From contig NC_057719.1 in assembly GCF_004010195.1 (NCBI RefSeq), positions 4,827,794 to 4,891,793 on the forward strand: a stretch of DNA of 64,000 bases, given 5' to 3'. Positions 1 through 64,000 of this stretch are shown in pieces. A program made the position numbers and the translations under genes. Under the pieces are notes generated by a model. The model had not been told where the DNA came from. It was given only the letters and a program-made list of their open reading frames with translations, and searched no databases. Origin of the DNA: Chiloscyllium plagiosum. Lineage: Eukaryota. Positions within the stretch are counted from its first letter, which is position 1. Every line of letters begins with the position of its first letter.

Positions 1-304
1 GATAGAGGTTTATAAGATGATCAGGGGAATAGATAGAGTAGACAGTCAGAGACTTTTTCCCCGGGGACATAAATTTAAGGTGAAGGGTGGAAGGTATAGG
101 GGGGATGTCAGGGATAGGTTCTTTACCCAGAGAGTGGTGGGGGCATGGAATGCGCTGTCTGTGGGAGTGGCAGAGTCAGAATCATTGGTGACCTTTAAGC
201 GGCAATTGGATAGGTACATGGATAGGTGTTTAAGCTAGGACAAATGTTCAGCACAACATTGTGGGCCAAAGGGCCTGTTCTGTGCTGTATTGTTCTATGT
301 TCTA
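1..304 (+). mobile_element. CR1 LINE 3' end
   Basis: ORF2 C-terminus (RGHKFKV..RFFTQRVVGAWNAL..FKRQLD), 3' UTR GGGCCAAAGGGCCTGTT and TTCTATG tail. Confidence 0.9.
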
Positions 305-589
305 ACCATGACAATACCCAATCTAGTACCAGTTCTATGTTCTAACCATGACAATACCCAATCTAGTACCAGATCAGTTGGACATAGATCTGTCTTAAAT
401 TAAAGTTCTTTGTTTTTGCAAAGTCTTTGCGTATGTTCCTTTACCACTCAGAGATAAGAGAAAGAGAAATCTCGCTTGCAGGTTTTGTTTTGAAAGTCTG
501 AGGCCTGCCATTTTGTCAATGACAAAGTGTATTTAAACAAATTCGCAAGCTGTTTTGGACAGTTCCTCTTTTTTTTTTGGAAAGACACT

Positions 590-830
590 TTTTTTCACTC
601 ATGGGATGTGGGTGTCACTGGCTGGGCCAGCATTTATTACCCATCCCCAGTTGCCCTTGAGAAGGTGGGGATGAGCTGCCTTCTTGAACCGCTATAGTCC
701 ATGTGCTGTAGCTTAACCCACAATGCCCTTAGGGAGGGAATTCCAGAATTTAGACCTAGCAACAGTGGAAGAATGGCAATGTATTTCCAAGCTAGGATGG
801 TGAGAAGCTAGAGGGGAGCTTGTATGTGGT
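590..830 (-). mobile_element. LINE 3' end sharing its tail with the second SINE family
   Basis: Reverse strand reads ...GGGATGGGTAATAAATGCTGGCCCAGCCAGTGACACCCACATCCCATGAGTGAA, the same tail as the SINE copies at 49073-49430 and 38110-38405. Confidence 0.6.
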
Positions 831-1647
831 TCAATGGACTTCCCTTGCAAATTCCCGTGTTCGGAATGAAGATGTTCCACTTTGTGACAATGTACACACT
901 TTGGCCTATGACTCCATTTCTACCCTCAGGACTTTTCTTTCTGATCTGAGGGGGACAACATGGCCATTCCCAGTTTTTCTATCTCCACCCTGGCTACTTA
1001 CTTTCCCATGTTCTATCCTTCTCAGGTTTCCCTGGATGACAGTAAGGATGGTTTAGTTTTATGGAAACACTCATAATCATCAGCCGTTCCTGCTGCCTGT
1101 CTCACAAATGCAACCCTTGGTCTTCAACATCAGCTCTCAATCCAAATTCTAATTAAAGGTACTGAGTTTTTCAATTCCTTTAAAAAAAACATATCTCTGC
1201 ATGCATCATATGTGGTATTTACTCCCAGTGCCTGTGCACACCAGTCACAATCACATAGTTTTACTATTCAATGTAGTTTCCTTAAACTTCAATATGCTTG
1301 AGGACCTGACTTTACACACCCAGGATAGTATGTTATGCAGCATCGTAACTCCTACAAACTCCATCTGATGGTAAGGTATAAATTTCATGGGCTCTACCTG
1401 TCAACTTGCTCTGCATGTCCAGTTTTCCATCATCCATTTCATTTGTTTTGCTACCTTTTCAAATGACATAAAGAATGATTCCACATCAGTTTCCTCAAAC
1501 TCCTTCCACTGTTTCTGTTTGATCACGTGGGCTTGTTGGAGATGCTTAAAGTGGTTGACATATTTACCATTGCCTCTCCAGTTTGTACAAATTTAAATAT
1601 TTCCTTACTGGACTTTAGACTATAGCTAGGCTTTTCCTCATCAGAGC

Positions 1648-2194
1648 TGAAAATGTGTTGCCGGAAAAGCGCAGCAGGTCAGGCAGCATCCAAGGAACAG
1701 GAGAATCGACGTTTCGGGCATTAGCCCTTCTTCAGAAAGTGTGTCCAGCAGGCTAAGATAAAAGGTAGGGAGGAAGGACTTGGGGGAGGGGCGTTGGAAT
1801 TGCGATAGGTGGATGGAGGTCAAGGTGAGTGTGATAGGCCGGAGTGGGGTGGGGGCGGAGAGGTCAGGAAGAAGATTGCAGGTTAGGAAGGCGGTGCTGA
1901 GTTCGAGGGATTTGACTGAGACAAGGTGGGGGGAGGGGAAATGAGGAAACTGGAGAAATCTGAGTTCATGGGGTGTTGGGTTGGTTGGTAGAGGTGTCCC
2001 AGAGGTGTTCTCTGAAACGTTCCGCAAGTAGGCGGCCTGTCTTCCCAATATAGAGGAGGCCACATCGGGTGCAGCGGATGCAATAGATGATGTGTGTGGA
2101 GGTGCAGGTGAATTTGTGGCGGATATGGAAGTGTCCCTTGGGGCCTTGGAGGGAAGTAAGGGGGAAGATGTGGGCGCAAGTTTTGCATTTTGCT
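1648..2194 (-). mobile_element. Penelope-like element fragment (GIY-YIG endonuclease plus terminal repeat)
   Basis: Minus frame reads KFTCTSTHIIYCIRCTRCGLLYIGKTGRLLAERFREHL; flanked by 16-bp TSD TTTTCCTCATCAGAGC (1632-1647, 2195-2210). Confidence 0.85.
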
Positions 2195-2406
2195 TTTTCC
2201 TCATCAGAGCCTTCTTCAACTGAACCTTATTTTTAAAGCAAACTTCTAAGTTAGTTTTTTTTATTGTGCATGTGTCTGAGTGAGTTGGTATGCATATGTG
2301 TGAATGAGTGTTTGTGACTGAGAATGTGGGTGTGTGTGTGTGGATGTGAATGAATCTTTGTAAGTATGGATGAGTGAGTAAGTGTGTGTACCTGTGTGAA
2401 TTACTG

Positions 2407-3112
2407 TGTGAGTCGGAGAAATTTGCCCAATAGGTTAGAGATCACGAAACACAGCTCAAAGTGAAATTTACAAACAGTTTATTGCAAGCGATATCGCTGG
2501 AAGAGAAACAGACTAGGCTGACACAGCACTGACAGCCTGTACAGGTAGATTAGATTTCTCTTCCCAGAGTTGAGGACGAGACCAGTTTTATAGTAATGCT
2601 GCACAATGACACTGATTAAGAAATGGGAAACTACAATGTTTCTGGAAATGGACTAATTTAGTTTCACGGATGCTAATTGGAAAACAGTTATCGGATGAAT
2701 GTCCTGTTCCTTCACACAATGCAACATCCTGACAGTATCATAGTTCCATTCATCTTCACAGGTAGGTGTTAATGTCTCCTCTGAAGTGGTGAGGTGCTTC
2801 CATTGTCCTGTTCCTGGAGCATGTCCTTGCTGGTGCCTGTCTGTCTGTCCTGCTCTTTGTGTGGCTTTGGTATTGCTGGCTTGTGAAACACAGGAATACT
2901 GATGAAGGGCTTTTGCCCGAAACGTCGATTTTACTGCTCCTCGGATGTTGCCTGAACTGCTGAGCTTTTCCAGCACCACTCTAATCTAGACTCTTAAAGT
3001 GTATTCCCTTGTCTGCGTGCTGTTTGATTCGGCTTGTGAGCTGCTCGGGAATTCTGGGTGTTCTGGTACAGTTTAGCCAATTTTGCTTTTGTGGGCCTAT
3101 CGTGCGTTCACA
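2407..3112 (-). mobile_element. Possible solo LTR with a nested Penelope-type end (~2890-2995)
   Basis: TGTGA...TCACA termini, minus-strand TATAAAA (~2585) and AATAAA (~2478); no TSD found. Confidence 0.3.
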
Positions 3113-3914
3113 AATCTTTTCCCTGTGTGTGTGTGTATGTTAGTTCTTGTTGCCATATTTATCCAGTGAGAATGAGATACGCTTGCGCTCTGGTGAAAGG
3201 TCACTGACCTTAAACATTAACCCTGTTTTTCTCTCTCCTTAGATGCTGCCAGACCTGTTGAGTGTTTCCAGACTCCTTCAGTTTTCAACTCACAAGTCAG
3301 CATTCAGAATATTTTGATTTGTGTTGGGATTTTTTTTGGAGCTGAATTATCTTTCTGCCAGATCTGAGATTAACATCAACCTCAATCCCACCTCCCAATG
3401 GAATTCTGTTCTGCCTCATCACTTGGTCAAAGACAACACATTTATTAAGGAGACAAAATTGGAACCAAACCACTTTCAGCAAATTATGGGACAATGCTCT
3501 TAAAGTCTGATGATTTGAATATAACCTCCCATGGATTTTCTGTCAGACATTTCACATCTGCATTTACTTCTCATGAACGCTGTCTTCATTCAGTCAATAC
3601 CATAAATTATTTTAAAATAGTAGATGGTTTAAGTGGGGTGAGGAACCGCTGTAATTAAATGCCTTCAGAGGCACTCTAATCATCTCAACAACCAATTAGA
3701 GAATTATGGCTCAATCTCCCTCAGACATGTTTCTGTGAGAATTTTCTTTCGCTTTTAATAGGATGTTGTCAATTCCTGCCTTGCATTTGGTTGGAATATA
3801 GAAGTCCAGAATTTTGAAGAAAAGTGCCAGAATACTGCTGTGTGCAGTAGCAGCTTTCTCAACCATTGACATATTTACTTAGAGTAACCGTTAAAGTATA
3901 ATCAATGAATGTAT

Positions 3915-4250
3915 TAGATTAGATTACATTTCATTACAGTGTGGAAACAGGCCCTTCAGCCCAACAAGTCCACACCGACCCGCCGAAGCGCAACCCACCC
4001 ATACCCCTACATTTACCCCTTACCTAACACTACGGGCAATTTAGCATGGCCAATTCACCTAACCTGCACATCTTTGGACTGTGGGAGGAAACCGGAGCAC
4101 CCGGAAGAAACCCACACAGACACGGGGAGAATGTGCAAACTCCACACAGTCAGTCGCCTGAGGATGGAATTGAACCCGGGTCTCCGGCGCTGTGAGGCAG
4201 CAGTGCTAACCACTGTGCGGCAGCAGTGCTAACCACCGTGCCGCCCACAC
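3915..4250 (-). mobile_element. V-SINE (HE1-like)
   Basis: tRNA-like head GGCACGGTGGTTAGCACTGCTGCC, V-domain TGTGTGGAGTTTGCACATTCTCCCCGTG, CR1-type tail; head segment locally duplicated. Confidence 0.85.
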
Positions 4251-4264
4251 TGTAATGTAATTTC

Positions 4265-4825
4265 CACGCTGTAATGTAATCTAATCTAGACCCTTCAGTC
4301 CAACCAGGCCAAGCGGGACATAATCCCAAATTAAACTCGTCCCACCTGCCTGCTCCTGGCCTATGTCCCTCCAAACCTTTCCTATTCATGTACTTACCCA
4401 AATATCTTTTAAATGTTATAATTGTATTCACAGCCACCACTTCCCCGGGATATTCATTCCTCATGCAAACCACCATCTGTGTTTTAAAAAAAAGTTGCCC
4501 CTCATGTCTTTTTGAAATCTCTCTCCTCTCACCTTAAAAATTTGCCCCCAATCATGAAATAGCCCCATCCGAGGGAAAAGACAGCTACCATTATTAACTA
4601 TACCCCTCATTATTTTATAACTTTTATAAGGTCCTCTCTCAATCTCCTGCGCTCCAGTGAGAAATGTCCCAGCCTATCCAACCTTTCTTTATAACTCAAA
4701 ACTTCCATACCCAGCAACATCCTTGAAAATCTCTTCTGACCCCTCTCCAGCTTAATAATATCCTTCTTATAACTAGGTGACCAAAATTGGACACAATATT
4801 CCAGAAGAGGCCTCACCAATGTCCA
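4265..4825 (-). mobile_element. CR1 LINE 3' fragment
   Basis: [17 protein letters not shown]...[11 protein letters not shown]. Confidence 0.88.
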
Positions 4826-5323
4826 TAATACATAGGATCAGAAATTAGGCCATTCAGCCCATCGTGACTCCTCTGCCATTCAATCATGGTTGGTAGGAAA
4901 ATGGGATTGAAAAACCTGCTTTCTCCCTCTAACCTTTACTGCAATGAAGGTGAGTCCTGTATGGTGTCCGATACAACCTCAACATGACTTCCTAACTCCT
5001 ATACTTGAAGGACTGAGCGATGAAGGCAAACATGCCAAATGCTATTTTAATCATCTTGTCTATTGTGATGCAAACTTCAAAGAATTATGTATCTTAATCC
5101 CTAGATCCCCCTCTTCTACAATATTACCCAAGGCCATTAATTATATAAGCCCTACCCTTGTTTGTTGTGCCAAAAAGCAATACTTCACATTTTTTCCAGA
5201 TTGAAATTCATCTGTCATTTTTCAGCCCATTGACCCATTTGATCAAGAACCCATTGTAATCTTAGAAAAACTTATTTATTGTCTGCTTTGCCACCAATTT
5301 TGCAATCTTACTAAGCAAACTTA

Positions 5324-5555
5324 GGTAAAAACAATGACTGCAGATGTTGGAAACCAGATTCTGGATTAGAGTGATGCTGGAAAAGCACAGCAGTTCAGGC
5401 AGCATCCGAGGAGCAGGAAAATCACATTTCGGGCAAAAACCCTTTCATCAGGAATACAGGCAGATTGCCTGAAGAGTGGAGAGATAAATAGAGTGGAGAG
5501 ATAACACCCTCCTCTCATTTATCTCTCCACTCTTCAGGCACTCTGCCTGTATTCC
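5324..5555. mobile_element. Short Penelope-type end insertion with internal hairpin
   Basis: 15-bp TSD TACTAAGCAAACTTA (5309-5323, 5556-5570); inverted repeat around 5452-5554. Confidence 0.75.
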
Positions 5556-5596
5556 TACTAAGCAAACTTACTCTATTCTCATCTAAATCATCTTTA

Positions 5597-6065
5597 TGGG
5601 TGGCACAGTGGCTCAGTAGTTAGCACTGCTGCCTCATAGCACCAGGAACCTGAGTTCAATTCCCACCTTGGGCGACTGTCTGCGTGGAGTTTGCACATTC
5701 TCGCAGTGTCTGCGTGGGTTTCGTCCGGGTGCTCCAGTTTCCTCTCAATCCAAAGATGTGCAGGTCAGGTGAATTGGCCATGCTAAGTTGCCTGTAGTAT
5801 TAGGTGCATTAGTCAGAGGGAAATAGGTCAAGGTGAGTTATTCTTTGGAGGGTCGGTGTGGACTTGTTGGGCCGAAGAATTAGTGTGGAAGCAGACCATT
5901 TCACCCCGTCCAGTCAACATTGATCCTCCAAAGAGTATCTCATCCAGACCCTATAACCGGGCATTTACCATGGCTAACTTGCCTAGCATGTGCATCCCTG
6001 GACTGTGGGAGGAAACTGGAACATACAGTGGAAACCCACACAGACATGGGGAGGATGTGCAAGCA
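5597..6065. mobile_element. Two V-SINE copies tail-to-tail (+ 5597-5880, - 5880-6065)
   Basis: HE1-like head and V-domain on +, followed by a reverse-complement 3' half. Confidence 0.75.
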
Positions 6066-6557
6066 ACAATGTATGTTCCAAGCAGACACAACTGTGTCCC
6101 TGTACTCTGTGTGCGTCCCATAGTGGCCAGTCCTGTATGATACCCTGCAATAACATTGTGCTCTGGAAGTACATGGGGCAGGAAATACTTGGAGCAGGAA
6201 ATACTTGGAGAGATGGGTGGGTTGTTCAAGGATTTTTTTTAAGCAATCTTCCCACTATTTCTGATGACTGTGTGGGCCAGTCAGAGATGCTCAAAATGGT
6301 TTTACACATTTGCCGATGCTTCTCCAGTTTGGATAGTCTTAACCAGGAGTCACACAACACCAAGTTATAGTCCAACAGGTTTATTTGAAATCAAGCTTTC
6401 AGAGCACTGCTCCTTCATCAGGTGAAGTGGAGGGAAGCACATAGACATAGAATTTATATGCAGATAAATAATGGCAAGATAATTCCAGGTAATTAAGAAT
6501 GTCACAAGATAAGTACAAAGAAGTGCCACCTAGGCTGATAGTACTATTAAGAAGGTA

Positions 6558-6759
6558 CAACGTTAAAAATCACACAACACCAGGTTATAGTCCAACAGGT
6601 TTAATTGGAAGCACACTAGCTTTCGGAGCGACGCTCCTTCATCAGGGAAGGAGCGTCGCTCCGAAACCTAGTGTGCTTCTAATTAAACCTGTTGGACTAT
6701 AACCTGGTGTTGTGTGATTTTTAACTTTGTACACCCCAGTCCAACACCGGCATCTCCGA
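6558..6759. mobile_element. Palindromic Penelope-type end inserted in a CR1
   Basis: 79-bp arms (6562-6640, 6647-6725); 12-bp TSD ATTAAGAAGGTA (6546-6557, 6760-6771). Confidence 0.8.
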
Positions 6760-7385
6760 ATTAAGAAGGTATACGGTGTGTTAGGTTATATTGGTAGAGG
6801 GATTGAGTTCCGGAGCTGCAATATCATGCTGCAACTATATAAAATGCTAGTGAGGCCACGCTTCAAATATTATGTACAGTTCTGGTCGCCATATTTCTGG
6901 AAGGATGTGGAAGCATTGGAAAAGGTGCAGAGGAGATTTACCAGGATGTTGCCTGGTCTGAAGGGAAGGTCCTATGAGGAAAGGCTGAGAGACTTTGGTC
7001 TGTTCTCATTGGAAAGAAGAAGACTAAGAGGGGATTTGATAGAGACATAGAAGATGATCAGAGGATTAGATAGGGTAGACAGTGAAAGTCTTTTTCCTAG
7101 GATGATGATGTCAGCTTGTACGAAGAGGCATAACTACAAATTGCGGGGTGATATATTTAAGACAGATGTCAGAGACCGGTTCTTTACTCAGAGAGTGGTA
7201 AGGGCGTGGAATACCCTACCTGCTAATGTAGTCAACTCAGCCACATTAGGGAGATTTAAACAACCCTTGGATAAGCACATGGATGATGATGGGATAGTGT
7301 AGGGGGATGAGCTGAGAGTAGTTTACAGGTCGGCGCAGCATCAAGGGCTGAAGAGCCTGTTCTGCGCTGTATTGTTCTATGTTCT
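6760..7385 (+). mobile_element. CR1 LINE 3' fragment
   Basis: LYKMLVRPRFKYYVQFWSPY..LEKVQRRFTRMLPGL..FFTQRVVRAWN; TTCTATG tail. Confidence 0.9.
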
Positions 7386-7595
7386 GAATAGAGGACCAAC
7401 AGGCAACACAGAATCGCTGAGCAGAACTGATAGCCAAGTTCCATTCTCATGAAGACAGTCTTAACTGTGATCTTGGGTTCTTGTCATGCTACATATAACC
7501 CCATCATACTATTCTATGTAAAATCTTCCTCACTGTTCTGTTTTGACACTATCACTTTGATTGCTTGTTATTATCTCTCTAGTTTGTACTGTTTT

Positions 7596-7837
7596 GGTAA
7601 AAACAATGACTGCAGATGCTGGAAACCAGATTCTGGATCAATGGTGCTGGAAGAGCACAGCTTTTATTCCTGATGAAGGGCTTTTGCCCGAAACGTCGAT
7701 TTCGCAGCTCGTTGGATGCTGCCTGAACTGCTGTGGCTTTTATTCCTGATGAAGGGCTTTTGCCCGAAACGTCGATTTCGCTGCTCGTTGGATGCTGCCT
7801 GAACTGCTGTGCTCTTCCAGCACCATTGATCCAGAAT
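7596..7837. mobile_element. Penelope-type inverted cassette with two tandem hammerhead-like cores
   Basis: Perfect 31-bp inverted repeat (7630-7660, 7807-7837), 76-bp tandem duplication, TSD TTTGTACTGTTTT(GG). Confidence 0.8.
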
Positions 7838-8559
7838 TTGTACTGTTTTGGATGACTTGTTACTTTGGTTAGAAGCCTGTCATGCGACTCTTATACTTGT
7901 CATGTTATTCCAGCCATTTAGTTTGCCTCTAGAACCATCTTATTTTTGATTTCTTTGTAATTATTGCTTTGCCTTAATTAATCAGATTATAAATCATCCC
8001 TTCACTTGCTGTTCAGCTATTAACACTGTACTCACACCATTTGACACCTTTGTTCACCTGCAAAGACTTGTTATTTAGCCTGTTGACATTCCACTCACAA
8101 TTTGACACTCTCAATTACCTGGAATTATCTTGCCATTATTTCTTTGCATATAAATTCTGTGCCTGTGCACTTCCCTCCATTTCAGCTGATGAAGGAGCAG
8201 CGTTTCGAAAGCTTGTGGTTTCAAATAAACTAGCTGGATGGTAACCTGGTGTTGTGTGACTTCTGACTTTGTCCACCAAAGTTCAACACCGGCATCTCCA
8301 TATCATAAACTGTCTTAGGCTAGAGATAACTCTGATATTGCAGTAGGAGAAAGTGAGGACTGAAGATCAGAGTCAAGAGTGTGGTGCTGGAAAAGCATAG
8401 CAGGTCAGGCAGCATCTGAGGAGCAGAAAAAGGGCTTTTGCCTGAAACGTCAATTCTCCTGCTGCTCGGGTGCTGCCTGACATTGCAGTGCCTATCGTGC
8501 CACTTGTGCTGCTTGTCAGATTTTGTAGAAGCATCACTGGTGATATTTCTCCAAGGACT

Positions 8560-9640
8560 GGAGCTGTCTGCTGGACGTTGTCCATGTCTCTAACTCATTT
8601 GGGAGAGTAGGTTACATTGTGACCCTGCACGCCATGAGCTTGGTGCTGGGTTTGCAGTCTTTGGCATCAAGGACTCTTTTTTTTTTTCCTCGGATGGCCA
8701 CTGGAAGTGATGTTAAACTTCATCATGAATGTCTACCCTCACTGAGAGGTGTCATCCAAAGTACAGGAATTGATCCACGTTGGCCAATAGTTCGCTAGGG
8801 ATCTTGATCACTGGGTTTGGCGGGATAGGGGTGATGTGGGGCTGAGGGGGGTGAACAGTGTTGTGAGGCAGGAGCAGGCTGGAAGAGGAGCTTTGTTCTC
8901 TGGATGTTTAGCCTAAGACCCATTCCTCCATACAGCTGTGAGAAGGTGTCAATGATGGTTTGAAGCCCAGTCACTGAGTGTGCGTGCACACAAGCATCAT
9001 CTGTGTACTGAAACTTGACAACAGAGGCTGGGGTTGTCCTGGGTGTGGACTGGGGGTGGCACAAGTTTCCAAGTTGTCCTGTAGAGAAACTCCACACCAG
9101 TGAGAAACAACATGGAGATGGGGTGGAGTTGGTCAGTAAGGAAGACAGAGAAGAGGATTAGTGCAATGACACAGCCTTACCCAATCCTGTTTTAGGGTCT
9201 GTTAGTGAGGGTTACGGGTTGGTTGTCATGCAGCCAATGAAGGACGGAGATAGGTTTCTGTACAGAGCCATGTTTCAGGAGGATGTTCCATAATCCCTCA
9301 TGTGTGACAAGGACTGAAGCCTTTGTGATGTCAAAGAAGACAATGAAGAAAGACTGCTTCTGTTCTTGGCACTTTCCTTAGATGTGTCCTGCTGTGAAGA
9401 TCATATCCACGGTGCCTCTTGATGAATGGAATCTGGATTATGAACCAGGAGATCTTTAGCTACTGGGTGGAGGTGATAGAGGAGTTTTGCAATGACCTTC
9501 CCTCTGGCAATAAACAAGAAGACCCCTCTGTAATTGCTGCAGTCACTTCTCTTTTCTGAATAAGGTCATAATCAGATGTCTCAGAGATTCATTAGCATGC
9601 TCTCTCCCTTCCGAATCAGGTTGATGAGGTCGTCAATGAC
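8560..9640 (-). mobile_element. Degenerate RTE-clade LINE reverse transcriptase fragment
   Basis: Minus ORF VVKFQYTDDACVHAHS..LQTIIDTFSQLY..MGLRLNIQRTKLLFQPAP, typical of the RTE/BovB RT YADD region. Confidence 0.7.
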
Positions 9641-10189
9641 TACACAGATGAGGAGTAATTACCTCTTTCGAAGGATCATGGAATCTGTGGAAATTCACAA
9701 ACCCAGAACATGGAGTTGCAGCCATGAGATCAGCCATCATTGTATTAAATGGCAGATCAGACTGGAGGGCTGAATGGCCTTCTGCTCCTAGTTCTAGAGG
9801 GAATAAGACCATCACAAATAGGAGCAGAAGTAGGCTATTCAACTCTTTGAACCCCTGTTCAATGAAAATATGACTGATTTTCTACTTTGGCCCAGGCTTC
9901 CAACTTTATCCCCATATCCCTGGATGATTTTAACACTTAGAAATCTATCACTCTCGGTCTTGAATGTACACAACAATTTCAAGTAGAGAATTCCAAAGAT
10001 TCACTACCTATGAATGAAGAAATTCCTCCTCATCTCCATCTACAGGAAATAACACAGGTGTGGGGCACTTTCCTGGAAACTAAAGGAAACAATGCATGAT
10101 GGTTTCTGTGCCATACGTTATAGTTCAGCAGAGAGACTGCACTGATGGCCTTTTTTGGTCCTCTGTCAATGGATGGCCTTGTCCATAAG

Positions 10190-11420
10190 ATCACAAGACA
10201 TTGGAGGAGAATTAGGCCAATCAGCCTCTCAGGTCAGCTCCACCATTCAACCATGGCTGATATGTTTCTCAATCCCATTCTCTTGCTTTTCCCTCACCAC
10301 CTTTGATCCCCTTACTAATCAAGAACTGTTTTAAATATATTCATTTGGCCTCCACAGCCCTCTGCAGCAATGAATTCCACTAATTAACTACCCTCTAGCT
10401 GAAGAAATTCCTCCTTATCTCAGTATCTTCACTCTGATGTAATGCCCTTAGGAACTCCTACTAGTGGAAACACCTCCTCCACATCCACACTATCTAGTCC
10501 TCTCAGTGTTCTAGAAGTTTCAATCAGATCTCCCTTATCACAAGAAACAGGAGGAGGAGTAGGCCATTTGGCCCTCAAGCCTGCTCCGCCATTCATCTTC
10601 TCTACTTTTATCTGTTCCCGTCATAATTTGAATATGTTTCTATAAGATCCCCCCTCCCCCATTCTTGTGAATGTCAATGAATATAATCCCAGTTTACTCA
10701 GCCTCTCCCCATAAGCCAATCTAGTGAATCAATCTAGTGAACCTCCTCTGCACCCCCTCCAGTGTCAGTCCATCCTTTCTCAAGTAAGGAGACCAAAACT
10801 GCACGCAGTACTCCAGGTGTGGCCTCACCAGCACCCTGTATAGCTGCAACATAACCTCCCTGTTTTTAAACTCAATCTCTTCAGCAACGAAGGACAAAAT
10901 TCCATTTGCCTTCCTAATTACCTGTTGTACCTACAGATCAACCTCCTGCGACACCAAGGTCCCTCTGCATTGCAGCATGCTGCAACTTTTTACCATTCTA
11001 GTAATAATCATTTTTACTGTTACTCCTACCAAAATGGATGACTTCACACTTACTAATATTGTACTCCATCTGCCAGACCTTTGCCCACTCACTTAGACTA
11101 TCTACGTCCCTCTAAAAGTTTATCAGCCCTCTGCACACTTTGCCCTGCCACTCAGTATCATCCGCAAACTTTGACACCCTACATGTGGTCCCCAACTCCA
11201 AATCATCTATGTAAATTGTGAATAATTGTGGTCCTAACACTGATTCCTGAGGGACACCATTAGTCACTGATTGCCAACCAGAAATTCACTTGTTTATCCC
11301 CATTCTTTGCTTCCTGTTAGTTAATCAATCCTCTATTCATGTTACTAAATTGCCCATAACACCATGCATCTTTATCTTATGCAGCATTTTGTGTGACACC
11401 TTGTCAAATGCCTTTTAGAA
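10190..11420 (-). mobile_element. CR1 LINE fragments
   Basis: Reverse strand encodes degenerate VPQ.SVLGP, FADD and [13 protein letters not shown] motifs, plus CR1 3' UTRs. Confidence 0.8.
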
Positions 11421-11676
11421 ATAGAGTCATAGAGATATACAGCATGGAAACAGACCCTTCGGTCCAACCCATCCATGCCGACCAGACATCCCAACCCAAT
11501 CTAGTCCCACCTTCCAGCACCTGGCCCATATCCCTCCAAACCTTTCGGATAAGGGCAGCACGTGGATGGGAATGCCATCACCTCAGAGTCCCCTCTCCAT
11601 TGTGTGACCGTCACTGTCTTCAAATCCCGGAACTGCCCACTGAACAATGCTGGGGTACTGACACCACATTGTAGCA

Positions 11677-12100
11677 GGGAGGAGAAAGTGAGGACTGCAG
11701 ATGCTGGAGATCAGAGTCGAAGAGTGTGGTGCTGGAAAAGCCCAGCTGGTCAGGCAGCATCCCAGGATCAGGACAGTCGACGTTTCAGGCATAAGCCCTT
11801 CAAAAGGGTTGAGGCTTGTGGCCCAAGGGGGCTGAGAGATAAATGGAAGGGGGATGGGATTGTGATAGGTAAGTGAAGGTGGGGGTGAAGGTGATAGGGC
11901 AGAGAGGAGGGTGGAGCAGATCGGTAGGAAGGAAGATGGACAGCGAGGACAGTTCAAGAGGGTAGTGCCGAGTTGGAAGGTGGATCTGGGAAAAGGTGGG
12001 GAGAGGGGAAATGAGGAAACTGATGAAATTCACATTGATCCTTTGTGGTTGGAGGGGTCCAAGGTGAAAGATGAGGTGTTCTTTCTCCAGGCGGGTGACT
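11677..12100 (-). mobile_element. Penelope-like 3' end
   Basis: Same terminal sequence as 1648-1970 (GCTGGAAAAG..GGTCAGGCAGCATCC..GACGTTTC). Confidence 0.7.
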
Positions 12101-12619
12101 GGGTGACTGGGGTTTGGCGGTGAAGCATTGTAAATGCCTGCGACTGCTCAGGTGAAATTAAAACCATTAAGAAGAGAGGACAGAAATACACGAACAACAA
12201 CTGAAATAAACAGGGCACAAAAATTGTCCAAAACGCAAAGTATGCTGGGAATTCTGAGCCAAGACAGACACACAAGAGACAATTCTGCCCAGGGACAATC
12301 CTTGCAAGATTGTGAGGATATGGTGAGGACAGGATAGGAGTGAGAGAACCTGCACAGTTACCGCCTTTGCTGTTTGAATTCGTGTATCGCTGGACATCGG
12401 AGTGCATCTGGGAAAATTAACAAACAGTGAAATTCACAACTAATCTTGGAGGAACTGTTGGGCAAAGTTCATAGCACAGAATCAGATAAGTTAATTGTTG
12501 TTTTAAGTCTGTCCAATAGAAAGGCTGCAGTAGTGGGTACAGTGGATTCTTTCTTCATTATATGTTTTTGGGGATAAGTCTCTTGATTAAACTTAAAATA
12601 GAAGCCATAGCTATTAATT

Positions 12620-13745
12620 AGATGGAGAAGCATTTCTTAAGTGTGTACAAGACAATTTTCTGAGTCAGTATGGGGATGTACCGACTAGAGAAGGTGTAAA
12701 ACTTGACCTACTCTTGGGAAATAAGGCAGGGCAGTTGACTGAGGTGTCAGTGGGGGAGCACTTTGGGGCCAGCGACCATAATTTTATTCATTTTAAAATA
12801 GTTGTGGAAAAGGATAGACCAGATCTAAAAGTTGAAGTCCTAAATTGGAGAAAGGCCAATTTTGACAGTATTAGGCAAGAACTTTCGAAAGCTGATTGGA
12901 GGCAGATGTTCGCAGGTAAAGGGACGGCTGGGAAATGGGAGGCCTTCAGAAATGAGATAACGAGAATCCAGAGAAAGTATATTCCTGTCAGGGTGAAAGG
13001 GAAGGCTGGTAGGTATAGGGAATGCTGGATAACTAAGAAATTGAGGGTTTGGTTAAGAAAAAGAAGGAAGCATATGTCAGGTATAGACAGGATAGATTGA
13101 GTGAATCCTTAGAAGAGTAGAAAGTCAGTAGGAGTATACTTAAGAGGGAAATCAGGAGGGCAAAACGGGGACATGAGATAGCTTTGGCAAAAAGAATTAA
13201 AGAGAATCCAAAGGGTTTTTACAAATATATTAAGGACAAAAGGGTAACTAGGGAGAGAATAGGGCCCCTCAAAGATCAGCAAGGCGGCCTTTGTGTGGAG
13301 CCACAGAAAATGGGGAAGATATTCATTTAGTATTTTGCATCAGTATTTATGGAAGATATAGACTGTAGGGAAATAGATGGTGACATCTTGCAAAATGTCC
13401 AGATTACATAGGAGGAAGTGCTGGATGTCTTGAAACAGTTAAAAGTGGCTAAATCCCCAGGACCTGATCAGGTGTACCCGAGAACTCTGTGGAAAGTTAG
13501 AGAAATGATTGCTGGGCCTCTTGCTGAGGTATTTGTATCATCGATAGTCACAGGTGAGGTGCTAGAAGACTGGAGGTTGGCTAACATGGTGCCAGTGTTT
13601 AAGAAGGGCGGTAAAGACAAGCCAGGGAACGATAGACCGGTGAGCCTGACCTCGGTGGTAGGCAAATTGTTGGAGGGAATCCTGAGGGACAGGACATACA
13701 TGTATTAGGAAAGGCAAGAACTGATTCGGGATAGTCAATGTGGCT
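12620..13745 (+). mobile_element. CR1 ORF2 fragment (endonuclease end, linker, start of RT)
   Basis: VGEHFGASDHNFI..WRKANFD; KSPGPDQVYPRTL..DWRLANMVPVFKKG..RPVSLTSVVGKLLE. Confidence 0.9.
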
Positions 13746-13749
13746 TTGA

Positions 13750-16700
13750 AATCATCTACTGGGTCCCTGTTGTCCACCTTGCTCGTGATGTCTTCATAGA
13801 GTTCCAGTAGATTAGTTAAACATGACCTGCCTTTCATGAACCCATGCTGCATCTGTTCAATGGGACAATTTCTATCCAAATATCTTGCTATTTCTTCCTT
13901 GATAATAGATTCAAACATTTTCCCAACTAGAAGTTAAGCTAACCAGTCTATAATTCCCAATTTTTCATCTACCTCGTTTTTAAAACAGTGGCATCACGTT
14001 TGCCCCAGAATCTAGCCACTTTTGGAAAATTACCACAAGTGCACTTACTACTTCTCCCGCCATCTCCTTCAGTACCCTGGGATGCATTCGATTAGGCCCC
14101 AGAGATTTGTCTACTTTTAGCTCCATTAGCTTGCCCAGCACTACCGATTTTGTGATAATGATTGTTGACAAGTCCTCACCTACCTTTGTCTCCTTGTCAA
14201 TTATTGGCATGTTATTCGCATCCTCTGCCGTGAAAACCAACACAAAATACCTGTTCAATGCCTCAGCCATTTTCTCATATCCCATTACTAAATCCTTCTG
14301 AACTCCACCAAGTACAGATGCAGAATATGACAAGCCTTTCATTCCTTGGATCATTCTTCTAAACCTCCTCTCGACTCTCTCCAAGGACAGCACATCTCTC
14401 TTTATATATGGGACCCAACACTGCTCTCAATATTTCAAATGTGGTCTGACCAAAAGATATAGGAGCAGAAATTAGGCCATTCAATCCATCGAGTCTACTC
14501 TGCCATTCAATCATGACTGATAGGTTTCTCAATTCCACTCTCCTGCTTTCTCCCTGTTACGTAGAACATAGAACAGTACAGCACAGCACAGGCTCTTCAG
14601 CCCTTAATGTTGTGCCGACCTTTTATCCTACTCTAAGATCAAACTAACCTACATTCCCTTCATTATACTATCTTCCATGTGCCTATCCAAGAGTAACTTA
14701 AATGTCTCTAATGTAACTGAGTCTACTACAACCATGGGCAGTGCATTCCACACACTCACCACTCTCTGTGTGAAGAACCTCCCTCTGACATCTCCCCTAA
14801 ATCTTGTTCCAATCACTTTAAAATTATACCCGCTCGTGATAGACATTTCCACCATGGGAAAAAGTCTCTGGCTATCCACTCTATCCATGCCTCTCATCAT
14901 CTTGTACACCTCTATCAAGTCACCTCTCATCCATCTTTGCTCCAGTGAGAAAAACCCTAGCTCCCTCAACCTTTCTTCATAAGACACACCCTCCAGTCCA
15001 GGCAGCTTCCTGGTAAATCTCCTCTACACCTTCTCTAAAGTTTCCACATCCAAATCTTCACCTATAATGAGGCGACCAGAACTGAACACAATATTCCGTG
15101 TGGTCTAACCAGGGTTCTATAGAGCTGCAGCATAACCTCATGGCTCTTAAACTCAATGCCCCTGCTAACGAAAGCCAACGCACCATGTGCCTTCTTGACA
15201 ACCCTATCAACTTGGGTGGCAACTTTGAGGGATCTATGGAGATGGACCCAGATCCTTCTGTTCCTTCACACTGCCAAGAATCCTGCCTTTAATCCTGTAT
15301 TCTGCATTCTGATTTGACCTTCTAAAGTGAATGACTTCACACGTTTCCAGGTTGAACTCCACCTGCCAGTTATCAGCCCAGTTTTGCATCCTGTCCAAGT
15401 CCCGTTGCAACCTACAATAACCCTCCACACTATCTACCACTCCACCAACCTTCATGTCATCGGCAAACTTACTAACCCACCCTCTACTTCCTCATCTAAG
15501 TCATTTATAAAAATCAGCAGAGGTCCCAGAACTGATCCCTGCTAAACACCACTGATTCAATTCTGTCCAGGAACACAAAGGTTAAAGCTTCTGTGCTCTG
15601 TGGTGAAATTGCGCAATTACAATTGAACAATAAGCATTTTTGAGAGACAGGACAGCCTTAATTACAAGAAAAGACCAATCAACTGTAATATGGTGCTATG
15701 ATTAACAGCAGGCTAATCCAATGATATTTCCTGGGAAACGGTTCTTGTTTTACCCCCGAGCTCCCAGCCTCATTCCTGATGAAGGGCTCTGGCCCAAAAC
15801 ATCGATTCTCCTGCTCCTCGGATGCTGCCTGATCTGCTGTGCTTTTCTAGCAGCACACTCTCAACTCTGATCTCCAGCATCTGCAGACCTCACATTCTCC
15901 TGGCCTAGGGGATGTATCTATCCTTATGATTTTCAAAATCTTCGGCACATCCTCCTTCCTAACATCAACCTGGTCATGCATATCAGTCTGTTGCACGCTG
16001 TCTTCTGAAATGTCAAGGTCCCTCTCAGTAGTGAATACTGAAGCATATACTTGTTAAGGACCTCCCCCACTTCCTCCAACTCCAGGCGCAAGTTCCCTTC
16101 ACAATCCCTGATCCCCTTGGCAATCAAGAACCTGTCTACCTCTGTCGTAAATATTCTAAATGACCTGGCCTCCACAACCTTCTGTGGCAATGAATCCCAC
16201 AGATACCCCACTCTCCATTCTAAACGGTTTGCCCTTTACTCTAAGATTGTGCCCTCGGATCCTAGTCTCTCCTGCTAATAGAAACATCCTCCCAACATCC
16301 ATTCTGCCCAGGCCACTCAGTATTCTGTAAGTTTCAATTAGATCACCCAATATCCTTCTAAACTCCATCGAGTATAGACCCAGAGTTCTCAAACATTCCT
16401 CATATGTTAAGCCTTTCATTCCGGGGATCATTCTCGTGAACCTCCTCTGGCCTCCTTTGGGAGGAGTGCATCCTTTCTGAGGTATGGGACCCAAACTAGT
16501 TCACAATACTCTAAATGTGGTCTGACCAGAGCCTTATAAAGCCTCAGAAGTACATCCCGGCTTTTATATTCTCAAAACAAATGCCAACATCGCATTTGCC
16601 TTCCTAATTATTGATTCAAGCTGCAGGTTTACCTTAGAACTCCCAAGTCCCTTTGCACTTCAGATTTCTGCATTTTCTACGCATTTAGCCTCTATTCGTC

Positions 16701-17660
16701 CTACAAAAGTGCATGACCTTACACTTTACCACGTATTCCATCTGCCACTTTTTTACCCACTCTCCTAACCTGTGTAAATCCTCTGCAGTCTTCCCACCTC
16801 TTCAATACCACCTGTCCCTCCATCTACCTTTGTATCATCTGCAAACCTAGCCAGAATGCCGTCAGTTCCTTCATCGAGATCATTAACGTATAAAGTGAAA
16901 GGTTGTGGTCCCAACACTGACTCTTGCGGAACACTACTAGTCACCAGCCATCCTGAGAAGGTTTCTTTTATCCCCATTGTCTGCTTTCGGCCAGACAGAT
17001 AATCTTCTTTCGATGCTAGTACCTTGCGTCTAACACCATGGGGCCTTATCTTACAGTGTGGTCTCCTGTGTGGCACCTTGTCAAAGGCACTCTGGAAGTC
17101 CAAGTTGATAACATCCATTGGCCCTCCTTGGTTTAAGCTGCTCCTTACCTCCTCAAAGAATTTGTCAGCTATGACCTCCTCTTGATGTAACCATGCTGAC
17201 TTTGCTCTATTTTACATTGCACTTCCAAGTATTCACAAATCTCATCCTTCGCAATTAACTCCAATATTTTACCAACGACCAAGGTTAGGTAAAATTTCCT
17301 GTCTTTTGTCTTACTCCCTTCTTAAACGAGGTGATTTTCCAGTCCTCTTGGACCGTCCTGACTCCAGTTATTCATCTACTATCTCTCCAGCTATTTCCTT
17401 CAGAACTCTAGGGTGTAGTCCATCTGGTCCAGGTGATTTATCCACCTTCAGACCTTTAAGTTTTTCTAGCACCTTCTCCTCGGTGATGGCCACCATACTC
17501 ACCTCTGCCCCCTGACTCTCCTCAATTTTTTTAGGATGTTACTCATGTTTTTCACCAGGAAGACTGACGCAAAGTAATTGTTCAGTTCCTCCAGCATTTC
17601 TTTGCTTCTCATTACTATCTCTCCAAAAGGTCCTCTTTTGTCTCTGTTTTGTCCTTTATA
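13750..17660 (-). mobile_element. Cluster of nested minus-strand CR1 fragments
   Basis: ORFs QHGFMKGRSCLTNLLE, LDFQSAFDKVPH, VPQESVLGP, FADD, FFTQRVVSVWNALP; several 3' UTRs; short Penelope end at ~15770-15900. Confidence 0.85.
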
Positions 17661-17924
17661 TATCAAAACCTCTTGGCTGGGGTAATGCTGAGATGGTGAA
17701 GGGTAGCATGCTGTGGGATGTAGTCAGGGGCACTCACGTTGAGAACTGAGTCTTCATTGGGGCGATCCTCAAATTGCTCCTTCCAACAAATATTCATTGC
17801 CTGACTATCTTAGATTAATAATTTCCTGCAATAACACTCCCACAGTGGATGTTTCTGTTCAATTCCCTGTAGTTACAATGAGTGTCCAAAAGGGAGAGCT
17901 CCTGTGAGCTTTACTCTACCATTG

Positions 17925-18355
17925 ATGTTGGACAAGCACAGCCGGTCAGGTAGTATCGAAGGAGCAGGAGAGTCAATGTTTTGAGCATAAGATGGGGGGT
18001 GATGGTGATAGGTTGGAGGGAGCGTGGAACGGATAGGTGGGAAGGAAAATGGACAGGGAGGTGAACTGTCCTACCTGTCCATCCTTCCTTCCTTTCAACC
18101 ATCCACTCTGACCTATCACTCATCCCCCCACTTTCATCTACCTATCGCATTCCCAGCTACCTTCCCCCCAGCCCCAACCCCTCCCATTTATCACTCAGCC
18201 CTCTGCTCCCCACACCCCACCCAATATTTGTGATGATGAGCTTATGCTCAAAACGTCGACTCTCCTGCTCCTCGGATGCTGCCTGACCGGCTGTGCTTTT
18301 CCAGCACCACACTTTTTGACTCTGATCTCCGGCATCTGTAGGCCTCCCTTTCTCC
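17925..18355. mobile_element. Inverted Penelope-type ends
   Basis: Left and right halves are reverse complements (CAGCCGGTCAGG / CCTGACCGGCTG). Confidence 0.7.
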
Positions 18356-18359
18356 TGTA

Positions 18360-19196
18360 TTATGGGTGTCTTATTGAGAAAGGGTGTCCTTGTGTGGTTT
18401 CCTTAATTTACTGTGTGTGCCACATCGAGTGTGCCCCTGGTGATTTCCTGTAGTTACAGTGTGTGCCTGGCAGGGAGCTCTCCTGTGTGAGTTACAGCAC
18501 TGAGAAGATATGTTGCAGAGGGAGTTCTACTGTAGAAACTCCTGTAATTCCCATGATGGTGCTAGTGTGTGATTTCCAGATGCTGGATTATGTATCTGGT
18601 GCGGAGAGAGAGGCGGTTCTGCATCATTTCCTTTCGCTGCTTTGTATAACACACATAGGATGTTCCTGCGGTGACAGACGATGTCCTGTAGGGGGTGCTC
18701 CAGTAGTGGGAGTGGAAGCCTGATAGGGGAATGTGTGCTCCTGCAATGACACTGTATGTCCAGCATGTGGCGCACTAATAGTGAAAGTGGTTACCCTCGA
18801 GGAGGGGGAATTGTCCTCATTGGAGGGTGCTCCTGCAATGGCACAGGATTTGTTCCACAGGATGTGGGGGAGGGCAGAGGTAGTAGAGGTGATAAATCAG
18901 TAACAATGGGTGTCTCTCAGGGAGGTACTGCTCCAGTGAGAATGGATTCCACACTCCATCTTTGACTGTGTCTGTCCAACAGAGGGCTTACAACAGTGAC
19001 CATGGCCTCCCTTAGAATAGGTGTTCCTGCAGTGACATTGGGTGCCCGATAAGGTATGCTCCTGTAGTGACATTGGGAGTCCCAAGGTTCTGATCCTGCA
19101 ATGTTACTGAGTGTTTGACAGAGGGCACTCCTGCAATGATAGCAGTTGTCCCAAAACTGCCCCCTGTCAGTGAGAGTGAATGCCCCACAGAGAGTG
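18360..19196 (+). repeat. Highly decayed units of the same minisatellite
   Basis: Remnants such as GGGGGTGCTCCAGTAGTG, GGGTGCTCCTGCAATG, GAGGGCACTCCTGCAATGA and TTCCTGCAGTGACATTGGGTGCCC. Confidence 0.65.
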
Positions 19197-20792
19197 TTCA
19201 AAGTTAAAAAACACACAACACCACGTTATAGTCCATCAGGTTTATTTGAAAGCTCCTTCATCAGGTGGTTGTGGAGAATATGACCATAAGAGAGAATTTA
19301 TAGCAAAAGATTACAGTGTCATGCAACTGAAATGATATATTGAACAAATCTGGATTGTTATTAAGTCTTTCATCTTATAGAATGGGTTGCAGGCTTTGGT
19401 TCATTAATATGTAAATCCCAGAACTTCTTTTAAATCACTTTCTCGAGATAACATAAGGTTTTATAACATAAGGTGACATCTCAGCTCAGTCAATGCATTA
19501 AAGGTGTGAGGTCAGAGTCTGTATGTATCCCAATCTTGAGTCAGACTGGTTCTATTTCCAAAGTGGAATTTACAATATATTACATGGATCGACGGCCTGC
19601 AGATTGTGCATTTTTTGAGCAAAATAGTATGTATCTGCAGATACAAAATCACCCCACAAGCTTATGATTAGATTCCCTAGTGTTGAAACAGGCCCTTCAG
19701 CCCAACACCGACCCTCCAAAGAGTAGCCCACGCAGACCAATGCACCTAACACTATGGGCAATTTAGCATGGCCAATTCACCCTAACCTGCACATCTTTGG
19801 ACTGTGGGAGGAAACCAGAGCACACCACAGGGAGACCATGCAAACTCCATACATACAGGTTCCCGAGGCTGGAATTGAACCTGGGACCCTTGGGCTGTGA
19901 GGCAGCAGTGCTAACCACTGTGCCGCCCCTTACGTGAATGTATGTACAGGAGAGACTGAGTGTGTGCATGTTATTGTGTGAGTGTATGTGAGAGAGTGTA
20001 TTTGTGTGTGTGAAAGCTTAGTAAAGTCTGTGTGTGGGTGTGATGGAGTATATGCCTGTGAGAGGGTGTTGGTGTGAGTGTGGGGGTGTATGTGTATGAG
20101 AGAACATATGTATAGACAGGGTCTGCGTGAATGTGTGAGTATGTAGGAGATGAAGGGCTTTTGCCTGAAACATCGATTTTTCTGCTCCTCAGATGCTGCC
20201 TGACCTGCTGTGCTTTTCCAGCACCACTCTAATCTTGACTCTAATCTCCAGCATCTACAGTCCTCACTTTCGCTACTCTGCGTTGTTGCCTATCCTGAAG
20301 TCTGCCTTGGAGGATGGTCACCCGAAGATCAGAGACTGAATGTCCCGGTCCGCTGAAGTGTTCCCCGACTGGGAGGGAATGCCCCTGTTTGGTGATTGTT
20401 GTGCAGTGCCCATTCATCCATTGTCGTAGCGTCTGCTTGGTCTCGCCAGTATACCTTGCCTCAGGGCATCCTTGTCTGCAGTTTATGAGATAGGCAACAT
20501 TGACTGAATCACATGAGTACCGGCCGTGTATGTGGTGGGTAGAGTCCCCATGTGTAATGGTGGTATCCATATTGACGTTCTGACGCATCTTGCAGTGGTT
20601 GCCATGACAGGGTTCTATAGTGTTGTGGTCGATGTTGACTGAAGGCTGGGCAGTTTGCTCTGAACAATCATCTGTTTAAGGTTTAGAGGTTTTTCAAGGC
20701 AAGAAGTAGAGGTGTAGGGAAGGTCTTGGTGAGATGCTCATCCTCATCGATAATGTGTTGAAGGCTGTGAAAAACTCACGTGCATACACTCA

Positions 20793-20837
<45 letters not shown>

Positions 20838-21384
20838 GCACACGTACACACATATAACTCTATGGGGTGAATTTGTATTTGCCGAATTATATTTGCATAT
20901 ACATTGTATTTTGCTCAAAAAATACACAGTCTGCAGGCAGTCAATACACAAAATATTTTGTAAATTCCACTTTAGAGATTGAACCAGTCTGACTCAAGAT
21001 TGGGATACAGACAGCCTCTGACCTCACCTTTAATACATTGCCTAATGACATATCACCTTTTGTTATAAAGCTTTAAGTTATCTCGAGAAGATGACTTAAA
21101 AGAAGTTCTGGAATTTACATATTAATGAACCGAAATCCATTCTAAAAGATGGGAGACTTAACAACAATCCAGGCTTGCTCAATATATCATTTCATAAGAC
21201 ACACAGTGTCTTATGATCTGTGTCTTATGATTGTATCCTCCACAGCCACCTGATGAAGGAGCAGCGCTCTGAAAGCTAGTTCTTCCAAATAAACCTGGTG
21301 GACTATAACCTGGTGTGGTGTGATTTTTAATTTTGTTACCCCCCCCCCCCCCACCCCAACAAGTTCAACAATGGCTCCTCCACA
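19197..21384 (-). mobile_element. Penelope-like element with inverted terminal segments, GIY-YIG remnant and nested V-SINE (19665-19930)
   Basis: YSCDSVNVAYLINCRQGCPEARYTGETKQTLRQWMNGH at ~20400-20530; 19200-19660 is inverted relative to 20855-21335; TSD-like CCACAGAGAGTG / CCACAAAGAGTG. Confidence 0.8.
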
Positions 21385-22430
21385 CCACAAAGAGTGAGCA
21401 CTCCTGCAGTGACAGGATATATCCCACAGGTGACAAACCTGCAGTGAAAGTGGGAGTCTTTCTGGGAATGGACTGGGAGTGTCGGTGGATGTGTTTCTGC
21501 TGTAAGAGAGGGAGTCCTGCATGGGGTGCAACAGCAGTGTCAGGGCTATCCCATTCTGTGGTATACAGGGGATACATCAGCAATGACAATGATTGCACCC
21601 CAATGGCTTTCCTTCAGTGGGACTGGGTAACCCACAGGTCATAGACCTGGAGTGAAATTGAGGATCTTACATTGGAGGGTATGTGCTCCTCCAATGACAG
21701 AGAAAGTCCTACAGGGGCCTTCCAGCAGTGACATTGTTATCCCATGAATGATGGGTCTAGATTAGAGTGGTGCTGGAAAATCACATCCGGTCAGGCAGCA
21801 TCCGAGGAACAGGAAAATCAACATTTCGGGCAGGATCCCTTCATTAGGAATGATTTTCCAGCACCGCTCTAATCTTGACTCTGATCACCAGCACCTGCAG
21901 TCCTCACTTTCGCCATGAATGATGGGGTCTGCTGCAGTGCCACTGTAGTGGGTGGGTACTCCTACTCATAGTGGCTGTCCCACAGGGGGCCCTCCTGCAG
22001 TGACAGTAGGGGTCCCACAGAAGATGAGAACTACTGCAGTGACAGTGTAAGTCCTACAGGTGGCGTACCTATAGTAAAAGTAGGTGCACATTGAGGCGGG
22101 ATGTTCTCTTGCAGTGAGAGAGGGTATCTCACAGAGGGAGCTCCTGGAATGACAGTATGTGTCCCACGAAAGAATTGGGGTGTGTCTCACAGGAGTATAA
22201 TGGTGCAGTGACAATGGAAGTCATACAGGGGATGCTGTAGTGGTGAGTGTGGCTGTCTCACACAGGCCTTGCTGCTGTGACAGTGAGTTAGAATGTATGT
22301 CCTGCAGTGACACTGGGTTTCTGATAGCAGGTGTGCCTGCAGTGACATTGTTTTTCCAATGGATGGCACTCCTGCAGCAACAAAATGTTTCTGACAGGGG
22401 GTGCTCCTGCAGTGAAACCAGGTTTCTGAC
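21385..22430 (+). repeat. Decayed units of the same minisatellite
   Basis: Recurrent CTCCTGCAGTGA and CCCACAGG remnants at roughly unit spacing, e.g. TCCCACAGGGGGCCCTCCTGCAGTGAC near 21978. Confidence 0.8.
21756..21912. mobile_element. Short Penelope-type end insertion
   Basis: 14-bp TSD CCATGAATGATGGG (21742-21755, 21913-21926). Confidence 0.75.
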
Positions 22431-24187
22431 AGGGGGCGCTCCTGCAGTGATGGTGGGTGTCCCACAGGGGGCACCCCTGCAGTGACGGTGGGTGTCCCAC
22501 AGGGGGTGCTCCTACAACCACGGTGGGTGTCCCACAGGGGGCACTCCTGCAGTGATGATGGATGTCTCACAGGGGGCGCTCCTGTAGCAATGGTGGGTGT
22601 GCCACAGGGGGCGCTCCTGCAGGGTCGATGGGGGTCACACAGGGAGCGTTCCTGCAGTGATGGTGAGTGTGCCACGGGGGGTGCTCCTGCAGTGATGATA
22701 GGTGTCCCACAGGGGGCACCCCTGCAGTGATGATGGGTGTCCCACAGGGGGCATTCCTGTAGGGACGGTGGGTGTCCCACAGGGGGGCGCTCCTCCAGTG
22801 ATGATGGGTGTCCCACAGGGGGTGCACCTGCAGTGATGATGGGTGTCCCACAGGCGGCGCTCCTGCATTGATGATGGCTGTCCCACAGGGGCGCTCCTGC
22901 AGTGATGATGGGTGTCCCACAGGGGGCACTCCTGCAGTAATAATGGCTGTCCCACAGGGGCGCTCCTGCAGTGATGATGGGTGTCCCACAGGAGGCACTA
23001 CTGCAGGGACAGTGGATGTCCCACGGGGGCACTCCTGCAGTGATGATGGGTGTCCCACAGGGGGCGCTACTGCAGGGACGGTGTGTGTCCCACAGGGGGC
23101 GCTCCTGCAGTGATGATGGGTGTCCCACAGGGGGCGCTACTGCAGGGACATTGGGTGTCCCACAGGGGGTGTTCCTGCAGTGATGATGGTTGTCCCACAG
23201 GGGGCGCTCCTGCAATGAAGATGGGTGTCCCACAGGGGGCACTCCTGCAATGATGATGGGTGTCCCACAGGGGGCGCTACTGCAGGGCCGGTGGGAGTCC
23301 CACAGGGAGTGCTCCTCCAGTGATGATGGGTGCCCCACAGGGGGCAATCCTGCAGTGACGGTGGGATGTTCCACAGGGGGCACTACTGCAGGGATGGTGG
23401 GTGTCCAACAGGGGCGCTCCTGCAGTGATGATGGGTGCCCCACAGGGGGCGCTCCTACAGTGACGGTGGGGTGTCCACAGGGGGCGCACCTGCAGTGATG
23501 ATGGGCCACAGGGGCACTCCTGCAGTGATGATGGGTGTCCCACAGGGGGCACTACTGCAGGGACGGTGGGTGTCCAACAGGGGGTGCACCTGCAGTGATG
23601 ATGGGTGTCCCACAGGGGGCGCACCTGCAGTGATGATGGGTGTCCCACAGGGTGCACTACTGCAGGGACGGTGGGGTGTCCCACAGGGGGTGCTTCTGCA
23701 GTGATGGTGGGGTGTCCCACAGGGGGTGCTTCTGCAGTGATGGTGGGGTGTCCCACAGGGGGCATTACTGCAGTGACGGTGGGGTGTTCCACAGGGGGCG
23801 CTCCTACAGTGACGGTGGGGTGTCCCACAGGGGACGGTCCTGCAGTGACGGTGGGGTGTCCCACAGGTGGCGCTACTGCAGGGACATTGGGTGTCCCACA
23901 GGGGGCGCTCCTCCACTGATGGTTGTCCCACAGGGGGTGCTCCTGCAGTGATGATGGGTGTCCCACAGGGGGCGCTCCTGCAGTGACGGTGGGGTGTCCC
24001 ACTGGTGGCGCTACTGCAGGGACATTGGGTGTCCCACAGGGGGCGCTCCTCCACTGATGGTTGTCCCACAGGGAGTGCTCCTGCAGTGATGATGGGTGTC
24101 CCACAGGGGGCACTACTGCAGGGACGGTGGGGTGTCCCACAGGGGGCGCACCTGCAGCGACGGTGGGGTGTCCCACAGGGGGCGCTC
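22430..24187 (+). repeat. GC-rich minisatellite, ~35-bp unit (CTCCTGCAGTGATGATGGGTGTCCCACAGGGGGCG), about 50 copies
   Basis: Directly visible tandem units of about 32-36 bp; explains the many Pro/Cys/His-rich ORFs on both strands. Confidence 0.97.
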
Positions 24188-24189
24188 TC

Positions 24190-24400
24190 GTGCCCCTTCC
24201 CGCCCATTGTCCTGTAAGCGGCCCCGCCCTCAACTGGATGCGAAGCCCCTCCTACATCATGCAGCCAATGGGAAGCTGGGGAAGCTAACCTCTGTGCGGT
24301 GATTGGTGCCTGCCGCTGTCAATCAGGGGCGAATTGGTTACTTGGTGCCGCTGGTTACAATGAGGTGCCGGTGCCGCGGGGGCGCCGCTTTGTTCCCGGT
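24190..24400 (+). promoter_or_regulatory. Probable TATA-less CpG-rich promoter of CCDC88C
   Basis: GC box CCCCGCCC at 24222-24229, AGCCAAT (CCAAT 24265-24269), ATTGG at 24302-24306 and 24333-24337; local CpG enrichment 400-600 bp upstream of the ATG. Confidence 0.65.
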
Positions 24401-24727
24401 TCATCCTGAAGCTGCTGGAACTGAATGAGAGCGGAGCCGCAGGGGTGACCGAGTTCCCCTCCGCTTTGTAACTCTCATAGCTCCCTGTGGACACATCAAG
24501 GCAGAGGCGCCGCTGGGTTTCTATGGTGTTGCGGGAGTGTGGCTGAAGTTTGCTATTGTCGCTTCTGGGGTCTTTTGGCTGTAATTCCCACCCCGAGGAC
24601 AGAGGAAGAAAGCTCGGGGAGGGGGTGATGTGAGGATTCCTGCCCCAAGACACTGAGGGGTGGCCCAGCCCGGGGCTAACGGAGTAATTCCCACCCTCTC
24701 CATGGAGTGATTCCCCTCCACCAGCCG

Positions 24728-24756
24728 CTCTCTCTCTCTCTCTCTCTCTCTTTCTC
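24728..24756 (+). repeat. (CT)n microsatellite just upstream of the start codon
   Basis: ctctctctct... run directly visible. Confidence 0.9.
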
Positions 24757-24783
24757 AGCGGCTCCAAACCGCAGCTTCTGACC

Positions 24784-24843
24784 ATGGAGGTGACCATCTC
24801 GGAACTGATGGGGCAGTTTCTGGACAGCCCCCTGGTGACCTGG
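24784..24843 (+). CDS. CCDC88C: CCDC88C (Daple) coding exon 1, HOOK-like N-terminal domain
   Basis: accATGG Kozak context; translates MEVTISELMGQFLDSPLVTW, matching the Daple N-terminus as I recall it ([20 protein letters not shown]); donor GTAAGT at 24844; 60 nt, phase 0. Confidence 0.93.
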
Positions 24844-25305
24844 GTAAGTGTGAGCCTGGGATCAGAGTCAGCCAGCTTTCACTTTACACTCCGTACGTGT
24901 GTGTTGCGGGGGAGGGAGATGGTGGCAAGAGTCTGAGTGGGGCTGTGAGAGTGTGGGGCTGGTGTGTATGAGGGGTTAGAGTGTGGAGGGTGTGAGTGGG
25001 GGAAGATTAGAGTATGCGTGGGTGAGTGTGTATCGAAGGAGTGAGGGTAGTGGTGAGTGTTTGTGGGGAATGATAGAGTGTGAAGGGTTAAGTGTGTGGT
25101 GGGGAGGTGAGTGTGGGGGGGGATAGTGAAGGGGTGAGTCTGAATGTGTGAGTCTCTGTTTTTGTAAATGTGATTTTTTTTTTTCTTTGGTTGTTTCTGG
25201 AGGTGGTGGGGGAGTCACTTTCTAACCTGTTTCACTGCCTGAGGTGGCAATTGTATCATTTTTACCTGGAACTGCATTTTAATATTTTTCTAAATCATCT
25301 TTCAG

Positions 25306-25406
25306 GTTAAAACTTTTGGACCAGTGGGAGGGAAGAGCAATGACAAAGTCACCACATACATGGATTTAGTGGATGGAGTGTTCCTGCACAAAATCATGTT
25401 GCAAAT
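25306..25406 (+). CDS. CCDC88C: CCDC88C coding exon 2
   Basis: Acceptor tcatctttcAG; translates [33 protein letters not shown](I); donor GTGAGT; 101 nt, in frame with exon 1. Confidence 0.93.
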
Positions 25407-28400
25407 GTGAGTTGGTCTCTGTCTCACTTTCGATATGACTCTTCTAATGGCTTCAGTGCCTTATCGTTTATTTCAAAGCCACATCTCCACCAATAGCACA
25501 GAATGAGCCTGCTCTAAGGTCCTGGGCTATGGGCAAGTTCAGAGGGATTCCCCTGATTTGTGCAGCAAAGTGGCTTCTTCACAAGTTGGCCCACCTTTTG
25601 CCCACCAGTAACCTCTCTGGCTCTTAACACCGTCTCGTAATTGTGCAGCAACTTTTTGAAGTACTGAACCGTGAGAGTTTCAGCTCAGGCAGGAAAGAGG
25701 GAGAAACACGGGTCGGGTTTCATTGTACACTGACTTGAGCTGTTGTTAGATTCTCAGTCTGTTGTCAGGGCGGAAGTGGAATCAAGGGTAAAGAGACCCT
25801 GATGAAGGCGGGAAGGGTTTTGCCATTTCGTTTAAAGAGGACAACAGATGTGAAGTTCGGTGGATAGCCTGTGGTAATGTGAGAGGTTGGAATAAGTAGC
25901 TGCCCCACTTAAAGGTACTAGGTTCTATTGTGAATATGCCAGAGAATGACCCAAAAACATCAGAGAATGGTGATATAAAATCACCATCTGTCTACAGTGC
26001 AAATTAACAAATGCAAACATCAACAACTTATTGCTGCAGAGCCTTTTAAAGTGTCCCAAAGGTGCTTCAAGGAAATCGAGAATAATTTAAAACTGTTCAC
26101 ATTTTCAAATGTCATCAATGTAAACTTTTTTTCAGGCCACAGACCATAATCAGTGGTGTCAGATCCCTCGCTAATCTTGCCCCTTTCCTAACTGTGAACG
26201 ACCTCCAGCCTGACAATCAAGTCCACTTCAACTTTTTAAAGTTCCCAAGAAACGTGTCCCAAAGTGCTTCCGGCTCAGGGTCATACAAATCCAGCAGAGG
26301 AAAAGGCTTTTCGGTCCATGCCATTTCTGCTGGTTCAAAGCAGCCACCTCACTATTGTATTCCTATTTTCCACCACTTGGCCCTTCACCTTGTATGCAAT
26401 CAGCATTATTGAAGAACTTCTGAAACATCATGAGAATGTCTGCCTCTACCTCCCTTACAGGCAGTGAGTTCCAGACTCCTGCCACCCTCTAAACCTCCTG
26501 CCCCTTACCTTAAATCCATGCCTGTCTTTTTTTCCCTCTGCCAAGGGGCCAAGCCACTTCTTCCTGTCTACCCTGCCTAAGTCATAGAGTCATAAACCCT
26601 TCCTATTCATACACCCATCCAGATGCCTTTTAAATGTTGCAATTCTACTAGCCTCCTTCATCATTTTGTAGATCTCAATCATGCCCTCTACACACAGACA
26701 TACAGACACCCACCTCCCAGGCTTTCCTGCTCAAAGGAAAACCACCCCAGTCTATCCAATCTCTCTTCATAATTGAAATGTTCCCTGGTAAATCTCCACT
26801 GCACCCTCTCCAGTGCTATCACATTGAATGTAGACCAATACAGTGCACCCTCCATAAATCATTATCAGGCACAATCTGAGCCACACAAGATATTAAGACT
26901 GTGTTATGATCCTTGCTGATGATTCTCTTGGTCAAGTCAGATAGCAGAGTGAAATCTAGCTATACAGATCACATGGGACTTTTTAGTTGGGTTTTCAAGG
27001 TGGTTAGTCACTGAAACATGTTCACATCAGGCTGCAGCTTTGCTTTAACAGACCACAACGTAAGAAATTCAAAATGAAAACAAGCTGTGTAAATAGATAC
27101 AACAGTTGGAATGATCGCAGTTTTCAAAATAAAATGTCTAAGTAGGGGTAATAATTTTCTGGGCTATGGGCAAGAGCAAGGGAGTGGGACTAATTTGAGA
27201 ATGCTTTCAAAATCTAGTACCCCTCTCATGTTCAATGGCCTCCAAGAATGCAGAATCATTGTCTGAACGTATCGGTAGGTGTACAATATCGAGTCATAGC
27301 TTTCACTGTGTTAAATGCTTGCTGGTGTGAAATGGTACCTGTGGATAGAACAATAGTGCAGCAGATTTCTTTATGGTAACTCAATCCGGTGCTTGGATGT
27401 TTGATGGTTTTCTCTAATATTTCGGTGGTTGAGTCGGTGTGTGGAAGAGTCTGGGATTTTGCAGGCTTTGAGAAGTGATCGAGTGACGCTGTGCATGACC
27501 CCACTGATCAAAGTATTTTAGATTCACTTGTATTCCACAAGGTCACAAAGAAAGCAATTTCCTTGTTCCACAAGTGTAACTAGGAGCCGAGAAGTGTAGA
27601 CTGGGAGAACCCTTTGTGTTAGTATTTGTTGGAAGCTGTTGCCACAAACAGCTGAGCCATTTTAGAAAGTGCTCTATCAGTCATACAGCACAGGAGGAGG
27701 TGCTTTGGCCCATTATACTTATACTGACACAGCCAGTGATTCACCTCCTTTCTTCCCTTTGGCTTTGTGCCTTTTATTTTCCCTGAAAGGATCCACTCAC
27801 TTGGGTATGAGTTCATGTTATGTGTTGGAACTCTGCAGTTAAGTCCAACAAGTGATCCTGAGGTGGAATTCTCTTCCAGACTGCATTCCCTCTCTATCCC
27901 TGTAACCTCCACTTCCAAAACCCTTTGAAAAATGAGTTCAACCACTGCAGCTTCCCCTGCCTTCCTTCGCTCCACCATTAGCACGTTCAGCTCTGGAATT
28001 CCCTGGATTTTCTTTGAACCATCTTCTCCTCTTCCTCTCCATTTTTATTAAAAACCTACCTCTTCAACTGAGCTTTGATTGCCTGGTGTAATAGCTCCTT
28101 GTGTGGCTGAGCCCAAGATTTGCTTGGTAACACTTGCACCTCGCCAGAGGCTCTATACAAGTTACATTGAATCCCAATGGATAGAAGAATATAACAATGT
28201 GAAATGAGTACTGCCTCTCTGAACCCAGTTCCTGCTGGGTGTTGGCAAAGTTGGCACCTAATTAATCATCTGACTCAAAGGGGATGAGGCACAGGGGAAG
28301 AAATTGGCAGGAATACCCAGGGGCAACATGAAGAAAGATTTTGTTTTGCATAGTGAGTTGTTGTGATCTGAAAGGCACTGTTTGCAAAGGGCAGTAGAAG

Positions 28401-28817
28401 CTGACTCTATCATCATAACTTTTAAAAGGGAGTTCAGTAAACACTCTTCAAGGAAGATAAAAATACAGGGATAATAGAAAAGTGTTCGAGTTGGATTACT
28501 AGGATAGAGGGACCAGGGAACATTATCTCTGAATAAGGGTTTGGGCATTTTAAGGTAGAGATTGAGGAAGAATTTTGTTTCCTGAGGGGAGTGAACCTGT
28601 GTAATTCTTCACTGCAAAGGACTGTAGATGCTGAGTCATAAATATATTCAAGGCTGAGAGTCAGATTTTTAATCAGCAGTAAGGAAATCTGGGGCTATGG
28701 GAAAAGGCAGGAAAATGGAGTTGAGGATGATCACATCAGCCTTGATCTGACCGAATGGACTTGATGGGCTGAATGGCCTCTTTCTGCTCCAGTGCTTGGT
28801 CTTCTAGATCTTTCGTG

Positions 28818-30372
28818 ATGTGGAGGTGCCGGTGTTGGACTGGGGTGGACAAGGCCAGAAGTCACATGACACCAGGTTATAGTCCAACCGGTTTATTTGG
28901 GATCACAAGCGAATGGAGGGAAGTGCTCAGGCCCAAAATTTATAGGCAGAGAGATCAAAAGATCATGCAACTGGTGTGAGTGGAGTGTTGACCGGTTGAA
29001 TAGCAAGTGAAGGGGTGATCTATAATCCGATTAATTCAAGCAGAGGTAATTACAAAAAATTAAAAGTAAGGTGGTGCTGGAGACAAACCAAGCAGCTGGA
29101 ATAACAGGGTAGATGTAAGAGTCATATGCCGAGGGTCTAAGCAAAGTAACAAGTAACCCACAACTGTACAAACTAATTAAGATAGAGATCATAACATGTT
29201 ATCAAGGTGATGATGTCAAAACATGACCGTAAGGAAGACTTTACCATGTAACAGTATGGTGGGGTTACATTTGCACAACATGAACTCAAGATCACGGGCG
29301 AAGGTGACTTCATGGGTATAGAACTTGGCTATCAGTTTCTGCTCGGTGACTCTGCATTGTTGTGTATCTTGGAGTTCGCGTACCCGAAGATTGGAGGCTG
29401 AATGTTTCTGTCGATGAAGTGTTCCCTGACTGAGAGGGAACACGGCCTGGGGGTTGTTGTGTGGTGTCCATTCGTCTGTTGTTGTAGCTTTTCCTTGGTC
29501 TCACCAATGTACCATGCCACGGGGCATCCTTGCCTGCAGGTCATGAGGTAGACAATATTAGCTGATTCACACGAGTATCTGCTGTGTACCTGGTGGGTGG
29601 TGTCCCACGTGTGACGGTAGTGTCTGTCGATGATCTGACCTGTCCGCAGAGGTTGCCGTGGCAGGGTTGTGTGGTGTTGTGGTCGATGTTCCCCTGAAGG
29701 CTGGGTAGTTTGCTGCAAACCAGGATCTATTCAAGGATTGCCGGTTGTTTGAAGGAGAGATGTGGAGGCATAGGGATGATCTCGGTGAGATGTTCATCGT
29801 TATCAATAACCTAGCTGCAAAGGACATGGTGTAGTTGCTCCGTTCTGGGGAAATACTCCAGGGATGACGCAGGGTACTCTCAGTCGTGTCCTGTGTCTGA
29901 CTTCTGAGGAGGTTGTTGCAGTTTTTCGCCGTGACACGTCAGAACTGTCGATCGATGAGTTGAGTATGGCACCCAGCTCTTATGAGGGCATCCTTCAGGT
30001 GTCCATCGCATTCCTTCTTGTCTGAGCAGATCTTGTGTAGAGCTTGTCTGTACGGGGTGGCTTCTTTAACATGTTTAAGATGGAAGCTTGAAGTGTAGCA
30101 TTGCGAAATTCTCGTGGGTTTGTGGTGGAGTGAGGTACTGAGGTGGCTGTCCTTGATGGAGATGTGTGTGTTCAAAAATAAAATGGATACTGAAGAGAGG
30201 TCTATGGTAAGTCTGAAGCTGGGATGAAACTCGTTGTGTAATAATTTCAGTGATCCCTTGCCATGAGTCCAAAGGAAGAAAATGTCATCAATGTATCTGG
30301 TGTTTAATGTTGGTGGGAGGTCTTGTACAGCAAAGAAGTCTTGCCTGAACTTGTGTATGAAAATGTTGGCTT
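28818..30372 (-). mobile_element. Degenerate Penelope-like element (RT plus GIY-YIG), antisense in intron 2
   Basis: Minus strand RYIDDIFFLWTHG (~30260-30300) and YSCESANIVYLMTCRQGCPVAWYIGETK; terminal repeat CACCAGGTTATAGTCCAAC. Confidence 0.85.
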
Positions 30373-30825
30373 ATTAAGGTTGTGGAGGAGAAAGGGGAGG
30401 CTGTGTGTCAAATGTATTTTGAATTCTTGTCACATTATTTATCAGACAGCATGTTCAGAAACCCAGTTACATCCATTCCAATATAAGTCTTGGATATGAC
30501 ACTTGAAGAAATTATGCTCTCACTGTGGGGAGAAGACTGTGGGGGTGGGGGGAGTCAGTCTGAGCTGACTGATGCAGGAGACAAGTGTTGGACTTCATCT
30601 CAATCGGAGTGTCTGAATTTAAAATACAAGTGTGAGATCCTCCTGCTTACAAAGACAGGATTAGTGAAAATACAATTGCACTTTCTTGATCGCCAAGTGG
30701 AGTTGGAACTGAACCAAGGCTTTTTGCCAAGGCACCATCTATTCATCAAAATGTACAGCATAAAAACAGACCCTTTGGTCCAACTCATCCAGGCCGACCT
30801 GATCTCCTAACCTAATCTAGTCCCA

Positions 30826-30980
30826 ATGTGGGGGAGCCGGTGTTGGACTGGGGTGGACAAAGTTAAAAATCACACAGTACCAGGTTATAGTCCAACAGGT
30901 TTATTTGGATGCACTAGCTTTCGGAATACTGCTCCTTCATCAGGTAGTTGTCAACTGCAAAAATTGTGATTTTTAACTTC
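30826..30980 (-). mobile_element. Penelope-type end inserted in a CR1 tail
   Basis: 11-bp TSD ATCTAGTCCCA (30815-30825, 30981-30991). Confidence 0.75.
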
Positions 30981-31600
30981 ATCTAGTCCCATTTGCCAGC
31001 ACTTGGCCCATATCCCTTTAAACTCTTCCTATTCATATACCCATCCAGATGCCTTCTTAAATGTTGTAATTGTACCAGCCTCCTCCACTTCCTCTGGCTC
31101 CACCAGTGTTCAAGACTGAGATGAGGAGAATTTTTTTTTTCCACAGAAATCCCTGAGTTTTTGGAACTCTCTTCCTTCAAAAGGTGATGGAAACAAAGTC
31201 CTTTTTGATATTTTTAAGGCAGGGGTGGATAGCATGTGAGTGAAAGGTTATCAGGGGGTGAAGTGTAGGTGGGAAAGTGGTGTAATTAGACCAGCCCTGA
31301 CTAATACAGCATGCTCGAGGGACTGAAGGGCCCACTCCCAGCCCCTCCTCCATACTTTTATAAAGGGTGTGGGGATAGTGACGGGGAACAGAAGAGGGGA
31401 GTCTAGATGGAGTTGGGTTCTGAAGAATACTTTGTGTATTTGAATCCAGGATTGTATGCCTATTATTTTATGTCGCTGCTTCCAAGTGTGGATGAAATAA
31501 TTCGCCTGAGACACTGTAACATTTTTTGTGGAAATGAGTTTGGGCAACTCTGGTCCATTTTAACTATCTAACTTGTTTTTAGACAAGAGTGGCCACGAGG

Positions 31601-31865
31601 GGAAAGGTGAGGACTGCAGATGCTGGAGATCAAAGTTGAGAGTGTGGTGTTGGAAACACAGCAGGTCAGGCAGCATCTGAGGAGCAGGAAAATCGACGTT
31701 TCTGGCAAAAGCCCTTCATCAGGAAGGGTTTCATTTCTGAGGAAGGGCTTTTGCCTGAAATGTCAATTTTCCTGCTCCTCGGATGCCGCCTGACCTGCTG
31801 TGCTTTTCCAGCACCACTCTAATTTCGACTCTGATTTCCAGCATCTGCAATCCTCACTTTTGCCT
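31601..31865. mobile_element. Inverted pair of Penelope-type ends (hairpin)
   Basis: Imperfect inverted arms of ~120 bp around a short spacer at ~31726-31735. Confidence 0.8.
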
Positions 31866-34800
31866 TCTCTCTACACTGTCCCTATCAAACACTGCCAGGG
31901 CAGCTACAGATTAGAACCAACTGATATAGGTGACCGCTTTTGACAACCAATTAGTTTCCTACAGGAACTGTCCTCCTGAGGATTATCCTCCATCGGAATT
32001 CCGGAACTGTGATTAACATTTACTGTTCCTTGTTTAAAATTGTCAGCGAGTTCCTCTTGGGCTCCTAACAGAGTTGGAGGTCACACAATACATTTTGGAG
32101 CCATTGATGATTCTCTTTCAAACAAAAGACACAAAAAGCAGATCCTTGGTCTAATTAGTAACGGCCACCATTACTGACGCAAATCATTTATATTTATTCT
32201 GACAACCACCTGATATGGAGTGTTGCTCCGAAAGCTAGTGCTTCCAATTAAACCTGTTTGACTATAACCTGGTGTTGTGATTTTTAACTTTGTACAGCCC
32301 AGTCCAACACCGGCATCTCCAAGTCATTCATTTTTCACTTTTCACAAACTTGGGGTAACTGAGCCCAATGACATTCCATGGATGTGCAGTTATTGTTACG
32401 ATATAGAAACCAGGCACTTCAAACTGCTTTGCGTATGTTGGTACAAATGTTTCTTTTTGTCTGAATGGCCTGAATATAGTTCTGATCTGAATGGAAGTGC
32501 AGTATCAATGGGACGACTGTATCAGCAGGTGTTTATTTTTGTTTGCTGTGTAAATGATGAGTTTATCTGCAAGAACAGCTTTGTAAATAATGCTAAAATA
32601 ATGCTACTGATGACACAGAAGGCATATTGTCTGATGCTTGGTGTTCTGGATCTATTCCTCTGAGATCGGATAGCAATTCACAAGCCGTTTGGAGAATTAA
32701 TGGTATTTGTCTTGTGAATTGATGTCAGGCCATCCACTGCTGTCTGAAAGATGAGTTGTAAGCAGACCGGCACTTTGAATCCAAGAAAGACAAATTGGAG
32801 TTTATTTTGAACAGTGAGAAACTCTGAGCTGAGATTCGGGAGTCTGAACAGACAAATGTTTAAAAGCCAGAGTACAAGTACAAAAACAGTGAAATAATTC
32901 AACAGAATATCCATCTTTATCTCTAGGGCCGTAATGCAAAGGTGCTGGTGTTGGACTGGGGTGGACAAGGTCAGAATTCACATGACCCCAGGTTACAATC
33001 CAACGGGTTTATCTGAAATCATAGGCTTTAGGAGTGCTGCTTCTTCATCACCTGACAAAGGGGCAGTGTTCCGAAAGCTTGTGACTTCAAATAAATCTGT
33101 TGGACTAAACCTGGTGTCATGTGACTTTATCTCAAGGGAACTGGAATATGAAGGAAAGGCAGCCTTGCTCTGACCCACTTTGGGGTATGATGGTGTGTTT
33201 TTGTCACTGCACTATTGGGAAGGTGGAACAATAATACACTGCATATTCGCTTAATTTAACCCTGATGCCCGGCTTAATTCATAAAGATTGGGTTTATAAA
33301 CTTGAAGTTGGGCAGGCAGCTTGATTTGAGGTATCAAAAGTGATAAAGGATTTGTTTGGGATTGATTTTTTTTTTTTCCTTTTTTTTGGGAATGTGGGAC
33401 AAGGGAGAGGGACAGTCTTAAAATGAGAGCAAGGAATGAAATCTGGAAACCCTTTCACTCAGGATAGTGGTCAGTTTTGGTTGCTTCAGTCAATTTTTTT
33501 TGTACTAGAGTTTTGACACTTCCTCACTCTGATTAAAGAATGTGTTGGCCTTCGAGCCAGAGGTTGAGTCCAAATCCTTGCCTGAACAATGTGAAGTTAA
33601 ATGGCCTCTTGACTGAGCTGAATGATGTACCTGGAACCTCTGTGGGGGCAGAATTGCTTGGCCCTCCCACAAGGCTGGTTTGGAGGCAGGGTGGCATTTA
33701 ACTGGATGGGAGAGACCATTCTCCCCTCTGCCTGTGTCAATCCTATTTGAGTCCCATCAGTAAACTATTAATGTTTCATCCTCTACTGTGCAGAATTATC
33801 TTGGCTCCAAATGTATCATGTGACGTCTACTTCTGTCTGATGTCCAGCAGGAAGGTGGCAACCATGTGAACAAGTATCAGCCTGGGTTTGACCCTTCACT
33901 GCCATCTGGGCATTTGGCGATGGGCAATAAATCCAGGCCTAGCCAGCAATGCCCACATCATGCCTGTAAGTAAGGAGAGAGAGAGGGGGACCCTGAGGAG
34001 GTTGCTTCTAGTCTTTGGGGTGGGATTCCCTTTTTCACAATGCCTCATAGGGAAGGGAGTGGGTGTGAGGGGGAGGGGGAGGGGGGAGTGTTGCTGCTGT
34101 GAGTCTCTCTCCTACCTGCTCTTGCTGAGACTCACAAAAACTTTCAAGGTTCACTTGTGTTCTTTTGCAAGGGTGGTCTGGCTTCCTGGTCTGGCCTGTC
34201 TTAGGTGTGACCCACAGTAATGGTGGGTTTTATCACGATCTCCTGGACAGTTAGCAATGGGTAATACATGCTGGCCTAGCCAGTGAGGTCAAATCCAGTT
34301 AATGAGTTGTAAAACAAAATCTGCTGCCATTCCTCAGAAATGTCACTGTCAGGGAGCTTTAGATGAATTTGTTGATTTTGAAAAAAAAGACCTGTTGTTA
34401 GCCAGGTTCTGGAATTAAGTGCAGCATTATCAACAAACTGACCACAGTGGAGCAGCCGTTTACGGTATTAGATGTTAGGACCCTGACAGTCAGTGAGAGG
34501 CTCTGTGAATTCCCATCCATTTAACTGCACACGTTGCTTAACTGTGTCAACATTATTCACTCACTGACCTCTGCAGGGACAACAGCGCTGAGAGCAGTGA
34601 CTCCCACATCAAAGCACTAAGTGTGAGCACTTGGGAAGGCTTAACTTTAACCTTTGAGAAACCCAGGGCGCTGTGGTTTGATTCCGAATGATGCTGTACC
34701 GGGGCTTAGAGGCTGTAGTTATGAATAGGTTCCATCAACACTGCTGGTATTCTCTTGTGTTTTAGCACATCTGAGGGGTGATCCAGATAGTGTTTTGAAT

Positions 34801-35139
34801 GTTAAAAGGATTCCATCAGGGTCGTTACAGAGAAAGGATTCCCTCTGGTTGGGGAGCACTGAAAGAGAAGGTGGGCCGTTTTCCAGAATGGTTTCTGGAA
34901 GCTCTTCCACCTCCTAAAGGATGGTGGATGTCCGTCAGTATCTCCCCCGAAAACATTGTGAATGCTGGGGGGTTAATTGGCCTTTTCGAGACTATTAATT
35001 GTGTTGTCATTGAGCTATCAATTGTAATGGAGCAGAAAGGCACTTTTGTTTTCCTTAATTCATTAGTGAGGTATGGGTATTGCTGGCAAGGCCAGTTTCT
35101 CTTGCCATTAAACTAATTGGTTGCTCAGCCATTTCATTA

Positions 35140-35388
35140 CATTACATTACATTAGATTACAGTGTGGAAACAGGCCCTTCGGCCCAACAAGTCCACACTG
35201 ACCCGCCGAAGCGTAACTCACCCATACCCTTACATTTACCCCTTAGCTAACACTACGGGCAATTTAGCATGGCCAATTCACCTGACCTGCACATCTTTGG
35301 ACTGTGGGAGGAAACCGGAGCACCCGGAGGAAACCCACGCATAAACTGGGAGAACGTGCAAACTCCACACAGCCAGTCGCCTGAGGCG
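35140..35388 (-). mobile_element. V-SINE (HE1-like), 5'-truncated
   Basis: Near-identical to 3915-4160. Confidence 0.85.
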
Positions 35389-38109
35389 GTCATGAGTCAA
35401 ACACATTCCTGTTTGCCCAGAGTTACATGTAGGTCAGACTGGATAAGGACAGTAACTGGGAGAAACTGCCTATCTCTTCCTTCATTCTCCTGGAGTTGGG
35501 TAACACTAATTTGAATCCCTTCAGATAATTTGGGGACTGGGCAGGTCAAAGGTCGGAAGCCTCACTTGCAATGGGATCTACGTAGTTGAAGAACTTCTGT
35601 CTCCTCCAGTAGGAGATTGTGGATCAGCCATGTGAACAGAGGAAACACCTCTTTAAACAAAAAGTCCCCTTGTCCCAAAGGGTGATGGTGTGAATTGAAT
35701 TTGTGATATTTAATTATGATAGGTGTTAGATCAGGAAATAAGGCGTTACAAATACGTAGAAAAACTGAGATGCTGCGCATTCTCATTTTCTCCAAAAAGG
35801 GAACTGCCCCATGTAACAGCAATCTAAGAATTGGCTCGATGGTGTAAATGATAGTCGCCTCAATGGAGCTGAATGATCTTTTCCTCTTGCTAAAAGTTAT
35901 CTATGAAACAGGTGGGCGAGAGCCAGACCAACCGGATTAGTGCAAAAAAAACTCGCGGATAATATGTCAAACATCAGCTGGGAAAAGTCATTCTCACCAG
36001 ACACATTGCTATTCAGATTGTGTATTCAGTCTGTTAAGTAACAATGCAGCTGTTGGTGGAGAGGTTCCTGTCCCTTGTTGATGAGAATATTTAACCATTT
36101 TGTTCAATAGTAGTTGGACGTTGAGAACACTCTAAAAGTGGAGCGACTGCTTGTGTTTTTCCGTGAGTGGGTTCTTGAGCTTGGTGGTTGTTTTGCCTAA
36201 ATTCAGTCATCTTGTTTAGTGAGGTGAACACGCCATGCATGAGGTTAATGGGGCACACATACACACTGGGAATATGATGCAGCTCCTGGTCGATCAATTC
36301 CTGCAGATGCAGACTGACGGCTGCTGCTATCTCTGGTTGTCTGGACCCTGTCGCAGTTTGGACACGTGACACGTCTCTTGTAAAAGTTCAGAAGCAAAAG
36401 AAAAGAAAGACTTGCATTTAAATAGCAACCTCAGGAAGTCCCAAACCACTTCAGTTTTCCTTCCAAAGCACCATCTGTCAGTTTTTTTTTAAAGCAGATT
36501 TCAGTCCTCCCCTTTGCCTTTTCTCTGTAACCCTGAGTTTCTCAGTGTAAGGCAATCCCCAGTAACTCCTTTTCTAATCAGTCCACTGGCTGTACCAGAC
36601 AGACATTCCAACAACTTGTGGTGGAAGAATATCTCTCCCCTGGTTATTTTCTTTCCTACCCAGCTTTTCACTGTATCTCTACATGTGACAACAATAAATC
36701 AAATCCAGTCTATTACACACAACGGAGCGAGTTGCCCACCACTAAAACCTCCGTGACTTTCTTTTCCCCTTTTTTTTTAAACTAGTAACTACCTCCTGCT
36801 TAACACTGTGTAGCCAGTGGGCTATTTTACAAGCCGACCCAATGCAGGCAATGCGAGCCATCAAGGCTGAAAGTGGTGGAGCATTGATGAACACCGAGTG
36901 CTCTTTCTCCAGTGACACGTGGGCACAAACTTAACCATAGGCATGGAGCAGACAGTTGGCAGATATGTTCCCCTCCGCAGTGTGTGCTGCCTGGATCTCT
37001 GTGTAGCTAGCCTGGCCACGAACATCCACAACTGATATCTAGATGGCTCTTGGACTCCACAGCACCACAAAATAAACAGATGGGCTGGGAGTCTGTGAAC
37101 TACCACAATCGACTTGTGGATCTAGTTTTAAAAAATTCCTCTGTTTTAAAGGCACTTAAAAGGTGTCAATGGAGAGTGTGATCCATCACTTGTGTGTTGT
37201 CGATTGGCATGAAGCACCCAGGTTTTAGGATGGTGGGTCAGGAGGGGCCCATACAAGTTCTCGAATAACTGTTTTGCTCTCTGAGAATTGGGTAAGTTGG
37301 TGGAGCTGGCAAAATGTGGGTACGATCTTGTTGAAGGATTCAGTTAATGGCAGCATTTTTAATCAGCACGTTCAGAGATGTTATGACACCCCTCCCAAGC
37401 AGATTGGCTGGCTACAAACAACAGGTCCAGGGCTTGGGCCTTCTGCCTCAGAGATAGGGACACTACCACAAGAGCCCTCGAAGGCAGTGTTAGAAATGTT
37501 AGAAAAGTAGATCAGGTATGGAGTTTAGATTCTCAGTGTAGAACTCTGAGTGACCTTGAGCTATGAAACCGAGCAGTCTTTTACAGTGCCAGGAGAGTTA
37601 ATGAGTAGCACAGGGGTAAACAGTAATAACTGTGCAGGAGAACCCACCTGAAGTTTTATGTGGAATAAGGAACACATGAAGACTTGTCTCCTTGGTCACT
37701 GCAAAAGCTCTTTCACAATCTCCACTTTCCCACTTACCGAATCAATTAGCTCTCTGCTGAGTTGTGTCCAAATCCAACTACACCAGGAGAGAACTGAAAT
37801 AGCAATGTTAATGAGGTGGTATTGTTCAAAAGGAAGCGTGTGGCAGCATCTTGAAGCAGATAGACATTCAGCCTATAAATCCCTTCCATGCACCTTATGG
37901 CAAGTGGTAAGATTGTAAGAGTTTCTTGGTCAGTCATCCCAGGGAAAGCAGTGGAAAATCAGTGCTCTGTTTGTGTAAGCAAGGACAAATCTGTTGAAAT
38001 TCTATGGCCCAATCCTCTGGAACAAGGGCAGAGGGGGAAAAAAAAGACAGATTGCTCACCAGTGAAACACATTCTCATAAGCAAAGTTGCCAGGGGATTT
38101 GGTTGTGGG

Positions 38110-38405
38110 AACACAGTGGTGTAATGGTCATGTGACTGGGCTAATAATCCAGATCCCAGCATAATGTGATGGGGACAAAAGTTCAAATGGTAGATGGTGG
38201 AAAAATTAATTTGGTAAAAATTTGGACTTCGAAGCACGGTGACCATTTAACCTGTTGATCATCAGGGATGGCAGTATGTCACCTGACCTGCATGTGACTC
38301 TAATTACCCTCTGAAATGGACCTAATGTTGGTTTAGGTCAAGGGGCAACTAGGGATGGGGAGTAAGTGCTGGCCTAACCAGCAGTATCCACGTTCTGTGA
38401 ACAAA
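38110..38405 (+). mobile_element. tRNA-derived SINE, second family (degenerate)
   Basis: Head GTGGTGTAATGG, CATGTGACTC core and GGGATGGG..TGCTGGCCTA tail. Confidence 0.55.
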
Positions 38406-39339
38406 TAAATTAAAAAATCTGAAATAAAGTCAGAAAACACTTGTTTCTGGAGGAAGAGTCAGAACTCACATTTCAGATTGTTGATATTTTGGGGGGAGGG
38501 GGGGGTGAGGAAGACAGAGAAAAAAACAGGAAATGGCCATTCAGCCCCTCTGGACCTTCCCTTGCTATATATAAAGCAAGTAAATTATAGGGAGGCAAGG
38601 GAATGTAACTGTTGAATCCCATCGCGAGAACATCAGGAGCAGACCAATCCAGCCCCCAAACCTGCTTTTCTGTTCAATAAGGTTATGTCTCACTCCTCAG
38701 CCCCTCATCATGCAAATATCTACCTACCTCCACTTCCAGTAATCGAACCTCCACACCTTGCTGGGATAGGGAGATCTAGCCATTCACTACCTCCTGAAAG
38801 AAGACATTTCTTCATATCTCTGTTTTAAATTAGTGTCCCCTTATTCTGGAACAGTAACCCCTTGTTTGGGATTCCCCACCAAGTGGAAAACTGTCATCTC
38901 AATGTCTAGCCTATCAAGTCCCCTTAGAATCTTGCGTTTCAATACGAACTCACATGTTTTTCTAAACTGTTCAATACTTTGAAAGACTTTCATTGAGTGC
39001 CTATGCTCCTGGATGTCAGCACGCAGTCATTTTTCAACACCAGCCCTCTAGGAATCGGTAAATTTGTATACATTGCATTCTGCACCCTCCTCCTCATCAT
39101 CATTAATATAGATAGTTTATAATTGAGGCTGTAGTGCTGACATTTTTGCCATTAAACAAGTTGTATATATTTAAATTGAAACAAACCCACAATCCCAACT
39201 CTTGTCTTCTGTATGTTAACACATTCCATTTCCATGACGCTGCATTATCTCTAATGTTGTAAGCTCCTAAAGACCACAAGATCATAAATTATAAGAGCAG
39301 ACTCTACAACAAAGAAAAACGACCACTTTGTGTCTACAC

Positions 39340-40930
39340 TGTCAAACCTCTAAGAATTTTACATGTTTCAATAAGGTCTGCTTGGTTTTTTTTCTAAACT
39401 CCAATGAGCACAAGCCCAGCCTGCTTAATCTCCCCTCGCAAGAGAATTCTTCCATATCCAGAATCAACCTAATGAACCTCCTGGACTGTTTCCAATGCCA
39501 GTATATCTTCCCTTGGATGAGGAGATCAAAACTGTTCACTGTATTCCAACTGTGGTCTAATTAGTGCCTTTTATGTTTTTGGCAAAACTTTCTTGCTTTT
39601 TTTATTCCCTTTTGAAATGAAGGCCAACAATCTATTTACTCTTCCTATTATCTGCTGAACTTGTATGCCAGCCTTTTGTGATTCATGGACATGAGTTCCC
39701 AAGTCCCTTTTGTGCTGCACTTTTCTATACTTGATCTCCATTTAAATAATATTCAGCTCTTCTGTTCTTCCTGCCAAAGTGCATATTCTCTCATCCATCT
39801 ACCAAGATTTTGTGCACTCACTTTTTAAATACTTCTGTACACTCCTTGTGCCATCCTCACTACTTTCCTTCTTATCTATTTTGTCCAATCTGTAAACGTG
39901 ATTACTTTCACTTCCAAGTCACCAATATATATTGTAAATTATTGTGATCTCACCACTGGTCCCTGTTACATTAGCTTAGCCTTTCCTGAAAATCCCTCCC
40001 ATATAATAACTCTGGCACCTTTTTGACTTCAATATGCAGTTGGACTAAAAATCGGGTTGGGAACAGGTCTCAAGAAAAGGAATTTGTGGAGTGTCTACTG
40101 AATTTTCTTTTTTGGAGTAGCTTGTGGTACAGCCCACTAGGGAACAGGCAGTTCTGAATTTGGTGCTGTGTAGTGAGGCAGAGTTAATTGGGGAGCTTAA
40201 GGTAAAGGAACCCTTAAGGGGCAGTGACCATATTTGATAGAGTCCACCCTGCAGTTTAAGAGGGAGATTGAATCAGATGTAATGGTATCGCAATTGAGTC
40301 GTGATGACTACAAAGACATGAGGGAAGAGCTGGTCAGAACTGATTGGAAAGGGAAACCAGCAGGGAAGATGGTGGCGCAGGCTCGGGGGTTACATCCTGA
40401 CTCTTGTTTCTATCTTCAATATTTCTATATAATACCCTAAACATCCTCGGCTAGCCTTGGTTAGTTTCTCGAATTCTTATTCCTCACTGGGATATATCTT
40501 TGCAGTGAGCCATGGACTGTTTCCCTCCGCATCTGTCATTGTTCTTCAACTGTCTTTGCGGCCAAACTCCTTTTTAAAATCCACTCTAACCCACTCAGTC
40601 CTTCTCCATAAATATGAGCAATCTAATAAGTTTAGAATAGTTGTTTCTGACCCAAGTTCCTCAATCCCAAACTGAATGTTAGAATCTACCATGTTATGGT
40701 CACTGTTCCCTATGGGATCTCTTACTGAAGTCATTTATTACACCTGCCTCACGACTGGATCAAAAATAGCCTGATCCCTGGATAGATCCGCAACATACTG
40801 TTCCAGGAAACTGTCTCAAATACACTGTATGAAATCTTCCTCCTGGCTACCTGTGCCAATTTGATTTTTCTGAATATACATGAAGATTGAAGTCACCCAT
40901 GATTAGTGTACTGCATTTTTTACACCCCTT
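39340..40930. mobile_element. Degenerate CR1 fragments in both orientations
   Basis: RLSRLGLCSLEFR (-), GSDH..LQF (+) and PIGNSDHNMV (-) motifs. Confidence 0.7.
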
Positions 40931-41039
40931 TTAATCATTTCATGATATGTTCTGTCTTTACAGAGAGGTTTTCTAAAACAGTGCAAGGCATTAATCAGAT
41001 CCTAGCTGGAGTACTGTTTTGAACAGGTATTGGAGACAG

Positions 41040-41945
41040 TTCAGGTATGGAGGGACTGTTTGAGGAGGGGTTGAGTAGATTGCGTTGAAGAATGAGAGCT
41101 GATCTTATTGAAACATTTGGGTTTCATGGGGGACTTGGCACAGCAGATGTGGAGAGGTTATTTTCCCTTATTGAAGAGGCTAGGGCCAGAAGGCATTATC
41201 TGAATATGGGACCATCCATTAATTCAGAGATGAGGAAGATCTCCTTTCTTAGAGGCTAATGAATCTGTGGAATGCTTTACCCCATGGGGCTGTGGAGACT
41301 GGGTCATTAAGTCATAGGGTGTGATGGTGGCTCAGTGGTTGCACAGCAGCCTCACAGCACCAGGGACCTGGGTTCAATTCCAGCCTCCGGCCACTGCCTT
41401 GTGTGGAGTTTGCACAATCTCCCCATGTCTGTGTGGGTTTCCTCCCACAGTCCAAAGATGCGTAGATCAGGTAAAGTGGCCTGCTAAATTGCCCAGAATG
41501 ATAGGTCCATCAGTCAGGGGTAAATATGGGACCATCCATTAATGCAGAGATGAGGAAGATCTCCTTTCTCAGAGGCTAATGAATCAGTGGAATGCTTTAC
41601 CCCATGGGGCTGTGGAGACTGGGTCATTAAGTCCACACAGAGGCGACTCTCTGTGTGGTTGCACAGCAGCCTCACAGCACCAGGGACCTGGGTTCAATTC
41701 CAGCTTGGAGAGTTGGTGTGGACTGGTTGGGCCGAATGGCCTATTTCCACATTGTAGGGATTCTTTTTTTAAAAAAAAAAGTATATTCAAGGCTGAGACA
41801 AACCCATTTTTTAATCAGGTAAGGGAAGCAAGAGTCATGGGGGGGGGGAAGCAGGAAAGTGCAGTTGGGGGTTATCAGATCAGCCATGATCTCATTGAAT
41901 AACAGCGAGGACTTAATGGGCTGAGTGGCCTACTTCTCCTCTGGC
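41040..41945 (+). mobile_element. CR1 3' fragment with V-SINE insertion and local duplication
   Basis: NLWNALP motif twice, SINE head twice, CR1 3' UTR at ~41880-41940. Confidence 0.75.
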
Positions 41946-42303
41946 TTTTGGTTTTGTTCTTCTTGCATCAGGTGGGGAGGGGTGCAGTCTGAGTTCATTT
42001 CCTGCCAAAAACATTGTGTGCTAATCACAAATTTTTAATAGGCTGTGAAATGACCCAGTGGTTAAAGGTTGAGACAGTGGTGGCAGAGAGCACTGTGCGT
42101 GCGTGCATGTGAGCATGCTTGGGCACTCAGCTACAGATTGTGCTGAGAGATAAAATAAACTGGATAAATCTCAAAGATTTCCCCGCAAAAGGGAACTACT
42201 TGGAAGGCTGGCCAGTGTTTTTTTTTTCAGTGATTTTCTTTTTGTAAAACTTTATTGCATTGGTTTATTGATTCAAATATTTTCTGATTGTTTCTTGATT
42301 TAG

Positions 42304-42412
42304 AGACCCAAGGCCAACTAATCAAAGAGTCAACAAACACGTCAACAATGATGTCAACTTGCGTGTTCAGAACCTTACCATATTAGTCAGACACATAAAG
42401 AATTACTACCAG
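42304..42412 (+). CDS. CCDC88C: CCDC88C coding exon 3
   Basis: T-rich acceptor ending gatttAG; the AT+A split codon gives (I)[36 protein letters not shown]; donor GTACGT; 109 nt; [18 protein letters not shown] is Daple-like. Confidence 0.93.
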
Positions 42413-44754
42413 GTACGTTACCTCCATTACTGCACCCAGTTCCTGCCTGCTGTGGTTTTGACTTTTCTCAGGGACCGCATTGCCAGATGTAAAAGATATT
42501 TCTGTTCTCTTTCATGCACCTTCCTCACCCCTCCACCACTTCCTCTGTGCTGAGTGAACTGTCTCAAATTCAGACTCTGAAAATGTCTTTGCTCTGCTTG
42601 TTTTGGTTTTAATTTTAAGGATTGAACAAGGTGATGACATCTAAAACAAACCTGTAAATTCATTGTCCAAACTGTGTACATGCTTGTCTTATTGGTTATG
42701 GTAGTTAAGTACCTTTTAATATTATGAGAGATGTTTATCAATAGGACAGATCTATATCCTTCCTCCTCTCCCAAGTCTTCTCAGGGGACAGTTTTCAAAG
42801 CAGCAGGTGACCCCTAGCATACCACGGACTGGTGATTTTAGGAGTAAGCATTCTGACTACTTCTAATCACGGGATCTGGTAAATCGCTACACTGTGACCA
42901 ACACTACAGCCAATCACAGGAGCATAGGTAAAAACAATGACTGCAGATGCTGGAAACCAGACTCTAGATTAGTGTGGTGCTGGAAAAGCACAGCAGTTCA
43001 GGCAGCATCCAAGGAGCAAGAAAATTGACGTTTTGGGCAAGGGACATAGTAAATCGCTACACTGACCAGCACTGAAAGTTGCTGGAAAAACGCAGCAGGT
43101 CAGGCATCATCCAAGGAGCAGGAGAATCGACGTTTCGGGCATGAGCCCTTCTTCAGGAATGAGGAGGGTGTGTCCAGCACCACAGCCAATTTCAGGGGTG
43201 CTGGTCAATCTCCACACCCGTGTCCAGCACCACAGCCAATCGCAGGAGTGATTCTAATCTCCCCATGTGCTTCCTGTTGGTAAACTGACTTTTCGGATCT
43301 CAGCCCAAATTAGCTGAGCCCCTGAAACCTGAGAGCAACAGAATCTGTTGGTCAAAAAATTTTATGTCCTGGCTAATAATTATCCTTCAACTAAAAACAG
43401 ATTATCTGATCATTACTCCTTCAAGCAGCAACACAGTGTGCCAAGTGCTTGCTGTGTTTTGTAAATGAGGATGTAGACCAAAGGAAGCCCCAGGGCTGTT
43501 TGTGAACAAATCTCTGAAGTGGGCAGTTCTGGTTAATAAAGCACATGGGATTCTGGGTGTTTAGAGAGATAGATGACAAAAGCCAGGAAGTTAAACATTT
43601 TATAAAACATGTGTTTACCCCCAGCTGGAGTACAGAAAGGCGCAGAGTCTTTTGGAAAGGGTTCAGAAAAGAGTTTGTCAAATAGATGCAGGGAATGAGG
43701 GATTAAAGTTTCTTGCATAAAATGACAAAGCTGGGATTTTGATCCCCTGAGAGGAGGGAGCTGAAAGTACCCTTTAACAGCAGTGTTTTTCTAGCCAGAC
43801 CCTTCTCAAATTTAAGGGAAATTTATCCATTGGCTGAAGAGTTGATGCAGGGGGTTACAGATTAACGGTGATCCTCAAAATGAGCCGGGGCGACGTGTGG
43901 AAACTTTGATGCAATGAATGTATTGAGTTTGAATGTCCAGTCTGAGGTGGTGGGGAGTGTTTTAAAAGAGAATTGTTTAAATTGGAGAAAAGACTTGCAG
44001 GAATTTTGGGCAAGAGCTGTTGAAGGCTAACTGGATTGCTATTGGTTCCTTAAAAGTTCTACACTCTTCTATGATCGAACAGTGGCCACACTTGTAAAAT
44101 GATGCAATTGCTCAGGGATGCCCTGAGGTAGTGGAAGGCACTAAATAAATGTGCATTCTTCTGTGGAGGGTGCGTTTTTAGCGAGTGCAGTGGGTGATAG
44201 CTTCCTGGGGAGAAATCCTGCTTCTGGCATGATATAAGAGTTAGAAACGAATAACAAAGATCAATTCGATCTCACAAAGCTTCAGTGTTGGTGATAACTG
44301 TATGTGGTAGGCAGCTTCAATGGCTGATTTGCATTCTGGAAGTCTATAATGGGACTGTTATTTTGATTACAACACTGTTGTCTGGAGGAAGTTTCAGCAT
44401 CTGATTTGTTAGCCACTGTGTTTATAGTCTGGCACAGTTCCTCCTTGCTGCATCCAGCTGTACGCAGATAAACGGCGGGGGTAGTAACAGCCTTAGCCCA
44501 TGCAGGCTTGTTCAGTTTACATCCGAATAAATGAGGTTAAGAAAGACAAGGAGCCTTGAGATGCTCATTCTCTCTCTGTGAAAATACCATTAGTTGCAAA
44601 AACACCGATTTATTGATCTTACATTTTTGCTGGCTTTAACTGAGAGTTTTGCACTACTTGCAATCACTGTTGGTGAATTTGCTCTCTAACTTCTAATGCA
44701 TCTTACTTCAAATATGGTGGCTAACAATTTGCTGTGAATTTGTTGCAGGCAACT

Positions 44755-45125
44755 GATCAGTGCTGGGTCGTCTACTTTTTGTAATTTACATAAATGATTT
44801 GGATGCAACATAAGAGGTACAGCTAGTTTGCAGATAACACCAAAATTGGAGGTTTAGGGTGAGAGGGGAAAGATATAAAAGAGACCTACGGGGCAACGTT
44901 TTCATGCAGAGGATGGTACGTGTATGGAATGAGCTGCCGGAGGAAGTGGTGGAGGCTGGTACAATTACAACATCTTAAGAGACATTTGGATGGGTATATG
45001 AGTAGGAAGGGTTTGGAGGGATATGGGCCAGGTGCTGGCAGGTGGGACTAGATGGGTTGTGATATCGGCATGGACGGGTTGGACCGAAGGGTCTGTTTCC
45101 ATGCTGTACATCTCTATGACTCTAC
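44755..45125 (+). mobile_element. CR1 LINE 3' fragment with internal deletion
   Basis: VLG..F.IYINDLD, FADNTK and WNELPEEVV motifs; CTCTATGA tail. Confidence 0.8.
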
Positions 45126-45629
45126 TGATGAAGATCCATTCCTCACTCTTTTTCCATTCTGCGCACACAAAGGAAATTGTCCCCTTCTTTCCACCCCACC
45201 CCTCTCCCATCACCCACTGACTGCACTCTGGTAATGTTTGATATGTTAGATCGGGCACTGGAGTGGGCATAAATTGGATGGAGAGTTTACTTACTGTTTT
45301 TGCTCATGGTCAAATAATCAGACCAAAGCTGTAAGCATAAAGCTAACGTTCCCTTGCACCTTGAAGAAATTTCGAGGGTCAGAGGCAGCTCCTGTGAAAT
45401 TCTTTGTGCTGAGCTCTGTTCCAATTTATTCTAGACTGAAGAGAGAGATTCAGACCTAATTAGAATCATATTGGCTCATGCATTTGAAAAAAATCAGGGA
45501 GTTGTTTTGGGGGTGGAACTGGACAGCTTTCAAAGGGCTACCCCTTTTATTGTTCCCACATTTACATTTTAAAGTATTTTTTTGGTCTTCCGGTCCACAA
45601 CCTTGCTGAGCTACAGAATCAGAGATTGG

Positions 45630-46050
45630 AGTTATAGAGTCATACAGCACAGAAAGAGACCCTTCGCACAAACCAGTCCATGCCAAACATAATCCCAAAC
45701 TAAACTTGTCCCACCTGCCTGCACCTGGCCTATATCCTTCCAAACCTTTCTTATTAACGTACTTATCCAAATGTCTTTTAAATGTTGTAACTGTGTTCAC
45801 CACTTCCTCTGGAAATTCACTCCATACACTAACCATTCTGTGTTTAAAACAAAATTGCCCCTCATGTCTTTTTTTAAAATCTTTCTCCTCTCTCCTTTTA
45901 AACATATGCCCCCTAATCTTGAAATCCACCACCCAAGGGAAAAAAACACTTGCCATTCACCTTATTTATGCCCCTCATTATTTTGTAAACCTCTAAGGTC
46001 ACCTTAAATCTCCAGTGGAAACAAAGCCCCAGCCTATCTGGCCTCTCCTC
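45630..46050 (-). mobile_element. CR1 LINE 3' fragment
   Basis: IRGHMFK..VWSEFPEEVV..FKRHLDKY. Confidence 0.85.
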
Positions 46051-46754
46051 CGAACTTATTACGCCACAGAAGGCGGTCATTCGGCTAGACTGGTTCTACC
46101 ACTCGGTGCCAACCTCCTGCCTTTTCCCCATATCTCTGCACACCATTTCTACAAAATAACCATCCTGTGCCCTCCAAATCAGTATCTTAGTAGGTTATGT
46201 ATGCAGTATGGACAGGACCTCAAGCCAGAACTGCTCAGAAAATGGAGTTCTCCTTTTTTTTTTGTACATCTGCATACCTGTATAAGCAGGAAGAGTGTAA
46301 TCTGAAGAGCTGATAGCATCCTGGGACACTGCAGAAAATCTGCCAATGGGCGTGTGAAAACAGAAGAGCTCACTCTATGCTTCTATGATTTGATATCACA
46401 ACGGGCAGCAGCCCACAAGATTCAAGACTTGGTGTACTTTTAATAGTACAGACTAGATGCACTGAAGGGCTTTTTCTGTACTGTATGATTCCATGGCTTA
46501 ACAAATTCAGTTACAGTTTGTGATAGTGAGAATTGAATTCTTGGTTGCTAGTTCAGTGGACTAACCAGACACTATCATCAGTTTCCATAAGGGCAGCAAA
46601 CTCCACTATTTCAGACTTTGGTTAACATTATCCTGTTGCATTATATAGGACTTGAAATGTTGTGAACATACAGTAATGCATGAGGTGCAGACAGTTGGCA
46701 CCAGATGGATCCACACTTGCATATTGTTTTTCTTCAAGTGCTTACCCAATTTCG

Positions 46755-47069
46755 TGGCACAGTGGTTAGCACTGCTGCCTCACAGCGCCAGAGACCCGGG
46801 TTCAATTCCTGCCTCAGGCGACTGACTGACTGTGTGGAGTTTGCACGTTCTCCCCGTGTCTGCGTGGGTTTCCTCCGGGTGCTCTGGTTTCCTCCCACAG
46901 TCCAAAGATGTGCAGGTCAGGTGAATTGGCTATACTAAATTGCCCGTAGTGTTAGGTAAGGGGTAAATGTAGGGGTACGGACGGGTTGTGCTTTGGCGGG
47001 TCGGTGTGGACGTGTTGGGCCGAAGAGCCTGTTTCCACTCTGTAATGTAATGTAATCTAATCTAATCTA
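46755..47069 (+). mobile_element. V-SINE (HE1-like), near full length
   Basis: Head, V-domain, GGGCCGAAGAGCCTGTTTCC tail and (TAATG/TAATC)n end. Confidence 0.88.
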
Positions 47070-47789
47070 CAGAAAGCCACGATTGAATGTGCTTTGACCA
47101 CCCTCCTGAACATTGTATTTCCACCCTAACCATTTACCATTCACTCCTCCATTTTCAGGGTCAGTGAGATTGTGCAAACCTGCACAAAACAATTGTATTG
47201 CTGCCTCGTGGGTCCGATGGAATCAGTTGTACATAAAACACAATCGACTCACGCTATCTCTGTAGTCCGTCCTTAATCTTTCCAAAAGCTTGTGTGCCAG
47301 CAGAATTGGTGCCTGATCCTGTATTGAATGGGGAGGATTAGTGTGAATGGTGAAGGTATCAGGCTGCATTGCCTCATGCTTAAAGAACACAAATTGTCTG
47401 GGATGAAACTGCATTTAGCATTGCAAAGTACTTACCTCTCCAGATTGTTATCAAATTGCTCTGACATCAGAAGATTGGCACGGGGAGTGTAGTAGTGCAG
47501 TGGTAGTGCCCCTGCAGTTGGGCTAGTAATTCCTGGTTCGAGTCCCACCTGTGTGTGACAATGTCTCTGAACAGATTGATTGATTGGTTGATTGATTGGA
47601 AAATTTAATAAAAGATCAGAGGTTGGCAGTGCTTGTGATTTTAATACAATATTGATTAACAGTAATTGCTTTCTCCTCTTCACGGTTTGAAGAGCATTCT
47701 TCATGTCACAAGTCTGTTTGAACAGAGTGAACTGATTCCGAAGGTCATGGGTTCAAGTCCTACCCTAGAGAAATGAGGAAAAAAAACTG

Positions 47790-48700
47790 AGATTGATCCG
47801 TAAGTTTGAAGACACCCACAAAAATTAGTGGGGTGGTAATAAGAGAATAGCCTTTGCCTACAAGAAGATATAGATAGGCCGATCAGTGGCAAATTGAATT
47901 CAATTTGGGTAAATGTGAGGTGATATTGTTGGGTGGAACAGACAAGGCAAGGGAATACATGGTGAACAGTCTGTCTGTGGGAAGCATTGAGGATCAGAGG
48001 GACCATAGTGTGCATGTCTAGTGGTCGCTTAGTGTCGGATCAGATGGATAAAGTGGTTAGGAAGGCATGTAGGATACTTTTTATTAATCAAAGCATAGAG
48101 TTTAGAGCGGGGAAGTAATGCAGGAACTATATAAAACTTTGGTGAAGCCACAGCTAGAGTATTGTGTGCAGTTCTGGAATCCCCATTGTAGGAGGGAAGG
48201 GATAACACTGGAGAGGGTGCGGAGGAGATTGGCCAGGATGCTGCCTGGCCTGGAGAGTTTCAGTTATGAAGAGATTGGACAGAGTGGGGTGTTTTCCTTA
48301 GGGTGGAGTAGACTTGGGGTGGGAGGCGATTGAGATGCATAACATTGAGAGACATAGAATAGACAGGAAGAAACTTTCCTTTTTCAAGGGATCAGTGACC
48401 AGGGACATTGATTTATGGTCAGGGGTAGGAGGTTTAGAAGAGATGTGAGGAAAAACTTCACCCTGAAGATGGCAGGTGTATGGAACTCACTGTCTGGAAG
48501 GGTGGCAAAGGTAAACACAACATTGAAGTATTTAGATGTACATTTGTGATGCCTAGACATACAAGGCTATGGGTCAAGATTAGAGTGGTGCTGGAAAAGC
48601 ACAGGAGGTCAGGCAGCTTCAGAGGAGCAGGAAAATCGATGTTTCGGGCAAAAGCCCTTCATCAGGCTATGGGCCAAGTGCTGGAAAAAGGGATGAGATA
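47790..48700 (+). mobile_element. CR1 3' fragment with a nested Penelope-type end (48574-48663)
   Basis: [20 protein letters not shown]; nested insert flanked by TSD AGGCTATGGG (48564-48573, 48664-48673). Confidence 0.8.
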
Positions 48701-49072
48701 GTAGGGGCCTTTTTCTGTGCTGCAGATCTCTGACTGACTGAGATTCGGAGATTGATAGGAAGCACAAGTATGCTGTGTTATTGGACGGTGATGTCCTTCA
48801 GGTGTGACGTTAAAGCCCCATTTCAGCCGGATATGGAAAAACTCCATGGCACCCTCTTTTTAAAGAGGAGTACCCAAGCTCTTTCTCGTGCCCTGGATCA
48901 TGTCGCTATTAGATTAACATTTAATTTCAGATTTTTGAATTCAAATACCACATCTGCCATGGTGGAACTCTAACCTGTGTCCCCATATTATTGAGATTCT
49001 AGATTGCTCGTTTTGTGACATTACCATTGTGCCAACACCTTTCCCTTTGCTCATTGTTTTGCATCAATTACA

Positions 49073-49430
49073 GGGAGGCAATGGCCTAGTGATTTAACAC
49101 TGGATTGTTACTCCAGAGACCAAGGTAATGTTCTGGGGGCTGGGTTTGAATATTGCCATAGCAGAGTGGTGATTAGCTGGCTTGAATTCAATACAAATCT
49201 GGAGGTAAGATCTAATGATGACCACAAATGCATTGTCGCTTGTTTGGAATAACCTATCTGGTTTACTAAGGTCCTTTAGGGAAAGAAACTCCCCTTACTG
49301 CTGGTCTGGCCTACACGTGACTCTTGACCCACAGTGATGTGATTTGACTCTTAACTGTCCTCTAGGCAATTTATAGATGGGTAATTAATGCTGGCCTAAC
49401 AGTGGTGCCCTCATCCTGTGAATGAATAAA
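49073..49430 (+). mobile_element. tRNA-derived SINE, second family
   Basis: A-box-like TGGCCTAGTG and B-box-like GGTTTGAAT, core GGTCTGGCCTACACGTGACTC, LINE-like tail. Confidence 0.7.
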
Positions 49431-50379
49431 ATAAAATCCCTCCAATTAGGTTTCTGGCCTTCCCACAACACCAAGATGGCCCTCAGTGTCAATAGCCATG
49501 TCATGTGACTGCACTAAGTTAACCACCTTGACCCATCTGCAGCTTTCAGGAAGGTTGGCAAAATCCTTGTCTTCCAACGCCTCGCCCCCATTGTCCAACT
49601 GAGTGTGGTGCACACACCCAGTTCAATTCTTATCCATCCAGTTGTGGCCAGCTAATCACCTGCAATGGTTTCTCTTCCCGGCCCTGCACCATTTCCCTTG
49701 GAGTTCCCACGTAGTGATCCTTGCCACCTACTGCTGCTGCCGGATGCGCTGAGTTTTTCAAAGGGTTTTTTTTTCCCCTGTGTTCTAGCGACTATTTTGA
49801 AACTCCTAAATTAGCCGAAATATCTTTTGGGATGTTATTAGAACACTTTTTTTTTTCAGATTCTTACAAGTAAACTCCCTTTCCCTATGCTCTTTCTGTA
49901 ACTGCAGAAAGGTTGCCAAACATCCTGCTTTTCTCAACTCCAATTCTAGGAGCAGTGGGAACTGAATCAGTGAATTCACATTCTGTTCTAAAAGGAGAAG
50001 GCAAAACCAAGAACTGGCTAAGGCTCAGACTTCCCCTAGATCGCTCTATGCAGTAGTACCCCTTTCTAAACAGGGCTAAAATTGTGTCTGAGTCTGTACA
50101 ATATTTTATTTTCATATGGATCTCTGTCCCCTTTCTCCTGCCTTTTCCACCACCACCTCCCTCACGCATTCACTTCCTTTCTCTTGGTGGTATAGGACAT
50201 CAACATTGCCCAAAAAAAAGACCCAACTTTGAAGATTTGGCTCTTGCACTCATCAGAACTGAAACGCAAGAAAAATAACTTTAGAAAGTTGGACAGTTAG
50301 ACTGAAGGAGGCAAACTCGAGCACTGTCTAAAGCTTACACTTCATGCATATTACCATATTTGATATTAATTATTGATTT

Positions 50380-50660
50380 TGATTAGATTCCCTACAGTGT
50401 GGAAACAGACCCTTCAGCCCAACAAGTCCACACTGACCCTCCGAAGTGTAACCCACCCAGACCCACTTCCCCTCTAACTAATGCACCTAACACTTTGGGC
50501 GATTTAGCATGGCCAATTCAACCCTGACCTGCACATCTTTGGACGCAGACACAGGAGAATGGGCAAACTCCACACAGACAGTTGCCAGAGGCTGGAATCA
50601 AATCTGGGTCCCTGGTGCTGTGAGGCAGCAGTGCTAACCACTGAGCCACTGTGCTGCCCC
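50380..50660 (-). mobile_element. V-SINE (HE1-like)
   Basis: Reverse-complement head GGCAGCAGTGCTAACCACTGAGCCAC and tail; internal deletion. Confidence 0.85.
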
Positions 50661-52005
50661 ATTTACAAGGCTCTAACTAATCTTTACTTGAAGTAACAAC
50701 TCATCTGTCTTCATGTGCTCATGTCTCTACGCTCATAAGATTCCCTAAAGTTGTAAACTAGTGTAGTTTTCTTGTACTGAAAATGTGTTGCTGGAAAAGT
50801 GCAGCAGGTCAGGCAGCATCCAAGGAGCAGGAGAATCGACGTCTCGGGCATAACCCCTTCAGGAAGTTTTCTTGTAGTCTGCTTTAGCTCCACCCAGACT
50901 ATCCTATTTATGCTCAGTGATGTGCAGCTCTGAGACATTATCATTAGCTTAATCCAGGGTTCTGAAAGTCTGTACAACATGAGGAGGTTGGCATGGGGAT
51001 ACCATAGAAACTGTTAAGTGTCTCAGTTAACTGGCTGACTAAATTCAAACCAGGTTGATTGACTTTGCTCAGCTGTAACAGAACAACAAGTGACCTGTGT
51101 GTGGTCAGATTGCAATAAAGGGACAGGGTCCTGTGTGTGAATAAATATAGCTTTGCTCTCTATCGCCTCCCAATACTATGATGGAAAAAGACCCTGTACT
51201 TTCCTAATTCTCAAGTATGGTTCCAGAAGATGTTTAGTGAATTACAGAATCAATTGTTTTATTATTTTCCCTGAACTATAGGAACAGTGTATGGTATATG
51301 CTCTCTTTTTTTTTACACTCAAATTGTAAGAAGCTTAAATTACAAAAATAATATGGATGACCGCATTATAGACCACTGAGTATGCAGCTATGGTCTGGTT
51401 TGTTCCCAAGGGCTTTGTGGGGAAGTTACTGCAATGACAGGGAAGCAATTAAAGCTGATGGATTCTGTACACCTGGATATTGTGTAAAGAGTGTTCAGGC
51501 CCTATCTGAAATTACTTGTACAAAGTTTGTGTGAAGATTTGTAGCTCGGGTGCTCGTTGTTGTGGTTCTGTTCGCCGAGCTGGAAGTTTTTGTTGCAAAC
51601 GTTTCGTCCCCTGGCTAGGCGACATCATCAGAGCTTGGGAGCCTCCTGCAAAGCGCTTCTTTGATGTTTCCTCCGGTGTTTATAGTGGTCTGTCCCTGCC
51701 GCTTCCGGTTGTCAGTTTCAGCTGTCCGCTGTAGTGGTTGGTACATTGGGTCCAGGTCGATGTGTTTGTTGATGGAGTTTGTGGATGAATGCCATGCCTC
51801 TAGGAATTCCCAGACAGAGAACAGCCAGGGAATTCCTAGAGGCATGGCATTCATCCACAAACTCCATCAACAAACACATCGACCTGAACCCAATATACCA
51901 ACCACTACAGCGAACAGCTGAAACTGACAACCGGAAGCGGCAGGGACAAACCACTATAAACACCGGAGGAAACATCAAAGAAGCGCTTCGCACGAGGCTC
52001 CCAAG

Positions 52006-52813
52006 NNNNNNNNNNNNNNNNNNNNNNNNNNNNNNNNNNNNNNNNNNNNNNNNNNNNNNNNNNNNNNNNNNNNNNNNNNNNNNNNNNNNNNNNNNNNNNN
52101 NNNNNNNNNNNNNNNNNNNNNNNNNNNNNNNNNNNNNNNNNNNNNNNNNNNNNNNNNNNNNNNNNNNNNNNNNNNNNNNNNNNNNNNNNNNNNNNNNNNN
52201 NNNNNNNNNNNNNNNNNNNNNNNNNNNNNNNNNNNNNNNNNNNNNNNNNNNNNNNNNNNNNNNNNNNNNNNNNNNNNNNNNNNNNNNNNNNNNNNNNNNN
52301 NNNNNNNNNNNNNNNNNNNNNNNNNNNNNNNNNNNNNNNNNNNNNNNNNNNNNNNNNNNNNNNNNNNNNNNNNNNNNNNNNNNNNNNNNNNNNNNNNNNN
52401 NNNNNNNNNNNNNNNNNNNNNNNNNNNNNNNNNNNNNNNNNNNNNNNNNNNNNNNNNNNNNNNNNNNNNNNNNNNNNNNNNNNNNNNNNNNNNNNNNNNN
52501 NNNNNNNNNNNNNNNNNNNNNNNNNNNNNNNNNNNNNNNNNNNNNNNNNNNNNNNNNNNNNNNNNNNNNNNNNNNNNNNNNNNNNNNNNNNNNNNNNNNN
52601 NNNNNNNNNNNNNNNNNNNNNNNNNNNNNNNNNNNNNNNNNNNNNNNNNNNNNNNNNNNNNNNNNNNNNNNNNNNNNNNNNNNNNNNNNNNNNNNNNNNN
52701 NNNNNNNNNNNNNNNNNNNNNNNNNNNNNNNNNNNNNNNNNNNNNNNNNNNNNNNNNNNNNNNNNNNNNNNNNNNNNNNNNNNNNNNNNNNNNNNNNNNN
52801 NNNNNNNNNNNNN
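52006..52813. other. Assembly gap (N run)
   Basis: N characters. Confidence 1.
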
Positions 52814-53075
52814 GTAGCCACACACGCAGATAACAAGCAACATGAATTCGACTGGGACAACACTACTATCATAGGGCAAGCCAGACAGAGAACAGCCAGG
52901 GAATTCCTAGAGGCATGGCATTCATCCACAAACTCCATCAACAAATACATCGACCTGGACCCAATATACCAACCACTACAGCGGACAGCTGAAACTGACA
53001 ACCGGAAGCGGCAGGGACAGACCACTATAAACACCGGAGGAAACATCAAAGAAGCGCTTTGCAGGAGGCTCCCAA

Positions 53076-53115
53076 GCACTGATGATGTCGCCTAGCCAGG
53101 GGACGAAACGTTTGC
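53076..53115 (+). ncRNA. Putative minimal type I hammerhead ribozyme (Penelope-associated)
   Basis: GCA-CTGATGA-T-GTCGCCT(AGCC)AGGGGAC-GAAAC-GTT-TGC: core, stem II, palindromic AACGTT and 3-bp stem I. Confidence 0.6.
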
Positions 53116-53321
53116 AACAAACACTTCCAGCTCGGCGAACATTACTTGTACATTTTAATCTCTGGAGAGCACTGTTCAGTGCAGATACTAAACCATTGAG
53201 TGGTGAATTGAGTTTGTCTGAATCTTGACTGAATAGTCAATACACAGAATGTCTTCAACACAAGTGCAGGACTAAAGTTCTTTTCTTTCCATTCTGCTCT
53301 GAGAGGCCATTTACAGACATG

Positions 53322-54435
53322 GGGAGGTGATGGCCTATGGCTATTAGTCCAGAGACCCGGGTAATATTCTGGGGACCCAGTTCAAATCCTGCCATGGCAG
53401 ATGGTGGGTGGAATTTTAAATTTAAATTAAGAATCTAATGGTGACCACGAATCCGTTGTCAATTGGAAAAAAGCAATCTGGTTCACTAATATCCTTCAGG
53501 GAAGGAAATCTGCCATCCTTACCTTGTCTGGCCTACACGTGACTCCAGACCCACAGCAATGTGGTTGACTCTCAATTGTACTCTGAGCAATAAATGTTGG
53601 TCTATTCATGAATGAATTTTTTTTAAAAAACTTGTTTCTTTGTTTGAAAGACAAATGTGATCTGGAAATTTCCTCTTTGTGCGGATGTCACTTATAAATT
53701 GACCTTCAACTGAGTGACTTGCTATAGCCATTTCAGAAGCCAATTGAGACTAAACCACATTGCTTTGGGTTTGGAGTCACATCTAGACCAGACCAGGTAA
53801 GGATGGCAGATTTCCAAACCCTAGGTTTTAACAAAAATTGACAGCAGTTTCATGGTCACCAATGGACTAGCTTTTTAATCAGATTTCCACTGAATTCACA
53901 TTTCACTGTCTGCTATTATGTCAAGCCTGTGTCCCTGGGATCTAAAGCCTGGGTTTACTGGGATTGCTAACCCAGTGACATTACCCAATGTTGCTAACCA
54001 TCTCGCCTTAGCTTCCCATCATTCACAGGATATTGCTGCAGGGCCAACAGTTATTATCCAGCCCGAGTGGCGCTAAATCATTTCTGAGGGCAATTAAGAG
54101 TCAACCACATTGCTGTGGGCCTGGAGTCACATAGACCAGACCAGCTAAACAGAGATACAGAAACCAGGAGAAGCCAAATGGCCCTTTTGAGGCTGCTGCA
54201 CCATTCAAAATGATCATGCAGATTTCTTTCCTTATTGGACATTAGTGAACTTGTTGGACCATTTTGCAAAAATGATAGTTTTGTGATCAATAGTATGGAC
54301 ACTGCCTTTTAATTATAGACTTATGAATTGAACTTGAACTTAAACTCTGCCAACTACCATGGTAGATTTTGAGCCCGTGTCCAGAGCATTCATCTGGGCC
54401 TTAGGAATCCTAAACCACGATACCACCATTTCCCT
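53322..54435. mobile_element. Three copies of the second SINE family (+ 53322-53616; - ~53700-54005; - ~54078-54435)
   Basis: Shared GTGACTCCAGACCCACAGCAATGTGGTTGACTC core on either strand. Confidence 0.7.
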
Positions 54436-55029
54436 GATACCAAACTCCCCTTTCTCCCCCACAGCCCATCCCTGAAAGGGTTATAGTCAGAGCTTTCAAG
54501 ACTAAAACTGATGGATTTTCATTGGGCAAGGAGAATAAAGTGAAGGGTGATGATCCGAGGTCAGGCATGATGTGGTAGACCCAGCTCCCATAATAGTTGT
54601 TGTATTTATTTCATCCCAACTTCTTTCCATCGATTTTAATACTTGTTACAAATGCTATTAACATACTTTACCATGAAGACTGACACGAAGTATTAATTCA
54701 ATTCAACTGCCATTCCCTCAATTTTGTCCATTTTTATAAATTTAAAGAAGCTGTTCCTTTTTTTTTAAAATTTTCTCCCTATTTAGTGTTCAGTTGAAAC
54801 TTTGTTGATACACAGCATGCATATAGTCTCTCCCCACCATAAATATAATTTTTTTAAGTTTGTGTAACTGGTTAAAGACTTTTGCACAGTGAGTCCAACG
54901 GAACATTCTTTCTTGGATGTGTCTTGGGGCTTTTCCTTTTGAAAACCTACTGATGAAGTCAATACTAAATAAAACCGAAAGAACTGCTGATGCTGTAAAT
55001 CAGAAATGAAAACAGAAGTTGCTGGAAAA

Positions 55030-55760
55030 GCTGTTTTGGCTTTTAAAACTGTCTCAGTCCTCTGGTTTACCACAAATCTTTGCCACATTGTTTTTCTTTT
55101 CAGTTTGATGCTATCCTTAACTTCCTTGGTTAACCATGCACAGTTTCTCCTCTTCCCAAAATCCTTCTCCCTCACTGGGATATATTTTTGAGTCATGAAC
55201 AGTTTTGTTAATTGCCTGACATCATTCATCATGGTTTGTGCTAAGCTCCTTTCCCTGCCCACTCCAGCCATCTCTGCCCTGATTCCTTTTGTAAATTCCT
55301 TTATTTAAGTTAGCATATATGTTCAGACCTGTGTTTCTCACACTCAACATGAATGTTAAATGTTACCATGTTATAGTCACTGTTCCCCAATGGGAGGGGG
55401 TCTTCCAATTTGAGATGATGTTAAAAATCTGCCTCCATGCACATTAATACATACAAAATAGACTGATCCATGATTGGATCGACAATGTGTTACTTGAGAA
55501 AGCTATCCCGAAATACTACCAGAATTCCTCTTCCTCGTGATCTTAGCCAACTTGACTTTCCCAATCTGCATGATTAAAATCAACCATAGTTAATGTACTT
55601 CCTTTTTATACATCATTATCTCATACCTTATTGTCTATCCTACAGTACGCTACTGATAGATGGTCTAAGGACTACTCCCACCAGTGCTGCCTTGTTATTT
55701 CTTACCCCTATCCCTGTGGATTCTGGGTCTTCAATCCAAAATCATTTCTTACTATTGTAC
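55030..55760 (-). mobile_element. Degenerate CR1 5'-region fragment
   Basis: QKYIPVREK..WLTKEVKDSIKLK linker motif. Confidence 0.6.
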
Positions 55761-56428
55761 TTATTCCAGGACTGTAGTCCTAGTATAGTTCAAGTGAAGC
55801 CCATCCCATAGGAACAGCTCCCTTCTACCGCAGAAATGGTGCCAGCGCCCCATGAGCTGAAATCTATTCCATCCACACCATTTAATTTCCTTGCTTTCTC
55901 TCCCCAATGCGAATTAGCTCATGGCTCAGACAGTAATCCTGAAATTATTACCTCAGCATCCACTTTTCAATTTTGCTCTGAACTATTTAAAATCTATCAA
56001 CAGAACTTCCTTTCCACTCCGATCAATGTTGTAAATGATTGATAACTGGATCCCTCCCCTTCAGCCCTGGCACTGAGCAGGCATCAGGGCTCCCACTCAT
56101 GGCTACGGAGCACAATATCTGTTCCCAACCAGCACTCCATCCCTATTGCCAACCCGACCTGAATGCTTCCTTGTGTCACAGCACAGTGGGCAATTTGTGC
56201 ATTGTCTCTGTCTCTGAAGTCCCCATTCTTACCTCCCTAGCTTGAAAGATTGCTGTAACCCTGCATGGCCTGAGGTTCCTCTCAAGCTTCCCTTTTGGCA
56301 GGTCCCTACACCTGCCTTGCCTCCTGTTCTTGCTTTTAATCAAAATCTAAATGACTAAATCTAAAAGATGTCTGTCTCCTGGAAAACGTTTGTTGTGTTC
56401 GCAGCTTAGACTCCAGCTCCTTATCTCT

Positions 56429-56762
56429 GGCGGCATGGTGGCTCAGTGGTTAGCACTGCTCCCTTACAGCGTCAGGGATCAGAGTTCAATTCCATCCTCT
56501 GGCAACTGTCTGTGTGGAGTTTGCACATTCTCCCTGTGTCTGCATGGCTTTCCTCCGGGTGCTCCGGTTTCCTCCCACAATCCAAAGATGTGCAGGTCAG
56601 GTGAATTGGCCATGCTAAATTGCCATCATGTTCCGAGATGTGCAGGTTCAATGCATTAGTCAGGTATAAATGTCGAGGAATGGGTCTGGGTGGGTTACTC
56701 TTTGGAGGGTCGATGTGGACTTGTTGGGCTGAAGGGCCTGTTCCCACACTGTAGGGAATCAG
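56429..56762 (+). mobile_element. V-SINE (HE1-like)
   Basis: GGCGGCATGGTGGCTCAGTGGTTAGCACTGCT head, V-domain and tail. Confidence 0.88.
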
Positions 56763-59699
56763 ACCTGAAGTAGCTTGAGTTGTGAATACTTCCCATAGGA
56801 ACAATTACTCTGAATCGTTTTGGTGACTAGCAACTCTCTCATGCTTCAGTAGCAATACATCACCTGACCTGCTAGCTGTATTATATTTGATTTAATTGAT
56901 TCATTAATCACTTTAGTGTCCCTGCTCTTTGCCCTTCTGTAATAATTATCACTTTGGTATATTTTAGTACATTAGAGGTGTTAAATAAACACTTTTTTTG
57001 TTGTTGTGAGTGGCTGAATGGTGCCTACTAAATTATTTTTCAAGCTTTCAAACAATAAACAAAACCTTCAGATTCCATTTGTAAGTTTTGAGCTTGGCCT
57101 TTCCTTTTCCAATCCTGACTATTTTAGTGGTGTGATTGGTAGGCAGTGATGCAGAGTTATTGGATTATATATTGCTTTGAACTCGTCCGTGTTGGGGGTC
57201 TGGGGTTAAACATCTCAAATTCTTTTTGGTTGACATTGGCAGAGACTTTAATCCTCTTAACTGCATTTAAAATGAGTTCCAGAGATGTAAGAACAATGTT
57301 TTAACTCACTGTCATTAACAATTCCAGATGCAAGTTTTGATCTTGGTGATTCAATCCCAGCTGTGGATAATGATCAACAAGACAGATCATGGAGTGAAGC
57401 TGGGCTTGTTGGATCCTAATTTAGCGTATTTTATAAAATCAATAGTAATGTTCCTAGCACTGGACCGAGAGGCTAGGGTTCAAGCCCCACCCGCCTCAGA
57501 CGTTTATCATAACGTAAACAGAAATTGCTGGAAAAGCTCAGCAGGTCTGGCAGCATCTGTGAAGAGAAATCAGAGTTAATGTTTCAGATGTGGTGACCCT
57601 TCCTCAGAAACTGACCCAAAATGTTAACTGTGATTTCTCTCCAAAGATGCTGCCAGACCTGCTGAGTTTTTCCAGCAATTTGTTTGTTTCCAATTTACGT
57701 AATCTACAGTTTGTTGTTTTTAAGTGTGTAATAACATCTCTGATTAGGTTGATTTTAAAAAGTAGGTTAAGTTAATAAAACTAATATCATGGCAATCAAT
57801 TTTTGAACAGGCTCACAAGAGGCTGCTGGTGTACTTGTAACATGAGGTATAACATTGGATTTGATTGTAGTCACATGTACCTGAGTACAGTGAAAAGCTT
57901 TGTTTTATGAGCAGTACAGGCAGATCATAGCAAACAGGGACATACAGAACAAAGGGTGCTTAATCAGAGTGAGGCACCCAAGGTTACACTGCACAGGAGA
58001 TGCATAAAGCAAGATTCAGCAGTCTAATAACGGCAGAGAAGAAGCTGTTCTTGATTCTGTTGGAGCAGTGTTCAAGCCTCTATCTTCTGCCCAATGGAAG
58101 AGCTTGTAGGAGAGCATTACCGCGGTGGGAGGGGTCTTTAATGATATTGACAGCCTTTCCACAGTAATGAGAACTGTAGTTGGAGTCCATGGATAGGAGG
58201 TTGGCTTCCATGATGGGTGGGAAAAAAAAATGAATATATCACAACAGACAGAAATTGGGAAGATTTCATTACAAACATCAGAAAAGGTTTCAAGTTTACA
58301 CTCTTCCTTTTATCTCTTGGCAAACTCCTTGCCAAAACCCAAACTTCAGTGGACAGTCCCTTCTCTTTCCACGTGTAAGTGTCTCACTCAGGCTGGCACA
58401 GCTGCAACCAGTTTCCTTCCTCGATGGTCGGACATTCGTTCTAATTGCAGTCTACATCAGTTCAAGTCTTTGGCAAATTATCCCTGTCCAGCTTTTCAAA
58501 GTTTTCAGGGTAGTCAGAAATACTGGGATTTAGAAACTTCAAGCTTCTGGGTGCCTGATAGTGTGAAAACAATTTCGAGAGAGACCTGCAGCTGTTGTCT
58601 TTACTGTCTGTGTTTGGTCGGTAAAGTGAAACTGGACAGTATTGCTATGCAATCATTTAACATATATCCATGCTGTACATCTCTATGACTCTACAACTTC
58701 ATGGTCTTCATAACACCAAGATTTCCAGTGTTCACAGGCCCCAAAAGCTGCTTGTTGTCTCCTTGAAAGCTGAGCTTAGCTTTTTCTCGAAGCCATCTGA
58801 TTTTTCTGTAAACAACAGTTGGCTTACAAATTGAAACTGACCGTTGTTTGCATTCTTTGAAACAGCATGACAAACACTTGCCTATTCAGGAAATGTCCAC
58901 ACTTTTCTGCATATTCTGTTGTTTTTCATGCATTGTAAAATGTGTGTCTTTCCAACATGGGGTTGCAGATTGGCTGGCTGGGGTAGTAGGAGGACACGCT
59001 TAATCACCTCTGTTGTTTATTTAGAATCTCTTTAATTGTGTGGTTTGATGCTGCATTCAGTTTGGGTTCTTTTACAGACTGGTCAAGGAGAAGGCAAATT
59101 CAAATTCAAGACTGCCTTCAGGCTAGAATTCTAGTAGTTCATTACAGTTTAATATTAAAGACTGCTATATATGTTGTCACTGATGTACCTGGCTCTGACC
59201 TAATGGATATGTTAGGTAAGGACTGATCAAACTACTTTGTGTTCATGTCCACATTTTCCACCATTGTGTACAATGGTATCGTCTGGTGCAGTCTTAGTAT
59301 GGGGTTCGAGAGTATTTGAACTCTCTCACACACGCGTGTGCGCACACACGCGCGCACATGCTTTCTCCAGGGTCTGCAACCTTTGCACAATAGATCTTAA
59401 AAGTTCTACCTCAGAAGGCAGATGGGACCTTGCTTGAGCATCTGGTCTGTGAGGTGGCACTTCCTGCTAGTGGAATGCTCCCTCTGTAGTCCCCTAAAGT
59501 GAAGCCTCAATTGTAGGCCCAAGGGCTGTAAGCACACTCCCCTTTCTCTGTATGGAAACATTGATTGTAGAGGGTGAAGAATTAGAGGTTTCTACTTTTA
59601 ATTTATGTGCAGTTGTTCATACCAGCAGTTGATTTCGCTTGGAATCTTGATAAAAGGAACATGTCACTGAAGCTTTTTATCTTCCTCTCATCAGAACAT

Positions 59700-61150
59700 A
59701 TGCAAGAGTACCAATGTCAGGGAGTCAGGGGGCTGAGTTGAGTATGGTTGCCATTACAAAAGAGAAAGTGCTAGAAAAGCTAAAAGGTCTTAAAATTGAT
59801 AAATCTCCTGGCCCCGATGGGTTACATCCTAGAGTTCTGAGGGAGGTGGCAGAGGAAATAGTGGAGCCGTTGGTTGAGATCTTTCAAAAGTCACTGGAGT
59901 CAGGGAAAGTCCCAAATGTTTGGAAGATCGCTGTTGTAACACCCTTGTTCAAGAAAGGATCAAGACAAAAGATGGAAAATTATAGGCCAATTAGCCTAAC
60001 CTCGGTTGTTGGTAACATTCTAGAATCCATCATTAAGGATGAGGTTTCTAAATTCTTGGAAGAGCAGGGTCGGATTAGAACAAGTCAACATGGATTTAGT
60101 AAGGGGAGGTCGTGCCTGACAAACCTGTTGGAATTCTTTAAAGAAGTGACAAGTAGGTTAGACCGGGGAAACCCAGTGGATGTGGTCTACCTAGACTTCC
60201 AAAAGGCTTTTGATAAGGTGCCACACGGGAGGCTGCTAAGCAAGATGAGGGCCCATGGTGTTCTATTGGTGAGGTGAGCTACTGGTATGGATTGAGGATT
60301 GGCTGTCTGACAGAAGGCAGAGAGTTGGGATAAAAGGTTCTTTTTCGGAATGGCGGCCGGTGACCAGCCGTGTCCCGCAGGGTTCAATGTTGGGGCCGCA
60401 GCTGTTCACATTATATATTAATGATCTGGATGAAGGGACTGGGGGCATTCTAGCGAAGTTTGCCGATGATACAAAGTTAGGTGGACAGGCAGGTAGTACT
60501 GAGGAAGTGGGGAGGCTGAAGAAGGATCTAGACAGTTTGGAGGAGTGGTCCAGGAAATGGCTGATGGAATTCAATGTGAGCAAATGCGAGGTCTTGCACT
60601 TTGGAAAAAAGAATACAAGCATNNNNNNNNNNNNNNNNNNNNNNNNNNNNNNNNNNNNNNNNNNNNNNNNNNNNNNNNNNNNNNNNNNNNNNNNNNNNNN
60701 NNNNNNNNNNNNNNNNNNNNNNNNNNNNNNNNNNNNNNNNNNNNNNNNNNNNNNNNNNNNNNNNNNNNNNNNNNNNNNNNNNNNNNNNNNNNNNNNNNNN
60801 NNNNNNNNNNNNNNNNNNNNNNNNNNNNNNNNNNNNNNNNNNNNNNNNNNNNNNNNNNNNNNNNNNNNNNNNNNNNNNNNNNNNNNNNNNNNNNNNNNNN
60901 NNNNNNNNNNNNNGAGATATTTCTTCAGCCAGAGAGTGGTGGGCCTGTGGAATTCATTGCCGCAGAGTGCAGTGGAGGCCAGGACGCTAAATGTCTTCAA
61001 GGCAGAGATTGATAAATTCTTGATGTCACAAGGAATTAAGGGCTACGGGGAGAATGCGGGTAAGTGGAGTTGAAATGCCCATCAGCCATGATTGAATGGC
61101 GGAGTGGACTCGATGGGCTGAATGGCCTTACTTCCGCTCCTATGTCTTTT
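59700..61150 (+). mobile_element. Relatively young 5'-truncated CR1 LINE (RT domain to 3' UTR), sense in intron 3, with a gap
   Basis: KSPGPDGLHPRVL..NYRPISLTS..YLDFQKAFDKVPH..VPQGSMLGP..FADDTK; frame change near 60262. Confidence 0.92.
60623..60913. other. Assembly gap (N run)
   Basis: N characters. Confidence 1.
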
Positions 61151-62727
61151 GGCCTTATGTCAAATGATTGCAGCAATTTATATTTTCTAATTACGCTGTT
61201 CAGAAATGTTACAAAGCACCACCTGAGCAAGTGGGGCTTGAACCCAGGTCTCCTGGTAGGGGCATTATCACTCCACCACAAGAGCCCTTGTTGTGTGTTC
61301 TGGAGTTTTCTAACCAACCTATTCAGAAATCTTATTACAGAGGTATGGGCACTGCCACTGAATCATAAGCACCTACCGCAGCAGTTTATACAACTGGGAA
61401 AAAAATGAATTTTCTCAAGCAAATTGTTATCTGTTTTTAATTATTCAGGAACATTTGAGGCAGGGCTGGGGGTTTATTATAATTTGCTGTTGGGAAAGAC
61501 TTTGCAAATACCAGAGTTGATTTGGACATTCAGTTCCAATTTATCCTGCAGTAGAGTTATGATGGCTTGAAGTTTGACATTCTTGTGTTTGTCCTGATGG
61601 GTCCAGGAGGAAAGGTTTCAGCGACAAGATTCCCAAGCTGTGCTGCTGTGTAATTGTTTGGCTGAACATTCTACAGACAGAACATAGGATTTCTAATCGT
61701 TTTTATTGATTTTAGATGGGATGAGAGAATGACTGACTGGGACAGTGAAGAGTAAGGGGAGCGCGAATGGAGTTGTACAGAATTGAAGAGTTTTGATAGT
61801 GAAGACCAATCAGTGTATCAAGGATGGCACTTATCAGAAAGGTGTAACTTGCCGATTCCGGGGAAATGACTAGATAGGATTCAACTGCTTGAGTTTCTAA
61901 TTGTGAAACACACGACCATTTTACTGTCATCACAAAGAATTGTTAAATGCAATGGATAAGTCAAGGAGGTGTTTTGAAGTGCCACTATACCATTTGTAAC
62001 ATGTGGCTTTGTGTCATCGGAGATGTTTTGATTTAGATTCTCCTGATCCGACAGCATGAATCTGGGACTTCACTCAAACAGGGAGAAGAAACTACTGACC
62101 TTTACACTCGGGGGGGGAAAACGAAGAAACCTGTCTTCGTGCTTTGACTTGCTTACTAAGCTATGACAGTCGGTCTGTCACCCTGCCAGCCCTGACCAGT
62201 GCCACCTTCCACTGGCCATCTAATCTTTATAGAGAGCTGGGTTACTCCAGTGAGAAGTCTTTTAGGCTAATTTAAGAATGACTGACTGAATTAATTGCCC
62301 TCCTATTCCAAAGGTAATCAAACAGAAGGAGCTGGGCAGCACATTGAATGTGTGGGATTGCTGTGTTCCCCAAAGATGTGTGCATCCTGATTAGCTGGCT
62401 AACATTTTTGTACAGAATGATTTATGACTTGGGGTTAAATTGCTCCCAGTACTTAACTGGCCTTGTTTAATTTGGTATTGGTAGAAGAAACATAGAAAAT
62501 AGGAGCAGAAGTAGGCCATTCCGACCTTTGAGTCTGCTCTGCCATTCTGTATGATCATGGTCATCCAATTTAATCCCCTGTTCCCACTTTCTCTCTGTAC
62601 CTGGGGGTGGGGGGGGTGACGAGTGTGCTGATTATGTTGTGGAAAGGACAGGATGGGTTACTGCAGGGTATGACTTGGAGTCAGCCTGCTGATTGGTCAC
62701 TCGTTAATCCTGGATAAGGTTGAGCTT

Positions 62728-63760
62728 AGAGTCCTAGAGATGTACAGCATGGAAACAGACCCTTCGGTCCAACCTGTCCATGCCGACCAGATATCCCAAC
62801 CCAATCTAGTCCCACCTGCCAGCACCTGGCCCATATCTCTCCAAACCCTTTGTATTCATATACCCATCCAAATGCCTCTTAAATTTTGCAATTGGACCAG
62901 CCTCCACCACATTCTCTGGCAGCTCATTCCATACACTCACCACCCTCTGCGTGAAACAGTTGCCCCATAGGTCTCTTTTATATTTTTCCCCTCTCACCCT
63001 AAACCTATGCCCTTTAGTTCTGGATTCTACGAACCCACGGAAAAGACTTTGCCTATTTATCCTATTCATGTCCCTCATAATTTTGTAAACCTCTATAAGG
63101 TCATCCAGGGAAAACAGCCCCAGCCTGTTCAGCCTCTCCCTATAGCTCAAATCCTCCAACTTTGGCAATTTCCTTGTAAATCTTTTCTGAACCCTTTCAA
63201 GTTTCACAACATGTTTCTGATAGGAAGGAGACCAGAATTGCACGCAATATTCCAACAGTGGCTTAACCAATGTCCTGTACAGCTGCAACATGACCTCCCA
63301 ACTCCTGTATTCTGACCAATAAAGGAAAGCACACCAAACACCACCTCCACTATCCTATCGACCTGCGACTCTACTTTCAAGGATCTATGAACCTGACTCC
63401 ATGGTCTCTTTGTTCAGCAACACTCCCTAAGACCTTACCATTAAATGTATAAGTCCTGCTAAGATTTGCTTTCCCAAAATGAAGCACCTCATGTTTATCT
63501 AAATTAAACTCCATCTGCCACTTCTCAGCCCATTGGCCCATCTGATCAAGATACTGTTGTAATCTGAGGTAACCCTCTTTGCTGTCCACTACACCTCCAA
63601 TTTTGGTATCATCTGCAAACTTACTAACTGTCCCTCTTATGCTCTCATCCAAATCATTGATGTAAATAACAAAAAGAAGAGGACCCAGCACCGATCTCCA
63701 TGTAGATCACATCTACCGCTCTGCCCTCATCAATCATCTCTTTACTTCCTCAAAAAACTC
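62728..63760 (-). mobile_element. CR1 LINE 3' fragment
   Basis: [48 protein letters not shown]. Confidence 0.9.
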
Positions 63761-64000
63761 ATCTTCTTGAATTAATTTCCTGTAATTATGTATAATGAAT
63801 AATTTCCATGTACAAAGGAATCTAGCTGAATGGTGAGTATGCTGTCACACACCTGGCTTAAACCTTGTAGATGGTGGAGAAACTTTGAGGTTTTTCATGC
63901 TTTGTTTATGGGATATACGCATCGCTGACTAACCCCAGCATTTATTTTCCATTCCATTGTCCAGAGGCCAGTTTAGAAGCAACCACACTGCTGTGGGTCT

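Follow-up and report, generated by a model that had tools for sequence, protein, structure and literature searches.

We asked whether a tandem repeat that abuts a gene promoter in a shark could be an array of CTCF binding sites, and what could have produced it and kept it there. The repeat lies in a 64,000-nt stretch of the Chiloscyllium plagiosum genome (the window, whose numbering is used throughout). An original prediction, made from the letters of the window, had read it as an insulator or loop "super-anchor" of about 50 CTCF sites in a single orientation.

Results

A minisatellite adjoining the CCDC88C promoter

Tandem Repeats Finder returned one array at this locus (22394–24187; period 35, 51.4 copies, 81% matches), which we parsed from position 22406 into 51 units: 33 of 35 nt, 11 of 36 nt, four of 34 nt, two of 32 nt, and one of 30 nt. 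This bears out the proposed array of ~35-bp units next to the promoter. Its single orientation into the gene was confirmed as well, with 38 CTCF matches on the + strand and 0 on the − strand at p<1e-4 (using a provisional matrix, described below). When the modal unit, an exact copy of which is found at 23943–23977, is read from the C of CTGCAG, an upstream motif of 10 nt comes first, then 6 nt of spacer, then the core of 19 nt. The features of the locus are collected in Table 1.

Table 1. Features of the array, its decayed upstream part, and the adjoining gene (window coordinates)
Feature	Coordinates	Strand	Basis
Decayed, older units of the young minisatellite's repeat, 24 of them reliable	17867..22406	+	profile score of at least 15
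Dispersed repeat inserted in the old field	17902..18356	.	numerous blastn hits in other parts of the window
2.2-kb composite insertion in the old field; nested dispersed repeats	19200..21390	.	
Short dispersed repeat inserted in the old field	21745..21915	.	blastn
Young 35-bp minisatellite, 51 units, all pointing into CCDC88C	22394..24187	+	
138-bp (four-unit) higher-order duplication, 97% identical, recent, promoter-proximal	23818..24093	+	
Putative TATA-less promoter	24188..24400	+	GC-box hexamers, CCAAT boxes
CCDC88C/Daple first coding exon, ATG at 24784	24784..24843	+	
CCDC88C coding exon 2	25306..25406	+	
CCDC88C coding exon 3	42304..42412	+	

The assembly is scaffolded, with two N gaps in the window (52006–52813, which has similar sequence on both sides, and 60623–60913), which may make the number of units counted here inexact. 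Open reading frames across the array are repeat-derived and were set aside as non-coding, and Rfam at gathering thresholds gave 0 matches in 16000–26000. The array has eight non-overlapping matches to a G-quadruplex pattern on the + strand and none on the − strand; these could contribute to its instability. A single-unit pattern had 0 loci in metagenome contigs, a collection poor in vertebrate DNA, and a two-unit, two-part pattern, which matches the window itself five times, had 0 loci in metagenome, prokaryote, and viral contigs. Since the scanned collections hold little vertebrate DNA, these blank scans are uninformative on other sharks.

The downstream gene is CCDC88C/Daple, as had been proposed: 88 of 89 residues over three exons of the N-terminal HOOK-domain region are identical to Daple of Hemiscyllium ocellatum, a likeness that most likely places the source among carpet sharks near Hemiscyllium, and a protein search with exon 3 returned, among the matches listed (120 of 252), named entries that were mostly Daple or CCDC88C. 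Single exons searched against Pfam and PDB gave nothing informative; HOOK_N reached E=0.14 in one search, and the Atlas offered HOOK_N leads below 0.9. The prediction had placed a GC box ~35 bp past the array end, and GC-box hexamers lie at 24200 and 24224; CCAAT boxes are present at 24265, 24302, and 24333, and no TATAAA occurs between the array and the ATG. Immediately 5' of the exon with the ATG, a run of CT with CAG after it (24728–24759) resembles a splice acceptor and suggests that there may be a non-coding first exon at ~24350–24650. Two − strand CTCF core matches face the array, one in coding exon 1 (24823–24841; 14.0 bits, provisional matrix) and one over the GC box (24222–24240; 12.7 bits, provisional matrix). 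On the other side, no neighbour gene was recognised in 1–17600 (a strict splice-site scan gave one candidate exon on the + strand and two on the − strand, where it ran to 22400). This region is made up mostly of LINE- and SINE-like pieces. The window also has perfect or near-perfect two-copy duplications at 292–372 (40 bp) and 7660–7811 (76 bp), which are either recent or assembly artefacts.

An older, decayed field and polar turnover

The array continues upstream of where the original prediction had begun it, as decayed units that reach 17867. Among 40 candidates in 17688–22406 we kept the 24 with a profile score of at least 15 and dropped 16; the background maximum was 12.4 on the + strand and 14.8 on the − strand. 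Mean identity to the young consensus is 67% for the old units and 89% for the young ones. Three dispersed-repeat insertions divide the old field. We take the first to be SINE-like. The composite insertion is bounded by terminal inverted copies of ~450 bp that are 78% identical; its inner part matches 29382–29809, where GIY-YIG frames sit that presumably belong to a Penelope-like family.

Nearest-neighbour identity climbs toward the promoter (rho 0.80 across all 75 units and 0.45 across the 51 young ones, units not being independent), and the recent four-unit duplication falls where units with a 7-nt spacer prevail. The array is old and polar, with its youngest units at the promoter end, the pattern of a polar minisatellite. 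There is also a hint, in the old units, of a preceding lineage that had CG at core positions 2–3: T stands before G in four of the five old units with G at position 3, versus three of the 19 others (Fisher p=0.014, post hoc). Such a CG decays to CCA, the canonical triplet, which speaks for a genuine CTCF site as the ancestor.

The repeat unit as a predicted two-part CTCF site

The composite CTCF consensus laid out by Bowers and Cockerill (PMC12885311) consists of an upstream motif, a spacer, and a core, and the layout of the modal unit agrees with it. The modal core fits the core 14-mer of Zuo 2023 (PMC10287918), CCNNNAGGGGGCGC; 12 places in the array match it exactly, and 20 match it in relaxed form. 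The T of TGCAG lies 18 nt from core position 1 in 37 of 51 units, the offset of the extended-spacing library R2L in that study, which found binding at this 6-nt spacing, slightly weaker; the first seven bases of the modal unit are identical to its reference upstream site. According to the same source, intermediate cores benefit most from the upstream motif, and defective cores are not rescued by strong flanks. The repeat unit is as long as the duplex in the crystal of CTCF ZF3–11 (35 bp; PMC10484683). Both motif parts are common to lamprey, chicken, and human (PMC5504073) and shark CTCF has 11 fingers (PMC7471279), so shark CTCF probably reads the same site. The proposal that core plus upstream motif span about one repeat unit thus holds more strongly than it was argued, given the 6-nt spacing, the shuffles reported below, and the use of both parts from lamprey to human.

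Other details of the prediction fared unevenly. The copy at 23051–23069 does agree with the quoted consensus at 16 of 19 positions, and TGCAG(T/G), said to lie about 12 nt upstream of CCCACAG, does so at 12 nt in 22 of the 27 cases with both present and at 13 nt in the other five. The 19-mer ascribed to each unit, however, has nine exact copies in 22430–24187. Nor do the variants stay within the degenerate consensus: CCASYAGRKGGCRS, taken strictly, has 0 matches in the array, whereas CCNNN followed by its 3' half matches at 20 places.

Matrix scores were computed with counts taken to be those of JASPAR MA0139.1, whose column sums are coherent (913 to 908). With this provisional matrix, 38 of 51 cores pass at p<1e-4, 22 at 1e-5, and none at 1e-6. 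The modal core scores 15.4 bits and the best core 16.2, out of a possible 27.9, the loss of the modal core falling mostly at core positions 3 and 4. A score of 8, the cut-off of a skate study (PMC10115646), is reached by 38 of 51 cores. The rest of the window holds 20 CTCF matches at 1e-4 (provisional matrix), seven of them in old units.

To compare the motif with shuffled units, a check set beforehand, we shuffled one modal unit as a circle and required TGCAG at offset 17 or 18. By the provisional matrix the modal unit stood far above its shuffles: among 20,000 shuffles of each kind, 27 (mononucleotide) and 86 (dinucleotide) reached its core score, and none in either set had core and TGCAG together; in a larger run, the counts were 503 and 0 of 400,000. 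With both parts absent together from 400,000 shuffles, the CTCF likeness does not stem from G richness. The figure nevertheless describes a post-hoc match in one of many minisatellites, for which, short of a genome-wide count, a chance match and origin from a true site are indistinguishable. A matrix-free pattern for the complete site is present in 14 units, versus 0 in 100 shuffles of the window, and the matrix gives 15 to 20 of 51 units depending on threshold.

Departures from the canonical site

ZF7 reads CCA at core positions 1–3 (PMC10484683), and core position 3 is C instead of A in 48 of 51 units, which makes the ZF7 triplet noncanonical. The deviation at position 4 should cost less than the matrix says, because ZF6 Met424 makes no contact with that base (PMC10484683). 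Two upstream positions are read base-specifically, a T by ZF10 and a C by ZF9 (PMC10484683); on the assumption that the register moves one base to accommodate the longer spacer, 34 of 51 units have the T, and A mostly takes the place of the expected C. Variants that damage the core are common, though absent from the prediction, and include C>T at position 12 (10 units), deletions in the G run (four), and changes at position 10 (four). Spacers are 7 nt long in 11 units and shorter than 6 nt in three; nine of the 11 7-nt spacers fall in the last 15 units, on the promoter side, where just 4 of 15 units have canonical spacing. Crowding adds a further constraint: ZF1–7 span core positions 1–21 (PMC10484683) and the next TGCAG begins at +18, so neighbouring units cannot both engage all fingers. 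In vitro, CTCF is sensitive to methylation at core positions 2–3 only (PMC5694663; PMC6600276); the single CpG of the modal core, at positions 12–13, lies outside this pair. Motif prediction in silico, by itself, proved unreliable even at the human Hox clusters (PMC5504073).

CpG content and the case for an unbound repeat

CpG observed/expected is 0.26 in the array, compared with 0.27–0.28 in bulk DNA and 0.52 in the promoter segment (24188–24860), and CGC is retained at the core CpG in only 24 of 51 units. This decay makes germline methylation likely, and because the ratio resembles that of bulk DNA, the array may be methylated and closed. Both figures suit a reading in which the array is neutral and methylated, a GC-rich minisatellite with essentially nothing bound to it. 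Recombination or slippage beside an open promoter would drive it, and its likeness to a CTCF site would be a chance match or the dead relic of one. Indels that fall in G runs and the spacer regardless of their effect on the site are in keeping with this, as is the coincidence of the active ends of some human minisatellites with recombination hotspots (PMC2599865). What makes us regard this reading as unlikely is the joint motif match, found in fewer than 1 in 400,000 shuffles, together with a modal core that lacks the one methylation-sensitive CpG (PMC5694663) and the standing of simple tandem repeats as a documented class of CTCF-bound DNA (PMC5007689).

Tests of selection on the site

A tempered form of the original model supposes selection. 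Many medium-strength sites of one orientation would add up to a strong barrier against cohesin, with built-in redundancy, at the 5' edge of CCDC88C, as an insulator or loop super-anchor that shields the promoter from transposon-rich upstream DNA. Our tests of this were small, relied on the provisional matrix, and compared paralogous units of one locus. In the young array, the 25 distinct non-CpG core alleles were no milder than position-permuted ones (P=0.60; unit-weighted P=0.37), and CpG decay showed no bias, with a tolerated product in 15 units and a harmful one in 10 (p=0.42). The old units at first speak for selection: seven still match at p<1e-4 (provisional matrix), and their core changes were milder than expected by permutation (P=0.007, 114 events). 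The signal was lost, however, without core positions 3–4 (P=0.31, 93 events), and harmful CpG decay products led tolerated ones 12 to 5. We set the P=0.007 aside since it rests on positions 3–4 and fits CpG decay of an older lineage. Conservation limited to the CTCF motif was not seen among the paralogous units (P=0.60, 0.37, 0.31), and the substitution tests give no support for selection on the CTCF site. Selection could act on a redundant array in its entirety and leave each unit only lightly constrained.

Two further observations weigh against a selected anchor, the noncanonical spacers in 11 of the last 15 units and a model-predicted dose effect that depends on strong sites (PMC11828424). 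They are set against a unit equal in length to the ZF3–11 footprint (PMC10484683), a repeat kept at one promoter despite three insertions, reports that tandem sites increase insulation and that the upstream motif is required for this (PMC12885311; PMC11828424), and a CTCF orientation code at skate TAD borders (PMC10115646). We consider selection for such a barrier unlikely. The ~50-site super-anchor as first described is not supported by the analysis, the cores being middling, the full geometry confined to 14–20 of 51 units, the footprints overlapping, and selection not seen (P=0.60, 0.37).

A bolder variant seems to us quite improbable. It would have a self-renewing anchor, its 35-bp unit matching the ZF3–11 footprint and long kept at the promoter edge by polar turnover. 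A CpG-free core would have replaced a methylation-sensitive, CpG-bearing one, so that CTCF could still bind dozens of medium-affinity sites of one direction where the DNA is methylated, and the strength of the Daple boundary would depend on the number of copies.

The array might instead be a germline or promoter platform, bound by CTCFL/BORIS together with CTCF or by another factor, that would tune Daple transcription instead of insulating; the CCC-NNN-GGG stretch of the unit resembles what we take to be an AP-2 site. Clustered CTCF sites are enriched at active promoters with BORIS co-bound (PMC4562119), 171 human repeats, mostly simple tandem ones, have both CTCF and BORIS bound to them (PMC5007689), and shark CTCFL is testis-expressed and has 11 fingers (PMC7471279). 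An upstream motif at exact spacing suggests an architectural type of site, though (PMC12885311), and we find such a platform very unlikely.

Discussion

A proposed amplification of a CTCF-type site by neutral turnover

A minority of the units retains a complete site, and the array is old, polar, and of one orientation. The explanation we favour, with moderate confidence and judging from the DNA itself, is that the minisatellite grew from one two-part CTCF-type site by neutral turnover and is probably bound in part. A single such site at the CCDC88C promoter would have been amplified, after which ordinary polar turnover would renew the array at its promoter-side end while the far end decays. 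CTCF may bind some of the 14–20 intact units with medium affinity, the upstream motif offsetting the weak ZF7 triplet. Simultaneous binding would be limited to part of the units, since ZF1–2 of one molecule would cover the upstream motif of the next. The bound units could form a clustered anchor, its ZF3 side turned toward the gene, that would stall cohesin arriving from the gene side; skate TAD borders obey a CTCF orientation code (PMC10115646). Under this explanation CTCF binding would be a by-product of amplification, with a unit sequence not visibly selected for it.

What makes the array unusual is how many copies it has, how old it is, and the length of its unit, which equals that of the ZF3–11 footprint. 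If bound, it would provide a natural dose series in which many dense, medium, same-orientation CTCF sites can be set against few strong and well-spaced ones as a cohesin barrier. The class of CTCF-site minisatellites, which has been described from mouse and human, would then reach into cartilaginous fish, and new anchors would be seen to arise by tandem amplification as well as by transposition. If unbound, it would warn against reading function into a motif match within a repeat, even a 1-in-400,000 one. Shark CTCF ChIP-seq has been published (Hara 2018; cited in PMC7471279).

Comparison with known systems

A literature search returned no report of this array, or of any shark CTCF tandem array, among the matches listed; CCDC88C went unmentioned in the 15 listed of 1,668 matching papers. 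We dropped an analogy with subtelomeric 61-bp repeats, supposed to carry CTCF sites, after finding the sites placed ~300 bp downstream of the 29-bp repeats (PMC6600276). The human minisatellites MS32 and CEB1 resemble the array in their GC-rich unit, single active end, and complex turnover; they lie beside recombination hotspots (PMC2599865), and their units are not known to be CTCF sites. The macrosatellite DXZ4/Dxz4 likewise carries CTCF sites in a tandem array (PMC3491370), but its units are of kilobase size and conserved across mammals in the CTCF motif only, whereas the shark units show no motif-confined conservation. In the HRNR VNTR, matches to a two-part CTCF motif scale with length, with a folding effect that is predicted only (PMC10234305); that repeat is a coding-exon one of several kilobases, whereas the shark repeat is non-coding and its 35-bp unit is itself the predicted site.

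Clustered CTCF sites defined by ChIP are likewise staggered by tandem arrangement and favour promoters, although the shark sites are predicted from sequence. The 2xCTS cores shown have linkers of 30–40 bp; in the shark array the 19-nt cores stand only 16 nt apart, so full 11-finger footprints overlap.

Closest in description is mouse DXPas34, which lies next to the Tsix major promoter and is built of 34-bp monomers that each contain a CTCF site (PMC3149622). Both consist of tandem 30–40-bp monomers adjacent to a promoter, most of them with a CTCF motif (here a predicted one), a likeness drawn by description; DXPas34 itself is lineage-restricted and variable among relatives (PMC3149622). DXPas34 is rich in CpG, located on the X chromosome, and involved in X inactivation, whereas the shark array is CpG-depleted (observed/expected 0.26) and lies upstream of a protein-coding gene. 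The shark array is further distinguished by its 51 young and at least 24 decayed units; its unit also includes an upstream motif at canonical spacing, which DXPas34 is not known to have. As read from its sequence, the array shares the architectural part of the DXPas34-type description but not its CpG richness, and DXPas34 is probably its closest known counterpart.
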